From positions 1 to 58,664 of the IMG/VR virus record IMGVR_UViG_3300025096_000019: DNA of 58,664 bases; one strand, written 5' to 3'. The position numbers and the translations under genes are program-made. The notes beneath the pieces were generated by a model. That model did no database searches. It was not told the DNA's origin and was given only the letters and a program-made list of their open reading frames with translations. How positions within the stretch are numbered: the stretch's first letter is position 1; each line of letters opens with the position of its first letter. Below, piece by piece: positions 1 to 58,664 of this stretch. This stretch comes from a virus. Taxonomy: Duplodnaviria; Caudoviricetes.

Positions 1-211
1 AAGGATCAGCACCAAGAGTAAGTCCTGCTACTGCCTTACTACCAATCTCAATATGTTTAAGCATCAGGTTTGATACTAATTCCAAACCTCTACCAGTAAG
101 AATTACTGGTTTACAATTGACATAATGCTCACTTGTTTTACCAGAAGAAAGTTTAAACTCACCTTTACGATAAGCCTTCTCTTTAAGCAACTCTAAAAGT
201 TCTTCTCTCAT
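1..211 (-). CDS. pyrE: Orotate phosphoribosyltransferase, N-terminal part (runs off window edge)
   Basis: Not in ORF track. Manual translation from ATG at 211: [35 protein letters not shown]...[11 protein letters not shown], with the OPRT F-x-LSSG-x2-S-x2-Y and GLTLGADP motifs. ATGA overlap with the upstream ORF. Confidence 0.92.
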
Positions 212-432
212 CTAGTTACAATCCCCATCGATGGTGGAAGATTACTATGGGCAATGGAACCTTTATATGGATTCTTAGTCCTATTCAAAATAGTAATAAA
301 CTTATCTGCTACAAATGTACCAGCAACACATACTTCAATCTCATCCCCATCATCCCAGATAGGATCTCCATTCTTCTTTCTGGTATCCAATGCCTTCTCA
401 AGGTCTTTAATAATCTGTTTAGTAATTTTCAT
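208..432 (-). CDS. Hypothetical protein (74 aa)
   Basis: Fills the gap between the cytidylyltransferase and pyrE; stop overlaps the pyrE ATG (ATGA). Confidence 0.7.
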
Positions 433-435
433 GGT

Positions 436-831
436 TCATTTAAATTGACACCTATCAATTGTTTTTGTTGTGGAATATTCTACCATTCTATCAAAGAAAA
501 TTAATTCACCATCATAATAAGATTTGATGGTGGATTTCTCTTTCCAATCAGAACCTACTATTATTATATCAGGTTTAAGCGACTTTATCAACTCCTCAAA
601 TTCTGGTTCACTAGAAAAAAATATTACTTCATCGACTGATCTTAAATTCTCAAGAAGAAACTTTCTCTCTTCCTGATTGTGTATGGGTCTACTAGGACCC
701 TTCTTTTCTTTTATACATTCATCAGTATCAATCCCAACAATAACATACCCAAAACTTTTTGCATAATTTAAAAGTTCAAGATGTCCCCTATGGAGAATGT
801 CAAAAGTTCCATTAACAAAAACTCTTTTCAC
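436..831 (-). CDS. Cytidylyltransferase-family nucleotidyltransferase (RfaE domain II / glycerol-3-phosphate cytidylyltransferase-like)
   Basis: NGTFDILHRGH (HxGH), KKGPSRPI, GSDW and YSTT motifs. Likely GTG start at 831 overlapping the gp44 TAG stop (track start 846). Confidence 0.88.
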   Translation of the reverse strand: MKRVFVNGTFDILHRGHLELLNYAKSFGYVIVGIDTDECIKEKKGPSRPIHNQEERKFLLENLRSVDEVIFFSSEPEFEELIKSLKPDIIIVGSDWKEKSTIKSYYDGELIFFDRMVEYSTTKTIDRCQFK

Positions 832-1772
832 TAACGGAACTCGCATTCTACCATAATTTCAGTTAATGCTGCTAACAGATTTATCTCTTGATCTGCTACG
901 AACGCGATCTGGTATTGGTATCTCGCAATAATAAGAACGGCAGCAGGTATAGTATTAGGGACCAAGGATTCGTATAGACTATCGTAGATACGACGAAGTA
1001 ATACAGAAGAATCATTATCCATATTAGCGACCACCCATTTACGAACCTCAGGGAAATTTTTTCCTTTAAGATTTTTAATGAGATCATCTACAACAACGTC
1101 TGAGAACGCCGCAAGTATTCCCGTATCAATTTTTCCCCCGACCGAGTACCTCTGACATTCATTAAGAACTCGTCTCCAATCAGGAAAATGCTTATTAATG
1201 AGCTGAACAAGAACTTTCTTATCGGCTTCAATTTTCTCTTGCTCCAAGATGTTGTTGAGTCTTTTGAAGAATTCAGCAGCAATCGTCTGCTTCTCCTTAC
1301 CCTTAACACTGAATTCGACCACAGCACACCTGGAGTGAAGCGGTTCGATAATCTTATTCTTGTAGTTGCATGTAAAAATGAATCGGCAGTTACCTGCAAA
1401 TTCTTCAATGAAAGCCCGTAAGAGGAGTTGTACGTCGTTACCCGTGTTGTCTGCTTCATCGATGATAACAACTTTGTGTTTTGCTTCTGACGCAAGCGAG
1501 ACCGTCGAGGCAAAGTTTTTCGCATTATTACGGACGGTATCGAGGAACCGTCCTTCGTCCGATCCGTTAATGACATAGAAGTCTACCCCCAGTTCGTTAC
1601 AAAGTGCTTTTGCTACTGTTGTCTTACCGACCCCAGGAGGACCAGCAAGTAACATATTTGGTATTTCACCCTTATTTAGGAAGTCGCTAAACGTTTTCTT
1701 TATATTGTCAGGTAAAATACATTCCTCAATAGTTTGAGGTCTATACTTTTCAACCCAGATAAAGTCACTCAT
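831..1772 (-). CDS. gp44: Clamp loader large subunit (T4 gp44-like)
   Basis: WVEKYRP, Walker A GPPGVGKT, Walker B IIDEAD, SRC motif, FPDWRR. Confidence 0.97.
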   Translation of the reverse strand: MSDFIWVEKYRPQTIEECILPDNIKKTFSDFLNKGEIPNMLLAGPPGVGKTTVAKALCNELGVDFYVINGSDEGRFLDTVRNNAKNFASTVSLASEAKHKVVIIDEADNTGNDVQLLLRAFIEEFAGNCRFIFTCNYKNKIIEPLHSRCAVVEFSVKGKEKQTIAAEFFKRLNNILEQEKIEADKKVLVQLINKHFPDWRRVLNECQRYSVGGKIDTGILAAFSDVVVDDLIKNLKGKNFPEVRKWVVANMDNDSSVLLRRIYDSLYESLVPNTIPAAVLIIARYQYQIAFVADQEINLLAALTEIMVECEFR

Positions 1773-1993
1773 GATGTAGAAAGTTGAACAATTTTAGTAA
1801 TGTCAATTACTGCGAAGAATGATGATACACATGCAATATCATATGCCTTACAATTAAGTGAAAAAGGTAATACTAAAAGATTACCAAAAAGACGAGCAGT
1901 GCATCCAGATTTCACATCAACGTACAATACGAGGAAGTAACCCACAATAAGTAAGATACTCCCCAATAATCGGCATTTAGTTATGGTTGTCAT
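1769..1993 (-). CDS. Small hydrophobic (probable membrane) protein
   Basis: 74 aa with up to three hydrophobic segments; 4-nt ATGA overlaps with both gp45 and gp44. Confidence 0.65.
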   Translation of the reverse strand: MTTITKCRLLGSILLIVGYFLVLYVDVKSGCTARLFGNLLVLPFSLNCKAYDIACVSSFFAVIDITKIVQLSTS

Positions 1994-2679
1994 CCAAAGG
2001 TAGAATCAGGTTCCAGAGCAATATAATACTTCAAATCATACTGACTATTCGTAAACTGTGATAAAAGTTTAGATGAAATTATCACATCATATGCACCAGG
2101 AATAATTTTAATATTCTCTACTCTAAAATTAAATGTAAATTCCTTAACAGTTTCACCAACAGCAATGGCGAATGTATTAGAGGTATCATTCTTCTTATCA
2201 CGAACAACTAAGTTAACTACACCAGAACCACCAATGACACTGAAATCAGGAAGTTGATATACAGCTGCTGCTTTAAGGAGTTTTTCCAAAGACGCACTCT
2301 CTAATTGAAAATGTACATCCTCAGATGGAAGTGTAATCTCCTTATCAGGAGGTGAGATAATAACATTAGGATCTGCATAAAAATACCTAACCTTACGCTT
2401 ACCTTCCTGAATAGTAATATAAGAATCTTGTGAGAAATCTAGATCAGGATCTTGGTGAAGATCCAATCCATTCAGAAATTGATTCAAATCATAGATAGCA
2501 AACTCACGAGGAAACTGTTCCTCAATTATTGCTTCTGCAAGAATATTCTTAGCAACAGAAATAGTACGAAGTTGATTCCCTTTCTTTACAAGAATAGAAT
2601 TATTAATTCCAGCAAAGTTCTTAAGGATGGTCAGAGTCTTGTCAGATAAATTCATTTTTTCAGTTGATCTAAGTTTCAT
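1990..2679 (-). CDS. gp45: DNA polymerase sliding clamp (T4 gp45-like)
   Basis: LKNFAGINNSI, FAIYDLNQFL, YYIALEPDS; next to gp44. Alternative start at 2655. Confidence 0.96.
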   Translation of the reverse strand: MKLRSTEKMNLSDKTLTILKNFAGINNSILVKKGNQLRTISVAKNILAEAIIEEQFPREFAIYDLNQFLNGLDLHQDPDLDFSQDSYITIQEGKRKVRYFYADPNVIISPPDKEITLPSEDVHFQLESASLEKLLKAAAVYQLPDFSVIGGSGVVNLVVRDKKNDTSNTFAIAVGETVKEFTFNFRVENIKIIPGAYDVIISSKLLSQFTNSQYDLKYYIALEPDSTFG

Positions 2680-2681
2680 AA

Positions 2682-3107
2682 TTAAGGCATTGTGTGATCA
2701 ATATTTCCAGTAGTTAAAGATGGTTTACCGTAATGATCATCGAAGTGTAAGAGTAGCATAGCATAATGGATGACTTTCATCAAGTCTTTCTTTTCTTTTC
2801 CATCCTTACTTCCATACCTACTACCATACTTTATAATATTTGCCTGACAAAATCCAGAAGCAATGTCCCGTGCTGCCAATAAATCTAAGGTTTGAACCTT
2901 ACGATACTCATGACTAGTACCAGTGTAATGCCCTCTATAAGTAGAAGATACATAGGATTCAATATCCTTAAGTATCTCCTCTTCATGATATTTAAAATAA
3001 TGCGCTGCCATTTCTTTTTCTAATTCCTCCTTTTTCGATTGAACGTAATTTGCTTCATCATCAGGTCCGTACATAACGTCGTATAATAAACTCCATGAAT
3101 TAGTCAT
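2682..3107 (-). CDS. Conserved cyanophage hypothetical protein (DUF3310/SaV-like)
   Basis: GHY...GFCQANIIKYGSRYGSKDG...DLMKVIHYA pattern. Start moved to ATG 3107 (MTNSW) to minimise overlap with pebS. Confidence 0.75.
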   Translation of the reverse strand: MTNSWSLLYDVMYGPDDEANYVQSKKEELEKEMAAHYFKYHEEEILKDIESYVSSTYRGHYTGTSHEYRKVQTLDLLAARDIASGFCQANIIKYGSRYGSKDGKEKKDLMKVIHYAMLLLHFDDHYGKPSLTTGNIDHTMP

Positions 3108-3717
3108 AACAGAATAAAAACTCATCAATAAATGATCCTGTTTTCTCCTTTCCAAATTTTTGCGAAAGAAATCCAGCAACTGGATCCAACTTCTTCATAT
3201 ACTTATCAAAATCTGAATAGAAAGCAGTGTCTTCGCCAGTTGGTTTCTTACATTCTACCATATCTTTGAACTTAGTCAAGTATTTCTTAAACATATCAAG
3301 ATGTTCATCAACCTCAGATGGAGCACATTTAGCAACATAAATGTTTTCAGAAAAATGATTACCAGGTTCAAAAAACCTAATATTTCCTTCCTGTTTAGGC
3401 AATCCATCCACAGAAAACATATAATTTTCCACAGGGTGTTGATAATCAAAGACAATAATAACCTTCTTCTCAGAAAATTTCATCAAATCTACACCAAAAC
3501 ATGGAAGATTAGATCCAGTCTTAGGGTAAATGATAGTATTGTAAATATCACATCTAGAATCCCAAACCTCAGTCTCTCTCATCTTAATAAAATATGGATG
3601 AGTATAAAGATTTGCTCTCAATTCAGCACCATTAGAACTCCAGTTTGCCCACTGTTGAGTAAATGTTAAGTCAAAAGTATGACCTAACACTTCTTTATAA
3701 TTATTCCACAGATTCAT
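3100..3717 (-). CDS. pebS: Phycoerythrobilin synthase (ferredoxin-dependent bilin reductase)
   Basis: DIYNTIIYPKTG, LPCFGVDLMKFS, VFDYQHP, RFFEPGNHFS, FDKYMKKLDPV closely match cyanophage PebS as I recall it, with both catalytic Asp positions (GVD, LDPV). Start at 3717 (MNLW). Confidence 0.92.
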   Translation of the reverse strand: MNLWNNYKEVLGHTFDLTFTQQWANWSSNGAELRANLYTHPYFIKMRETEVWDSRCDIYNTIIYPKTGSNLPCFGVDLMKFSEKKVIIVFDYQHPVENYMFSVDGLPKQEGNIRFFEPGNHFSENIYVAKCAPSEVDEHLDMFKKYLTKFKDMVECKKPTGEDTAFYSDFDKYMKKLDPVAGFLSQKFGKEKTGSFIDEFLFCYD

Positions 3718-4816
3718 ATGCTTTATCCTCCGCCCTATCAAATTCGAAATCAGCATCTACTTTATCATACAATTCTAAAAAAGATTGTTTTGTTTCATCA
3801 TCAAAACGATTCACACACACTGCAATTGCTTTCTCCTTTTTACCAAAGATAGCATAAGCACGAATGATATGAACCAGACGACGAGTACTAATGATTTCAT
3901 CAATACCACCATCATAGAACGTTTTACGAATAATGTCAGCCCAATCAACTAATCGTTTACAGAAATCTTTATCATTTACGCCAACACTGTCAGCAACATT
4001 GAAAAGAATCTTCTGTTCAGCAGTAGGAGCAGGATAATCTTGCTCAAATGTTACAGGGAATCTTTCGAGGAAGGCTTCATTAAGCACGTTAGTTCCAATA
4101 AACCGTCCGTCGTCTGAACCTTTACCCTTAGTGTTTGCCGTTGCGATGATGTTGAATCCTTTTGCTGGTCTGATGAATTTTCCGATTTTTTTAATGAAAA
4201 CTCCATTACCTTCAAGGATCGACTGGAGGCAGAGGATTTTGTTACTGGCAAGGTCGATCTCGTCAAGGAGCAAGATACACCCCCGTTGTAAAGCTTCAAT
4301 GACTGGACCGTTGTGCCAGACTGTGGAACCGTCAACAAGGCGGAAGCCACCAATGAGATCATCTTCATCTGTTTCGATAGTAATGTTTACGCGGATAAGT
4401 TCTTTTTTGAGTTGGGAACAGGCTTGTTCGACACTAAACGTTTTACCGTTGCCTGAAAGGCCAGTAATGAATGTAGGGTAAAACAGATTGGCTTTGAGAA
4501 TGGTCTTAATATCGCTAAAAGGACCAAACTTGACGAAGGTATCATCTTTCTCTGGGATAAGGTTTTGTTGAATGCTGTGAGTAACGGCAGGAGCACTGAA
4601 TGATCTCTCAATCTGCTGTACGCTTTCTTTTGTTACTTCAAGGTTCCACTTACCTCTTCCAACTTTAAACTCCTCTAAACGACGAGTTACAGTCTGGTAG
4701 TTGATGCTACGAGAGGCACAGAACCCTTTAACATCGGCAGCAGTTATCTCAACACCGTAAAGAGACTGCAATTCAGTAAGTAAATGTTTATCAGTCAAAG
4801 CAATCTTACGAGGCAT
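3701..4816 (-). CDS. cobS: CobS-like / MoxR-family AAA+ ATPase
   Basis: Walker A GLSGNGKT, Walker B LLLDEID, TANTKG, NEAFLERF, ISTRRL; the standard T4-like cyanophage 'cobS'. Confidence 0.92.
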   Translation of the reverse strand: MPRKIALTDKHLLTELQSLYGVEITAADVKGFCASRSINYQTVTRRLEEFKVGRGKWNLEVTKESVQQIERSFSAPAVTHSIQQNLIPEKDDTFVKFGPFSDIKTILKANLFYPTFITGLSGNGKTFSVEQACSQLKKELIRVNITIETDEDDLIGGFRLVDGSTVWHNGPVIEALQRGCILLLDEIDLASNKILCLQSILEGNGVFIKKIGKFIRPAKGFNIIATANTKGKGSDDGRFIGTNVLNEAFLERFPVTFEQDYPAPTAEQKILFNVADSVGVNDKDFCKRLVDWADIIRKTFYDGGIDEIISTRRLVHIIRAYAIFGKKEKAIAVCVNRFDDETKQSFLELYDKVDADFEFDRAEDKAYESVE

Positions 4817-4828
4817 GATGTAGCGTTT

Positions 4829-4899
4829 TATTTATGAAGTTATTATAACAATAAAAAGAAGTATATTAAACCTCTTGTAGACACTTTACAAAGTGTCTA
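4829..4899 (-). promoter_or_regulatory. Promoter of cobS: palindrome + extended -10, plus late-promoter box
   Basis: Palindrome TAGACACTT-N4-AAGTGTCTA at 4878-4899; TG-t-TATAAT at 4842-4850 (minus strand); ATAAATA at 4829-4835. Confidence 0.7.
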
Positions 4900-7023
4900 T
4901 GCTATCAACTCCATAAACTCTCCCAATACTCTCTTATTCATCTTCTTACATTTAAGACTCTTCACAAATGCACGTTTAATTTGTGCCTTGGTTGCATCAT
5001 CAACAACATCAAATTCATCATCATTTCCCAATGCATTTGCAGAAAATCCAAAATAAGTATGGTATCCAGAATTTTTAATAGCAAATGATTTTTCCCTTTT
5101 CCAACTCTTCATTACCTTATCATATTCATCACTATGCCCAATATATCTACGAATAAACTGGCCAGCATCTCTTGAAGTAAGAACACGAATACCAATGAAA
5201 TTAGTCTGAGGATAGCTCTGACGTAAATCATGTAATAATAAATCAGTTACATCTGCCCAATACCCCATTCCCTCACAAGAATAAGTATGTCCTGTTCTAC
5301 GATTACGGAGTACACAACGATCATTAATATACTGACTCCCCATAAAAGGATTAGACTCCCAATTACGTTGAAACTCCTTACTATATCTCAAAGGAGCAGC
5401 TTCTCCATCAGTAAGAATAACACATTGAACTTTCTGCAGATTATGTTCTTTCTTAAATTCAGGCAAAATCTGATGTAATGAAATTAAAGCTTCATTTAAT
5501 GGAGTACCAGACAGATTCATACCTATCGGAACATTATAAGGTACATAAAATTGATGACCAAAAGCAAGTGCAATACGGAATATATTCTTCATTTGTTGGT
5601 CCAAAGTCTTAGCATTAACCCTACTACTAAACAAATTCATCAAAGAAAATGTTTCTTCAATAAGAGCTATCCCAACTTTCTTCTCATAAGCAAGTCTATG
5701 CATCCCTTCAGATGATGGATACTCATGAGTAAAAGCATAAACCTCAAAAGGAATATTAACCTTCTTACAAAACCACAACAAATTATATAATTGTTTAATC
5801 GTATCCAACATCACATCTGACATTGATCCAGACCAATCCAAAATAAACACTAATCCATGATTCTTTCCATCAGGAATAATACTTACCTTTCTAAAAATAT
5901 CCTCATTATACTTGTAGGTATGAAGTTTAGTTGTATCCAAAACTCCGGTTCTAGCAGTAGTAGCACGAGCATATGCATCAGCAGACTTCTTACACTCAAA
6001 CTCCTTAACCATATAATTTACTTCTTTTTGTGCAGACTTCTTAAACTTTACAAATTCACCATCTGCTTCTCCAAATATATCCCGAATAGTAAGAAATTCT
6101 GATTTTAACCAATCTTCCTCTTGCTCTATAAAATCCCCAGCAATACCACTATGAATTTTAGTATTAGAAATAATAATTCTACGCAAATCTACCTTTGGTA
6201 ACTCAACATAAACATGTTCAGCACCACTCATCTTATTATTAAGATCTTTAAGACTATCTTCAAGAGATTGAAGAGTCTTTATTTCTAAATCACTAACACC
6301 ACCAACAGTACTTGTCTCACAATAACTAGGAGTATCTAATTGAGCAGGATCATTATTTGATGAAGATTCTTCCAATTCTTCCAACAATTCTTCATCAGTC
6401 ATCTCATCGAGATCTTTTTCATCACACATACTTATCCCTTTCTGCTCTCCTACATTATCTTCTTTGGTATTGTTTTCCACTTCTTTCTTACAATACTCAT
6501 ATAACATCAATGCAGCTTTCTTCACATCATCAAAAGTTTCACACTTTTCAATTATACTGACAATCTGTTTTTCAGTAGTCGAAAAATATATAGGAACGAA
6601 CGAACCAATCTTGAAATATAAATTAGTCCTATCAGCAATATTAAAAGTATTAAGATCTTCATTTTCTATATCAAAGAAATCATTATCATTAAGTTCATTA
6701 TATCCATTATAGAATGATTTAGCAAGTCCAGGATATTTCCTCTTCATTAATTTCTCAACTCTTGCATCTTCCACAATGTTTACAAATTGTTGAGGTATTG
6801 AATCCAAATAATCCCACTCATCAGGTGTATAAAGTGCATGTCCAACTTCATGTCCTACAAGCATATCATATACATTATTACTTGCCTTATCCCAATTAGG
6901 GAGTATAAGAACACGAGTGTGAACATTAAACTGAGCAGTATCTACTTTCTTATGTTCAACGATAAGATCTTCAGTGGCAAGAAGTTTGGCAAGTTGTGAT
7001 TTGATTTCGTGCTTGACTACCAT
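4897..7023 (-). CDS. Putative metallopeptidase with C-terminal VWA domain (CobT-like partner of CobS)
   Basis: HEVGH zinc motif, NIVEDARVE, acidic linker, VWA MIDAS DWSGSM...SGTPL...ILTDGE. Confidence 0.88.
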   Translation of the reverse strand: MVVKHEIKSQLAKLLATEDLIVEHKKVDTAQFNVHTRVLILPNWDKASNNVYDMLVGHEVGHALYTPDEWDYLDSIPQQFVNIVEDARVEKLMKRKYPGLAKSFYNGYNELNDNDFFDIENEDLNTFNIADRTNLYFKIGSFVPIYFSTTEKQIVSIIEKCETFDDVKKAALMLYEYCKKEVENNTKEDNVGEQKGISMCDEKDLDEMTDEELLEELEESSSNNDPAQLDTPSYCETSTVGGVSDLEIKTLQSLEDSLKDLNNKMSGAEHVYVELPKVDLRRIIISNTKIHSGIAGDFIEQEEDWLKSEFLTIRDIFGEADGEFVKFKKSAQKEVNYMVKEFECKKSADAYARATTARTGVLDTTKLHTYKYNEDIFRKVSIIPDGKNHGLVFILDWSGSMSDVMLDTIKQLYNLLWFCKKVNIPFEVYAFTHEYPSSEGMHRLAYEKKVGIALIEETFSLMNLFSSRVNAKTLDQQMKNIFRIALAFGHQFYVPYNVPIGMNLSGTPLNEALISLHQILPEFKKEHNLQKVQCVILTDGEAAPLRYSKEFQRNWESNPFMGSQYINDRCVLRNRRTGHTYSCEGMGYWADVTDLLLHDLRQSYPQTNFIGIRVLTSRDAGQFIRRYIGHSDEYDKVMKSWKREKSFAIKNSGYHTYFGFSANALGNDDEFDVVDDATKAQIKRAFVKSLKCKKMNKRVLGEFMELIA

Positions 7024-7217
7024 TGCTTACTCCTTAATTTCTTAACAAGACGAATAGCTTCATTAATATCCAAATCCCATCCTTCATCACCTTTATCAAC
7101 TAAATGTTTAACAATGACTTCATCTGCTTCCTCTTTCATATAGATGGCAGAAATAAGTGCTTCGGAACAGTAATCTTCATAGGTTGCATTCCAACCTAAA
7201 TCCGATGGCATGTGCAT
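7017..7217 (-). CDS. Hypothetical acidic protein (66 aa)
   Basis: Lies just downstream of the promoter at 7241-7297; overlaps the start of the peptidase gene. Confidence 0.6.
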   Translation of the reverse strand: MHMPSDLGWNATYEDYCSEALISAIYMKEEADEVIVKHLVDKGDEGWDLDINEAIRLVKKLRSKQW

Positions 7218-7386
7218 GGTGCTTTGTTTCGGTTGAACCTATTATACGAGAAAACCTCCCTTTTGAGGAGGTCATTAGACGGTTTATCAACTGTCTACGT
7301 CTTGCCTTAGCAGCACGTAGAGCCTGTGGTTTAAGTTTTCTTTTGGGTGGCTTCCCAGAGTTGTGTTGCCAGTTTGGAGTATTCAT
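7177..7386 (-). CDS. Small basic hypothetical protein
   Basis: PNWQHNSGKPPKRKLKPQALR, a short gene type that follows gp46 in cyanomyoviruses. The 3' half overlaps a promoter. Confidence 0.6.
   Translation of the reverse strand: MNTPNWQHNSGKPPKRKLKPQALRAAKARRRQLINRLMTSSKGRFSRIIGSTETKHHAHAIGFRLECNL
7241..7297 (-). promoter_or_regulatory. Palindrome-type promoter upstream of the peptidase operon
   Basis: TAGACGGTT-N4-AACTGTCTA at 7276-7297, second inverted repeat ACCTCC/GGAGGT at 7254-7272, TATAAT at 7241-7246 (minus strand). Confidence 0.7.
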
Positions 7387-7388
7387 GA

Positions 7389-9098
7389 CTACATCATACG
7401 TGAAAATCCTTTTACCTTATCAAACCTTATGACACTTTCAAATTTGTCATTCAGTTCCGATTTATGAGATATAACAAAAATGTTAGCACCCTTTATTATA
7501 TAGCGAATAATCTTTAAAAATTCTTCTGTTCCAAATCCATCAAGAGAACTATCAAACACCTCATCCATAATCAACAGATTAGTATTAACAGAATTCTTTA
7601 CCCTAGCAACTTCTCTCCATGTAAAAAGTAATGCTAAATCAATCCTCATCTTTTCACCTTCACTAAATGATGAATATGAAAAATCTTCATGAATTGGAGA
7701 CTTAACAGTTTCATTAAACTCCTCATCTAATGTAAAATTAATATAAAAATCCATCAGCTGTAGGTATCTATTGACCTGCTGATTAATAAACGGAAGATAC
7801 TTCTTAATGATTTTAGTTTTTACACCATCATCCTTTAATAAAGAATATGCAAAATCATGATGAATAACATCTTCTCTTCTTATTGAAATATCTTCTTTTG
7901 TCTCTTTAAGATTTACTTTAAACTCTACTAACTTGTCATGCTCAGTATTTCTGTCTGCAAGTTGGTCGGTAAGTCTCTGAACTTCCGATTCCAAATCCCT
8001 GATCTGTCGTTGACATCCAGAAATTCGCGTATTGTTTTGAGAAATGCCATTATTGAGTTTAGTAATCTCCTTTGATAGTTTGTTAAATTGACGTTCTCGA
8101 TCTTGTTCAGATTTAATGGTCTCTTCCAGATCTTGATAACCCTTCTTGAGTTCCCTTGCTTTATTTTGAACGTCATCAATCCTATTTAAGCGAAACTCTT
8201 CCTTAAGAGATTGTGTACATGTTGGGCAGACTACATTTTCCTCAAAAAACTTATGTTCTTTGGCAACAGTTGCTACTTTTTGAGTAATTTTACCCTTCAT
8301 AGTATTAAGTTTCACTAACTTTTCTGCTGCTCCTGTTACATCTTCTTGCTCACCAATAAGATCAGATATATTTGATTCATTAATCTCATTTAGTTCCATC
8401 TGAGTATTAACTTCAACAGTTAATACTTTAATTTTATCATGTTTTTCTTGGATATTAGTCTTACCCTGTTCCTCTAGTTCTTCAATAAACTGTCTCTGCA
8501 TTAAGATCTTATCATTTATATTCTCTTTACGTAGTTCCAAAGATTTTATCTGCTCTCTTTGAATACGCATCTTATCCTTTATAAGAGAATTCATTGCAGA
8601 AAAGATACGAATATCTAAAAGATCTTCAATAACATCTCGACGATTCGCACCTGTCAATTGCATAAAAGGAACAAAAGTACTACTACCCAAGATCACAATT
8701 TGAGTAAACGACTTATAATTTACTTTCAGAATACTTTCTTCTAATATCTTTTGATTAATACGATCATCAGACTCCTTATGTAAAGGATTACCATTAACTT
8801 CAATATCAAATATATTTGGTCTTATCCCACGTCTAACAAGATAATCCCTACTATTAACACTAAACTGAATCTCTACTAAACAGTCTCTCTCATTAGTAGT
8901 ATTGATTAATTGTGGTTTATTAATTTTACGAAATGGTTTATTGAATAGCACAAAAGTCAGTGCATCCAGCATAGTAGACTTACCAGCACCATTTGTTCCA
9001 ACTATTAAATTGGTATTATGTTTTTGAAAATCTATCTCACTCCACTGATTCCCTGTGGAAAGAAAATTTTTCCATTTAATTTTCTGGAACGTTATCAT
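7389..9098 (-). CDS. gp46: Recombination endonuclease ATPase subunit (gp46, Rad50/SbcC-like)
   Basis: GTNGAGKST, coiled coil with CPTC zinc hook, FSEGE signature, IMDEVFD, ISH. Confidence 0.97.
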   Translation of the reverse strand: MITFQKIKWKNFLSTGNQWSEIDFQKHNTNLIVGTNGAGKSTMLDALTFVLFNKPFRKINKPQLINTTNERDCLVEIQFSVNSRDYLVRRGIRPNIFDIEVNGNPLHKESDDRINQKILEESILKVNYKSFTQIVILGSSTFVPFMQLTGANRRDVIEDLLDIRIFSAMNSLIKDKMRIQREQIKSLELRKENINDKILMQRQFIEELEEQGKTNIQEKHDKIKVLTVEVNTQMELNEINESNISDLIGEQEDVTGAAEKLVKLNTMKGKITQKVATVAKEHKFFEENVVCPTCTQSLKEEFRLNRIDDVQNKARELKKGYQDLEETIKSEQDRERQFNKLSKEITKLNNGISQNNTRISGCQRQIRDLESEVQRLTDQLADRNTEHDKLVEFKVNLKETKEDISIRREDVIHHDFAYSLLKDDGVKTKIIKKYLPFINQQVNRYLQLMDFYINFTLDEEFNETVKSPIHEDFSYSSFSEGEKMRIDLALLFTWREVARVKNSVNTNLLIMDEVFDSSLDGFGTEEFLKIIRYIIKGANIFVISHKSELNDKFESVIRFDKVKGFSRMM

Positions 9099-9357
9099 GC
9101 TTTGGAGGAATCACGAGATCATCAGGAGTAATGATAGTGTATTTGTAATTATACCTCTTACATGTCATTAATGCAAGCTCATCATCAACTTCAACAACTA
9201 CCATTGGTCTTTCATAGTGTGGGTCATCCGCTAACATTAAAGCATATCTCTCAGCATCATCCTCTTCCTCAAACAAAAAAAGAACCTTATCCCCATACTG
9301 ATCCTGCACGGCATAAGCACCATCTTCCTTTCTAGTTTTTAATGTAAGAAGGAACAT
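9076..9357 (-). CDS. Conserved hypothetical protein (DUF3110-like)
   Basis: LFEEEDDAERYALML motif; located between gp47 and gp46; start at ATG 9357. Confidence 0.75.
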   Translation of the reverse strand: MFLLTLKTRKEDGAYAVQDQYGDKVLFLFEEEDDAERYALMLADDPHYERPMVVVEVDDELALMTCKRYNYKYTIITPDDLVIPPKHDNVPEN

Positions 9358-10391
9358 TACTCCACTTCGCAAGCTTGCTTATAAAGATCTTGGAAGATAC
9401 CCTTAATAATAGTTTTATCATAGTCAAATTCAGATTCATCAATATATCGATTTAAGATCGAAAGAGTATTCTCTTCCTCATCTATCTCAAAATCTTCATT
9501 TTCTTGAATATCAAAGTTTTCAATTATTTTTAAATCTTGAACACCAACAGAGTAGAGTTTATCAATAAATTTTTCAAAATCTTTTATTTTAGATTTCTTA
9601 CGAACAATCACCTTAACAATTTTGTTTTCATACTCTGTAGCATTAAACAACTTGTAATTGGTATCTTCATAATATATGTTATAGAATAATTTATATGGAT
9701 TATTAATTGGAGTATGGGTGAGGGTTTCCGTATCAAAGATATGAAATCCTCTTGGATCATTCACATCATTCCAAAACATCTCATATGGATTACCCAAATA
9801 AAATATTTTCCCATCCTCAGATCTAGTATGAAAATGTCCTGAAAATACCTTTTCAAATTTATTGAAGATATTAACATCCATACCCGTTTCCATCATGTGT
9901 CCACGAGTTGCCCTAAAACCATTAAGTTCAAGATGACCCATAGCAATCTTTGCTTTAGATTTCTTGATCATCTCACAAGACTCATCATAATTCTCAGTAT
10001 TAATCCAAGGAAGCATTAAAATCTTTAATCTACCAAGTTTAATCTCATCTACTTTCGAATAAAGTGTTATATTAGAATAATCCTTTAATAATAATTCAGG
10101 AGAATTTACATAATTAGTATTCTTATAATAGCAATCATGATTGCCCGTAATAGCATATACCTTATACTTTTTTAAAGGATTGAATACTACCCTCTTAGAC
10201 CATTCTAAACTTTGTAGATCAATAGACTTACGACTATCAAATATATCACCCATATGAACTACTGTGTCTATCTTATGCTCCTCTAAAGACGGAAAGAAGA
10301 CATTCTTATAGAACAGTTCAAAATAATCATGTAAGTGCTTAGAACCCTTCCTAGCACCATAATGAGTATCAGTTATTATAGCAACACGCAT
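9357..10391 (-). CDS. gp47: Recombination endonuclease nuclease subunit (gp47, Mre11/SbcD-like)
   Basis: TDTHYG, GDIFD, GNHD, GHLE, SGHFH phosphoesterase motifs. Confidence 0.97.
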   Translation of the reverse strand: MRVAIITDTHYGARKGSKHLHDYFELFYKNVFFPSLEEHKIDTVVHMGDIFDSRKSIDLQSLEWSKRVVFNPLKKYKVYAITGNHDCYYKNTNYVNSPELLLKDYSNITLYSKVDEIKLGRLKILMLPWINTENYDESCEMIKKSKAKIAMGHLELNGFRATRGHMMETGMDVNIFNKFEKVFSGHFHTRSEDGKIFYLGNPYEMFWNDVNDPRGFHIFDTETLTHTPINNPYKLFYNIYYEDTNYKLFNATEYENKIVKVIVRKKSKIKDFEKFIDKLYSVGVQDLKIIENFDIQENEDFEIDEEENTLSILNRYIDESEFDYDKTIIKGIFQDLYKQACEVE

Positions 10392-10868
10392 TTATCTATT
10401 TGACTTCTGGACAATATTATCCTTAATACTATTATAATCAGAGCTACTACCTGATAATGAATTATCATCAACATTCATAACTTCTTCAAATCCAGTTCTT
10501 TCAATGATTTTTGTTTTAATATCTAACTGCTTCTTCTCTTTTTGTATTCTACGAAGAAAAGCATAATGTATTATTTGTGTAAAATATGCGAATGGATTTC
10601 TAGACTTCTCTGGATCGAAGTTGTGTATATACTGCACACAATTTTCAATACCATCAGATATCATATCATCCCTAAACATATAATTTACAAAATTAGGTTT
10701 GTATGATAGATGAGTAGCAATCTTTAAAAAACATTCACCAAGGTAGTTTGTGATTCTTGGTTTCGTTAAATCATTTTCCTTTGCATGAGCAACTTTTTCT
10801 CTATACACAATAAGTGCTTCAAGCAATTCTCTATTGTTTACATAATGTTCAGATTTCTTTTTTGGCAT
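10392..10868 (-). CDS. gp55: Late-transcription sigma factor
   Basis: HYVNN, PNFVNY, DGIENC, NPFAYFTQI, AFLRRIQKEKKQ. Confidence 0.97.
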   Translation of the reverse strand: MPKKKSEHYVNNRELLEALIVYREKVAHAKENDLTKPRITNYLGECFLKIATHLSYKPNFVNYMFRDDMISDGIENCVQYIHNFDPEKSRNPFAYFTQIIHYAFLRRIQKEKKQLDIKTKIIERTGFEEVMNVDDNSLSGSSSDYNSIKDNIVQKSNR

Positions 10869-10900
10869 AACATTTTGCTTCCGTCTTATAACATATAAGT

Positions 10901-10928
10901 ATTATACCACATTTCTGGGACTTGACAA
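10901..10928 (-). promoter_or_regulatory. Sigma70-type promoter for gp55
   Basis: TTGTCA-16 nt-TATAAT with extended -10 TG. Confidence 0.7.
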
Positions 10929-10950
10929 GTTATTAATATATCAGTAGAAT
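10922..10950 (+). promoter_or_regulatory. Divergent (antisense-directed) sigma70-type promoter
   Basis: TTGACA (10922-10927), 17 nt, TAGAAT (10945-10950). Confidence 0.6.
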
Positions 10951-10977
10951 ACCTTTGTAAGGGTTGATGGGAAATAA

Positions 10978-11400
10978 TTAGCTTTCTTTATTAGTACCAT
11001 TAAACAGTTTCTCAAATAATTCTCTAGCTTCTTCTACATTAGAAACATAACCCATTTCAGAAGAAACTTCTACTTTTCCTTGTGAATTATTGAACTTTAT
11101 AGTCTCTCCTCCTCCTTCTTCTTCTAATAGAAATCTTTTATATATTGCTATAATTTTAGGATCACTTGTTTCTGTCATAGTTATAATCTTATCATTCCTA
11201 AGAATAAACATCTTGTCATCAGATAATTCCATCCAAGGTTTTACCTTAACAAAAGAACCGTTATTAGTATCCATCATCTTCATTATAACGGGCGATTGAA
11301 GAATAATGATAGGATCTCCATCATTATCATCGACAGAAACAGCTGAAAGAATTTCTTCTCCTGAAATTAATTTTATTAATGCGTGGAACTCTTCTCCCAT
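10978..11400 (-). CDS. Conserved hypothetical protein (Sm-like, downstream of uvsW)
   Basis: IKLISGEEI...VKPWM pattern and conserved position between uvsW and gp55. Confidence 0.8.
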   Translation of the reverse strand: MGEEFHALIKLISGEEILSAVSVDDNDGDPIIILQSPVIMKMMDTNNGSFVKVKPWMELSDDKMFILRNDKIITMTETSDPKIIAIYKRFLLEEEGGGETIKFNNSQGKVEVSSEMGYVSNVEEARELFEKLFNGTNKES

Positions 11401-12863
11401 TAGGTTTTAAGTGGTATGTTTACAATATCATAATTGAAATTCTCTTCATTATAAACTTTGATTCTTTCAATTAAATGGTTTAGTGTGTAATTCTTTCTTG
11501 ATTTGTAACTGATATCATCAGCAATATCATATAAAGTTGCCCTTACTTTTCTATCACCTTTTCTAAGGACCCTACCAATGGATTGGAGGTTTCTAATTCT
11601 GGACTTTGAGGGGCTGGCGAAAATAACATTGTGCAACCGCTTAATATTAATACCAGTAGAGAAAGTGCCGTAAGAGGCAACAATGATTGCATTATCTTCA
11701 TTCTCAGTAATCTCTCGAATTTTTTCTCTATCTTCGGTAGGTACACCACCGTGAACAAAGAAAACATGACGATTATCGACCTTACTATTATTTATTAGAT
11801 CGTATAGTGGTTGACCATGCTTTTCAACTCTAGCAAATAGAATTAAACTATTACCTTTAAGATCAAGAGCAAGATTTTTAATAAAATTATTTCTACGATC
11901 ATGAGTAATAATATACTGAACCTCATCCTCAAACGTTTCAAATTTATTCGGTGGGTGTTTCAATAGAAGCACATTAATATCTAATGTAGCAAGATGACCC
12001 TTCTTCATAAGTTCATCTGTCTTAATGATTTTATAAGAAGGACCAAATAATCCTTCTAATACCCACTTATGTGTCTGAGATCCATCTAATGTTCCAGTAA
12101 ATCCATAACGATACTTAGCATCTGCTAATTTCGTCATTATAGATATAAGGGATTTTGATTTAAATTGATGAGCTTCGTCACCAACTACTACACTGAACCG
12201 TTCAAAATATTTACGTGGGAGTTTATATATCGACTGCCAAGTTGTTATGATTACCTGAGAGTCTGTCTCCCTTTCCTTACCAGCATATATCTTGTGGCAA
12301 TATGATCCAACATCCCATCCATAATCTGCAAAATCTTTATACATCTGCTCTACTAAGGAAGTTGTAGGAACAACTATCAGAGTACTTTTCTTTTTTTCAA
12401 CATAATATCGGACAATCGCATATATCATTAGCGATTTTCCTGAAGCAGTTGGGGATATTAATAACTTACGATTATGTCTTAAAGCATCATATACTCCCTC
12501 TATTTGATAATCTCTAGGTTTATGAGTAGAGATTGCTGTCATATAATCCTTAACACCCATCTTTGAAATCATTTTATTGACTTCAAAAGGTAAACCATAA
12601 TACTTACTATCTACAAACTCGTAAGTATATTCATGATCATTACAAAATTGTATTATCTTATCCAGTAACCCAACATATACTTCTCCTGTTTGGGTGTTGA
12701 ATAGACGTATTTTTCCATCCCAGAACTTCTTACGATATGCTGGTGAAAATTTAGCACCTGGAACTTCAAAGGTAAATTGATCAGCCAACTCATAATAAAC
12801 ATGAGGTTCTGATTCCACTCTCAGGTAGACTTCATTTTTCTTTGATATAGTCAAATGTGCCAT
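11400..12863 (-). CDS. uvsW: RNA-DNA/DNA-DNA helicase UvsW
   Basis: PRDYQ, SPTASGKS, DEAH, TGT, QSIGRVLR. Confidence 0.97.
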   Translation of the reverse strand: MAHLTISKKNEVYLRVESEPHVYYELADQFTFEVPGAKFSPAYRKKFWDGKIRLFNTQTGEVYVGLLDKIIQFCNDHEYTYEFVDSKYYGLPFEVNKMISKMGVKDYMTAISTHKPRDYQIEGVYDALRHNRKLLISPTASGKSLMIYAIVRYYVEKKKSTLIVVPTTSLVEQMYKDFADYGWDVGSYCHKIYAGKERETDSQVIITTWQSIYKLPRKYFERFSVVVGDEAHQFKSKSLISIMTKLADAKYRYGFTGTLDGSQTHKWVLEGLFGPSYKIIKTDELMKKGHLATLDINVLLLKHPPNKFETFEDEVQYIITHDRRNNFIKNLALDLKGNSLILFARVEKHGQPLYDLINNSKVDNRHVFFVHGGVPTEDREKIREITENEDNAIIVASYGTFSTGINIKRLHNVIFASPSKSRIRNLQSIGRVLRKGDRKVRATLYDIADDISYKSRKNYTLNHLIERIKVYNEENFNYDIVNIPLKT

Positions 12864-12884
12864 ACATTTAAATCATATATCAAA

Positions 12885-12891
12885 TATTTAG
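12885..12891 (-). promoter_or_regulatory. Late-promoter variant CTAAATA upstream of uvsW
   Basis: Intergenic CTAAATA about 20 nt before the ATG. Confidence 0.55.
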
Positions 12892-13323
12892 TTAGTTATA
12901 TCCTGCTTGGAATTTCATAAACTCAATGGCATTTTTAATTTGAAAGGTTCTATTAGATATATTTTTAATTATCTCTTCAAGGAATTTTAATGTTGTGTCA
13001 TAATATCTTATTTTAAGATCTATCTTAGACATCTTCTCATCAGCTTCCATATGCCTCTGTATGGCATCCTTTTCCCTAACCTTATACGGAAAAGGTTCTT
13101 CAGCATATACCTCTGCTGGTGCTTTACCAGTATAGAAATTGTATCTCTCTAAACGTGTTTTGTTATATTGTTCTCTTGCCCTTTCACGCAATAAACTAAC
13201 AGTATTATAGACAGTATAATACTTTGAGTGTAACTGTGGAATTTTTAACGATTCATCATGTAAGTTATCAGGGTCAATGACAGAATCTTTCTGCCACATC
13301 TCCTGAATTTTATCAAGATTCAT
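12892..13323 (-). CDS. uvsY: Recombination mediator UvsY
   Basis: ESLKIPQLHSKY, FYTGKA, RTFQIKNAIEF. Confidence 0.95.
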   Translation of the reverse strand: MNLDKIQEMWQKDSVIDPDNLHDESLKIPQLHSKYYTVYNTVSLLRERAREQYNKTRLERYNFYTGKAPAEVYAEEPFPYKVREKDAIQRHMEADEKMSKIDLKIRYYDTTLKFLEEIIKNISNRTFQIKNAIEFMKFQAGYN

Positions 13324-13868
13324 AAGGGTGTATAACCGTCCGTACCTACTATATTATACACCAAATATTTAAATGACACTTCTGCTGTGAAGTAATTAAT
13401 ATCTGTTTCTGTTGCATCAAAATCCAATGATGTTAAAGATGTTGGCCACAGATCTTTGAATTTTACTGTTGCCGTAGTTCTAAAATTAGAATTTAATATA
13501 TTTAATGATCCATCACTCCACTGTTCTTTCGAGTCTCTAAGACCTTCATCATCTGTAGTCTGCTTTACATATTGAGCAGCAGTTTCTGGAAACCCAAGAC
13601 CAGTTAACCAATTATGAATAGCCATATAATTTTCCATATTCTCATCAACAAGAAATCTTAATATAAGATCTCCGTATGTAAGAATCTCACCTGGTACATC
13701 AATTTCTTTCAAATAGTTTGGTTGAATGGTTGTACCAAGAGTTATTTCTGGTATTCTTGCCGAATTGCATAAAAAAGATGCCTTTGGATATTTTGCCAAA
13801 GTAAATTCAAATCCAACTGGGGATAAGAAATTTCTATTTTGTATTTGATTAGCAAATGGACTGACCAT
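13320..13868 (-). CDS. gp3: Tail tube terminator / tail completion protein
   Basis: NRNFLSPVGFEF, FLVDENMENY, SDGSL, FKDLWPTSL. Confidence 0.9.
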   Translation of the reverse strand: MVSPFANQIQNRNFLSPVGFEFTLAKYPKASFLCNSARIPEITLGTTIQPNYLKEIDVPGEILTYGDLILRFLVDENMENYMAIHNWLTGLGFPETAAQYVKQTTDDEGLRDSKEQWSDGSLNILNSNFRTTATVKFKDLWPTSLTSLDFDATETDINYFTAEVSFKYLVYNIVGTDGYTPL

Positions 13869-13891
13869 TATTTACCATTAACCTTATATTG

Positions 13892-13898
13892 TATTTAG
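13892..13898 (-). promoter_or_regulatory. Late-promoter variant CTAAATA upstream of gp3
   Basis: CTAAATA about 23 nt before the gp3 ATG. Confidence 0.55.
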
Positions 13899-14083
13899 CG
13901 AGTCACCGTCACTTCAATACTGTCATCATCCATTTCCCATTCTTCATCTATTATGAATCCCTTCTCTGCAATGGTTTCATGGATTACATCCCTAGCATCT
14001 TCTTGTGAAACACTAGATTGAAAAACAACTTTACCAGATTCATCCTTTACGATTCCATCAGGGTAAATAATAAATTTATTCAT
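13895..14083 (-). CDS. Hypothetical acidic protein (62 aa)
   Basis: Preceded by an AAAAGG Shine-Dalgarno-like sequence; fills the intergenic gap. Confidence 0.65.
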   Translation of the reverse strand: MNKFIIYPDGIVKDESGKVVFQSSVSQEDARDVIHETIAEKGFIIDEEWEMDDDSIEVTVTR

Positions 14084-14101
14084 AATCTAAACCTTTTAAA
14101 A

Positions 14102-14257
14102 TTACTCAATAATAGTTTTATACCACTCTTCACTCATACCCAAAATGAGCTTATCTGCGGAATCATTATCTTCAGCATAACCTTCTTTAATCAAATAGTC
14201 AAGTAACTTTGCGTAAAGTTTATGTGACTCTTTGAGTTCTCTTGGAGATGGTTTCAT
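14102..14257 (-). CDS. Small hypothetical protein (51 aa)
   Basis: MKPSPRELKE...YLIKEGYA...MSEEW; start chosen downstream of the CTAAATA at 14278-14284. Confidence 0.7.
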   Translation of the reverse strand: MKPSPRELKESHKLYAKLLDYLIKEGYAEDNDSADKLILGMSEEWYKTIIE

Positions 14258-14277
14258 TTTCTTATAGTCTTTAATTG

Positions 14278-14284
14278 TATTTAG
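14278..14284 (-). promoter_or_regulatory. Late-promoter variant CTAAATA
   Basis: Intergenic CTAAATA about 20 nt before ATG 14257. Confidence 0.55.
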
Positions 14285-14286
14285 AT

Positions 14287-14475
14287 TTATTCTGATACTG
14301 ATGTTGCACCTACCCATCCACCATTCTTACCATCATCATTAACCATTAAAGCATCTGCAATTGATTTTAATGAATAAGTTTTCTTGTCAGCGATATCATC
14401 AGACCATTTAGCATTTCCTGTATAATAAACATCATAATTGTCAAGCGCAGCAGTTTTTTTAATATACCAAGCCAT
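14287..14475 (-). CDS. Small hypothetical protein after gp23 (possible virion component)
   Basis: 62 aa; own CTAAATA box at 14493-14499. Confidence 0.7.
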   Translation of the reverse strand: MAWYIKKTAALDNYDVYYTGNAKWSDDIADKKTYSLKSIADALMVNDDGKNGGWVGATSVSE

Positions 14476-14492
14476 TTTTCTAAGTTTTTAAA

Positions 14493-14499
14493 TATTTAG
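14493..14499 (-). promoter_or_regulatory. Late-promoter variant CTAAATA directly after the gp23 terminator
   Basis: CTAAATA adjacent to the terminator U-tract. Confidence 0.55.
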
Positions 14500-14501
14500 A
14501 T

Positions 14502-14530
14502 AAAAAAAGAGACCCGTCAAGCGGGTCTCT
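14502..14530 (-). terminator. Rho-independent terminator of gp23
   Basis: Perfect 9-bp stem AGAGACCCG/CGGGTCTCT, 5-nt loop, followed by a T-run on the minus strand. Confidence 0.92.
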
Positions 14531-14555
14531 GTAAAGTAAAGAAGATATAAACTTC

Positions 14556-15965
14556 TTACATAAGGTTCTGAACCTTAACCCTACGATAGTAGCGGTTAGT
14601 GTTAGGTGTAAGAACACCAAGTCCCTGAGTTGTACCTTGTGAGAATGGGTTTTCAACCATACCATAACGAGTCTTAAACCCGATTTTTGGTTGGAAGGTG
14701 TTCTCGCCAACTGCACGAACCATCTGGAGAGGAACGTATGGGCAGTAGAAGAGTCCAGCATCATAAGGTGAGGAACCTTTGTATCCAGCAACGTAGTACT
14801 GATTAGCAGAACTATTTGCAGAATATGGGTCGATGTATACGCGATACTTACCTTGAAGTACACCAGCAAATGTATTGCCTGTGTCATCAACGTTAAGATT
14901 AGCGTTAAGTGCAGGAGTATAATCCAGAACACCAGCCATCGTTAGGGCGGAAGCAACGTCTGCGGAGCAGAGGATCATGTTGCCCTTTCCACGACGAGTC
15001 CTTTGTGCAATTGCGTTGGCATCGCGCTCGATTTGGAAAATAAGTCCCTTGAATTTCTCAACCGACCATCTGCCGTTTGAGTCTGTGTCGAGGTCGAAAG
15101 CACCAGCAGTAGCAGTGTTAACCTGAGCACCGGATTCAGCAACCTTATAGATTGTACGAATAACTTCGCGGTTGATTTCAGCAAGGATCTCTGTGGAGAG
15201 AATATTTGCTAATTCAGCCTCGGCGTTTAGTCCGTGAATTGCTTTAAGGTCCTGAGCAAGTTCTAGTGAGTACTCAGCTTTCAGAGCACGGGATTTCGCC
15301 GTAACGGTTACTTTCTCGATGCTGAATGCCATTTCGTTGAAATGGTCGCCAGTACCAGAACCAAGGTTCTCAGAAGAATCTGTACGCATACCCTGACCAA
15401 CAGGATAGGTTGTAGCAGTCTGTGAACCCTGTGGGTTAAGAGCACCTGGATTACCAGCACCTGTGAGTCCAGTACCACCTGTAGTACCTAAACCAACTGC
15501 GCCGTCAGTCCATCCGGTAGTAAGATTTCCACCATCATCCTGACCGGAGAAGGAAGTATCTGCTTCGTCGAATAGTGCTTCTGTTCCAGACTGATTCTCA
15601 TAGCGCGAGCGCATTGCGAAAATTAGTCCAGTAGGTCCGTTCATTGGCTGAACACCTGCTAGGTCATATGCGACCAAGTTAGGCATTGAGCGACGGATAA
15701 GGCTTATTAGAACGGGGTCAAAACCGGCTGTTGGACCTGCGTCAGCAGCGTCTGCACTAAAACCAGCATTTGAACCTGTAGCTGTGCTGTTTGTTGGAAC
15801 AGCTTCTGAAAGAAAAGAACGCTCTTCGCGGAGTGCTGTTTCCTGATTCTCCAGGAGAACGGCGGTTACCATTCTACGATGATTGTCTTTGATTGGATCA
15901 AGACCTTCGTAGTCTAGTAGAGGTGCCCACTTCTCCTGCAGATGTTCCTGATTGAACATTTGCAT
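14556..15965 (-). CDS. gp23: Major capsid protein
   Basis: KWAPLL, LLENQE, GVQPMNGPTGLIFAMR, TAKSRALKAEYSLELAQDLKAIHG, FQPKIGFKTRYG. Confidence 0.99.
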   Translation of the reverse strand: MQMFNQEHLQEKWAPLLDYEGLDPIKDNHRRMVTAVLLENQETALREERSFLSEAVPTNSTATGSNAGFSADAADAGPTAGFDPVLISLIRRSMPNLVAYDLAGVQPMNGPTGLIFAMRSRYENQSGTEALFDEADTSFSGQDDGGNLTTGWTDGAVGLGTTGGTGLTGAGNPGALNPQGSQTATTYPVGQGMRTDSSENLGSGTGDHFNEMAFSIEKVTVTAKSRALKAEYSLELAQDLKAIHGLNAEAELANILSTEILAEINREVIRTIYKVAESGAQVNTATAGAFDLDTDSNGRWSVEKFKGLIFQIERDANAIAQRTRRGKGNMILCSADVASALTMAGVLDYTPALNANLNVDDTGNTFAGVLQGKYRVYIDPYSANSSANQYYVAGYKGSSPYDAGLFYCPYVPLQMVRAVGENTFQPKIGFKTRYGMVENPFSQGTTQGLGVLTPNTNRYYRRVKVQNLM

Positions 15966-16011
15966 TTCTATTTACCTATGTAAATTGTAGTTTGAATTTA
16001 TAATTTAAAAA

Positions 16012-17148
16012 TCACTTTTTAGCGACTCTGCTCAAAGAATCGAGATATCTTGCCATTGAAGCCGTTGGAACGGGTGCATTGGATTGATTTTCTTCTGAGA
16101 GATTCTCTGAAGTGTCTCTTTGAGTACTAGCATTAGTAGGGTAATAAGATTCCCTAAGTGTTGCTAATTTCTCACGATAGTCTGTCTCACTTTCAAACTC
16201 AACATTTTCGGCAAGAGAAGCAAGTTTGTCTCTCTGAGTATCTGCAAGACCCTCAGCGACTTCACCAAAGATTCCATCAGCGACGGACTCTGCTAATCTC
16301 CTATTAAGAGCAACATTCTTTTCAAGTTGCTCGTTGAGTTTTCCTTCCATTTCATCAAGTTTATCTACCATGCTATTAAGTACATCATATTTTTCTTCAG
16401 GGATAGTTACATAATGATCTTCAAATAGACCTTTCATTCCAGTAAGGAATGATTCAGTCATTTCTGTTTTAAGACCGGCTTCTGCTGCAAGGCGGTTTTC
16501 TTCCAACCACTCCTGAGCAACGTACTCTAGGTACGAATCAACACGTTCTTGCAATTCTTCTTTGATTGACTTAACTTCTTCAACAAGTTTTTCCTCATAG
16601 GAAACTTTAACTTGCTCAGTAAGTTCGGCAACCTTTGCCTTGATAGCAGTCTCGAAAATAGTACGTGCCTTTTCTTGAAACTCTTCAGAAAGTTCTTCAC
16701 CAGCAATTAACGCATTAATGTCTTCTTCAACATTAATTTGCTCTTCGGCAACGACTTCTTCTTCCTTAGTTTCTTCTTCAGCAACTACTTCCTCAGTTGA
16801 AGTCTCCTCTTCGGATACAACTTCTTCTTCCTTAGCAGGCTCTTCGGCAACTACTTCTTGACCATCTTCCAGTTCATCAGAAACTGCTTCCTTAGGAGCA
16901 GAATCTCCACCCGCAGCACCTTTGTTTACAACATCCTTAACTTGCTTAAGGGCTTGACCAGGTGTTTTGAGTTTCGCCGAATCATCATCGGATTTATAAT
17001 TTTCTGGAGTAGGACCACCTAGATCTTCCCAAGTAGCGGGAGTACCTCCGGTACTTAGTTTCTGCATTGGCTCCGCAGGTTTAGCACCTTTGGTCACCAC
17101 GTTCTCTACGATGTTTTCCATTTCTTGTAATTTGCTACCAACGGACAT
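16012..17148 (-). CDS. gp22: Prohead core scaffolding protein
   Basis: Acidic coiled coil, LSEEFQEKARTIFE, VDSYLEYV; between gp21 and gp23. Confidence 0.95.
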   Translation of the reverse strand: MSVGSKLQEMENIVENVVTKGAKPAEPMQKLSTGGTPATWEDLGGPTPENYKSDDDSAKLKTPGQALKQVKDVVNKGAAGGDSAPKEAVSDELEDGQEVVAEEPAKEEEVVSEEETSTEEVVAEEETKEEEVVAEEQINVEEDINALIAGEELSEEFQEKARTIFETAIKAKVAELTEQVKVSYEEKLVEEVKSIKEELQERVDSYLEYVAQEWLEENRLAAEAGLKTEMTESFLTGMKGLFEDHYVTIPEEKYDVLNSMVDKLDEMEGKLNEQLEKNVALNRRLAESVADGIFGEVAEGLADTQRDKLASLAENVEFESETDYREKLATLRESYYPTNASTQRDTSENLSEENQSNAPVPTASMARYLDSLSRVAKK

Positions 17149-17171
17149 GTGTTTTAGACTGTGATAATCTG

Positions 17172-17183
17172 TATTTATTTATA
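17172..17183 (-). promoter_or_regulatory. T4-type late promoter for gp22-gp23
   Basis: TATAAATA at 17176-17183 with an overlapping second ATAAATA. Confidence 0.85.
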
Positions 17184-17187
17184 GAAC

Positions 17188-17835
17188 TTACAGATTTGAG
17201 AGAAATTCGTTGAATAGATTCAACTTCTGTTCTTCAAGTCTATTTTGATCTACTAGCGTATTGATACGCTTCTGGGTTTTCTCTGCTAATTCTTCACGAA
17301 GTATTCCACCTTCCCAAATCCACTCTTTTCCTTCCATAATTCCAGATACAAATGCATCAGGAGCTGAAGGATCGGCAACGATATCAGCAGCAGTTGCTAA
17401 CTGAAAATCATCTCCAACATATTTAACACCACGATCTTCTCTAAGTGAACCCACACCACGAGAAGAAACTCCAAGAACTACACCTTCTTCTATCAATGAA
17501 GATGCAATTTTACCCATTGGAGTATTAAGGATTTGTGCCTTACCAACAAAATTATTTCCTTCTCTTTTGAGGGAAGTGATCTTATGGGAAACACGATCAA
17601 GATTTACAGTTGGACCATCTGGATGTCCCAACTCACCAAGAGCACGACCTTTCTGAATGAAAGATTCATTATACCTGCTAACTTCTGTAGCAAGTGTATT
17701 CACTGGATAAACTCTACCATTACGATTTTTTATATCACCTTGTAAAAAAGTTCCCTCAATGTAAAGTCTTTTTGAACGACCTTTACCTTCGGTAATAAAT
17801 TTAACGTTTGATACTTCTTCTGTAATAAGTTTCAT
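17188..17835 (-). CDS. gp21: Prohead protease
   Basis: KNRNGRVY, ALGELGHP, GVSSRGVGS, DIVADPSAPDA. Confidence 0.98.
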   Translation of the reverse strand: MKLITEEVSNVKFITEGKGRSKRLYIEGTFLQGDIKNRNGRVYPVNTLATEVSRYNESFIQKGRALGELGHPDGPTVNLDRVSHKITSLKREGNNFVGKAQILNTPMGKIASSLIEEGVVLGVSSRGVGSLREDRGVKYVGDDFQLATAADIVADPSAPDAFVSGIMEGKEWIWEGGILREELAEKTQKRINTLVDQNRLEEQKLNLFNEFLSNL

Positions 17836-17839
17836 TTTC

Positions 17840-18097
17840 CTAATTTCCGTAAGCTATCTTAGCAACTAGAACACTACCACCATTTGAAGCAGCAGTAAGT
17901 GTATCTGTGGGATCTTTTTCTAAAAGAACACTTTCTTTAGTATTAACAGTCACACTACCAATAGTTGCACCACTAGATAATTTTCTAGTGATCAATATTG
18001 CTCCAGAATGATTATTAAAAAGTCTTACTACAGTAGCAGTACCAACATTAGAAGCACTGGAGAGATTTCCCTCAGCCGCTAATACTTTAATTAACAT
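17840..18097 (-). CDS. Conserved small hypothetical (probable virion) protein
   Basis: 85 aa within the head cluster, between the portal and protease genes. Confidence 0.75.
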   Translation of the reverse strand: MLIKVLAAEGNLSSASNVGTATVVRLFNNHSGAILITRKLSSGATIGSVTVNTKESVLLEKDPTDTLTAASNGGSVLVAKIAYGN

Positions 18098-18293
18098 TTT
18101 CCTCTTCTCCCTGTTCGGGTTCTATAGTGGGTTCATCTTCAATTTTAGGCTCACTGAACATACTAGATGCAATTTGTGGACGCATAGCTTCAATACCTTC
18201 CGCAGCCTTAGCATAAAGATGATCTTTAATTTGATCTGAGACTTCGGACGCTTTTTTATTGATCGCAATCAAATCGACAACATTATTTTCCAT
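18087..18293 (-). CDS. Small acidic prohead core protein (gp67-like position)
   Basis: 68 aa with an acidic tail, directly downstream of the portal gene. Confidence 0.7.
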   Translation of the reverse strand: MENNVVDLIAINKKASEVSDQIKDHLYAKAAEGIEAMRPQIASSMFSEPKIEDEPTIEPEQGEEENVN

Positions 18294-18327
18294 AAAAATT
18301 TATACTGTAAATATAGCGTATACTCTA

Positions 18328-18335
18328 TATTTATA
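18328..18335 (-). promoter_or_regulatory. T4-type late promoter
   Basis: TATAAATA overlapping the gp20 stop codon. Confidence 0.8.
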
Positions 18336-20031
18336 TCTCTGCCGATTTAGTGTCTTTTTTAACTTGACCGTTAGTGATGCCACTATCTAATGGTGGTGCT
18401 TCCATTGCACCTAATGGATTCATTGCATCTTCTTCCGTTCCTGGTGCCATCAATTCTCCTGTCATAGGATCAATCATATCAGGATCTGGAATAGTTCCAT
18501 CTGCAATCTCTTTTTCTATCTGCTCATCAATTTCTATAATCTCAGAATCAGTTTGACGAAGAATCTTCTTACGAACGTATTCGGCTGAATAATACTTACC
18601 AATATAAGGTTCAATGGTTGCAAGAGTACCTAAACGTTCATTTATTAATTCGGATTCTTTTAATTCTGCAAATTGATTATCATAAATCCAATCATACTGA
18701 ATATGATCACTTATAGTTTCCCAATCTTCTGGAGTAACAATATTTTTAAGAATCAATTGAGTCCTTAAAAAATCACTAAACATATTTGCAAATCTTTTTC
18801 TCAAACGACCTACAAACTTAGCAAACTTAAGTTCATCTCTTAGAATTTCTGATGAACGTCCTAAATTAAAACCACCATCATTAGCAATTCTTGATTCTGG
18901 AACGCTAAGTGCTCTATACAGTTTCTTCTGGAAGTACTCGATGTCAGCAAGTTCTCCAAGATTTTGTCCACCTGGAAGTGTTGTGATTTCAGTCCCTCTA
19001 CCACCTTCTCTTCTAGGTAACCAGAAATCTTCCATCATGGACATAAATTTCCGGTCATCCCTAACTTCACCTGTGGATGCATCGTAAACTAACTTATTAC
19101 GATAACGACTCATTACCTCTTTAAGGTATTGTTCTGCCTTAACTTTTGGTAAATTACCTACATCAATATAGAAAATTCTTCTTTCTGGTGCTCTTGATAA
19201 TCTGTAAATAACAAGACTATCCTCAATCATTCTTAACTGATTAAGTGCCTTAATTGCTTTATGAAGATATGAAAGACAAGTTCCCTTATTCCTATCAAAC
19301 AAACCAGAGGTTACATAACAGATAGAATCCTTTGCAATTTTAATTGCACCTTTATCTCCTCCACCACCACCAGCAGCAAACATTGTTGTTGGGAAATTTG
19401 GTTTTGGTGTATATACGTAATACTCGTCTATTTCGGGAGTTAAACTACCTCTCTTAAAATCAGAAGGACTTTGAGGAGTGTTAGATCCAGATCCAATAAC
19501 AATATCATTTTTCTTTTTCTTCTTTTCCTGTCTAACAAATTTAATCTTCATGGGATTAATATATCTAATCTCTTTAATCCCATCTGATGGTTTTTTAACG
19601 TCGATTACTTTCATGTAATACAAACGTCCATCCACATACCAATTTCTAAAAATTTCGTGTGCTTTTTTATCAAAATCCATCATTTCTTTGATGGATTTAA
19701 ATTCTTCCCTAATCTTTTCTTTTACTTTATCACTAGCATTAACATTAGAAAGTTCAATCTCAATTGGTGAATCGTATAGATCACTAACGAGTGCTTCATT
19801 AACAACATCTTCAATTGCAGCATCAGCTTCGGGATGGATTGCCATCTCACGATACCGACGCATTAAATCGTATTCGGTTCTATAAACACCTTCAATGTCT
19901 ACATATTGACCATAGAAACCACTAGAAATATAATTATCAACCCCGTCCTCATTAGACTGAGGTACGGGGGATATAACTGAAGGTGACTTTTTCTCCTTAT
20001 CTGATATAGAGAATCCAAAAAGCTTAGGCAT
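18331..20031 (-). CDS. gp20: Portal vertex protein
   Basis: WYVDGR, LSYLHKAIK, RAPERRIFYIDVGNLP, EDFWLPRREGGRGTEI. Confidence 0.99.
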   Translation of the reverse strand: MPKLFGFSISDKEKKSPSVISPVPQSNEDGVDNYISSGFYGQYVDIEGVYRTEYDLMRRYREMAIHPEADAAIEDVVNEALVSDLYDSPIEIELSNVNASDKVKEKIREEFKSIKEMMDFDKKAHEIFRNWYVDGRLYYMKVIDVKKPSDGIKEIRYINPMKIKFVRQEKKKKKNDIVIGSGSNTPQSPSDFKRGSLTPEIDEYYVYTPKPNFPTTMFAAGGGGGDKGAIKIAKDSICYVTSGLFDRNKGTCLSYLHKAIKALNQLRMIEDSLVIYRLSRAPERRIFYIDVGNLPKVKAEQYLKEVMSRYRNKLVYDASTGEVRDDRKFMSMMEDFWLPRREGGRGTEITTLPGGQNLGELADIEYFQKKLYRALSVPESRIANDGGFNLGRSSEILRDELKFAKFVGRLRKRFANMFSDFLRTQLILKNIVTPEDWETISDHIQYDWIYDNQFAELKESELINERLGTLATIEPYIGKYYSAEYVRKKILRQTDSEIIEIDEQIEKEIADGTIPDPDMIDPMTGELMAPGTEEDAMNPLGAMEAPPLDSGITNGQVKKDTKSAEI

Positions 20032-20051
20032 AGTATAAACGTTTTCCTACT

Positions 20052-20069
20052 ATTATAGCACTATTTATT
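20052..20069 (-). promoter_or_regulatory. Late promoter plus extended -10 upstream of gp20
   Basis: AATAAATA at 20062-20069 followed by TG-c-TATAAT at 20052-20060. Confidence 0.65.
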
Positions 20070-20655
20070 AGGAAATGCTCTCGCCTCCTGCGTTAGCACC
20101 AACTCCCTTAAGTGATTCCCAGTAAAGAACTTGTAGTTCTACTGTAAATTCTTCGACGGTATCCACTGTTTCATAAGATAAATCCATCTGACTAATGTTA
20201 GTTGGAAAAATATCAAAGAACTTATATGTCCTTAAAGTAGATCCATCACGATCTAATTGGTGAACATAAGCATCTTCTTGATATTCAGCAGGATCATTAA
20301 ATCCTGTTGCATCAGATAATCTGTTGATAACATTCATCCACTTTTCAAAAGCAGAACGAATTGCGAAATCAGTGTCATTGATAATAGTAACAGTCCATGT
20401 ATCGAATGTTCTATCACCAGCAATCTTTAAGATTCTGCCTCTAAAATTAACATCAATTGGTGTTATATTAGAAGCAGGAAGAGCTGCTGCCTTAACCAAA
20501 AATCTTGACTTCTCCTTAACATCATTATCGATAGAAATCGAATCAGGAAAAGCAAGTTCTACCTCAAATAGATTCGGTCTTGCACCACCACCTGTAAGCT
20601 TACTTTTAAAATCAGTAATCTTCCGTAATGGTGGCCTATTAAATTGAGTTGCCAT
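20068..20655 (-). CDS. gp19: Tail tube protein
   Basis: GGARPNLFEV, FRGRILKIAGDRTF, WTVTIIND, EEFTVE. Confidence 0.97.
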   Translation of the reverse strand: MATQFNRPPLRKITDFKSKLTGGGARPNLFEVELAFPDSISIDNDVKEKSRFLVKAAALPASNITPIDVNFRGRILKIAGDRTFDTWTVTIINDTDFAIRSAFEKWMNVINRLSDATGFNDPAEYQEDAYVHQLDRDGSTLRTYKFFDIFPTNISQMDLSYETVDTVEEFTVELQVLYWESLKGVGANAGGESIS

Positions 20656-20688
20656 AGCTTTTTATACCTTTATGTGTATGAGATAGAA

Positions 20689-22890
20689 TTAAACAGAACC
20701 AACTATCTCTTCGAATGACACACCAGTTCTGGTGGCAACGAAGGTTAGACCGATGAAGTTAATCGACCTTGCGGGTTTAACAAAGATGTCAGCCACAAAC
20801 TCATTGTTATCTATAATAGCAGCGGTGTTATTTGTCTCATCACAAATAACTCTGAAGTCATAGACACCTCTCTTGGCTTGAACATCACGGAGGAATGGTT
20901 CAACAATATTCACAAAGTTTGTCCTTGTGATCTCATCGTTGAATTCAAACATCTGATCTCTTGCAGCAGCAGAGATTGCATTTTCGAGGTAGATAAACAA
21001 TCTACGAACATTAATACGATCGAATGCGGATGCTTTTGCATATCCTGTCTTATCACCGAAGAGGATAATTCCACCACCTGGTGAGAAAATAATTGGATTA
21101 ACTCTATTAGAGTACAACTTATCCCTTTGAACCTGGGAAGGATTGTATGCTAATTTCACTGCATTCAGAATTCCACCTCTTGCAGTTCCTGCTGGTGAGA
21201 ACCAGGGGAAGTTGTTAATATCATTTCTAGCACATGTACCAGCGATATCTCCATTTAATGGGATATAACGGAATACATCTGAGAATCTATCATACATGTA
21301 CTTGTATCCACTATCGAATACAGCGTAAGTAGAAGATGTAACAGGAGCATAGAATGAAAGTACATTATCAGTAATATCTGATGCGGAACCTATAGTACCT
21401 GTTCCGGCAGAAGTATCATTGATAAATGCAGTCCTATAAGGTGAGATGAATGCAATAGCATCCTTTCTAAGTTCTGCAACAGCAATTAACTTATTAGCAA
21501 GTGCTTGTGCAGTTTCCTTAGTGTGATTAGCAGCTCCCATAAGAAGGAAATCTGCTTGATACTGATCCTTATCTTCAAATAGTTCATATCCAGAAGATAG
21601 ACCAGCCAATGTAGTTGTTAATGAACCAGAAACACCGATTCCAACTGCACCACCGTAATCTAATCCACCTGCAAGGGTTAGGGTGTTATTTCCGACTACA
21701 CCAAAGTCGAGTCCATTTGCATGACCATCATCTGTTGTTTGATCCCAACCATTATCAGCGTTAAGAGTAAATCCAGAACTATAACCACTATTTACAATTG
21801 TTCCAGGGTTAGTACCACCAAAGATGAATTCAGAATTCGTTGCAAGGAATTTTCTCCAATAAGAAGGAGATCCTACTGAGAATTCGGCATCAGTTGCTTT
21901 GGATAGTGAAGTATGCTTTTCAAGGAGTGTACCAGAATTTCCAGTAACAAGTCCCTTATCATCATAAACAACAACATGAACTTCGTCATTTCTTGCTCCT
22001 CTTGCAGCAGCAAAGGATGAAGTACCAGGACGATCTGCAATTTGATTCCAATTAACTATTGAATTAGTTAATGTAATTGATTGCTGATCAAACCAATCTT
22101 CTTGCGAAGTATATGTTGTTGATGCATATGAAACTGCCTGTCCACTAGTGTGAATAGCAACACTACCAGTAGAAGAGAATGCATACACACCAGATGGTTG
22201 ATAATCCTTTTCAGTCTCAACACCAGCAGCACTAACATGAGATAGTACTTTAACACCTATCTTATTATTACCAGTATCAACTTCGGTAACAATACCTTTT
22301 AGGTATCCATCAAGTAGTGATGTTGATCCAGCACCAGGAAGAACAGAAGAAATTGCTTGAGTTACACCGTAACCAACTGCTACTGCGGCACCACCTTCAG
22401 GTGAAGCAGCATCTATTCCCATTATTGTTTGATCTACCTTACCATCAATAACAGCAACTTTAATGCCATTTGACCAAGATCCTGGGTTCTTAGCAGCAAC
22501 TGCTACTCCGGTAATGATATTCTCATCATAACCTTTATTATTATAATCATCTACACTGTTAATTGATATACTAGTAGCAGCACCAGCGGCTGTTCCAGCA
22601 AAACCATTTTTAAAGTCGTCATCACTTGCTCTTACGACTCTTAGTGGGCCACCATAAGAAAGAAACGACGCAGCGGTCATCCAATACTCATAATGCTTAT
22701 CTGTGGGTTGTGGTTCTCCAAAGTTGTCCAATAAATCTTGTTCGTTCTCAACAAGTACTGGGACATTAACTGGTCCTTTGGTAAATGGTCCGACAATAGC
22801 ACCAACCTTCTCGGATGCTGTGTCAACCCTACCAATAGTTAAATCAACTTCTTTAACGACAATTCCAGGAGATGCTAAATTTAGTGGCAT
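20689..22890 (-). CDS. gp18: Tail sheath protein
   Basis: SPGIVVKEVDLT, PWFSPAG, AFDRINVRRLF, FEFND, KPARSINFI. Confidence 0.98.
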   Translation of the reverse strand: MPLNLASPGIVVKEVDLTIGRVDTASEKVGAIVGPFTKGPVNVPVLVENEQDLLDNFGEPQPTDKHYEYWMTAASFLSYGGPLRVVRASDDDFKNGFAGTAAGAATSISINSVDDYNNKGYDENIITGVAVAAKNPGSWSNGIKVAVIDGKVDQTIMGIDAASPEGGAAVAVGYGVTQAISSVLPGAGSTSLLDGYLKGIVTEVDTGNNKIGVKVLSHVSAAGVETEKDYQPSGVYAFSSTGSVAIHTSGQAVSYASTTYTSQEDWFDQQSITLTNSIVNWNQIADRPGTSSFAAARGARNDEVHVVVYDDKGLVTGNSGTLLEKHTSLSKATDAEFSVGSPSYWRKFLATNSEFIFGGTNPGTIVNSGYSSGFTLNADNGWDQTTDDGHANGLDFGVVGNNTLTLAGGLDYGGAVGIGVSGSLTTTLAGLSSGYELFEDKDQYQADFLLMGAANHTKETAQALANKLIAVAELRKDAIAFISPYRTAFINDTSAGTGTIGSASDITDNVLSFYAPVTSSTYAVFDSGYKYMYDRFSDVFRYIPLNGDIAGTCARNDINNFPWFSPAGTARGGILNAVKLAYNPSQVQRDKLYSNRVNPIIFSPGGGIILFGDKTGYAKASAFDRINVRRLFIYLENAISAAARDQMFEFNDEITRTNFVNIVEPFLRDVQAKRGVYDFRVICDETNNTAAIIDNNEFVADIFVKPARSINFIGLTFVATRTGVSFEEIVGSV

Positions 22891-22925
22891 CTTTTTACTC
22901 TCCGGTTCTCAGGATATTCTGAAAT

Positions 22926-22933
22926 TATTTATT
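22926..22933 (-). promoter_or_regulatory. Late promoter for gp18-gp19
   Basis: Intergenic AATAAATA. Confidence 0.75.
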
Positions 22934-22955
22934 AAAATACCCATTTTCATGTAGT

Positions 22956-24602
22956 CTACATGTAGTCCCACATATAAGATCTATCCCCATATTCGTCCGT
23001 ATGCCACCTATCTCCATTCGAATCTACAAAACTTTCTGTCTCTAATCCAGTCTGAATAAACCCAAATGGTGCCATATCTTGTTCGATTTGATTTCTCTGT
23101 TCTTCATATATTCTTTTACGAACATCATTGTCCGTCATCTCCTTAAAATAATCCTGAGCACATAGCCAAGCAAATATAACTAAACACATTGCCAAATCAT
23201 CATTACATCCTTCTTCTGCCTCAAACGAATTATGTTTTTGTGAAAAAGTTGTTAATTCTGAAATGATGTCATAGTCCACTGTGGTTATCTTATCATCCTC
23301 AACTAAGGTTTTTAGATTACTACATCCCAGTTTCTTAACTGCTGCCGTTGTTCTAACACCAAGTTGAGATTTCTTACCACTAAATCCAGATCCAACTATC
23401 TGCCCATTACGTCCTCTCATAGAACACATAAGAACATTTTCATATTCAAGATCATATTGAAGAATACTTGCTACCTGATCTCCAATATCATTAACTTCTA
23501 TTAACAAATATGCTTCATTATATCCCTTTGCTACATCATGAATGATATTTGGGAATAACATTGGTTTAATTTCATTATTCCTATACTTAGCAACTACCTT
23601 ATATGGAAACTCGGTAATATCAAATACAACGAATGCGGAATAATCATTACCTAATCCTCTGGCAACGTCTACCGTAATAATATAATTATGTTCATCCTTT
23701 GCATTTTCATGTATATCAAGACCCGCATTTTTTAGGAGAGGTTCTTCATATACAAGATTTCTTAATTTACTAGGAGCAATTAGTGTATTAACCGAACCTA
23801 AGAACTCACATTCAAACTCAACCTTAAACTGTTGTTCGGAAGTATTGGCAATAGTTTGCTCTCTCCAAACAGAATCTCTACCAGGAACTTCACTCCAATG
23901 AACTTCCGTAGGACAATATTCATTTTTACCACGTTCAGCATCATGCCATAGACGATAAAAATGATTCATACCCCTAGGGGTAGATACAATAATTACTTTA
24001 GTACTTTGTCCAGACGAGATAGTAGGATAAACAGAGGCAAAGAAGTCATCAGCAATGTGATTCGGGATGAACGCGAACTCGTCAAGAAAGATGACATTAT
24101 AGGATCCGCCTCGGACAGCAGATGAAGAAGTAGAGTTTGACGATATTTTAGACCCATTTTCCAACTCCAATGATCCTTTGTTCCAGGATATTATACCCTG
24201 TTGCATCCAATTAGGTAGATTTTCATATGCAAGTTGTAATCTGCCAAGTAAATCTCTAGCCGTGGATGCTTTGTTTGCCAGAATCGCAATATTGACATTA
24301 TCATTAAAAACAGCGTAATGTAATAAGTATGACACACATGTGGTAGATTTACCAGTCTGACGTGGCATTTTGCAAATATTAAATCTTTCGTTATGAAAAT
24401 TACTAATTAATTTCTCTTGGAATGGGTAAAGATTAAAAGGAACTAAACCTTCATCCAAAGAAACAATCTTAATATAATTCTTAGCAAAGTATACTGGATC
24501 CTTCTTACATTTAATAAATTCAATAACTTGCTCTTCTGTAAATTCATGAGCAGTATTTGCTTTTTTTAAATTGGGATTACCAAGATATATCTGATCAGAC
24601 AT
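22956..24602 (-). CDS. gp17: Terminase large subunit
   Basis: YLGNPNLK, PRQTGKST, FLDEFAF, VSTPRG, DVARG, DDLAM; no intein or intron seen. Confidence 0.98.
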   Translation of the reverse strand: MSDQIYLGNPNLKKANTAHEFTEEQVIEFIKCKKDPVYFAKNYIKIVSLDEGLVPFNLYPFQEKLISNFHNERFNICKMPRQTGKSTTCVSYLLHYAVFNDNVNIAILANKASTARDLLGRLQLAYENLPNWMQQGIISWNKGSLELENGSKISSNSTSSSAVRGGSYNVIFLDEFAFIPNHIADDFFASVYPTISSGQSTKVIIVSTPRGMNHFYRLWHDAERGKNEYCPTEVHWSEVPGRDSVWREQTIANTSEQQFKVEFECEFLGSVNTLIAPSKLRNLVYEEPLLKNAGLDIHENAKDEHNYIITVDVARGLGNDYSAFVVFDITEFPYKVVAKYRNNEIKPMLFPNIIHDVAKGYNEAYLLIEVNDIGDQVASILQYDLEYENVLMCSMRGRNGQIVGSGFSGKKSQLGVRTTAAVKKLGCSNLKTLVEDDKITTVDYDIISELTTFSQKHNSFEAEEGCNDDLAMCLVIFAWLCAQDYFKEMTDNDVRKRIYEEQRNQIEQDMAPFGFIQTGLETESFVDSNGDRWHTDEYGDRSYMWDYM

Positions 24603-24756
24603 CCAGTTCCCTCCTCCAATCTGAGAATTCTGCTCCCTTTACCTCAGTTGGAACAATTCTATCAGGTTTAATAACATCAATGACTTCAAATGCAAGATTA
24701 CCATCAACATCTTCTATCTTAATACTATCTTCTTCCCAAGGTGTGTTATTTGTCAT
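24595..24756 (-). CDS. Small acidic protein (53 aa) between gp16 and gp17
   Basis: Not in ORF track. MTNNTPWEEDSIKIEDVDGNLAFEVIDVIKPDRIVPTEVKGAEFSDWRRELDV; overlaps both neighbours. Confidence 0.7.
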   Translation of the reverse strand: MTNNTPWEEDSIKIEDVDGNLAFEVIDVIKPDRIVPTEVKGAEFSDWRRELDV

Positions 24757-25165
24757 TATTCAAAATCCCATCTTTAAGCATTTTAGAAAGATCTGATGTC
24801 GATCCAACAAAAACTGCATTGTTGGTAATATTACTAGGTCCCTTAGATACTTCTTCATCAACTTCCTTTACCTTCTTTTGAAGATCCATTAACTTATCTG
24901 TTGTATCAGCAACTGACTTAATAATCTGTCCAGCAACTTCATATGCTCTTGGACTTGCACTCTCACCAGCAAGTTCCATTATACCATTAAGAGTCTCTTG
25001 ACCCTTTTCTATTAATGAATATAAATTTGCACGAGTATACTCATAATCTTTCTGAATCTCAGCAGGTTTCTCTGCAGTAACACCAACTATCGTAGATTGT
25101 TTATCTACTTCAATAATACTACTCTCTATGTTTAGAGCTTTATCAATAGGATCATAACTAGACAT
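24746..25165 (-). CDS. gp16: Terminase small subunit
   Basis: DYEYTRANLY, SPRAYEVAGQ, NNAVFVGST. Confidence 0.95.
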   Translation of the reverse strand: MSSYDPIDKALNIESSIIEVDKQSTIVGVTAEKPAEIQKDYEYTRANLYSLIEKGQETLNGIMELAGESASPRAYEVAGQIIKSVADTTDKLMDLQKKVKEVDEEVSKGPSNITNNAVFVGSTSDLSKMLKDGILNNDK

Positions 25166-25170
25166 GGTTC

Positions 25171-26220
25171 TTAAATATCAGTTTGTCTTGTTGGACTATA
25201 ATCTAATCCATCATTAAAGTCTGTAATTGCGCCATTAAATCCGAAATCATCATCTGGTTCTACTAATATATCATCTGCTGCACTGAGGAGATCTATTGAT
25301 GTATTTTCTAAATGAGATATGGCAGTACTACCATCATGACCCCTCTTAACAGCAATAGTTGTAGCATCGATAATCTCTTTTATCTGCATAATTTCACTAC
25401 CAATAATAATTCGATTATTAACTGCAAAGTTAGAAGAATCTGTAACTGATAATCTAACCTTAGTTTTAGTAATTGCCTCACTCAATACAGAAGTGTTATC
25501 ATCATTATAATCTTTGAGTGCCTTAGGAGTAGCAGTATATCTTAACTGTCTTCTTGCATTTTCCCTATCAACACTACTATAGTAATCAACTTGAACCTTC
25601 TTAATAAGACCCTCAGTAGTATCAGCAACCGGACCAAACAGATAAGTCTTAGCAGTAAAATTAAGTGTATAAATTAAAGCACGTCTTGAAGAATAATCTC
25701 CTTCATAATCATCTTGAAAAGAAATATTCTCCAATACAACAGGAATATCCCTCTTTTCTCCAATCGCATCAACTAAATCAACAGTTAGATTAAATGATGG
25801 TTGGAAGTATGGAAGTATCTGCTCCACGATTTGTAATGCATCATCATTCAATTTTACCATAATATTTAATTCAAATCCAACATTATAAGGAACTGGCATA
25901 TAAACCTTTCTCAAATTTGTTCCATCAGATGCCTTAAATGTTTGAGTTACCCCAGCCTTTCTTGTTGGATCATATGAAATATCAGTAGTCTCAAATGACA
26001 TTCTTGGTAATGTTATCTGAACTGCTTTATTTAAGTCTGCTTGCTGCTCTAACCTTGCTAAAAACTTCTGCATTGGACCATATGCCAATGGCACTCGCAA
26101 ATCACTTACAACATTAGTTCCACCAGAATCTGTATGTCTGATATGAATATCATTAAAAACAGTACCAAATGAGATAACTGTTCTTCTTAGAATTTCGTGA
26201 TAAAAATATGAGCCTAACAT
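25171..26220 (-). CDS. gp15: Tail sheath stabiliser/terminator with C-terminal extra domain
   Basis: FGTVFN, VPLAYGP, LPRMSFE, EQILPYFQP, DDYEGD. Confidence 0.94.
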   Translation of the reverse strand: MLGSYFYHEILRRTVISFGTVFNDIHIRHTDSGGTNVVSDLRVPLAYGPMQKFLARLEQQADLNKAVQITLPRMSFETTDISYDPTRKAGVTQTFKASDGTNLRKVYMPVPYNVGFELNIMVKLNDDALQIVEQILPYFQPSFNLTVDLVDAIGEKRDIPVVLENISFQDDYEGDYSSRRALIYTLNFTAKTYLFGPVADTTEGLIKKVQVDYYSSVDRENARRQLRYTATPKALKDYNDDNTSVLSEAITKTKVRLSVTDSSNFAVNNRIIIGSEIMQIKEIIDATTIAVKRGHDGSTAISHLENTSIDLLSAADDILVEPDDDFGFNGAITDFNDGLDYSPTRQTDI

Positions 26221-27872
26221 TAGTAAGTACCAAAGGGGTTAGATTGACTAAAATCTATGAAACTATCTGCTTCTGTTTCAATTTCGTCATTGGAATCATA
26301 GTTACTGTATGTATCTCTTCCATCATAAGTGCTGATAGTGTATGTAGTATTAGTTGAGATACCAAATGAAAATGTAGTTGTAACGCCAGAAGTATTCAGA
26401 GAGTCCTGACTCATCCACACAACACTAGGTCCAATAGCAGTTACAGTAGATCCTGCCCCTATAACATTTGCCAATGGAGTTTTTACTTCCTGATTAATAT
26501 AAAGATTTGTTGTAGTAATACCAGTAATCTTATTGGTAGTAACACCAACATATCCTCCATAACTATATTGTCGTCTAAACCAATTAGATTCAGTCGAAAT
26601 AAGAACTTCACCAGTTCTAAATCCAGTTCTTGTTGCTCCAATACCAACATCAGAAACTTTCAGAATCTTAGTGTCAGAATCCCAATCCTTAACTCTCGCT
26701 TCTGTAAGTGAAGATACACCTCTTACAATTTCATTAAACTGATATGTTCCAATTCCAGTTGCATCAGAAGGTGATGTAATAATAATAGATGGAACTTGTG
26801 TATAACCAATTCCTGGATTAGTAATTCTTATGGAAGAAACTTTATTATCTGCATTAACTACTGCTTCACCAGATGCCTTAGATGAACCAGAAATAAGAGC
26901 ATCACTACCAATACCAGTAATAGTAACAGTTGGAATTTCTCCATACCCAACTCCATTATTAGTAACAGTAAAGTTCTGAATACCTTTTGCAGTTGTTTCA
27001 ATAGAACATGTCGCGATTGCTCCAGTTCCATTGCCACCAACAATCGTAATAGTAGGTGGTGAAGTATATCCAGATCCAGAATTGGTCATTACAATCCTTT
27101 CTACTGATTGAACACCAGCTCTACTTGTAGTAATAGCAACAGCACTGGCATTAACACCACCAGCAGCTAGTGAAGTGGAAATTGCAACAGTTGGTGTTAT
27201 TGTATATCCACTTCCATCATTATTCAAGAAAATTTCTCGTATATACCCAGTGTTTGAAGTAAGAGTAGCAGTTGCTGCTGCAGTTGTACCAGATCCAATT
27301 AGATTGAGTGTAGTAATAAATCCAGTTTCTTGTACCTGAGTATCAATTTCATGAATATCAGTATCAATAACCTCATCTTCGTATTCAAAGAGTTCACATT
27401 TTAATTCATAAACATAATTCTTACCTAACTGGTAAAAAGGATTTTCATGCTCAACAAACTTAACTTCAAATAATCTACCACCTAATGGAAAATAAACTAA
27501 ATCCCCTTCACGAGGTCTAGTATCTACTTCAATCTCATCATCAGGTAAGGCAGTCAAAAAGGCACCAATGAAATCTTCAAATCTTTCTTTTGAAATTGTT
27601 ATAGTTAATTCATCCTTTAAATTCATTCCAAACTTTGTTAGAATATCTCCCTGTCCACCATACCCATCAAAGGTATTAACATATGCTTCTATTGAAAAAT
27701 TATCATCAAACTTGGACGCTTGAACCTCTTCAATTACTGTTTTTTTATTTACATACTTTCTTGGGATATAGGTTACTTCAACACCATAAATCTGCAACTG
27801 CTCATTGATCAGATCTTGAACAAGCCTTTGCTCACTTTGTGCGCCTTGAAGAAAGAAGGGATTTAATGCCAT
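26220..27872 (-). CDS. gp14: Neck protein gp14 with inserted repeats
   Basis: RPREGDLVYFP, FEVKFVEHENPFYQLG, C-terminal DFSQSNPFG; internal GSGY-x3-P repeats. Confidence 0.93.
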   Translation of the reverse strand: MALNPFFLQGAQSEQRLVQDLINEQLQIYGVEVTYIPRKYVNKKTVIEEVQASKFDDNFSIEAYVNTFDGYGGQGDILTKFGMNLKDELTITISKERFEDFIGAFLTALPDDEIEVDTRPREGDLVYFPLGGRLFEVKFVEHENPFYQLGKNYVYELKCELFEYEDEVIDTDIHEIDTQVQETGFITTLNLIGSGTTAAATATLTSNTGYIREIFLNNDGSGYTITPTVAISTSLAAGGVNASAVAITTSRAGVQSVERIVMTNSGSGYTSPPTITIVGGNGTGAIATCSIETTAKGIQNFTVTNNGVGYGEIPTVTITGIGSDALISGSSKASGEAVVNADNKVSSIRITNPGIGYTQVPSIIITSPSDATGIGTYQFNEIVRGVSSLTEARVKDWDSDTKILKVSDVGIGATRTGFRTGEVLISTESNWFRRQYSYGGYVGVTTNKITGITTTNLYINQEVKTPLANVIGAGSTVTAIGPSVVWMSQDSLNTSGVTTTFSFGISTNTTYTISTYDGRDTYSNYDSNDEIETEADSFIDFSQSNPFGTY

Positions 27873-27876
27873 TAAA

Positions 27877-28734
27877 CTACCCTATAAAGTCATATGGAGG
27901 TAATTCATACTCTAATGACATTTGCTGTCGAAGAGCCTCTATATCTTTTTCAGCATCATCGTAAATTTCTCTACCATTCATTTCAATACCACCAGGCAAT
28001 TTAACACCCTTAAATTTAATAAGATTTTGTCCCCACTGACGTTTAATTAATAATGTTAGATATCTCTTTAAGAAACTATCATTATAAACACCAGTAAAAG
28101 TATTTGGATCCAAAATTCTATAACAATCCATCACAAAGTATGTATCTGTAGATTGAGCACCCCAATCAATATCCATATATAATCGATCTTGTCTTTTATT
28201 ATATCTAATTTGCTTATCAGGAGTTAGTAGGAAATCAATATCTTCCAAGTAACTCTTGGTCATTGCATATTGCATTAATTCAACCGAGTTAAAATAATAA
28301 AGATCATTTAAGAATAGTTGATACTTAATACTAAACATTCCACCAGAAATAGAACTAGTGTCGAATTTAAATATCTTCTCTATACCAATTACAGAATCTG
28401 GAACTTGTAAAAAATTAGAATTTTCATACCAATTACTTACTGTAGTACCATAACCAGCAATAGAAGTAGATGTTGCAGTAGTTGTTACTATACCAACAGT
28501 ATTTGTACTATCAGTATTATTAGTTGCTTTTCCCCTATCAATATCTGCCTGATTAACTCTATACTTAAGATACATTCTTTCAACACCATCAAAATGACGC
28601 TCTTGAAAATATTGAAGAGCATCATCTACGGCATCATCTACCTGATCATCATCAACATTAATTTCCAATACAGGAGCACCAAGCTTTCTTAAACAAAAGT
28701 CAATTAATTCTTGTCGGGTTGCTGGTTTTGCCAT
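27877..28734 (-). CDS. gp13: Neck protein gp13
   Basis: LRKLGAPVLEINV, QWGQNLIKF, LPGGIEMNG. Confidence 0.96.
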   Translation of the reverse strand: MAKPATRQELIDFCLRKLGAPVLEINVDDDQVDDAVDDALQYFQERHFDGVERMYLKYRVNQADIDRGKATNNTDSTNTVGIVTTTATSTSIAGYGTTVSNWYENSNFLQVPDSVIGIEKIFKFDTSSISGGMFSIKYQLFLNDLYYFNSVELMQYAMTKSYLEDIDFLLTPDKQIRYNKRQDRLYMDIDWGAQSTDTYFVMDCYRILDPNTFTGVYNDSFLKRYLTLLIKRQWGQNLIKFKGVKLPGGIEMNGREIYDDAEKDIEALRQQMSLEYELPPYDFIG

Positions 28735-28735
28735 G

Positions 28736-28948
28736 TTATTCGGGGTCTATGTCAGATAATAGATTGTCATATTTCTCTTGCAATTCTGCCTTTTCTTCTA
28801 AAATTTTGTTTTTTTCGTCGAAGAAGTCTTGTGCAATAGTATTCAGTTTTGCTTCTAAAAGCACATTTTGATTGGTTAATGATGTCAATTTTTGATTATA
28901 TACTTTAATTAAAACATTTACATCCACGTCACTATTCTGATTTGTCAT
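28736..28948 (-). CDS. Small coiled-coil protein (70 aa)
   Basis: YNQKL...QNVLLEAKL heptads; start at ATG 28948. Confidence 0.72.
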   Translation of the reverse strand: MTNQNSDVDVNVLIKVYNQKLTSLTNQNVLLEAKLNTIAQDFFDEKNKILEEKAELQEKYDNLLSDIDPE

Positions 28949-28953
28949 ATTTT

Positions 28954-30594
28954 TTAGAAGGTTCCTCCATCCAAAGTAGTTGTCCAAGTAGGTGTGCCAG
29001 CAGCATTAGTAGTTAGAACATAATTCGATGTACTAATACCAGCAGCAGGAGATACAGTTGATTTCTGTAATCCAGTATTGTCAAAGTAAACAACACCACT
29101 AGTATCCCAATCAGCAGCATCATTATAGTAGATGCCTTTAATATCTAGGAAACCTTTTGTACCACTTACTACGCTACCCGTAATTGTAGCATCTGGAACA
29201 AAGGTAAACTTGTTACTAGAATCCTCATAACCAAAGAATCCGGTTTTGTTATTACCTACACCAGAACTAGTATTATAATTGAAGGAAATACCGCGATCAG
29301 TATTAGTATCAAAACCGTGAGTAATTGTTATCTGTGCTGTTGTATTGATACCAGCAGTTGTTACACCATCAATGTATACTGTACCCAATCCAACACCACT
29401 TGCTGGTGAAATATATGAATAAACAGTTGTTGTACCTGCACCTGGCATTCCAACAGCGGTAAGAGTATCACCAGTGTTAATACCAACAACTGAATCGAAT
29501 TCGAATATTGAAGTACCACTACCAACATTCTTCATAACAGTACGTTGACTGGTTACATCACCAACAGTCATTATGGCATCATTAACAGTTGCTGATGTTG
29601 AATTAACTGTAGTTGTTGTACCATCAACCTGTAAATCACCCTTAACAATAACAGTACCTTCATTACTTAATCCATCGGGATATGGGTCAATATAGAGAGT
29701 ATTACCTCCTCCTGACCTTGTTGAGATAACATTAGAAGAAATTCCAACGTTATCAATGATTGCTCCACCTTGATTATTAAAGAGAGCCAAATGATCGATA
29801 CGACCCTGGAATGTAGCAATACCTGTTAGATTAGTATTTCTTGCATTAAATTCGTCAAATACTAAGTCATCTGCAACATATAAGTCACCACCAACATATA
29901 AATCACTAGCGAAAGTTGTTATACCAGTAAAGGTAGATATACCACCAACACTGAAATTACCACCAACATTAAGGTTCTTCTCAATACCAGCACCACCTTC
30001 AAGTATTACTGATCCATCATTCTTACTGTTTGAATCAGTAGTAGTAATAAAATTCCAATCAGCACCACTTATTTGAAGTGTGTCTGAACCTGCTTCATCA
30101 TATTTAATCTTTGCGTCTTTACTTGTACCAAAGGTTAAGTAATTATCATCTTCAATAAGAACTTCACCAGTACCATTAGGTCTTACAATGATATCAGTAT
30201 TATCAATATTAGAAGAAATTACGTGCCCATCAAAAGTTAAATCATCTACTGACCATTGATCAACTCTTGGTAGATTAGAAATAACACCAGCACCACCAGG
30301 GTTACCAGCACTTTCCCTATTCATAATAGGGATGAATCCATTAGCTAATGTACCAGCATCTGCATTTCGTCCTACTGCAACTGATCCAGGTAAGTTATAT
30401 CTTATTAAGTCTGTATAATATTTGCCACCAATCTCTATCGGATCTGGGTCTGGTGTGGTATTATCACCACCAAATAGTCTTCCACCAAAGGTTCCATGAG
30501 TCGCTAAACCAACGGTAAGGGCTAACTCACCGAATTTGATTGTGCTTGGGGCCGCAGTTCCTGTGGATCTTTTTACCCTAATAAAACTGGCCAT
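28954..30594 (-). CDS. Fibre-like structural protein
   Basis: N-terminal IRVKRS...P...GELA, beta-rich body (GGAGIEKNLNVGG, KGDLQVDGTTTTVNS), C-terminal LDGGTF. Confidence 0.8.
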   Translation of the reverse strand: MASFIRVKRSTGTAAPSTIKFGELALTVGLATHGTFGGRLFGGDNTTPDPDPIEIGGKYYTDLIRYNLPGSVAVGRNADAGTLANGFIPIMNRESAGNPGGAGVISNLPRVDQWSVDDLTFDGHVISSNIDNTDIIVRPNGTGEVLIEDDNYLTFGTSKDAKIKYDEAGSDTLQISGADWNFITTTDSNSKNDGSVILEGGAGIEKNLNVGGNFSVGGISTFTGITTFASDLYVGGDLYVADDLVFDEFNARNTNLTGIATFQGRIDHLALFNNQGGAIIDNVGISSNVISTRSGGGNTLYIDPYPDGLSNEGTVIVKGDLQVDGTTTTVNSTSATVNDAIMTVGDVTSQRTVMKNVGSGTSIFEFDSVVGINTGDTLTAVGMPGAGTTTVYSYISPASGVGLGTVYIDGVTTAGINTTAQITITHGFDTNTDRGISFNYNTSSGVGNNKTGFFGYEDSSNKFTFVPDATITGSVVSGTKGFLDIKGIYYNDAADWDTSGVVYFDNTGLQKSTVSPAAGISTSNYVLTTNAAGTPTWTTTLDGGTF

Positions 30595-30821
30595 TAAAAG
30601 CTACCTCCGTTGATATCCAAATTCTGTGTTGCTCCTGGTGTTAAATCTAAGGTTGCGTCCCATTGCCCACTAGTACTGTTATAAACTAGAACCATACCGT
30701 TTTGAGCACCTGCCGCATTAACGTCGTTTAAACCACCTAAACTCATAGAAGAGCTTCCTGCAATTGAGGAAACAACCTTTACGGCATTTTGTTGGCCAAC
30801 TCTAACTTTAATATCTGGCAT
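30594..30821 (-). CDS. Small structural protein (75 aa)
   Basis: LGGLNDV...NGMVLVYN...W fibre-type repeat; C-terminal INGGSF. Confidence 0.75.
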   Translation of the reverse strand: MPDIKVRVGQQNAVKVVSSIAGSSSMSLGGLNDVNAAGAQNGMVLVYNSTSGQWDATLDLTPGATQNLDINGGSF

Positions 30822-31162
30822 TATTGTGTCACCCCTTGTCTAACCAGGACAGATCCTTCAACAACTCTCGTTACAGTATTACCACTATCAGTTATTAATA
30901 CATCATATACATATCTACCAGATTTTAAAGCAGTAGTTTGTGTGGTGGTAAGTCCAACTTTAACAGTTCCTTCATTAACATTCAGAACTGCACCATTTAA
31001 ATCAGTATAAGAAGTACTACCAGGATGCTTTCGCATTTGAGCTCTAACAGTATACCCGCTTAAATTTAAGACAGAGTTTGAACCACTATCTTCAAGAGTA
31101 AATGTTTGGCCAAATGTAGCACCAGTATTTACGACTAAATTACTTACGTAAACAGCTGCCAT
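30821..31162 (-). CDS. Structural adaptor protein (BppU N-terminal-like)
   Basis: GATF, LSGYTVRAQMRK, GRYVYDV, RVVEG. Confidence 0.78.
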   Translation of the reverse strand: MAAVYVSNLVVNTGATFGQTFTLEDSGSNSVLNLSGYTVRAQMRKHPGSTSYTDLNGAVLNVNEGTVKVGLTTTQTTALKSGRYVYDVLITDSGNTVTRVVEGSVLVRQGVTQ

Positions 31163-31187
31163 ATATAAAAAATCAGGATCTATCTTA

Positions 31188-31195
31188 TATTTATA
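31188..31195 (-). promoter_or_regulatory. T4-type late promoter
   Basis: Intergenic TATAAATA. Confidence 0.85.
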
Positions 31196-31198
31196 CTC

Positions 31199-31402
31199 CT
31201 ACAAAACTGATCTATTAACAATTTCTTTAAGCATTCCTTTGATTTCTTCAATATCAGATTTCATCCGATCCAATTCTTCTTTTTGAGATTGTTTTTTATC
31301 CTTCATCATTATATATTGAGAATATCCACTGGCATCACAATTTACAATTGCTCCAGTGGATTCATCTCGATATAAATTTTTATAACCTTCAACAGGTATC
31401 AT
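31199..31402 (-). CDS. Conserved small protein with C-terminal coiled coil
   Basis: VEGYKNLYRD..TGAIVN; follows the VrlC-like gene. Confidence 0.78.
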   Translation of the reverse strand: MIPVEGYKNLYRDESTGAIVNCDASGYSQYIMMKDKKQSQKEELDRMKSDIEEIKGMLKEIVNRSVL

Positions 31403-34400
31403 TATGCCAATGCAACAACTCTCAGATCTTTGAATTTAGGTGGATATGCTTCATTAGTACCACTACATACAATCTTAATAGCAAATCCATTAAATTGTGC
31501 AAGATTATCAATAGTAAACTGATATTCTTTAAATTGACCACTTACACTTCCGGAAACCATAGCATCTGGAAGACCACTATTCTTACTAGAATCAATTACT
31601 TCATCACCATAACCATCACCGTCTGTATCCCTTAGATTATCATATCCTGGGAAGAGGTTGTAACTAGTTGGTTCATCAGAATCAGCAGAGAATAATTGAT
31701 AAAGAACTCTAAAATCAGCAGAAGAATGTCTATCTGCTCCAATCAATACTTTTATTGATGATGCAGGTTGTTGTAAATTAATCCTATTAGAAATATAAAT
31801 TCCAGTATGTGGATCACCTGTTAATTGATTTACTCTATCATCTCTAGAATAATTAGCAATAGGATTACTTAACCTATTTCTTCTAAGAATAATCTGTGCA
31901 TTCTGTGTATCTACTACAGGAGATAAATTAGCATTTTCTGAATTAAATCGAATGGCAAGAGTAGTAGATCTATTCTTAGGAAGAGTAGTTAATCTAGTTG
32001 TTTCATTAATCTCAGAACAAACCAATCTAGATGAGGTTAAATCATTAAGTTGATTTAACTCAATATCTTCATACCCCTGATCCAAGAATGATATTTCAGA
32101 TCCACCAGCACTTGTACCAGAAACAGATCTTAACTGTGAAGAAACGAAAGTTCCATCACCAGGTGTAATAACATTAACTTGTGGGAGAATTGCATTATAT
32201 TGGAAATTCTGAGATGCAAATGCGTTACCACCACCGACTGATTTCATATCAATAAAGTTTGTCATGTCATGTCCACTTGCTTGTCCACCAGGACGATTAA
32301 TCCTTAAATGATATCTATCAATAGTACGAGTACCATCAGAAATAGATGATGTAGTTGGCATATTATGAGTAGTATTAATTGCTGTCAATCCAATACCAGC
32401 AAGTTCATATTTATAAGCAGGATCATTAACACTATGAGTTCTACTTAGAGTACCATCAATACCTCTTGTTATTGCGGTAAGTTGATTAATTCCAATACCT
32501 TCATACTTTACTATTTCACCATTAATCTTTGCATAACCCATCGCAGTTGTTATTCCATTATAAGTTGCAAATTCTGCTGTACTAGCAATTGCAATTACAG
32601 TATCAGTAGCACTTATATTATCAGTTAGAAGAACAGGAGAAGTATCTGGATTAATACCAGAAATGCTAATAACATTATTATCTGCTGTCATACCATGATT
32701 GATCTGATTAACTTCAAGAATATTTCCATCATAAAGATCACTATATGCATGAGTATTAGCAGCAGTTCTTATAGCAGTAGCAGCAAGACCTGGATTTGTA
32801 ATAGTTGTATTATTACTATCATAAGTCAAAAGTAAATTACCAGGTGTAAAGTTTTCACCTTGAACATTAGTCAAATATAAAGTATCGATATTATCGATAG
32901 CACTGACTGTGAATACAGCACCTGATCCTTGACCATCAGTTGTACTTGTTGTTATTCCAAGAGCATCACCAACTACATACCCATTCCCACGGAAACCAGC
33001 AGCAATAGTAACACCATTAATAACTCCACTAGAAGTTGTAACAACTGTTGCTTTTGCACCAGAACCTTGTCCTGTTATTGGATATAATTCAACTGTATTA
33101 GTGTATGTCTGACTTGCCTTATATCCACTACCAACTTGAGATATTACAAGTGTAGTAACTCTTGATCCAACATTTTCAATATATCCAGAAGGATCATCTT
33201 TTACAAGTGCAGCACTAGGATCAGCAGAAGTAATTCTTCTACCAGCAATTAATGCACCACCCATATTAGATGTAGTAGTAATACCAATTCTAAGTTTTCT
33301 TGGTAAAGTTGTTACTGAATTGGGAAGCAATTTTGGTACATGATTATTATCTGGACCTAAAGAAGGATTATAGAAATAAACAGTACCAGAAGATGAGGTA
33401 AAATTAGCCTTATGAAGTTTAAATTTAAGGTCTTCAAATTGGCTTGGTGTCCAAATAGTTCCATTCTGTGATTTAAATAAACTTCCTCCAATATACTGAC
33501 GTGTTACCATAACACTCTCAGCATCAGGTAAAGTTGTAGTATTTACCGTTCTTTCACCCATTCTAGCAATCCATGCCTCATAATTATTTGAGAATGGTGA
33601 TAGTACAACAACAGCATATTCAGTATCTGGTTCTAGATAAACCGGAGATGGGAATGTTACTGTTGTTGCAACTGTTGCATCATCAGAAATATTAATTTCG
33701 GATGGTTGCAATGAAACTCTAGCAAAATCTTGTACCAAACTTCCTGTTGGAGTTCCCAGTTCAACTGTCCTAATTTCAACAAAACATCTTTGTGAAGCAT
33801 CTTTACTTGCAAAGAATAAATCTACTGCTGTTAAGAAACATCCAGAGTCTGTATCAGTTGTAAATGACTGCGCCAGAGGGTCACACCTACGTGGTGGGGG
33901 TGGGGGTGGCTGTCTTACTATAATATTTGTTTGTCTATAAGTATCAACTGTACCTTCTGTTCTATACCAAGTCTCTCCACTACTAATAAGAAGACTTCCT
34001 GGTAAAGGTTCAGCATTGGTATCACTTGAAGTTAATTTAAATGTCTTTGTACCTGTTCTAAATCTTAAAGATGGTACAGGAGTACCTAATGGATCTTTAA
34101 ACCAGAATGCTCCATAAACATCTCCATAGGTATCAGAAACCAATCTAACATCACTAACTGATGCTTCTGCACCACTAGACGTTCCTAATACAACAGCACC
34201 TGTTTGTACATATCCCCAGAAACTTCCCTGTGCTTCTTCTGCTAATGCTTGCTCGTCAATATTTAATACAGTAGAAGATGCTGCATATGCAGTTGGTAAA
34301 CTTATTGATGTATTATATGGATTTGCATTAAATGTAGTTGTTGGACTATTCCAATCACCTGTCTTGTGATTTGGTTGAGCCAATCTTAAAGATGCTATTT

Positions 34401-37400
34401 TAGTGCCACCAACATGAACTTCAACAGTTTCACCTTTCTGGAAAACCCCTCTTGTCATATTAATTTCAAGAAGTTTGGGAACAATATCTATCCCAGACAC
34501 ACCATCAAAGAATGGATAAAGTCTCGCAACTGGTCTAAATGCATCTCCTTCAAACGCTACATTTCTAGATCTAATATGTGTATCTGGATGACTACTAATC
34601 TTGATAGTTTCAATATACTCATAATTTCTTCCACCAGTTATAGTTCTTTCTCCACCACTAACATACACATTTCTAATCCAACCATCTGACATTGGATCTA
34701 GATTTATATGTCCATTATATTCAATCATATTGAATGGGTTAACATTCTCTACTCTAGATGCTAATGGTTGCTCAATAAAGTCAGTATTTGAATACTTTAA
34801 TGTGAGTAAATCACCAGTTTTTTGAATATTAGAATCTAATAATTCAATATTTGTTGAGAAATCAGCAGTAGTAGTATCAATTGTAGGTAATAATGCCAAT
34901 TCTGGTGCAACTGTTGTAAAATCTAATGGAACATTACATTCTTTCTTTTTGGTATCAATATCAACATTACAATCTGGATTTAATATATCAACTAAATTAT
35001 TATCCTTAAAGTCATCTACAAAGAATCCACTCTTAAACCTAGAAAGACCATCACTATCTTGGACTTGTAATGTCTTAGTATCGAGTTCTAGAAGACTTAA
35101 TGAAGTAACTACTTCAAGATTTTCAATCCTATCTTCTAAACTACCAATATCTCTCATAGTATATCTTCTATTATCCTGCAGATGTACTACTGCATCGTCT
35201 GCATCATAAAGATATGCAGGAAGAATTATATCTGCAATATGCATTACAGATTCAACATTAGTCGGTTCTTTTGGATCTAAAGCAGAAATACCTTTAACTA
35301 CAGAGAATGTTCCTTCTTTAGTTGGTCCAGGTCTAAGAACTAATTTATCTTTCCTAGGCAAATAATATGTATATCCAAGTATAGAACTCTCATTTGGAGC
35401 AGCTAATACCGGAGGATTGACTGAACCAGAGAAATCCCTACTACTTGGTGCAAAAGGAGAGCTACTAGTAGATGTAAATGTTGCTACTCTTGGTCTAAAA
35501 TCAAGAACATCAGTTGCTCTAACACCATTCTTTAAATGGGGAATATCTTTACCAAATCTTTCTTTACTATATGATTCTACTGTATATACATCTCCATTAT
35601 CATTAGAAGGAACTTGATAGCAATCATAAACTACTAATAACTTCCTTGAAGGTGCAGCAAAATTACTCTTTCTAACTAATCTAGAATAATCATAATACTG
35701 TTCTCTCTGACCCTTATCAAGATCAAATTTGTCACTTACATCAAGATAACTTCCTACTGTTATACCTTGCAAATTGCTAATAATCTGAGATTCTTCAAAT
35801 GTAATAGATTCTCCAATAATAAACTTTTTATCATTCAAATAACATATCTCAACTTCCGTAGCAGAAGAACGTGTAGTAAGTTGTGCAACTGCACTACTCC
35901 TTGCACCAACAATTCTCTCACCCACAATAGAATTGGTATTTAATCCCAATCCACCAACAAACGTTAATTTATCCAAACTTGGATCTGATGTTGTTAACGA
36001 TTCGTATACACCAACTACATTAACAACATCAGGAACATTTAAACAAACTTCTTTATCATGAACTCTAGTTCCATAAAAATTACTTACAGTTAATCCACTT
36101 ACTACGGATTCACTACCAGACTTTCCTTTATTGACAATTAATTTTTCACTTCTAATAAAATCTTTTTGCTTACTACGAATTCCTTGCTTCTTAACCGTAG
36201 TATTAACGATAACATTACTCTGAGATGCAGTAGCACCTTTTATAGTTACTTGTGTACCATTTGCATTTAACTCAAACTGATCACTAGTCAAATTCTCTAT
36301 TGTTGCATTCGAAAAATGCATTGAATATCGTTCAGCATCAAATGTATCATAAAAAGAACTAGAAAGACCAGTAGAACTAATAGGAATAACCATTTCACCA
36401 CTACCAGAAGTAGATTCATTAATAATCTGACTTCTTATGGATAAGGATGAATTGTTAAGATCAACATCAGAAATATTTGCTGTATCTAATGGTGTATAAA
36501 GACCAGCATTTTCACTATTAGTAATATTAGGATTAACAATCGAAAAAGGCACTGTTACCGTACCAGATGGAAGTGTATTACTAGCAACATTTGGTACATG
36601 CATACCACCTGATACAAGAGACAATGTAAGACCATCTGATGAAATATGATTAACTCTATTATAAGTTACTGTTGAGAATCCAGCAATCTGATAAGCAATA
36701 GTAGCATCACTTCTAATCCCCAAGAAATTCTTTCCTGGAGATGTTGCTACTCCACCAGAAGTAATAGTTAATTGATCACCAACATTAAATCCTGCTGGTG
36801 TTCCAGTGTTACGAAGTACAGTATCAGCAGTGAAATCACTATAATTTGATCCAAATATTCCACCACTACCACCTGTATTTTGATGTACTGATTTAATATC
36901 CTGTATACCATAAATCTGAACTCTTTTAACAGTTCTAATTGATGCTGGATCTTCATTAAATATAAGTTCTTCACCTACAATAAATTGACCAGAAACTTGA
37001 GTTAAGTTGAATCCGTCAACACCAACAGATGTGTCTTTAACATATCCTGTTGCTCCACTACTTAGACCTCTTACATAATCACTTACTACCAAGCTAATAC
37101 TATGATTTACATACACTGTTGTGAATATATTAATATCATAAAGATATAAATCCCATTCTGTTCCATCATTCTGATATGGTGCATCACTTACACTAAAAGA
37201 ATATACCCTTGCTTCTCCAATAGGAGCACCAGAACCAGCACTTGGATTACTGGATGTTTTTCTACGGTTGTATAAATATACTTTATTGTTGTGATTTATC
37301 CCAAGTTTGGGTGATCCTTCAACAAAATTTACTTTCAATAAATTACCCATTTGGAATGGGACTAATGCATTACCAACAGATTGTGTATCTCTTGGTTTTT

Positions 37401-38526
37401 CAACATCAACAATTCTACCTAACGAATCAACTTCATAACCTCTAACATAAGCTTCTCCAGGAGAAACTTTAACACACATTAACTCATCTGATGGTGTATT
37501 GCCATCATCAGTAACTCTATTGGAAGAAAATACACCTTCATTAGAAATACCATCATTAAGTGATTCTGCTACCCTAACATCAAAAGCATCTAACGAATAA
37601 TCGCCAGATTCTTCAAATGTTCTTCTTGCAAATTCATCAGCAATTATTGAATATTCTGTCTTATTCTGTAATTTTTTAACCAATCCATTATCAAGTTTAA
37701 CTAATTCTATAAAACTCTTATCATCAAAATCAGTTAATGATTTCTTCGATAAAACAGCAGATATCTTTAATCTATCAGCACCAGGAGCAGCATAATTAGA
37801 AAATCCTCTTGCATTATCATATAATGAAGAATCATCCTTTGCAGTAACAATTTCTTCTAAAAGATTTAAACCAACTCTATAAGATGGTGTATTCGTATAA
37901 GGATCTAAAATAATAACATCAGCAGAAACATCTATAAAAGTTCCTCTACTAAAAAATACACCATCAGAAATACTTACAGCACATCCGGTTGCAGCTGCAT
38001 TTAATGATATAAGAGTAGCTACTGTACTTCCAGAAGTTACAGGTGTATTTCCATATACAAAAGATTCCTCAGATATTAAAACTTCACCATCACCCAAGAA
38101 TGCAACTTCTTTATCATCTCCAGCTTCTTTATATGATACAAATAATGTTAAATCAGTTATATTCGTTCCTTCAGCAGGTAAAGAATAATTATTGACAGTA
38201 ACAACAATGCCAGATGTCTGTCCTTTAAAATTCTTTCCTATAAGTTCGTCACAATATAATGCAACCGGAACACCTAAATGATTTTCATTTATCTTAATTG
38301 AATAATATTGATCATCATAATTGATACTTCCAGGTATCACCATTGATCCATCTTTAAATAGATGGCTTCCAACAGATTCAACCTGATTTTGTAAAACAGA
38401 TTGTAGAGTAGTTAGTTCCCTCGCCTGTACAGGTTGACCTGGTTTGAATAAGACTTTGTAAAAATTATCATTCTTATCAAAATCATCATAATAAGGACTT
38501 ATATTTAAATTAGTTTTCTGTGGCAT
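31402..38526 (-). CDS. Large VrlC-like (DUF4815-type) virion structural protein, 2374 aa
   Basis: PYYDDF, QARELTTLQS, APGADR, RYTMRDIG, GFFVDDF, DPLAQSF, GSLFKSQNG. Confidence 0.88.
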   Translation of the reverse strand: MPQKTNLNISPYYDDFDKNDNFYKVLFKPGQPVQARELTTLQSVLQNQVESVGSHLFKDGSMVIPGSINYDDQYYSIKINENHLGVPVALYCDELIGKNFKGQTSGIVVTVNNYSLPAEGTNITDLTLFVSYKEAGDDKEVAFLGDGEVLISEESFVYGNTPVTSGSTVATLISLNAAATGCAVSISDGVFFSRGTFIDVSADVIILDPYTNTPSYRVGLNLLEEIVTAKDDSSLYDNARGFSNYAAPGADRLKISAVLSKKSLTDFDDKSFIELVKLDNGLVKKLQNKTEYSIIADEFARRTFEESGDYSLDAFDVRVAESLNDGISNEGVFSSNRVTDDGNTPSDELMCVKVSPGEAYVRGYEVDSLGRIVDVEKPRDTQSVGNALVPFQMGNLLKVNFVEGSPKLGINHNNKVYLYNRRKTSSNPSAGSGAPIGEARVYSFSVSDAPYQNDGTEWDLYLYDINIFTTVYVNHSISLVVSDYVRGLSSGATGYVKDTSVGVDGFNLTQVSGQFIVGEELIFNEDPASIRTVKRVQIYGIQDIKSVHQNTGGSGGIFGSNYSDFTADTVLRNTGTPAGFNVGDQLTITSGGVATSPGKNFLGIRSDATIAYQIAGFSTVTYNRVNHISSDGLTLSLVSGGMHVPNVASNTLPSGTVTVPFSIVNPNITNSENAGLYTPLDTANISDVDLNNSSLSIRSQIINESTSGSGEMVIPISSTGLSSSFYDTFDAERYSMHFSNATIENLTSDQFELNANGTQVTIKGATASQSNVIVNTTVKKQGIRSKQKDFIRSEKLIVNKGKSGSESVVSGLTVSNFYGTRVHDKEVCLNVPDVVNVVGVYESLTTSDPSLDKLTFVGGLGLNTNSIVGERIVGARSSAVAQLTTRSSATEVEICYLNDKKFIIGESITFEESQIISNLQGITVGSYLDVSDKFDLDKGQREQYYDYSRLVRKSNFAAPSRKLLVVYDCYQVPSNDNGDVYTVESYSKERFGKDIPHLKNGVRATDVLDFRPRVATFTSTSSSPFAPSSRDFSGSVNPPVLAAPNESSILGYTYYLPRKDKLVLRPGPTKEGTFSVVKGISALDPKEPTNVESVMHIADIILPAYLYDADDAVVHLQDNRRYTMRDIGSLEDRIENLEVVTSLSLLELDTKTLQVQDSDGLSRFKSGFFVDDFKDNNLVDILNPDCNVDIDTKKKECNVPLDFTTVAPELALLPTIDTTTADFSTNIELLDSNIQKTGDLLTLKYSNTDFIEQPLASRVENVNPFNMIEYNGHINLDPMSDGWIRNVYVSGGERTITGGRNYEYIETIKISSHPDTHIRSRNVAFEGDAFRPVARLYPFFDGVSGIDIVPKLLEINMTRGVFQKGETVEVHVGGTKIASLRLAQPNHKTGDWNSPTTTFNANPYNTSISLPTAYAASSTVLNIDEQALAEEAQGSFWGYVQTGAVVLGTSSGAEASVSDVRLVSDTYGDVYGAFWFKDPLGTPVPSLRFRTGTKTFKLTSSDTNAEPLPGSLLISSGETWYRTEGTVDTYRQTNIIVRQPPPPPPRRCDPLAQSFTTDTDSGCFLTAVDLFFASKDASQRCFVEIRTVELGTPTGSLVQDFARVSLQPSEINISDDATVATTVTFPSPVYLEPDTEYAVVVLSPFSNNYEAWIARMGERTVNTTTLPDAESVMVTRQYIGGSLFKSQNGTIWTPSQFEDLKFKLHKANFTSSSGTVYFYNPSLGPDNNHVPKLLPNSVTTLPRKLRIGITTTSNMGGALIAGRRITSADPSAALVKDDPSGYIENVGSRVTTLVISQVGSGYKASQTYTNTVELYPITGQGSGAKATVVTTSSGVINGVTIAAGFRGNGYVVGDALGITTSTTDGQGSGAVFTVSAIDNIDTLYLTNVQGENFTPGNLLLTYDSNNTTITNPGLAATAIRTAANTHAYSDLYDGNILEVNQINHGMTADNNVISISGINPDTSPVLLTDNISATDTVIAIASTAEFATYNGITTAMGYAKINGEIVKYEGIGINQLTAITRGIDGTLSRTHSVNDPAYKYELAGIGLTAINTTHNMPTTSSISDGTRTIDRYHLRINRPGGQASGHDMTNFIDMKSVGGGNAFASQNFQYNAILPQVNVITPGDGTFVSSQLRSVSGTSAGGSEISFLDQGYEDIELNQLNDLTSSRLVCSEINETTRLTTLPKNRSTTLAIRFNSENANLSPVVDTQNAQIILRRNRLSNPIANYSRDDRVNQLTGDPHTGIYISNRINLQQPASSIKVLIGADRHSSADFRVLYQLFSADSDEPTSYNLFPGYDNLRDTDGDGYGDEVIDSSKNSGLPDAMVSGSVSGQFKEYQFTIDNLAQFNGFAIKIVCSGTNEAYPPKFKDLRVVALA

Positions 38527-38529
38527 TTT

Positions 38530-40107
38530 TTAGAATTCCAAGATAATTTTAACGTCTTCTTTTTGTCTAGCGTTTCTTGTAATAGTTGCCCTATTATCCA
38601 AGTAAATAATTTCACCTGACCCTTTATTTATCTCAGGTGAAGCAAGTCCATTTGTGAAGTTGCAACCCAGACTAATATTTTTATTACCAACAGTAGCGAT
38701 ACCAGAAGTAAAGGTAGTATCAACTGAACCAGTAAAACCACCAGTAGTAGTTACATCATCAGACGAAGATGCAAAAGATAAAACTTGACCAGTGGTACTA
38801 ATTCCAGCATAGTCAGTTTGATTACCAGTAGTTTGATTGTAATATAATGCCCTATCTTGATAATACTTCAATACGTTAGTATCAGTATCATAAGATGAGA
38901 CATACCCATAAGCAGTACCATTAGATACTTTCTGAGTAATTTTATCTCCGATAGAGATTGTTCCAGAACTGGAACTAAATTTAACAGCACTTAATGATGA
39001 AAATTGATTGTCAGTAAATGTTGTTGCTGTTCCTGGTACTGTTGGATTTTTTACAATCCCAATTTGGGCAAACTTAGTATCTACAGGAAAATCTTTTGTT
39101 GAATCATCAAATCTTGCATAAACAAGAACTTTATCAGTTCCTAATTCCTTATATAAATCATATCCATGACCTTTCGATGGTGGAATGATAGGAATTAACT
39201 TAGCAGGAGTTGGTGTAGTACCACTTGTTGCATTCTGGTTAATAGAACCCAAATCAACCATTGCATAAGTGTATCCTTTACCGCCAGAAGATACAATTGC
39301 TTTTTCTACCTTACCACTAACAACATCAACAACAACCTTACCACCAGTTCCATCACCAAGAATAGGAACTTCTTGTCCTAATCCACCGGAATAACCATTA
39401 CCTTTATCATCAATATAAACCTTTTTAATTTGATTATTATTTACAGATGAATCACCATTGTCACGAACTGCTTGAATTTGAGTATCCGTAGAAGTTGACC
39501 AATTATTTGGAACAGTGATGTATTCGGTAGAATCAAATTTTATAATGTCACTAGGTGCTACAGTATACAAATACTTCCAAGTATAACCATCTCCACTCTC
39601 ACCAGCCCTAGATGCTTCTAGATCTGTAAATATTGGTTCATCCTGAGAAGCATTTCCTGTTGTACTAATGCCAGTAGATCCATTATCAACACAAACATAA
39701 ACATTATAGTTTTTATTCATTACATAATAACTAGATCCGTATAACCTAGAAGATCCAGTTACTGGTGTAGGATTATTAACACTATAATCATGACGGTACA
39801 TTTCATATCTTGTACCTTTAACCCAATCAATCTTTTTAACTAGTCGTCTAATATTAGCACTACCAACCTTTTTTCCAAAGACCATAGTATCACCAACATG
39901 ATTCATATTATCAATATTATCTACCGGATTTGGAATATCCGTATCCCAGTCTGTTGTTCTTCCAAAACCAACAGGTCCACCATGTGTCACTGCTGCTGGG
40001 TTAGAGAGTCCTAAGAATACATAATAAGCATTTGCAGAGTTTTCTATCGTCTCTACAAAGTTATTTGCATTTAGAATTCTAAATTGATCTGTTACAATTG
40101 CAGCCAT
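38530..40107 (-). CDS. gp8: Baseplate wedge protein gp8
   Basis: YEMYRHDY, VYVCVDN, DGYTWKYLYT, SGEIIYLDNR, QKEDVKIILEF. Confidence 0.94.
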   Translation of the reverse strand: MAAIVTDQFRILNANNFVETIENSANAYYVFLGLSNPAAVTHGGPVGFGRTTDWDTDIPNPVDNIDNMNHVGDTMVFGKKVGSANIRRLVKKIDWVKGTRYEMYRHDYSVNNPTPVTGSSRLYGSSYYVMNKNYNVYVCVDNGSTGISTTGNASQDEPIFTDLEASRAGESGDGYTWKYLYTVAPSDIIKFDSTEYITVPNNWSTSTDTQIQAVRDNGDSSVNNNQIKKVYIDDKGNGYSGGLGQEVPILGDGTGGKVVVDVVSGKVEKAIVSSGGKGYTYAMVDLGSINQNATSGTTPTPAKLIPIIPPSKGHGYDLYKELGTDKVLVYARFDDSTKDFPVDTKFAQIGIVKNPTVPGTATTFTDNQFSSLSAVKFSSSSGTISIGDKITQKVSNGTAYGYVSSYDTDTNVLKYYQDRALYYNQTTGNQTDYAGISTTGQVLSFASSSDDVTTTGGFTGSVDTTFTSGIATVGNKNISLGCNFTNGLASPEINKGSGEIIYLDNRATITRNARQKEDVKIILEF

Positions 40108-40125
40108 ATTATTAGCTTTTTCCTA

Positions 40126-40133
40126 TATTTATA
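40126..40133 (-). promoter_or_regulatory. T4-type late promoter
   Basis: TATAAATA 18 nt upstream of the gp8 ATG. Confidence 0.85.
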
Positions 40134-40140
40134 ACCATAT

Positions 40141-43100
40141 CTATGCTCCAAGATGTTCTCTTAATGCACCAAGACCTCTAAGACCCTCATCTCTCCGTTG
40201 AATTGTTGGATATGTGCTCAATCCAGAATCAACAGTTAGTCCTGTAACACCAATTGCAATGGCACCTGCTAGTCTAGTAATATTGTAGAATCTACCCCAT
40301 GATACATTACCAACTGGTGTAGAACCTGTGGTTCCAATACCAATAATAGGAGATGTGGAATCAACATTACATGTAATAATTCCAGCAGTAGAATCCCATG
40401 CACTAACATTATAAACATTATCTAAGAAAGTAACACCTATACCAATAACATCAGCATCTCTACTGTAAGTGGAAGTAGCACCAGCACCAATTGTAGTTCC
40501 TGAAACCAAAACTGGATATCCAGCAACTAAATTACCATATGCTACACCAGATTTTAAGATAAACTCAATACCTAATGCAGTACCTATACCAGAAGATTGT
40601 CTAATACCAGTAATAATACCAGTAAATCCTTGTATATTACCAACTACATCAATGTTCTCATAGTAAGTTTTGTTGGGATATGGTGCAAGAACTTGAGGTG
40701 GAGCAATAGTTGTATAACCAAAACCAGGATTTACAACAGTTGCAGAAGCGATTGATCCATTTGTAATTGTTGCAGTAGCAGTAGCAGTTGTCCCAATACC
40801 AACTCCAATAGCATGTGGTGCTGATATAGAGATAGATGTAGTTGCTCCAACGTATCCACTACCACCACTAGTAACATTAAGTGATGAAATAGTTCCAGCA
40901 GCAGAAACAACCGCAGTAAGTCCTGCAACAACAGGGGAAGATCCATCAATAATTATTGATCCAAAATCAGCAGTTGTTATGCTTGTATTTGGATCATTTT
41001 CTTCATATTTGAAGAATTGAGCATCATCAACAAATAATTGAGTATCAGTAGTTGAAAAGTCTCTAATAATCTTAGCAGTTGGATAAACTTGGGGTTCAAT
41101 CGATAATCTTGTCTTATAAACAGCTTCTCCATTAACAAATCCATCTACCTTCTGTTTGGTCCATTCTAGACCTCTAAAGATACTCTCATCAATACCATTA
41201 CCATCATACAAATTAGTTTCAATACTATCAGACGAAGCAACAGTAAATACTGTTCTTAAACCCTGTGTTGTGGTTATCCCATTTGAACCATCAGTCTTAT
41301 GAACTCTTACTACATCACCAGACTTAATTGATGGATTAATATTAGTAACTAAATTGCTATCACTACCACTAGTTCCTCTATAGAAGAATATTGAAACCTT
41401 ATCTTTTGGATTTGGTGCAACTGTAAAGTCGAAAGATGTTCCTCCTGTAAATGTATATGCATCACCAGGAACTTGAAGAACACCATTAATAAAGATCAAT
41501 AATAACTGATCCAACTCAATTAATGATGACTCTGGATCATTTGCATCAATTTCAAAACTTAACAATTCACCATTATAATTAAGTGGATATCTCTTTCTAT
41601 TGCCATCTTGTAGATCCACAACAGAATCAATATAATCAAATTCACCAAAGTTCCAAGAAGAGAACCTATCATTAAATGTATCAAGAACAGTAAGTTCAAA
41701 TGGTTCTCTAAAAATACCTACTCCTCTATCCGTTGGAATCCCAACAGGTGTCATTACATCTCCAATCTCATATCCAAATCCAGATCTAGTAATCTTGAAG
41801 GATTTAACTTCATGCAATGCAAGATCGCTAGGAGTTCTTGATGGAACAGTTGAATTACCAATAGCAACCGTAACAATACCAACTAATGTATGAATTGCTG
41901 AGGCAACAGTTGCACATGCAGGAGTACCTGATTGGTCTATTGTAATACTATTATCAACTACCTGAGTTCTTGTAGTAAGTGCAGTATCAGATACTCCAAC
42001 ATTAATAGTAATTAAATCATTACTTCCACTCTTAGAAGTTGCTGCAACCGCAACATTTACATTGTAATATGGATCTGTTGTGCGTGGATAAGAATGATTA
42101 GTAGCATTATTATCTCTATCACATTTAAATGTTAATCCACCAGATGAAATTCCAATGACATTTTGTGCTTTTGATAATCCACTTGTAGTCGCAGAATCAA
42201 AGTAGTGAGTTGATATGTCAGGAGAGATACCAATATTAACTCTAAACGTATTAGTAGTCTTATTAGAAATTTGTACCCAAGTTCTGCGGAATGGATCATT
42301 TAATCTTGGATATGTATGTTTAGTAGCACGTCCATCAGCATCACATTCAAATGCTAATGAATTATCAGCAAATTTAACCCAATCACCATTTTCGAATCCA
42401 TGATTGGCAATAGTGACTGTCATAATACCCGAAGTTGGGGTATAATCAGCATCAGTTACTGTATGGAAGTTTGGTCCATTAACACGATATATGTTATTTG
42501 GAATTGTTAGTACCAAATCACCCGTACCTGCATCGTAAGTGGCAGTAGAAGGGGTGGTAGTACCAATTCCAACTCCAGCATCATTCTTCATGTATAGGGC
42601 AGTAGAAGCGGCACTTACAAAGGTGTGTGTATACTGAGCAGCTGTTTGTGCGGAAATCTTTTCATTTCTCATTGCCTGAGTGGCCATAGTAGCCGCCTCT
42701 CTCATAGCATAGATTACTTGCTCCTCTTCACCTTCAACTGGTGGAGCAGCTCCTGGTGCAGCATATGTACCACCTAATGATTGATGCAAGTAAAGTTTTG
42801 CTGCATCAACGGTCATATCATTACCACCATATCTCAAGTTGTGTGCCGTTGCTTCAAGAACGTCTACAACATCATCAATACAATCTTGCTCAGTAAATCC
42901 ACCTGGATAACTATATGAAGTGAATTTATCCTTCATTCTTCTTGCAGAAAGATCACCAATAAAGAGTTTATTCTTCTCTATAAGATCTGCTGCATCACTA
43001 AACTTATTATCTGACCCTACTCCACTATTAGGTCCAACCTCTAATGATACTAATAGACTACTACCAGTATCAGTTGTAGCACCTATACCTAACCTAGATA

Positions 43101-46100
43101 CGCCACTTAAAGGAATATTATCATAAGATGGTTGTGGAACAATAACAACAGGATCAATATATCTAGTACCACCTGCTGCAATATTCAATGTATGTAATGT
43201 TCCACCTGCACCAACACTTGCAGTAATATTTGCACCAGCACCAGATCCTCCACCAGTTCCAACACCAACTGAGAAAGTATCATCATCTATTATAGTAATT
43301 GTTAAATTATTTCCATTAGCAGCAGGATCTGTTGATCTTGGATAAGTGTGTTGTGTTGCATGAAAATCTCTTGAACATGTAAATGTTAATGAATTATTAA
43401 CAAGTTGAACATTACCACCACTTCTTCCATGATTTGGAATTGTTAGAACTAATATACCAGTCTTTGCAGTATATTGTGCATTCGTAGGAGTAAATGGACC
43501 ACCAGTACCAGTAACAGCACCACTTGATGCACTTACAAAAGTATGGTCATATGCTATATCTGTTACTCCAATAGCAACAGTTGATCCCATATAACCAGAT
43601 CCATATCCATAAGGACTTGTAGTTCCCCATCCAACCGCATTAATTACGCCACTAGCATTTATCCCAACAGTTATTCCAGCACCAACAAGAGGAGCAATAC
43701 CTAAACCACCAGTAGAACCTAATGAAACAATTACTCCACCTCTAGGTAACTGATTTAAGTTTACATCAGTTTGACTTTGAATTACATCCCCATTGGTAGA
43801 ACTAATTCCAGTAAATACAACACTAGATATTCCAGGATTACCACCCTCGATATACTCATAATTATTTCCAGCATTATTAATAGTACTAGGTCTCTGGAAC
43901 ATTCCATTAATAAGAACAATACTACTTCCAGTTTGAATTCCAGTAGTATTAGCTCCACCAACACTTACTCTATATGTTTGACCAATTCCAGTAAATTCAC
44001 TAGAAATATCATCATATATCTTATTAGCAGAATAATCATTCCTTAAATAAACTCTTCCAGAAAATGTAGATCTAGGATAATCAAGATTAGAACTATTCTT
44101 AGTGGAAACAGGATTACCTTTTGGTGGATCAGTAAAGTGAATCTTACTTCCAACAATATTATATGATCCAGTATATACTCTAATAGCAGTATTTCTTGCA
44201 TGTGTAGAAGCAGTTGATCCAACAACTCCTCTTTCTACTTTTATTATGTTCTCACTTCCAAATCCGGATATTGGTCCAACAGTTGTACTACCAATACCAA
44301 CAGATATAACCTTCATATATTCATCTTCTACTTTCAACAAATTACCAGTTGTAATAGATGAAATTCCAGCAACACCAAATATTGACGATCCAGCAGAAAT
44401 TTGAGCACCATTATTGGGAGATATAGTAGTGTTTACTGGACTATATGCTATTGGTGATTGGATTATTCCATCAACAGTAAGAAGACTCTTCTCAAGTCTC
44501 TTATCCATTGTAAATGAATGAGCATTACCAGTACCAATACCAGAGAAAGTTATTGCAGTTCCTGCTAATGCATTTGCTCTTGTTGTTGCAACTTTAAAGA
44601 CATCCTTATTAGTTTTTATTGCATATACTGTTGCTGGAAGATTTGCTGCACCAGCAACCTGGATTGCACTACCAGTGATTCCAGCATAAGTTGAAGTATA
44701 ACTATATGTTAATTTCTCACCAGTATTGAAGAAATGATCGGGAAGATTAAAGTTTCCTGCTGTAGCACCAACCGATACTGTTCCTGGATCGAATGTCTTC
44801 TGGAATACTGGTACACTATTATGAGTCAGATCAAACTCTGTTCTATTAATTCTTGCACCATTCTTAGAATTATATTCCATTAATGATAGTGATTCAATAA
44901 TAGATCCATAAACCAAAACAGGAGGAGTATTTAAATCATCACTAGCATCATAAATTATCTCGTCAAATCTCTGTACATCCACAGATTGACCATTAATATC
45001 AGAAGCAGGATTAAATTGTAAGAATAATCCATTATTATTCAATTGTGGTACTAAATTACCCATACCACCAGTATGTCCAATTGAAAGAATTGGATACTCT
45101 GTCAAATAAACATTCGAACCATCATGCAACATTAATGATTGATGAATAGCAATAGTTGATCCAGAAGAAACCCTTACAGTACTCTTAACAACAGATACAT
45201 CAGAAGAGTTAATACCAACTACAGAACCAACCGCAGTACCATGACTTGCAGACGCAATATTATAATAATTAGACTCTAATCTTAATGATTTCTCAGTTCC
45301 AGCAAGTTGATTTACTGCTTTAAATCTATATGTTCCTATTCCAACAGCAGTTGTACCAAATCCAACAACTTTTGACCTAACTAAAATCTCATCAGATGTA
45401 TCATTATAATAATCCAGTGAAAGTACACCAGAATCTATCTTAGAAGTAAATGTCCCTATAAAATTAGATGAATATCCATTTGATTCCTGAGTGTCAGTAT
45501 AATAATCAGATGTATAAGAATTTGTTCCATCATGAGTAATTAACATCTCAACAAGATTTTTATCACCTGCTGTTGCATTAACAACCTCAATAGATGCAAA
45601 ATATGAATTTAAATTTGTAATTGGATCTGCAATAATTTCAGCAGTTGATCCAACACCAACAACTCTATTAACACCAGTTAAATCAATAAATCCAAAAGAT
45701 TCTGTTCCTATACCTGCAAGATCATTAATAAATTTATTTTCATAAACTTTAATATCATAATCAGTAGTGAACTCATCCTTAGGTAAAAATCTTAAAGTAC
45801 GGACACCATTGCTTATATCCCCAGTTACTTGACCTAGTTCTTCTGTAGTATTATACAGATTTGCCTTTTCTAAGGAGAATCCATCATTAGCATCACCATA
45901 TGTGATTAATTCTGTAATCTGGATATCATTACTATTAGGATCCTTAACCTGAACCAAGAATCTAGAATATTCATCATTTATTGAAATTTCTGTATATGGT
46001 AGTTGTGTTTCATCAGATTTAGAGAATTTAGAACTAATATCATCCAAATCTAATACTCTATTGGTATCACATTGGATATAATCTGATAATTTAATACTAT

Positions 46101-49100
46101 TAAACTTAATAAACTTGGATCTATTATTTCTTGAATCTTTATCAACAACTAAATCAAGATTATTAATAGTATCTACTCTCTTTTCATCTATTATATCTCT
46201 AACAATATTAGTAGCATTTGTATTGGATCCAATTCCTGCACTTGTAGAAGAAGTTATTCCAACATCAGCAAAATTCTTAAGACCACTAGTATGAAGTAAA
46301 CGATTTACAGGATTAACTAAATTTTCATACGTAATTGGACTCTTAACAGTATAAGATAAATTCTGATAGTAATCATTATCGGGCAATCTCTGGAAATCTT
46401 CACCCAACTTACCAGTATCAGTTTTCCATCCTTTATCTTGTCTTAAAGAATAATCAATATCGAATCTAGCAAAGTTATTAGTAAGAGTATTAACAGTAGC
46501 AACAGATCCACTAGCAGCACCTCTTATGACATCATTTTTTGTAAGTCTATAAGTACCTGAAACCTTAATTGAATCATTTTCAATAGCAGTTACTACAAGA
46601 TCAACGTTACTGTACTGTCCATTTAAGAAAACTGATAGATATTCACCAATTTGGAAAGGTGTAGAACTTTGTACTGTTGTGAATTTTGGATAATTATTAT
46701 AATTTACAACAGATGCATATGATTGCTGATTTGTAATAGCAACACCAGGATGAGTGGTGATAGATGATAAATCAAATTCTAATTCTGCTGGATTTGTATT
46801 TCTATACTCACTTATAGTAAAGAACTTATATCCATTATCAACTGAATTATATCCAGTTCCATAATCACTATCTTTTACGATTCCTTCTACAAAAATCTTA
46901 TCATTAGTAGCAAATGGTGCTGTGACCGTTGTAAATCCTGATATAGGTGTAACTAGAACACAAGTTACAACACCAGTCTGAGCACCAGTCTGAGGTCCTG
47001 TAACGGTCTGAATAGTAACACCATTACTATTATTAACTGTAAGTATTGTTTGTTCAAGAGAAGTTAATCCTTTTGGTGATGCAATTACTTCAACAGATTT
47101 GATTGAAGTTCCATATAAATTAGCTTCTAGTATCCCACTAATGTCTTTCTTACCAGTTTCTGGATCAACAACAATAACATTAGGAGCAGTAAGATAATTC
47201 TTACCACCATCTAAAACATCAACAGACTCAATTGTAGTTGAATCAATTAAAGAAACTAATGGTGGAACATATGCTTCTGGTCTTAAAGTCTTATCAGATG
47301 CATACTCAAACCCTGGATCCTGAATCCTAACACTATCAATTCTACTAATAGTAGTAGATTGTGGTAAAACTTCAGCATCTTTTCCATTAGTAGATGCAAT
47401 ACTTACTAAAGTTGGAAGTCGTTTATATCCAAATCCACCAAAACCAATATTAATTCTCTCTACACCACCTCTTGCAGATTTTGCCTTAGTAAGATATTTT
47501 AGAGTATCTGTATTAGATGTTGTATATGAAAGATTTTCTGGTACTTCTCTCAATGAAACACTAAAATTAGTCTCATCTACACCAAATATTGAATAATTAT
47601 CGTTATATGTACTATCAATATAATTAATATTGGAGTAATTAGAAACATCAGTATCACTAGTACTAATATATCCAGATTTTGCGAGAGTATAATATAGATT
47701 TACTGGATTATCAGCAGAATAATTTAAAGTTAATGTATTAGGAGTTCCAACTACAACAAAAGTATCTGTTGAACCAGTTGAAACAAATTCATTCTTAAAG
47801 TCAGCATCATAGAATAATTTCAGAGAATAATCAGAAAGTGAACTATGTGATAGATCAAATACTAAATTATTATTATTAATTACTGAAATTTGTGGGTTTA
47901 TTAAAGATAGTCTTTGTGCAGAACCACCCTTTGTAGTAAGATCAATAACAGTAGGTGGATATTTTACAACATCAGAATTTGTTTCCCCTAATTTAATATT
48001 AGAATCATCTATTCTATAAACATAGTATGACTCAGAATGTGCCAATCCAACGGCATTAATATTAGCACTATAGAATACTTTATCACCTGTTTTTAACGCA
48101 TGGTTAGGGATAGTTATAATATCTGTATGAGTATTAATTCCAGATGCAGCAAAACTTAATGGGTTAATAAGTAATCTATCTTTTAATGAACTGTACTCTA
48201 ATCTTACTGCTGTTGACGTACCAATACCAACAGTATTAGTAGGATTAAATATTAATTCAACTTCATCTAAATTAGATAAGTTGTGTGCAGTAGAAACAGC
48301 AACTTTTGAAGTAATTTTTTGAACATTTCCAGTTATTTGAGCAAACTGCGATTCCAAAGAATATTCAAAATTATCACCACCACCCGTAATGAAGAATAAA
48401 CCATTGGTATTTGTAGTTAATCCAACCTGAGTTGTAACTCCAATATAATGATCAGACTTATTAATAATATAAAGATCTATTTCATTACCAGAAATTGGAA
48501 TACCAAACGTAGTTCCACCAGCTGCTTTTTCGGGAGTTTCTGCTACTGTCAGATTAGTATTTAATTTTCTTGTGAATTTTACCTTCTGATTTGTCTTAAA
48601 TGGGTGATTTGGTAGATATATGCTCTGAGATGGAATCGAAACAGCATCCATGGATGCACCAACAGTGTAATTACGTGTTGTACTTACACCAACATCGGTT
48701 CCTACACCAACAGATTCCTGAGGATTGAAATAAACAATTTCATTAATTTGGGACTCAATAGGAAGAGATTTAAGAGGAATAGAGAAGTAACTTGGAATTA
48801 AATCAACAAAAGTTGATACTGTATGTGCAGTTGCAGTAATACCTCTCTTAACTCTTAGAATATTCTTCTGATCAAATACATTAATGACTGATAATTTCTC
48901 AGTTCCAATACCAATACTACTTCCAACTGATACTGACTGAGGTATTTTTGCAACATAAATGTCAGTTACAAGTCCAACAGCAGCGGTAAGATTAGCAGCA
49001 ACTTCCTTATAAAGAACAGTTCTACCAGTATCTACCCCTATTCTATGAGATCCTGTAAGTGATTTAACATCAGTAGTCAATCCAGATATTACCACATTAT

Positions 49101-52100
49101 CATCACTAAGAAGATTATGTGAAGTTGAAATATATCCAGAAACTTGATTTGCATTATCATAAACAAAGACCACATTCTGATCTGTTTCTACACTGGTATC
49201 AACACTAGTAATTGACTTACCAGTTACAGTATCTACAAATGCATTTAATCCACCACCATTAGTACCAGTATTATCAAATTTAAACTGATCACCAACAGCA
49301 TATCCAGTACCCTTCTCAATGATCTGGAAAGAATCCACAGATCCCTTAGTAACAGAATCAACAATTGATACTTGATCAATATATTCATTAGATTCAACTA
49401 TAAAGTCATTATCTGCATATGGGTCAGATACTTTATATGGGAACGTATTTCTAATTAAATTTGATTCATTAAAATCAAAATTAGTCTGATCTATTAAGAA
49501 ATTATCTTCAACAGGAATTGATCTATAGGTATCTCCAATGAAATATGGGAATTTTGGTTCCAAATCACCAGATTGGGTAAGAGAAGTTATTCCTACAAAA
49601 TATGCATATACACCATCTGGATAATCACCAGTTTTACAGAATCTACCATTACTTTCATCAAGATCTCCGGATGCATCAAATTTGTAATCCTCAACAAAAA
49701 ATCCATCACCAAATCCTGATGGTCTATCAACAACATTTAGAGTATTATCAACATATCCAGTATCTAGAATTTTTATACGAGAATCCTTATCTGCTGGATC
49801 GGTATATCCATATGGACCATAAATTGGATTTCCATCATATGCCCATCCAATAATTGGTGAGTGATTGTTTGCCTTATCATTAAAATACTGATCACCAATA
49901 GCAGTTGAATATCCAACACTAGAATATTTTAAAATATCTCCATTTTCTTCTAGAATATTATTTCCACCAAATCGTTTGAATTTATTAATACTCAAACCCC
50001 TAATATTCGCTTCTAATAATGCATTCAATCCAGCTGGATTTACTTTAATAGAAGTCTTATCTTCAGTATAATTAACACCACTATTCAATATAATAACTTC
50101 AGTAATCACACCAGCAGTAACTACTGCCCTCAATTTAGCACCAATACCATCACCTTGAACTTCTAAATCAGGAGCAGAAGTATAATCTTCACCACCTGTT
50201 TGAATATCAATAGCAGTAATAGATCCACTAGTTGTCCCAATACCTACCGAATTATTTGTAATAATTGGTTTTAATTGGGCATTCTTACCATTCTTAATTA
50301 AGATTGTTGGTTTTTTCTCAAAATTGAGAACAGTACTTCCATAACCAGTACCAACTTCATATGTTTGAACATCAACAATTGGTCCACGAACAATAGGAGT
50401 AGCAGTTATTCCTGTCGTTCTTCCTGCTGCCACAGGAGAATATTCAACATCAATATTTAATTCAATATTTGGATATTTAAATGTATGCCAAGCAGTAATA
50501 CTCGTTCCAGTAATATATGTGGGAACAGCATCAAATCTAACATAATTACCTCGTTCATAATTTGATGTTATTGTTCCACCAACCCCAGCATTAGCAAGTC
50601 TGAATGAATTATCATCAATTTTAATAACTTGATAATGAACAGTACTTGTTGAAAATCCTGAATGTGATACTAATCCCGACATAGATTGAGAGGTTGTGTA
50701 CCAAACTTTCTCACCATCATTAAATCCATGATTATCGAAAGTAATTATATTTGAAGAAGTGGAAATACCACTTGCTTTAACGTTTATTACTCTATTTTCA
50801 TATCCACTTCCTGGATTTAATACTTTAATTGATTCTAATGTATTTTTTGGTTCAAAAAGTCTAAATTTATGAATACCATATGTACCTATTGTAGTAAATC
50901 CAACTGTATTAATTCCAGCAGTATAATCAGAAGAGGTTGCATATAACTGAACTGTGTTTATACCAACAACTTTTGGATAGTAAACATTGCCATCTTCTAA
51001 CCAAGTACCTTGATTTGTATTATTACCTTTAAATACCCCTATTCCAAGTTTATCATTTCCATTCTTATCATAAACAAGAGCTTGGCCATTTGCAAGATTA
51101 TGAACTTGTTGGAAAGTTAAAACTTCATTATTGATATCAACTCCACCACCTTGAGTTGTTATTCTTGCATCAAATGTTAGTTCTCTATATCTTTTAGGAA
51201 TCTGAGCTTCTAAACTACATCCATTACCATTACCACCAGTAATAGTTACTGATAATACCTTTTCAATATCAAAATCCTGAGGATCGACTTGTACTTCTAA
51301 TACATTACCTCTAACAGAAGGATTCGATAAAGAAGTCGTTCCCATTGCAGGACTTGCAATAGTAATAGTTGGAGGATTAAGTATATCATAATTAGATCCA
51401 CCATTCAATAAATCAATACCTGTTAATGGACCATAATAAATTTTATCATCAGACTTATAATTTGTTATCTCAACACCATTTTTTAAAAGTCCAACACCAC
51501 CAGGTACAGTTTTAGTAGCTGATCCAGATTTAATATTCGAATTTATTGGGAATTTTTTAAGTAGTTGTTGAGATCCTACCTTTTTACCTTTATGTACTGC
51601 CAGATAGAAAGTCTGTTTACCATTTCCAGGAGAAAGAGGTTTAAATTCAACATATCCATCAGCATGTATAAAGGATCTTGAAGTGTATAACTTAATCTGA
51701 TTACTATTAGGTAATACTCTTACATAATAAATCCCTTCTTCTAATCCATTAATTGGAGTACTTTCTGGTGAATAGTATACTTCATCTCCTGTAATAAATG
51801 GTACAGCACTAGGAAAGGATATAATTGACCATTTTTGTGTATTACCATCAAATCCTTGAATAGAAGATCCAGATGCATCTGCTATTTCAGCAAACGAAAT
51901 GTTCTCATTAATAGCATATGAAGGTAGTGAATTGGAAGCAACGTATATGTTCTCATCTCTATCATTATAAACATTCTGAACATCAGAAGTTAATATATTA
52001 TTTCCAAATTGTAGGTCTGCACCTGTACTAACTGCTCTCTTTAAAGATCTTCTTAAATCATACTTTATACCATATGTGGGGGTCCAACCCTGCAAGTTGT

Positions 52101-53619
52101 CTAGATCTACTGTTTTCTTATTCCTATCAATAGATCTTATTACTGCATCAATTACAACAGATACATCTCCAACTAGAATATCTACAGTATCAAATTCGCC
52201 TAATGTAGGTTCTGTAATATCAGAGTATAATGTAAAGGTTGATCCACTTATATCTTTAATATTGTACCTAGAAGCAGTATTATAGATCCAACAGTTAGCA
52301 AGAATTTCCTTATTAGTTCTTAATCCCTCAGTAGGATTAGGAATGGCCTCCCCCACATTTTGTACTAAGATCCTTTCTCCTTCATTAGTTAACTTAATAT
52401 CGGAAATAGGAACAAATTTTGATAGAACACCAGTAATTCTTAATTCTACCTTTTCATTTAAATCACCATCTTCATATCCAAATATAACTTCATCAGATCT
52501 TAGATCAGTACCAATACCAATTGGATTAATAATATTAGTACAATTTAGGAATTGGTTAATAGTTTTACTAGTATATGATACTTCAGTATTAACTCCACAA
52601 ATAACTGTACCAGTATTACCAAATCCAATTGTAGAATCTACTGTAATAACAGATCCACCAGTGGCTACATCACCAATAACTCTTGTTTTTCCTGGTATAG
52701 TAAATGTACCTTCAATAAGATCTCTATCATTATATCCAACAAATAAACCTAATTTATAAAATACCTTTCCTTTTCTACTAAATGTCTCAACTTCCGATAC
52801 AGATGCATAAGTTCCACTATCAGTAGACTTAGTAATAGTCTGTCCTACTAAGTTCTTAGGGTTACCAGAAATTCTTTCTGCAACTATAACTTCTCTTCGA
52901 ATATAATCTGCTGCTGATGGTTTAATTAAATACTGTTCAAGATCAATTATCTTTGGATCAACACCAAATAATACATTAAATAAGATTCTAAATGATTCTT
53001 CTGTTCCTTTTGATAGGTATAACGACTTGGATTCTTTAATAAAATTACTAACATCCAGACTTTCTACAAAATCTACGTCTTCTAATCCAGGTGTTAAGTT
53101 AAATTTAAACTTTTTATAAAATTCTTTTAAGAATAATGCACTTAAATTTTGAACTTTTGACCCAGTAACATGAGTTGCTGCATTAGAAGTTGAAAAAACT
53201 AATTCTTTTGGTGCATTTGGTGCATGATAAGTCGTAATTCCACTAAAACCACGTTCACATCCAGTAAAACTATTAGTTGTTATGCCAGTATATGTGAAGA
53301 TTTCATCATTAATCTTGAAAAGACCATACTGATTTGGAAATCCTTTGGTACTAGCAACATCTATAGTAGTATTAGTTGTTGTAATTCCAACAGAAAGAGT
53401 AGTTCCATCACCAATTACTTCAGGAGTTAAATTATCTAATTTTAGATATTGATCTAAATTGTCAGCAATATCAATAGGACCACCTTGATATTCCTGCGAA
53501 ATGTAATATTGCTTTAAAAAATCAGCAGCTTTTGGACTCTCAGATAATACGAATTCTGGAAGCTGATTCTCAATAATCTGCTGAACTTTTACTTTGGTAT
53601 CAAACCCAGTTGAAATCAT
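40141..53619 (-). CDS. gp7: Baseplate wedge initiator gp7-like, 4492-aa multidomain protein
   Basis: Between gp6 and gp8; NQLPEFV, YLSKGT, DNDYYQNLSY...LLHTSGLKNF; carries many inserted domains. Confidence 0.88.
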   Translation of the reverse strand: MISTGFDTKVKVQQIIENQLPEFVLSESPKAADFLKQYYISQEYQGGPIDIADNLDQYLKLDNLTPEVIGDGTTLSVGITTTNTTIDVASTKGFPNQYGLFKINDEIFTYTGITTNSFTGCERGFSGITTYHAPNAPKELVFSTSNAATHVTGSKVQNLSALFLKEFYKKFKFNLTPGLEDVDFVESLDVSNFIKESKSLYLSKGTEESFRILFNVLFGVDPKIIDLEQYLIKPSAADYIRREVIVAERISGNPKNLVGQTITKSTDSGTYASVSEVETFSRKGKVFYKLGLFVGYNDRDLIEGTFTIPGKTRVIGDVATGGSVITVDSTIGFGNTGTVICGVNTEVSYTSKTINQFLNCTNIINPIGIGTDLRSDEVIFGYEDGDLNEKVELRITGVLSKFVPISDIKLTNEGERILVQNVGEAIPNPTEGLRTNKEILANCWIYNTASRYNIKDISGSTFTLYSDITEPTLGEFDTVDILVGDVSVVIDAVIRSIDRNKKTVDLDNLQGWTPTYGIKYDLRRSLKRAVSTGADLQFGNNILTSDVQNVYNDRDENIYVASNSLPSYAINENISFAEIADASGSSIQGFDGNTQKWSIISFPSAVPFITGDEVYYSPESTPINGLEEGIYYVRVLPNSNQIKLYTSRSFIHADGYVEFKPLSPGNGKQTFYLAVHKGKKVGSQQLLKKFPINSNIKSGSATKTVPGGVGLLKNGVEITNYKSDDKIYYGPLTGIDLLNGGSNYDILNPPTITIASPAMGTTSLSNPSVRGNVLEVQVDPQDFDIEKVLSVTITGGNGNGCSLEAQIPKRYRELTFDARITTQGGGVDINNEVLTFQQVHNLANGQALVYDKNGNDKLGIGVFKGNNTNQGTWLEDGNVYYPKVVGINTVQLYATSSDYTAGINTVGFTTIGTYGIHKFRLFEPKNTLESIKVLNPGSGYENRVINVKASGISTSSNIITFDNHGFNDGEKVWYTTSQSMSGLVSHSGFSTSTVHYQVIKIDDNSFRLANAGVGGTITSNYERGNYVRFDAVPTYITGTSITAWHTFKYPNIELNIDVEYSPVAAGRTTGITATPIVRGPIVDVQTYEVGTGYGSTVLNFEKKPTILIKNGKNAQLKPIITNNSVGIGTTSGSITAIDIQTGGEDYTSAPDLEVQGDGIGAKLRAVVTAGVITEVIILNSGVNYTEDKTSIKVNPAGLNALLEANIRGLSINKFKRFGGNNILEENGDILKYSSVGYSTAIGDQYFNDKANNHSPIIGWAYDGNPIYGPYGYTDPADKDSRIKILDTGYVDNTLNVVDRPSGFGDGFFVEDYKFDASGDLDESNGRFCKTGDYPDGVYAYFVGITSLTQSGDLEPKFPYFIGDTYRSIPVEDNFLIDQTNFDFNESNLIRNTFPYKVSDPYADNDFIVESNEYIDQVSIVDSVTKGSVDSFQIIEKGTGYAVGDQFKFDNTGTNGGGLNAFVDTVTGKSITSVDTSVETDQNVVFVYDNANQVSGYISTSHNLLSDDNVVISGLTTDVKSLTGSHRIGVDTGRTVLYKEVAANLTAAVGLVTDIYVAKIPQSVSVGSSIGIGTEKLSVINVFDQKNILRVKRGITATAHTVSTFVDLIPSYFSIPLKSLPIESQINEIVYFNPQESVGVGTDVGVSTTRNYTVGASMDAVSIPSQSIYLPNHPFKTNQKVKFTRKLNTNLTVAETPEKAAGGTTFGIPISGNEIDLYIINKSDHYIGVTTQVGLTTNTNGLFFITGGGDNFEYSLESQFAQITGNVQKITSKVAVSTAHNLSNLDEVELIFNPTNTVGIGTSTAVRLEYSSLKDRLLINPLSFAASGINTHTDIITIPNHALKTGDKVFYSANINAVGLAHSESYYVYRIDDSNIKLGETNSDVVKYPPTVIDLTTKGGSAQRLSLINPQISVINNNNLVFDLSHSSLSDYSLKLFYDADFKNEFVSTGSTDTFVVVGTPNTLTLNYSADNPVNLYYTLAKSGYISTSDTDVSNYSNINYIDSTYNDNYSIFGVDETNFSVSLREVPENLSYTTSNTDTLKYLTKAKSARGGVERINIGFGGFGYKRLPTLVSIASTNGKDAEVLPQSTTISRIDSVRIQDPGFEYASDKTLRPEAYVPPLVSLIDSTTIESVDVLDGGKNYLTAPNVIVVDPETGKKDISGILEANLYGTSIKSVEVIASPKGLTSLEQTILTVNNSNGVTIQTVTGPQTGAQTGVVTCVLVTPISGFTTVTAPFATNDKIFVEGIVKDSDYGTGYNSVDNGYKFFTISEYRNTNPAELEFDLSSITTHPGVAITNQQSYASVVNYNNYPKFTTVQSSTPFQIGEYLSVFLNGQYSNVDLVVTAIENDSIKVSGTYRLTKNDVIRGAASGSVATVNTLTNNFARFDIDYSLRQDKGWKTDTGKLGEDFQRLPDNDYYQNLSYTVKSPITYENLVNPVNRLLHTSGLKNFADVGITSSTSAGIGSNTNATNIVRDIIDEKRVDTINNLDLVVDKDSRNNRSKFIKFNSIKLSDYIQCDTNRVLDLDDISSKFSKSDETQLPYTEISINDEYSRFLVQVKDPNSNDIQITELITYGDANDGFSLEKANLYNTTEELGQVTGDISNGVRTLRFLPKDEFTTDYDIKVYENKFINDLAGIGTESFGFIDLTGVNRVVGVGSTAEIIADPITNLNSYFASIEVVNATAGDKNLVEMLITHDGTNSYTSDYYTDTQESNGYSSNFIGTFTSKIDSGVLSLDYYNDTSDEILVRSKVVGFGTTAVGIGTYRFKAVNQLAGTEKSLRLESNYYNIASASHGTAVGSVVGINSSDVSVVKSTVRVSSGSTIAIHQSLMLHDGSNVYLTEYPILSIGHTGGMGNLVPQLNNNGLFLQFNPASDINGQSVDVQRFDEIIYDASDDLNTPPVLVYGSIIESLSLMEYNSKNGARINRTEFDLTHNSVPVFQKTFDPGTVSVGATAGNFNLPDHFFNTGEKLTYSYTSTYAGITGSAIQVAGAANLPATVYAIKTNKDVFKVATTRANALAGTAITFSGIGTGNAHSFTMDKRLEKSLLTVDGIIQSPIAYSPVNTTISPNNGAQISAGSSIFGVAGISSITTGNLLKVEDEYMKVISVGIGSTTVGPISGFGSENIIKVERGVVGSTASTHARNTAIRVYTGSYNIVGSKIHFTDPPKGNPVSTKNSSNLDYPRSTFSGRVYLRNDYSANKIYDDISSEFTGIGQTYRVSVGGANTTGIQTGSSIVLINGMFQRPSTINNAGNNYEYIEGGNPGISSVVFTGISSTNGDVIQSQTDVNLNQLPRGGVIVSLGSTGGLGIAPLVGAGITVGINASGVINAVGWGTTSPYGYGSGYMGSTVAIGVTDIAYDHTFVSASSGAVTGTGGPFTPTNAQYTAKTGILVLTIPNHGRSGGNVQLVNNSLTFTCSRDFHATQHTYPRSTDPAANGNNLTITIIDDDTFSVGVGTGGGSGAGANITASVGAGGTLHTLNIAAGGTRYIDPVVIVPQPSYDNIPLSGVSRLGIGATTDTGSSLLVSLEVGPNSGVGSDNKFSDAADLIEKNKLFIGDLSARRMKDKFTSYSYPGGFTEQDCIDDVVDVLEATAHNLRYGGNDMTVDAAKLYLHQSLGGTYAAPGAAPPVEGEEEQVIYAMREAATMATQAMRNEKISAQTAAQYTHTFVSAASTALYMKNDAGVGIGTTTPSTATYDAGTGDLVLTIPNNIYRVNGPNFHTVTDADYTPTSGIMTVTIANHGFENGDWVKFADNSLAFECDADGRATKHTYPRLNDPFRRTWVQISNKTTNTFRVNIGISPDISTHYFDSATTSGLSKAQNVIGISSGGLTFKCDRDNNATNHSYPRTTDPYYNVNVAVAATSKSGSNDLITINVGVSDTALTTRTQVVDNSITIDQSGTPACATVASAIHTLVGIVTVAIGNSTVPSRTPSDLALHEVKSFKITRSGFGYEIGDVMTPVGIPTDRGVGIFREPFELTVLDTFNDRFSSWNFGEFDYIDSVVDLQDGNRKRYPLNYNGELLSFEIDANDPESSLIELDQLLLIFINGVLQVPGDAYTFTGGTSFDFTVAPNPKDKVSIFFYRGTSGSDSNLVTNINPSIKSGDVVRVHKTDGSNGITTTQGLRTVFTVASSDSIETNLYDGNGIDESIFRGLEWTKQKVDGFVNGEAVYKTRLSIEPQVYPTAKIIRDFSTTDTQLFVDDAQFFKYEENDPNTSITTADFGSIIIDGSSPVVAGLTAVVSAAGTISSLNVTSGGSGYVGATTSISISAPHAIGVGIGTTATATATITNGSIASATVVNPGFGYTTIAPPQVLAPYPNKTYYENIDVVGNIQGFTGIITGIRQSSGIGTALGIEFILKSGVAYGNLVAGYPVLVSGTTIGAGATSTYSRDADVIGIGVTFLDNVYNVSAWDSTAGIITCNVDSTSPIIGIGTTGSTPVGNVSWGRFYNITRLAGAIAIGVTGLTVDSGLSTYPTIQRRDEGLRGLGALREHLGA

Positions 53620-53621
53620 AT

Positions 53622-55544
53622 CTATCCTCTTATTAATTCCCCGTTTGTATAACTTGACGTAACTTTAAATCCAACACCTGATATCTGTTCGCCGGATGTA
53701 ATAGTGTCCTTAACCATATTTATTGTACTATTAGAAATGTCAAAATTTAGGTATAAATCCTTCAATCCAATAACATCATTTGATTCTGGATATGCTTGAA
53801 CTTCCACAATATTATTTGGTTGTGTAGTTTCAGTAATGTTAATTGTTGTAAGAATTACCTCACCTTTCTTATAATCAACTGTTCCAGCAGATTTTACAAC
53901 AACAGTTTCACTATTATTATCCAAATTGCGTTTAACAACTGACAATACACCCTTCATGCTCCCATCAAGATTACCATTAGAATCTTTATTAGGAATATCC
54001 GTTAGATAAACAGTATCGGTTTCACCAGAAACTTTAAATCCAGTACTCTTAATATTCAATCCTTTGGAGTTGATGTGGAATTGATTACCATAACATAATT
54101 CATATTGGGCATTTGTATTCAACATTGCCTTCAAATTCCTTCTCATTTTAACTATAGTAATGTTTGAAGTTATTGCGCCATCAATATTATCAACTACATT
54201 CAGAACTTTACTATACTTAAATCGTCCACCAAACTTATTAATATCTTTTGATGATGCATAAGTTGTTAATCCATCGATGATTTTAGATTTAAGGTCTCCA
54301 ATAGTACTGACTTGTGCAGAATTGTAGTAAACACCTGATTCTATTTCAACATAGAGTAATTTAAGATCCAAGATATGCTGATTAATACCTGCCAAAGAAT
54401 ATCCTTTTAAATCTGTAAGGATTTGATTCTTATCAAAATCAGATACAGTATCACCATTTTTTGGTTTAATTGTAATCAAGACTGTTCCAAATTGTGGAGG
54501 ATCTAACTCTTCACCACCTACAACAGCAACAGATTCTGTCATTGGATAGATCTGTTGTACTATCGTCTCATAATCCCTTGCTGTAACCGCCCTGTACTGT
54601 GATGAATACAGTCTAGGAGCAAAGTACTTAACTGAGTCTATAGACTCAATATCGCCGCCATTAGAAGCATTTTGAACAGTATAGATTTGTGGAGTGTTCG
54701 TTGGTGTAATAAGATTACCATCAGAATTAGCAACACTACCCGTATATACAAAATTAGATGGTCCATTACCACCTTTACCATTGGTAACAATATAGTCAAC
54801 AGTAATTACAGTACCATCTTCTAATTTTTTACCAAATATTCCATCACCAAAGAGTAATTCATACTTCTCATCCTGAATTTCTTGGATAAGATATGTCTCT
54901 GATGTTGAATTAATGTTTAAAATATTATCTACTTTCTTATATTCTACTCCAACACCTGTATCAGCAAGACCTTTAACATAGGTAACTATTGTTGAGGTGT
55001 CAATAAACGAATTATCTAATAAGAATCTTTGATCTAATGATCCATCGACTATGAATTGGTTACGTAAGTATGTACCTTCATATATCTTGATAGGGCTATC
55101 TATTGTACCAAAAGTTGCAATACCTTGACTATTCACTGTAGTAGTAATAGTTTCTGGTACTGAAAATGTATACGTTGTATCATCCTGAGCACCAACACAC
55201 ACCAAACCTGGTTGTAAGGTCAATGAAGGTGTGTTAGACGTTGTTTCAATGTCAAACACTACATGTGCCGTAGAAGCAGTCCTAGAACGAGGAACATACC
55301 CCACATTTCGTGCTAATGAAACAACATTTTCACGTAAAACTGCTGAATCCAAGAAGGATTCATTTACAATCATATTAGAATTATATGCTGTAATATAAGT
55401 ATTATACGCTAATGTGTCAATTAAGACTGATAAATTAGATCCTTCGAAGTCAAAGTCGGTAAAATCCGAATTTGCACGGATATAATCTTTGATAGAGGAC
55501 TTTATTTGATCAAAGTCTAGATTAGAAAATTTTGTAAAAGGCAT
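53622..55544 (-). CDS. gp6: Baseplate wedge protein gp6
   Basis: LDFDQIK, FDFEGS, NESFLDSA, FGDGIFG, RAVTARDY. Confidence 0.96.
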   Translation of the reverse strand: MPFTKFSNLDFDQIKSSIKDYIRANSDFTDFDFEGSNLSVLIDTLAYNTYITAYNSNMIVNESFLDSAVLRENVVSLARNVGYVPRSRTASTAHVVFDIETTSNTPSLTLQPGLVCVGAQDDTTYTFSVPETITTTVNSQGIATFGTIDSPIKIYEGTYLRNQFIVDGSLDQRFLLDNSFIDTSTIVTYVKGLADTGVGVEYKKVDNILNINSTSETYLIQEIQDEKYELLFGDGIFGKKLEDGTVITVDYIVTNGKGGNGPSNFVYTGSVANSDGNLITPTNTPQIYTVQNASNGGDIESIDSVKYFAPRLYSSQYRAVTARDYETIVQQIYPMTESVAVVGGEELDPPQFGTVLITIKPKNGDTVSDFDKNQILTDLKGYSLAGINQHILDLKLLYVEIESGVYYNSAQVSTIGDLKSKIIDGLTTYASSKDINKFGGRFKYSKVLNVVDNIDGAITSNITIVKMRRNLKAMLNTNAQYELCYGNQFHINSKGLNIKSTGFKVSGETDTVYLTDIPNKDSNGNLDGSMKGVLSVVKRNLDNNSETVVVKSAGTVDYKKGEVILTTINITETTQPNNIVEVQAYPESNDVIGLKDLYLNFDISNSTINMVKDTITSGEQISGVGFKVTSSYTNGELIRG

Positions 55545-55545
55545 A

Positions 55546-55947
55546 TTACCTTGTTGCTTCTAGCATGAATGAGAATTCTTGTGTTGGAAAATCTTGTCCT
55601 ACTATATTAAAGAATACAGTAACTTCAAATGAATTATCATCTGGACGGGGTTCCACTTCAACGTCTACATCTTCTACCCGTGGTTCAAAATTCTGTATCG
55701 TTATTTCAATTTGACGTTGAATAACTGATGCAGTACCATAATCACAAAATTCAAATAGACTATCACGAACCTCAGAACCTAAAACGGAGTTAAAGAATCT
55801 TTCAGTTGGTATAGTTTCAACTAGATTCCTTACAGAACGCTTAATTGCATTCTCATTTTTGAGTATTAGTATGTCTTTAGTTACTGGATGTTGTTCAAAA
55901 GACAAACTAATATCTTTAAATGATCTAGATATCCTCTGAATGGTCAT
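55546..55947 (-). CDS. gp25: Baseplate wedge subunit gp25
   Basis: FKDISLSF, AIKRSVRNLV, ERFF, NFEPRV. Confidence 0.95.
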   Translation of the reverse strand: MTIQRISRSFKDISLSFEQHPVTKDILILKNENAIKRSVRNLVETIPTERFFNSVLGSEVRDSLFEFCDYGTASVIQRQIEITIQNFEPRVEDVDVEVEPRPDDNSFEVTVFFNIVGQDFPTQEFSFMLEATR

Positions 55948-55969
55948 ATGAACGAGAGTTTTCTTGCTT

Positions 55970-55976
55970 TATTTAT
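55970..55976 (-). promoter_or_regulatory. Late promoter for gp25-gp6-gp7
   Basis: ATAAATA 22 nt upstream of gp25. Confidence 0.7.
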
Positions 55977-56134
55977 GCTATTTCTTTGGAATTAATGTCA
56001 TCGTGCATAACTTCCTGAATAACACGCTTCTTTTTAGCACCATTTCCGGTCCATGATAACGTCATGTTTCCTTCCTCTGGTCTATTCACAGTGTTGGGAG
56101 TATCCCATCTTTCTTTGATGTCTGGTTCAATCAT
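55973..56134 (-). CDS. Small hypothetical protein (53 aa)
   Basis: Not in track. MIEPDIKERWDTP...IQEVMHDDINSKEIA; AAGGA Shine-Dalgarno and AATAAATA upstream. Confidence 0.7.
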   Translation of the reverse strand: MIEPDIKERWDTPNTVNRPEEGNMTLSWTGNGAKKKRVIQEVMHDDINSKEIA

Positions 56135-56155
56135 TAATTTTGTCCTTAATAAATT

Positions 56156-56163
56156 TATTTATT
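56156..56163 (-). promoter_or_regulatory. Late promoter opening the structural block
   Basis: AATAAATA immediately after the terminator. Confidence 0.7.
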
Positions 56164-56188
56164 AAAAAAGTGTCCCTTTCGAGACACT
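56164..56188 (-). terminator. Rho-independent terminator
   Basis: Minus strand AGTGTCTC-GAAA-GGGACACT-TTTTT: 8-bp stem with one G.U pair, GNRA loop, U-tract. Confidence 0.88.
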
Positions 56189-56192
56189 GCGG

Positions 56193-56345
56193 TTATTTTC
56201 CTTGCCCACGAGACGGTTTTCGAGCCGAGTTACGCGATGTTGAAACGTATTTAGTATGCTTCCCTTTACCCTGACGAGTCTTCTTAGGAGGCGCAGAGAA
56301 GCAATCAGTACTCCCCCATGAACCAGTCGTTGATTTCTTAGCCAT
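56193..56345 (-). CDS. Small, highly basic protein (50 aa)
   Basis: Not in track. MAKKSTTGSWGSTDCFSAPPKKTRQGKGKHTKYVSTSRNSARKPSRGQGK; ends just before the terminator. Confidence 0.78.
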   Translation of the reverse strand: MAKKSTTGSWGSTDCFSAPPKKTRQGKGKHTKYVSTSRNSARKPSRGQGK

Positions 56346-56510
56346 TTAATTCTTCTCCGTTAGTACAGTTTTAATCTCACTGGAATTTGGAGAACCTGTC
56401 TGATAAAATTCAATCGCCAGATCCTCCATGATACGAAAGTATTCTCCTTCTGTAAGATCGGAGTATACCTTTTTGCCCTTAATAATAATATTATAGGCGG
56501 TCTGTTTCAC
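56346..56510 (-). CDS. Small hypothetical protein (54 aa)
   Basis: GTG start overlapping the TAG of the upstream gene; YSDLTEGEYFRIMEDLAIEFYQTG. Confidence 0.7.
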   Translation of the reverse strand: MKQTAYNIIIKGKKVYSDLTEGEYFRIMEDLAIEFYQTGSPNSSEIKTVLTEKN

Positions 56511-57268
56511 TAGATAATCCTCATCTTCTCGTGCCCAACTCTGATACGTGGATCGCACCAGATTTCGAAGCCAGCTTCTTTTGCATCCAGACAGAAGGAT
56601 ACGTCTTCTCCACACATGTCCTGTACTTCACCACTCTCAAAGACTTGCATCTTTGGTGCAAACCAAGGATATGGCATCTCTTCATGTTCAAATACACCCT
56701 TCTTAATTAATAACCATCCAAAACCACTGTAGTCAACAGTAAAAGGCTTCTTACGCTTACTAATACTTTCTACTGTTTCATGATTCATGACTCCACCAGA
56801 CTTTCTGAAATCGTCCTCTTCTAACCAATGAGCAACTGATGTAGTCTTCCCATCCTCTGTTGCATACCATCCACCAGCAATATCTTGATCCATACACAAT
56901 AATTGCCAGAATTTCTCAGAATTAAATACGATGTCACTGTCAATCCATAGTTGCCAGTCATATTTCAATTTCCCATCCCAAGGTAATTGATCAGGTCCTC
57001 TGAGAACATTCGCACCAAGACATTTACATCTTGCGAAATTCACCATACTTGAATAATCTTGACTGATTTGAATACTTGCACCACTCTGCACCAGATCAAA
57101 ACAGAGCTGAACGAAACTCTTTAAAAATGTATATGAAACTCCTCTACCAGGCAGACAGAATACGATCGTTTTCCCTCTGACCATCTCTTTGGCAGCATCA
57201 TAATCCCATTCAGGTTCTTTTTTACTTGCAGTAGGGTTTTTTGCTTTTACTGTAAATCCTTTTGCCAT
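56510..57268 (-). CDS. GT-A fold glycosyltransferase-like protein
   Basis: WIDSD (DxD), VDYSGFGWLLI, PWF, GEDVSFC, VGHEK. Confidence 0.8.
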   Translation of the reverse strand: MAKGFTVKAKNPTASKKEPEWDYDAAKEMVRGKTIVFCLPGRGVSYTFLKSFVQLCFDLVQSGASIQISQDYSSMVNFARCKCLGANVLRGPDQLPWDGKLKYDWQLWIDSDIVFNSEKFWQLLCMDQDIAGGWYATEDGKTTSVAHWLEEDDFRKSGGVMNHETVESISKRKKPFTVDYSGFGWLLIKKGVFEHEEMPYPWFAPKMQVFESGEVQDMCGEDVSFCLDAKEAGFEIWCDPRIRVGHEKMRII

Positions 57269-57292
57269 AATCCTTTGATTTCCTTCAAGTCA

Positions 57293-57321
57293 ATTATATC
57301 AGTTTATATAGCAATTGTCAA
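57293..57321 (-). promoter_or_regulatory. Perfect-consensus sigma70 promoter for the glycosyltransferase operon
   Basis: TTGACA-17 nt-TATAAT exactly. Confidence 0.9.
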
Positions 57322-57491
57322 TCTTCTTTTTCACTTATTATAATATCTCCACTGTCTTCATGTATATTCAATGAGGTCCCTTCGTACCATCCATTATCAT
57401 TTACAATCCACTCAGGTATGATAGTAAAATACTCCCCAGTTACGGGATCAATCTCTATCGTCGTAAAATTTTCATCGGAATTTTTTTTCAT
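57318..57491 (-). CDS. AbrB/MazE/SpoVT-like small protein (57 aa)
   Basis: Not in track. MKKNSDENFTTIEIDPVTGEYFTIIPEWIVNDNGWYEGTSLNIHEDSGDIIISEKED fits the I-P-x2-I-x4-GW-x-EG-x2-L swapped-hairpin pattern. Confidence 0.7.
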   Translation of the reverse strand: MKKNSDENFTTIEIDPVTGEYFTIIPEWIVNDNGWYEGTSLNIHEDSGDIIISEKED

Positions 57492-57660
57492 ATAAAATAT
57501 TCCCTATTTCGAAATTATATAGTACTGGGAATTTTTTCAAGTTGCTTGGAATTTATAGATGCCTTCCGTAACACTTTGTAGACTAAGGGATCCTTCCGTT
57601 TTAATATACGGGGGCGGCGGACGCGAACGACTGTCAAATCACGAACGAATGACTGCCCAT

Positions 57661-57687
57661 AAAAAAAGCACCCTTGCTAGGGGTGCT
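57661..57687 (-). terminator. Rho-independent terminator closing the early region
   Basis: AGCACCC-N7-GGGTGCT followed by a T-run on the minus strand. Confidence 0.85.
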
Positions 57688-57701
57688 CTGTATGCTATAA
57701 T
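57674..57701 (+). promoter_or_regulatory. Candidate antisense promoter embedded in the terminator
   Basis: TTGCTA (57674-57679), 16 nt, TATAAT (57696-57701) with extended -10 TG. Confidence 0.5.
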
Positions 57702-57708
57702 GGTTTAA

Positions 57709-57810
57709 TCAACCATTTTGTGCTTCGTAATCGATTTGCTCAAGGATTTCTCTAACCTCATCTGCTGTGGTCGCAGTTTCAAGAGCAAAAAGAGCAGCGT
57801 CGCGTGACAT
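57709..57810 (-). CDS. 33-aa acidic peptide
   Basis: Not in track. MSRDAALFALETATTADEVREILEQIDYEAQNG, ending just before the terminator. Confidence 0.6.
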   Translation of the reverse strand: MSRDAALFALETATTADEVREILEQIDYEAQNG

Positions 57811-57828
57811 AATAAAAAAGCGGTGTTT

Positions 57829-57864
57829 ACGGGTGGGTGTCTTTGAGGCGCATCCCATTCCTGT
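57829..57864. other. Intergenic GC-rich stem-loop (candidate structured RNA element)
   Basis: GGGTGGG-TGTCT-TTG-AGGCG-CAT-CCCATTC can pair, with several G.U pairs, on the plus strand. Confidence 0.45.
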
Positions 57865-57867
57865 TGA

Positions 57868-58059
57868 TCATCGTGTGTAGTGAGTGGTGACTGACACGAT
57901 GGGGTGACCTGAGTAATTCGGTCTGAAGATCATGGGGTCGAATGCCTTGGCGATCCGATCAAAGAAGATGTAGGATGTGTCTTCCCATTTCTTGTATGCA
58001 TTCCATTTCTTGTTAGGCATGAAGTGCGGGGAGTTGATGCGATTGGATTGAGGATTCAT
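57868..58059 (-). CDS. Hypothetical protein (63 aa)
   Basis: Start moved to ATG 58059 (MNPQS) to avoid overlap with the upstream ORF. Confidence 0.5.
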   Translation of the reverse strand: MNPQSNRINSPHFMPNKKWNAYKKWEDTSYIFFDRIAKAFDPMIFRPNYSGHPIVSVTTHYTR

Positions 58060-58096
58060 TTGATTGAGGGTGATGGGTTGGGTTTGAGTGCTGGAA

Positions 58097-58351
58097 TCAG
58101 TCGTGTAATTCATCCAACATTTCGTCCATCTCCTCATGATCGATTTTAGGATCATCCCAACGAACACCATCAAAAGTGAATTCACATCCTACCACATTCA
58201 TGAATTCTTGGTAAGAGGTGCAGTCATAAGCAAGGTCCAAAAGTCCTACGGTGTTGTTGATCCAGAGTGACGCATTCCAGGTTTCATAATTTGCCCATCC
58301 GTTGTATCCTTCCCAAGTTGGTTTGGTGTCAGTCATCGGAGTTGCGGTCAT
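58097..58351 (-). CDS. Conserved phage early hypothetical protein
   Basis: YNGWANYETWNASLWINN and TFDGVRW motifs, a family common in phage early regions. Confidence 0.8.
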   Translation of the reverse strand: MTATPMTDTKPTWEGYNGWANYETWNASLWINNTVGLLDLAYDCTSYQEFMNVVGCEFTFDGVRWDDPKIDHEEMDEMLDELHD

Positions 58352-58377
58352 GGAGTCTGAATCGTTTGAACTTTCTT

Positions 58378-58420
58378 AGTATAAGGCATGGTGGCACGAA
58401 TGGGGGTGGAATGTTAGAAA
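58378..58420 (-). promoter_or_regulatory. Possible early promoter
   Basis: TATACT -10 at about 58378-58383; imperfect TGTAA...TAACA inverted repeat upstream. Confidence 0.35.
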
Positions 58421-58423
58421 GCG

Positions 58424-58663
58424 TTACACACGGGCAAACCTGCTATTGGCAAAGTTTGCATGACTGAACACCTCACGGTCTACCAATTTCCAGGATTCCT
58501 TCTGAGAGTGCATCACGTACCCTTCGGCATCGATGTGCTTTTCTCCGATGTATGCTGCAGGTCCGCCTGACTGATAGGTTAAGAATAGGGCATCGTCCTT
58601 AATGCTCTTGACCAACTTCCAAAAATTGATCAGGTTTGGATTATCCCATTCCAGGTGATCAAT
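58424..58663 (-). CDS. C-terminal part of a ligase/nucleotidyltransferase-like hypothetical protein (starts beyond window)
   Basis: Frame is open to the window edge (IDHLEWDNPNLINFWKLVK...). EGYV and KLVDREVFS resemble motifs IV and V of covalent nucleotidyltransferases. Confidence 0.65.
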   Translation of the reverse strand: MDHLEWDNPNLINFWKLVKSIKDDALFLTYQSGGPAAYIGEKHIDAEGYVMHSQKESWKLVDREVFSHANFANSRFARV

Positions 58664-58664
58664 T

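Follow-up and report, generated by a model that had tools for sequence, protein, structure and literature searches.

The question raised by this locus is whether a helical island within a giant phage baseplate protein is a phycobiliprotein-derived domain that might carry a pigment. Two questions on cyanophages have stood open for 15-20 years, namely why these viruses carry bilin genes and why many cyanomyoviruses adsorb only in the light, the latter being independent of host photosynthesis. The available text of Sullivan et al. 2010 (PMC3037559) calls the role of the phage pcyA and pebS genes 'a mystery' and that of cpeT 'unresolved'. The window analysed here is the whole stretch of 58,664 nucleotides of the IMG/VR record IMGVR_UViG_3300025096_000019, for which a first-pass annotation made from the sequence had proposed a phycobiliprotein-like domain with two bilin-site cysteines inside baseplate gp7, in a phage that encodes PebS. 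A literature search on PF00502 together with phage, with most subscription journals and supplementary files lying outside it, returned nothing, and a search on cyanophages with globin-like or phycobiliprotein-like domains returned a general phycobilisome review in which no such domain is described. A phycobiliprotein-derived domain in baseplate and fibre proteins, with both bilin sites under strong selection, offers a candidate for both questions that can be tested by mutation.

Carrier protein and layout of the domain

The carrier protein, the parts of the domain and the bilin reductase are located in the window as follows.

40141-53619, minus strand: giant baseplate wedge (gp7-like) ORF that holds the domain, 4492 aa (from the ORF list and translation)
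42643-43011, minus strand: phycobiliprotein-like module, residues 3537-3659, four helices equivalent to A/B, E, F and G
42994-43008, minus strand: Asn3538 and Asp3542, which take the places of beta-Asn35 and beta-Asp39 (register from the HMMER profile-PDB alignment)
42871-42882, minus strand: Cys3580-Ile-Asp3582-Asp3583, the Cys82-like site with the Asp85-like residue at +3 (codon and profile alignment)
41968-42636, minus strand: two beta-rich repeats, about residues 3662-3884, between helices G and H (phrog_5342 and phrog_1276 matches)
41845-41967, minus strand: linker strand and helix H equivalent, residues 3885-3925 (H-helix HMM, 48 bits)
3100-3756, minus strand: PebS-type ferredoxin-dependent bilin reductase ORF, genomic context outside the domain, 218 aa (PF05996, 61.6-63.2 bits)

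The best PHROG match of the carrier ORF is phrog_2885, 'baseplate wedge subunit' (3675 bits, residues 2-3453), and both the profile match along the protein and its placement in the virion module identify it as a T4-type gp7, in agreement with the earlier assignment. A YHYH domain (PF14240) is located at residues 1248-1343 of the same protein. T4-like genes in the vicinity include gp44, gp45, gp46, gp47, gp55 and UvsW, and the gp23 of the window is 86% identical to that of P-SSM2. The presence of a PebS-type gene was likewise recovered, as the reductase ORF exceeds the PF05996 cut-off of 31 bits and scores in the same range as its counterparts in P-SSM2 (65.2 bits), P-HM2 (59.3), P-HM1 (58.2) and S-SSM7 (56.4). 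Neither CpeT nor haem oxygenase was found in the window, an incomplete record, and CpeT was not found in two related fragments, both of which are also incomplete records, so that these absences carry little weight.

The module HMM detected a single copy in the window (140 bits). The interval given in the first-pass annotation, 41857-43002, corresponds to residues 3540-3921 of the ORF, and its positions for the two cysteines were exact, i.e. residue 3580 (codon 42880-42882) and residue 3902 (codon 41914-41916). Cys3902 marks the start of the helix H equivalent. The two intervening repeats each carry a T-F-x-C ... H-x-Y-P-R-x-x-D-P signature. Residues 3537-3659 and 3885-3925 together make up a single domain of the phycobiliprotein (globin-fold) superfamily, and the two beta-rich repeats are an insertion in its G-H loop, since in many relatives the distal helix adjoins the module, and it corresponds to helix H. 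In at least 17 units the Cys helix comes straight after the module, at a distance of -10 to +18 aa, and 83 contiguous units of module plus Cys helix were found in 57 of the 68 loci. Gaps in relatives measure approximately 0, 95, 200, 313, 418, 536 and 620 aa, equal to 0-6 beta repeats. Hence, the proposal that the helix of Cys3902 belongs to the domain beyond an insert is upheld by these units and by its superposition on helix H, a correspondence of helices rather than a residue-level alignment to beta-153/155.

Sequence and predicted fold

The window copy (residues 3530-3670) matched no Pfam family at E ≤ 10, and PF00502 found no match at E ≤ 10 in the six-frame translation of the window. By sequence the window copy itself is therefore not a PF00502 member, whereas the module family is related to phycobiliproteins. 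A phmmer search of the PDB with the window copy returned a serine protease alone (E 0.35), which was taken as a chance match. Profile A1, built from 45 module copies with the window copy first, gave 159 matches at E ≤ 10 among 177,635 PDB sequences; the best 60 of these 159 were all phycobiliproteins and the best match had an E value of 3.6e-6. In these HMMER alignments, which end after helix E, positions 4-64 of the profile cover residues 33-100 of the beta chain, placing the module Cys on Cys82 and the Asp on Asp85, as the first-pass annotation had read by eye. Identity to phycobiliproteins is 12-19%, and about 7 residues are missing ahead of the Cys82-like position. An independent profile, A3, made from IMG/VR loci, matched phycobiliproteins in 59 of 59 PDB matches at E ≤ 1 (best E 0.0037). 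Ten of the 45 module copies matched PF00502 at E ≤ 0.01 and no other Pfam family. Two homologues, P0010 (27.8 bits) and P0085 (31.2 bits), exceeded the Pfam cut-off of 22.2 bits, and their PF00502-matching copies align with the window copy.

The AlphaFold2 model of the module (pLDDT 90) is helical over its residues 4-30, 42-62, 66-76 and 97-115, and in VIA its matches at ranks 1-9 and 11 were bilin-binding globins (Z 8.4-10.8). For the model of residues 3530-3944, the best eight matches were all phycobiliproteins (Z 10.6-14.9), and sensor globins scored no higher than Z 9.9. The best of these, phycoerythrin beta, aligned over 152 residues (model 1-392 against chain 22-184) at Z 14.9, a value to be read knowing that helical models can score Z of about 14 from arrangement alone. 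Inclusion of helix H raised the phycoerythrin beta score from Z 10.2 to 14.9 and carried the aligned range of the chain to residue 184. The Cys3902 helix spans residues 372-393 of the 415-aa AlphaFold piece with a pLDDT of 89-97; the beta-rich repeats were modelled poorly (29-44 and 37-42). The predicted structures contain the globin-like helices A, B, E, F, G and H. The N-terminal X and Y helices, which build the phycobiliprotein alpha-beta monomer, are absent: the alignments begin at phycobiliprotein residue 22-33, and consecutive modules in tandem arrays leave no space for them. In the window copy, Asp3582 at +2 occupies the position of Arg84, which in phycobiliproteins binds a bilin propionate. 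Both departures had been entered correctly as caveats in the earlier reading.

A check by AlphaFold and Foldseek had also been suggested. Foldseek searches of the PDB with the module model gave no match at E ≤ 0.001 (E values of 0.2-2), yet nearly all of the best-ranked rows were phycobiliproteins. Together, A1 and the AlphaFold/VIA comparisons support the view that the helical island has a phycobiliprotein-like globin fold. The absence of a significant Foldseek match would also fit a module that is a generic non-haem sensor globin, similar to the N-terminal domain of RsbR, or a helical bundle, and that resembles phycobiliproteins by convergence or coincidence. In the ESM Atlas, the clusters closest to the module are indeed RsbRD_N non-haem sensor globins (0.87-0.88), and stressosome and globin-coupled sensor domains reached Z 7-9.9. 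However, the Atlas scores fall under the lead threshold of 0.9, and we retain them solely as support for a predicted globin-type fold. Two independent profiles matched phycobiliproteins only (for A1, among its best 60 of 159), two homologues passed the curated PF00502 cut-off, phycobiliproteins exceeded sensor globins by up to 5 Z once helix H was included, and the motifs appear to be in register at both bilin sites. We consequently consider this explanation very improbable.

Conservation of the module and its distribution among cyanophages

The window module is one copy of a repeat family of about 110 aa that is embedded in marine cyanophage virion proteins that run to several thousand residues. 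Copies number between 1 and 23 per protein in virion, tail-fibre and baseplate proteins, with tandem arrays of up to 23 modules at a period of about 110 aa, and the copies are 25-30% identical to each other. Over 502 unique copies in three module classes, the Cys82-like residue is conserved in 100%, 95% and 97% and the Asp85-like residue in 100%, 99% and 97%, respectively. Arg at +2 is found in 92%, 77% and 53% of copies, and Asp at this position, the state in the window, in 35% of the modules having helix H. The distal-helix Cys is invariant in A3 (42 of 42 units). Conservation of both cysteines in homologues, the lack of which the first-pass annotation had listed among its refutations, was thus observed. 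A disulphide, which it had named as a possible refutation, was ruled out as the cause because tandem units hold a single Cys each.

The Asp39-like residue is present in 98% of modules followed by a Cys helix (n=109), as against 25% of tandem modules that have none (n=64). In phycocyanin, Asn35 and Asp39 hold the beta-155 bilin, Asp39 by a hydrogen bond, and the alpha partner holds ring D of the same bilin (available text of PMC6614406). Conservation in the family is highest at the residues that hold the two bilins of the beta chain, i.e. Cys82/Asp85-like and Cys155/Asp39-like. From conservation alone, we infer that bilin may be attached to the domain. The best explanation, put forward tentatively as one that could nearly as well prove right as wrong, is a phycobiliprotein-derived virion domain that still binds bilin covalently and is carried on the virion, perhaps for light-responsive adsorption.

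It is also possible, although we would not call it probable, that the phage acquired the fold from a host phycobiliprotein gene and now uses it as a pigment-free, rigid helical building block, the conserved Cys, Asp, G-G-N and Tyr having roles in packing, folding or assembly. Such a role is consistent with the long tandem arrays and with modules that are freely mixed with beta repeats, 0-6 of which occupy the G-H loop. The module is also dispensable, given that it is missing from the closest relatives sampled, P-SSM2 and S-SSM7, which nonetheless retain the beta repeats. The replaced Arg84 of the window copy and the absent X-Y helices and pre-Cys82 stretch point the same way, and pigmented virions were not reported in the literature searched. 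Against it, near-invariance of a lone Cys among copies of such low mutual identity is unusual for packing and holds in one-Cys tandem units, where no disulphide can explain it. Moreover, at both sites conservation falls on the residues that correspond to bilin ligands, and the Asp39-like residue is kept only alongside the Cys155-like helix. As a separate observation, the replacement of Arg84 and the missing X-Y helices, alpha partner and pre-Cys82 stretch were counted against bilin binding, as was the resemblance of arrays of at least 20 modules to rod building blocks.

Phage records matched by three queries bore cyanophage names (Synechococcus, Prochlorococcus or cyanophage) in 320 of 320, 97 of 98 and 314 of 315 cases, the sole exceptions in the last two queries being one record each named 'Marine'. 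A screen of 185,579 species genomes for the module gave one match, on a marine MAG contig. The domain was thus encountered in phages of phototrophs only, whereas equal frequency in phages of non-phototrophs would have spoken against the first-pass annotation. As a cyanophage marker, psbA was found in 2 of 50 IMG/VR records, which were 6-58% complete except for one at 96%, so that the count says little. Searching for the Cys helix with a degenerate DNA pattern, which was too strict and was superseded by A3, gave matches in 3 of 25 genomes. Module counts per phage reach 19 in S-WAM2 and 16 in S-RSM4, and S-SM2, like S-SSM7, has none.

Co-occurrence with bilin genes was assessed in a set of 25 genomes. 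The module was present in 6 of 8 reductase-positive and 15 of 17 reductase-negative genomes, and P-SSM2 and S-SSM7 have a PebS-type gene and no module; hence, the link to PebS drawn in the first-pass annotation was rejected. Of the co-occurrences it had proposed to test, only the one with cpeT was seen: all 18 CpeT-positive genomes carry the module, and CpeT is missing from all 4 genomes that lack the module (Fisher p 0.003), an association that may rest on one event since the three myoviruses lacking both form a single gp23 clade, which also contains the window phage. S-ShM2, P-SSM7 and S-SKS1 have the module and no CpeT. A closer tie of CpeT to units with helix H was rejected, as such units also occur in these three CpeT-negative genomes.

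The association with CpeT, together with the preservation of both bilin sites, could also be explained if the domain bound bilin or bilin-handling proteins in the infected cell and not in the free virion, acting as a bilin sink or carrier or offering a place where lyases or phycobilisome components dock while assembly proceeds. Phage CpeT reportedly binds phycoerythrobilin tightly without direct transfer to the host beta subunit, which was counted in favour of this explanation. However, annotation places the carriers among the structural, baseplate and tail-fibre proteins of the virion, and each cell contains too few copies of them for a metabolic sink; we judge such a role improbable.

If the domain does retain its pigment on the virion, it would bind bilin covalently inside the infected cell, the candidates being phycoerythrobilin and phycocyanobilin, either of host origin or made by phage PebS/PcyA. 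Attachment would proceed autocatalytically, as in ApcE, or by lyases, among which the widespread phage T-type lyase CpeT would be the natural choice at the Cys155-like site. The assembled virion would then carry pigment and, more speculatively, the pigmented modules would make the adsorption apparatus light-responsive. The available text of PMC6628666 describes light-only adsorption for P-HM1, P-HM2 and S-PM2 and dark adsorption for P-SSM2 and P-SSP7. Over these five phages, two of which are near-identical, modules number 6 in P-HM1, 6 in P-HM2 and 13 in S-PM2, and none is present in P-SSM2 or P-SSP7. A fuller proposal, which we consider unlikely, is that cyanomyovirus baseplates and fibres bear pigmented photoreceptor modules in which CpeT loads the Cys155-like site and light absorption by the bilin gates adsorption. 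If true, it would account for the light-dependent adsorption of S-PM2, P-HM1 and P-HM2 as well as for the phage cpeT and bilin-synthesis genes. The domain would be a clear case of a host light-harvesting fold that was captured and rebuilt into a virion part and, if pigmented, would make this the first virus particle with its own chromophore.

Comparison with known systems

The carrier resembles T4 gp7 and its cyanophage homologues (phrog_2885) as a gp7-like wedge subunit. Modules are present in the gp7 of P-HM2 as in that of the window, but within phrog_2885 wedge proteins the phycobiliprotein-like module is accessory.

When the four-helix module was compared without helix H, VIA ranked the photocobilin globin domain (8j2y_B, 8j2w_B) first (Z 10.8); judging from the entry titles, this domain is a bilin-binding globin used for light sensing and not for light harvesting. 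It differs in being a domain of a cellular B12 photoreceptor, with 6% identity and no sequence-level match in the searches made.

The phycobiliprotein beta subunits CpcB and CpeB (PF00502) share with the phage module the globin-like helices A/B, E, F, G and H, the helix E Cys82-x-x-Asp85 motif in register, a second Cys starting helix H, apparently the counterpart of beta-153/155, with Asn35-like and Asp39-like residues, and the G-H loop as an insertion site. Unlike them, the phage module has no X-Y helices and no sign of alpha-beta heterodimer or ring assembly, is about 7 residues shorter before the Cys82-like Cys and is embedded in 1-23 copies in giant virion proteins. In the window, moreover, Asp replaces Arg84 and the G-H loop holds about 220 aa of beta repeats.

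The bilin-binding domain of ApcE (4xxi_A) is likewise a phycobiliprotein-type domain within a much larger multi-domain protein, matching the phage module at Z 10.1 and, with helix H, at Z 12.2 (rmsd 2.1-2.4). ApcE is a cellular phycobilisome component that keeps its allophycocyanin partner contacts, whereas the phage module sits in virion proteins, often with a second Cys site. ApcE attaches its own bilin autocatalytically (available text of PMC2327270) and thereby provides a precedent for lyase-independent attachment.

Carrier phage and baseplate protein

The window is a fragment of a T4-like cyanophage (CheckV estimate 29%) that encodes homologues of gp44, gp45, gp46, gp47, gp55 and UvsW. 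In a gp23 phylogeny its phage groups as sister to P-SSM2, and S-SM2 and S-SSM7 belong to the same clade (support 100/100). The features of interest are as follows.

3100-3756, minus strand: PebS-type bilin reductase
14556-15965, minus strand: gp23 major capsid protein, 86% identity to Prochlorococcus phage P-SSM2 gp23
40141-53619, minus strand: baseplate wedge ORF (gp7), 4492 aa, top PHROG match 'baseplate wedge subunit'
41968-42636 and about 43100-43500, minus strand: beta repeats, gp7 residues 3662-3884 and ~3380-3470

Within the stretch 2682-4816 (minus strand), the PebS-type ORF overlaps its two neighbours, sharing 80 nt with a DUF3310 ORF (2682-3179, TTG start) and 56 nt with a CbbQ/NorQ-type AAA ATPase ORF (3701-4816). 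The baseplate protein also contains a YHYH domain (PF14240, E 2.6e-23; window 49591-49878, minus strand; gp7 residues 1248-1343).

The first-pass annotation had proposed a phycobiliprotein-like domain with two bilin-site cysteines at what corresponds to gp7 residues 3540-3921, and translation placed both cysteines where it had them (Cys3580, codon 42880-42882; Cys3902, codon 41914-41916). Here, the helical island at residues 3537-3659 is termed the module and the distal helix bearing Cys3902 (residues 3885-3925) helix H.

A split phycobiliprotein-superfamily domain with a G-H loop insertion

Searched alone, the window copy of the module matched no Pfam family at E<=10 and returned no meaningful PDB sequence match. 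A precomputed PF00502 annotation was already attached to two homologues; a rescan supported it at 27.8 and 31.2 bits (curated cut-off 22.2), and their matching copies align to the window copy with 29-38% identity (BLASTP). A profile headed by the window copy and comprising 45 module copies (A1) was then searched against all PDB sequences, giving 159 matches at E<=10 of which the best 60 were all phycobiliproteins (top E 3.6e-6). Positions 4-64 of the profile align to residues 33-100 of the phycobiliprotein beta-chain, so that the invariant module Cys coincides with Cys82 and the invariant Asp with Asp85; phycobiliproteins have ~7 additional residues ahead of Cys82. PF00502 was matched at E<=0.01 by 10 of the 45 copies, the window copy not being among them, and no other family was matched. 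A second profile (A3), built only from IMG/VR loci and comprising 42 units, gave 59 PDB matches at E<=1, all of them phycobiliproteins (top E 0.0037).

The AlphaFold2 model of the module, computed with A1, has four helices (pLDDT 90, pTM 0.84). Foldseek found no match to it at E<=0.001; the top rows were nearly all phycobiliproteins (best TM 0.70, rmsd 3.2). In a VIA-align search of 48,161 chains, bilin-binding globins took ranks 1-9 and 11, with Z scores of 10.8 for photocobilin, 10.2 for phycoerythrin beta, 10.1 for ApcE and 9.8-10.2 for allophycocyanins, and sensor globins scored ~7. Since helical models may reach comparable Z through arrangement alone, the fold evidence is taken as support and the main weight rests on the sequence profiles.

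Around Cys3902 lies another conserved element, in which a short strand precedes P-x-C-A-x-V-A-S-A-I-x-T-L; its Cys is invariant in all 42 units aligned in A3. Contiguous units of module and Cys helix numbered 83, in 57 of 68 IMG/VR loci. In at least 17 units the module runs directly into the Cys helix (gap -10 to +18 aa), and the other gaps measure ~95, 200, 313, 418, 536 or 620 aa, equal to one to six beta repeats. Two orthologues (loci L002 and L003, 58% identity) share the window architecture and keep both Cys. In a model of gp7 residues 3530-3944 (mean pLDDT 66), the module (>90) and helix 372-393 (89-97) were well defined and the beta repeats poorly modelled. Inclusion of helix H raised the phycoerythrin beta match from Z 10.2 to 14.9, over 152 residues (model 1-392, chain 22-184), and the top eight matches were all phycobiliproteins. 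From this adjacency in relatives and the rise in Z, it follows that the distal helix belongs to the same domain, as the first-pass annotation had supposed; the domain runs from helix A/B to helix H and accommodates two beta repeats in its G-H loop. The cyanophage baseplate protein thus contains a split domain of the phycobiliprotein superfamily.

The beta-rich repeat itself (~95-100 aa, signature T-F-x-C-x-x-D ... H-x-Y-P-R-x-x-D-P) occurs at least three times in gp7 (Cys3415, Cys3759, Cys3833). It matches PF16190 (E1_FCCH) weakly and phrog_5342 and phrog_1276 strongly, and a metal site could be formed by its conserved Cys, Asp and His. The repeat has a very wide distribution: 577 representative proteins at E<=0.001 were matched, mostly via the beta-repeat part of the query.

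A cyanophage-restricted family of virion modules

Among 247 proteins retrieved with gp7 residues 3530-3944, an HMM of the island located 389 module copies in 94. The unit is ~110 aa long and occurs in up to 23 tandem copies per protein, with a consensus of Asn in the first helix, K-C-x-R-D, D-A ... D-L-x-Y-G-G-N and one Tyr; tandem arrays, for example that of protein P0185, consist of four-helix units without helix H. The window holds one copy. Tandem mini-repeats of ~40 aa, matching the first helix only (profile positions 2-44), adjoin full modules at these sites.

S-PM2 (NC_006820): 56041-56415 and 166201-166323
S-RSM4 (NC_013085): 172594-172974
S-WAM2 (NC_031935): 21572-21952 and 88522-88773

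Degenerate units in which the Cys of helix H persists but the Cys82-like Cys and its +3 Asp have been lost were seen at loci L023 (9718-10230) and L031 (1316-1837) and in protein P0069 (residues 586-750). The termini of P0223 (251 aa) resemble translated sequencing-adapter sequence, marking it as a database fragment with artefactual ends.

Three different copies were compared with 50,697 phage records by tblastn and matched 320, 98 and 315, all named Synechococcus, Prochlorococcus or cyanophage, the sole exceptions being one 'Marine' record in the second query and one in the third; among these records the module was seen only in phages of phototrophs. Carriers include the siphovirus S-SKS1. 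When 185,579 species, each represented by one genome, were scanned with a pattern, a single locus emerged: NZRR01000014.1 (L070), a contig of 26.6 kb from a marine MAG that bears the label Methanobacteriota. This contig has a module-bearing 'baseplate wedge' gene and is probably of phage origin and binned wrongly. Protein P0052, labelled Euryarchaeota, is a similar gene, and both archaeal-bin genes most likely lie on cyanophage contigs binned in error. In G039, the record behind locus L069, the psbA match at 171043-171916 falls into three segments whose frames contain one TGA and one TAG; the gene may be interrupted (e.g. by an intron) or broken.

Of 25 complete genomes, 21 carry the module with A1 and the same 21 with A3; neither profile found it in P-SSM2, S-SM2, S-SSM7 or the podovirus P-SSP7. 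A1 counts were 19 in S-WAM2, 16 in S-RSM4 and 9 in Syn1. The window phage carries the module and its gp23 clade mates P-SSM2, S-SM2 and S-SSM7 do not. Because in P-SSM2 and S-SSM7 the beta repeats are the sole part of this region to be matched, the module is accessory, gained or lost inside this clade. A full-text literature search, with subscription journals and supplementary files out of scope, returned no description of the module.

Bilin sites, CpeT and light

Conservation of bilin-site residues among 502 unique copies; the three classes are subfamilies too, so the Asp39-like contrast is not phylogenetically independent
Position: tandem without helix H; other; with helix H
Cys82-like: 100%; 95%; 97%
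Asp85-like: 100%; 99%; 97%
Arg84-like: 92%; 77%; 53% (Asp 35%, window copy included)
Asp39-like: 25% (n=64); 58% (n=144); 98% (n=109)

In phycocyanin, beta-Asp39 forms hydrogen bonds with the pyrrole nitrogens of the beta-155 bilin, and beta-Asn35 a bond with a propionate (PMC6614406); in the register of the A1-PDB alignment, Asn3538 and Asp3542 of the window occupy these positions. Conservation suggests that both bilin sites may be functional. A disulphide was ruled out as the reason for Cys conservation, since each tandem unit has a single Cys.

CpeT (PF06206) was found in 18 of the 25 genomes, every one a module carrier, and in none of the four module-less genomes; S-ShM2, P-SSM7 and S-SKS1 have the module without CpeT (Fisher one-sided p 0.0028). 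The three module-less myoviruses fall in one gp23 clade (100/100), with the window phage inside it, so the association may reflect a single event, and the link is suggested but weak. Full-length CpeT (frames of 183-197 aa, 120-144 bits) occurs in S-PM2, S-RSM4, S-WAM2, S-CAM3 and Syn1, with 6-19 modules; 13 genomes with 3-8 modules have a short divergent form matched as two weak halves (134-160 aa, but 190 and 224 aa in two). Bilin reductases (PF05996), in eight of the 25 genomes, showed no association with the module (six with, two without), and it is missing from two of the four sampled genomes whose scores are PebS-type. The link to PebS drawn at first pass is thus unsupported.

Liu et al. 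(2019, PMC6628666) describe dark adsorption as absent in P-HM1 and P-HM2, present in P-SSP7 and, less well than in light, in P-SSM2; S-PM2 needs light and not photosynthesis, and light-sensitive receptors or tail fibres are the proposed cause. Set against this account, module counts (P-HM1 6, P-HM2 6, P-SSM2 0, P-SSP7 0, S-PM2 13) fit the hypothesis of light-responsive modules in five of five phages, a lead and not a test because two of the five are near-identical and two come from module-less lineages. Speculatively, the virion could bear pigment, loaded by CpeT, and respond to light.

Three features set the window domain apart from canonical phycobiliprotein subunits, namely the lack of X-Y helices, the lack of a direct PF00502 match and the replacement of Arg84 by Asp, the first and last of which had rightly been flagged as caveats.
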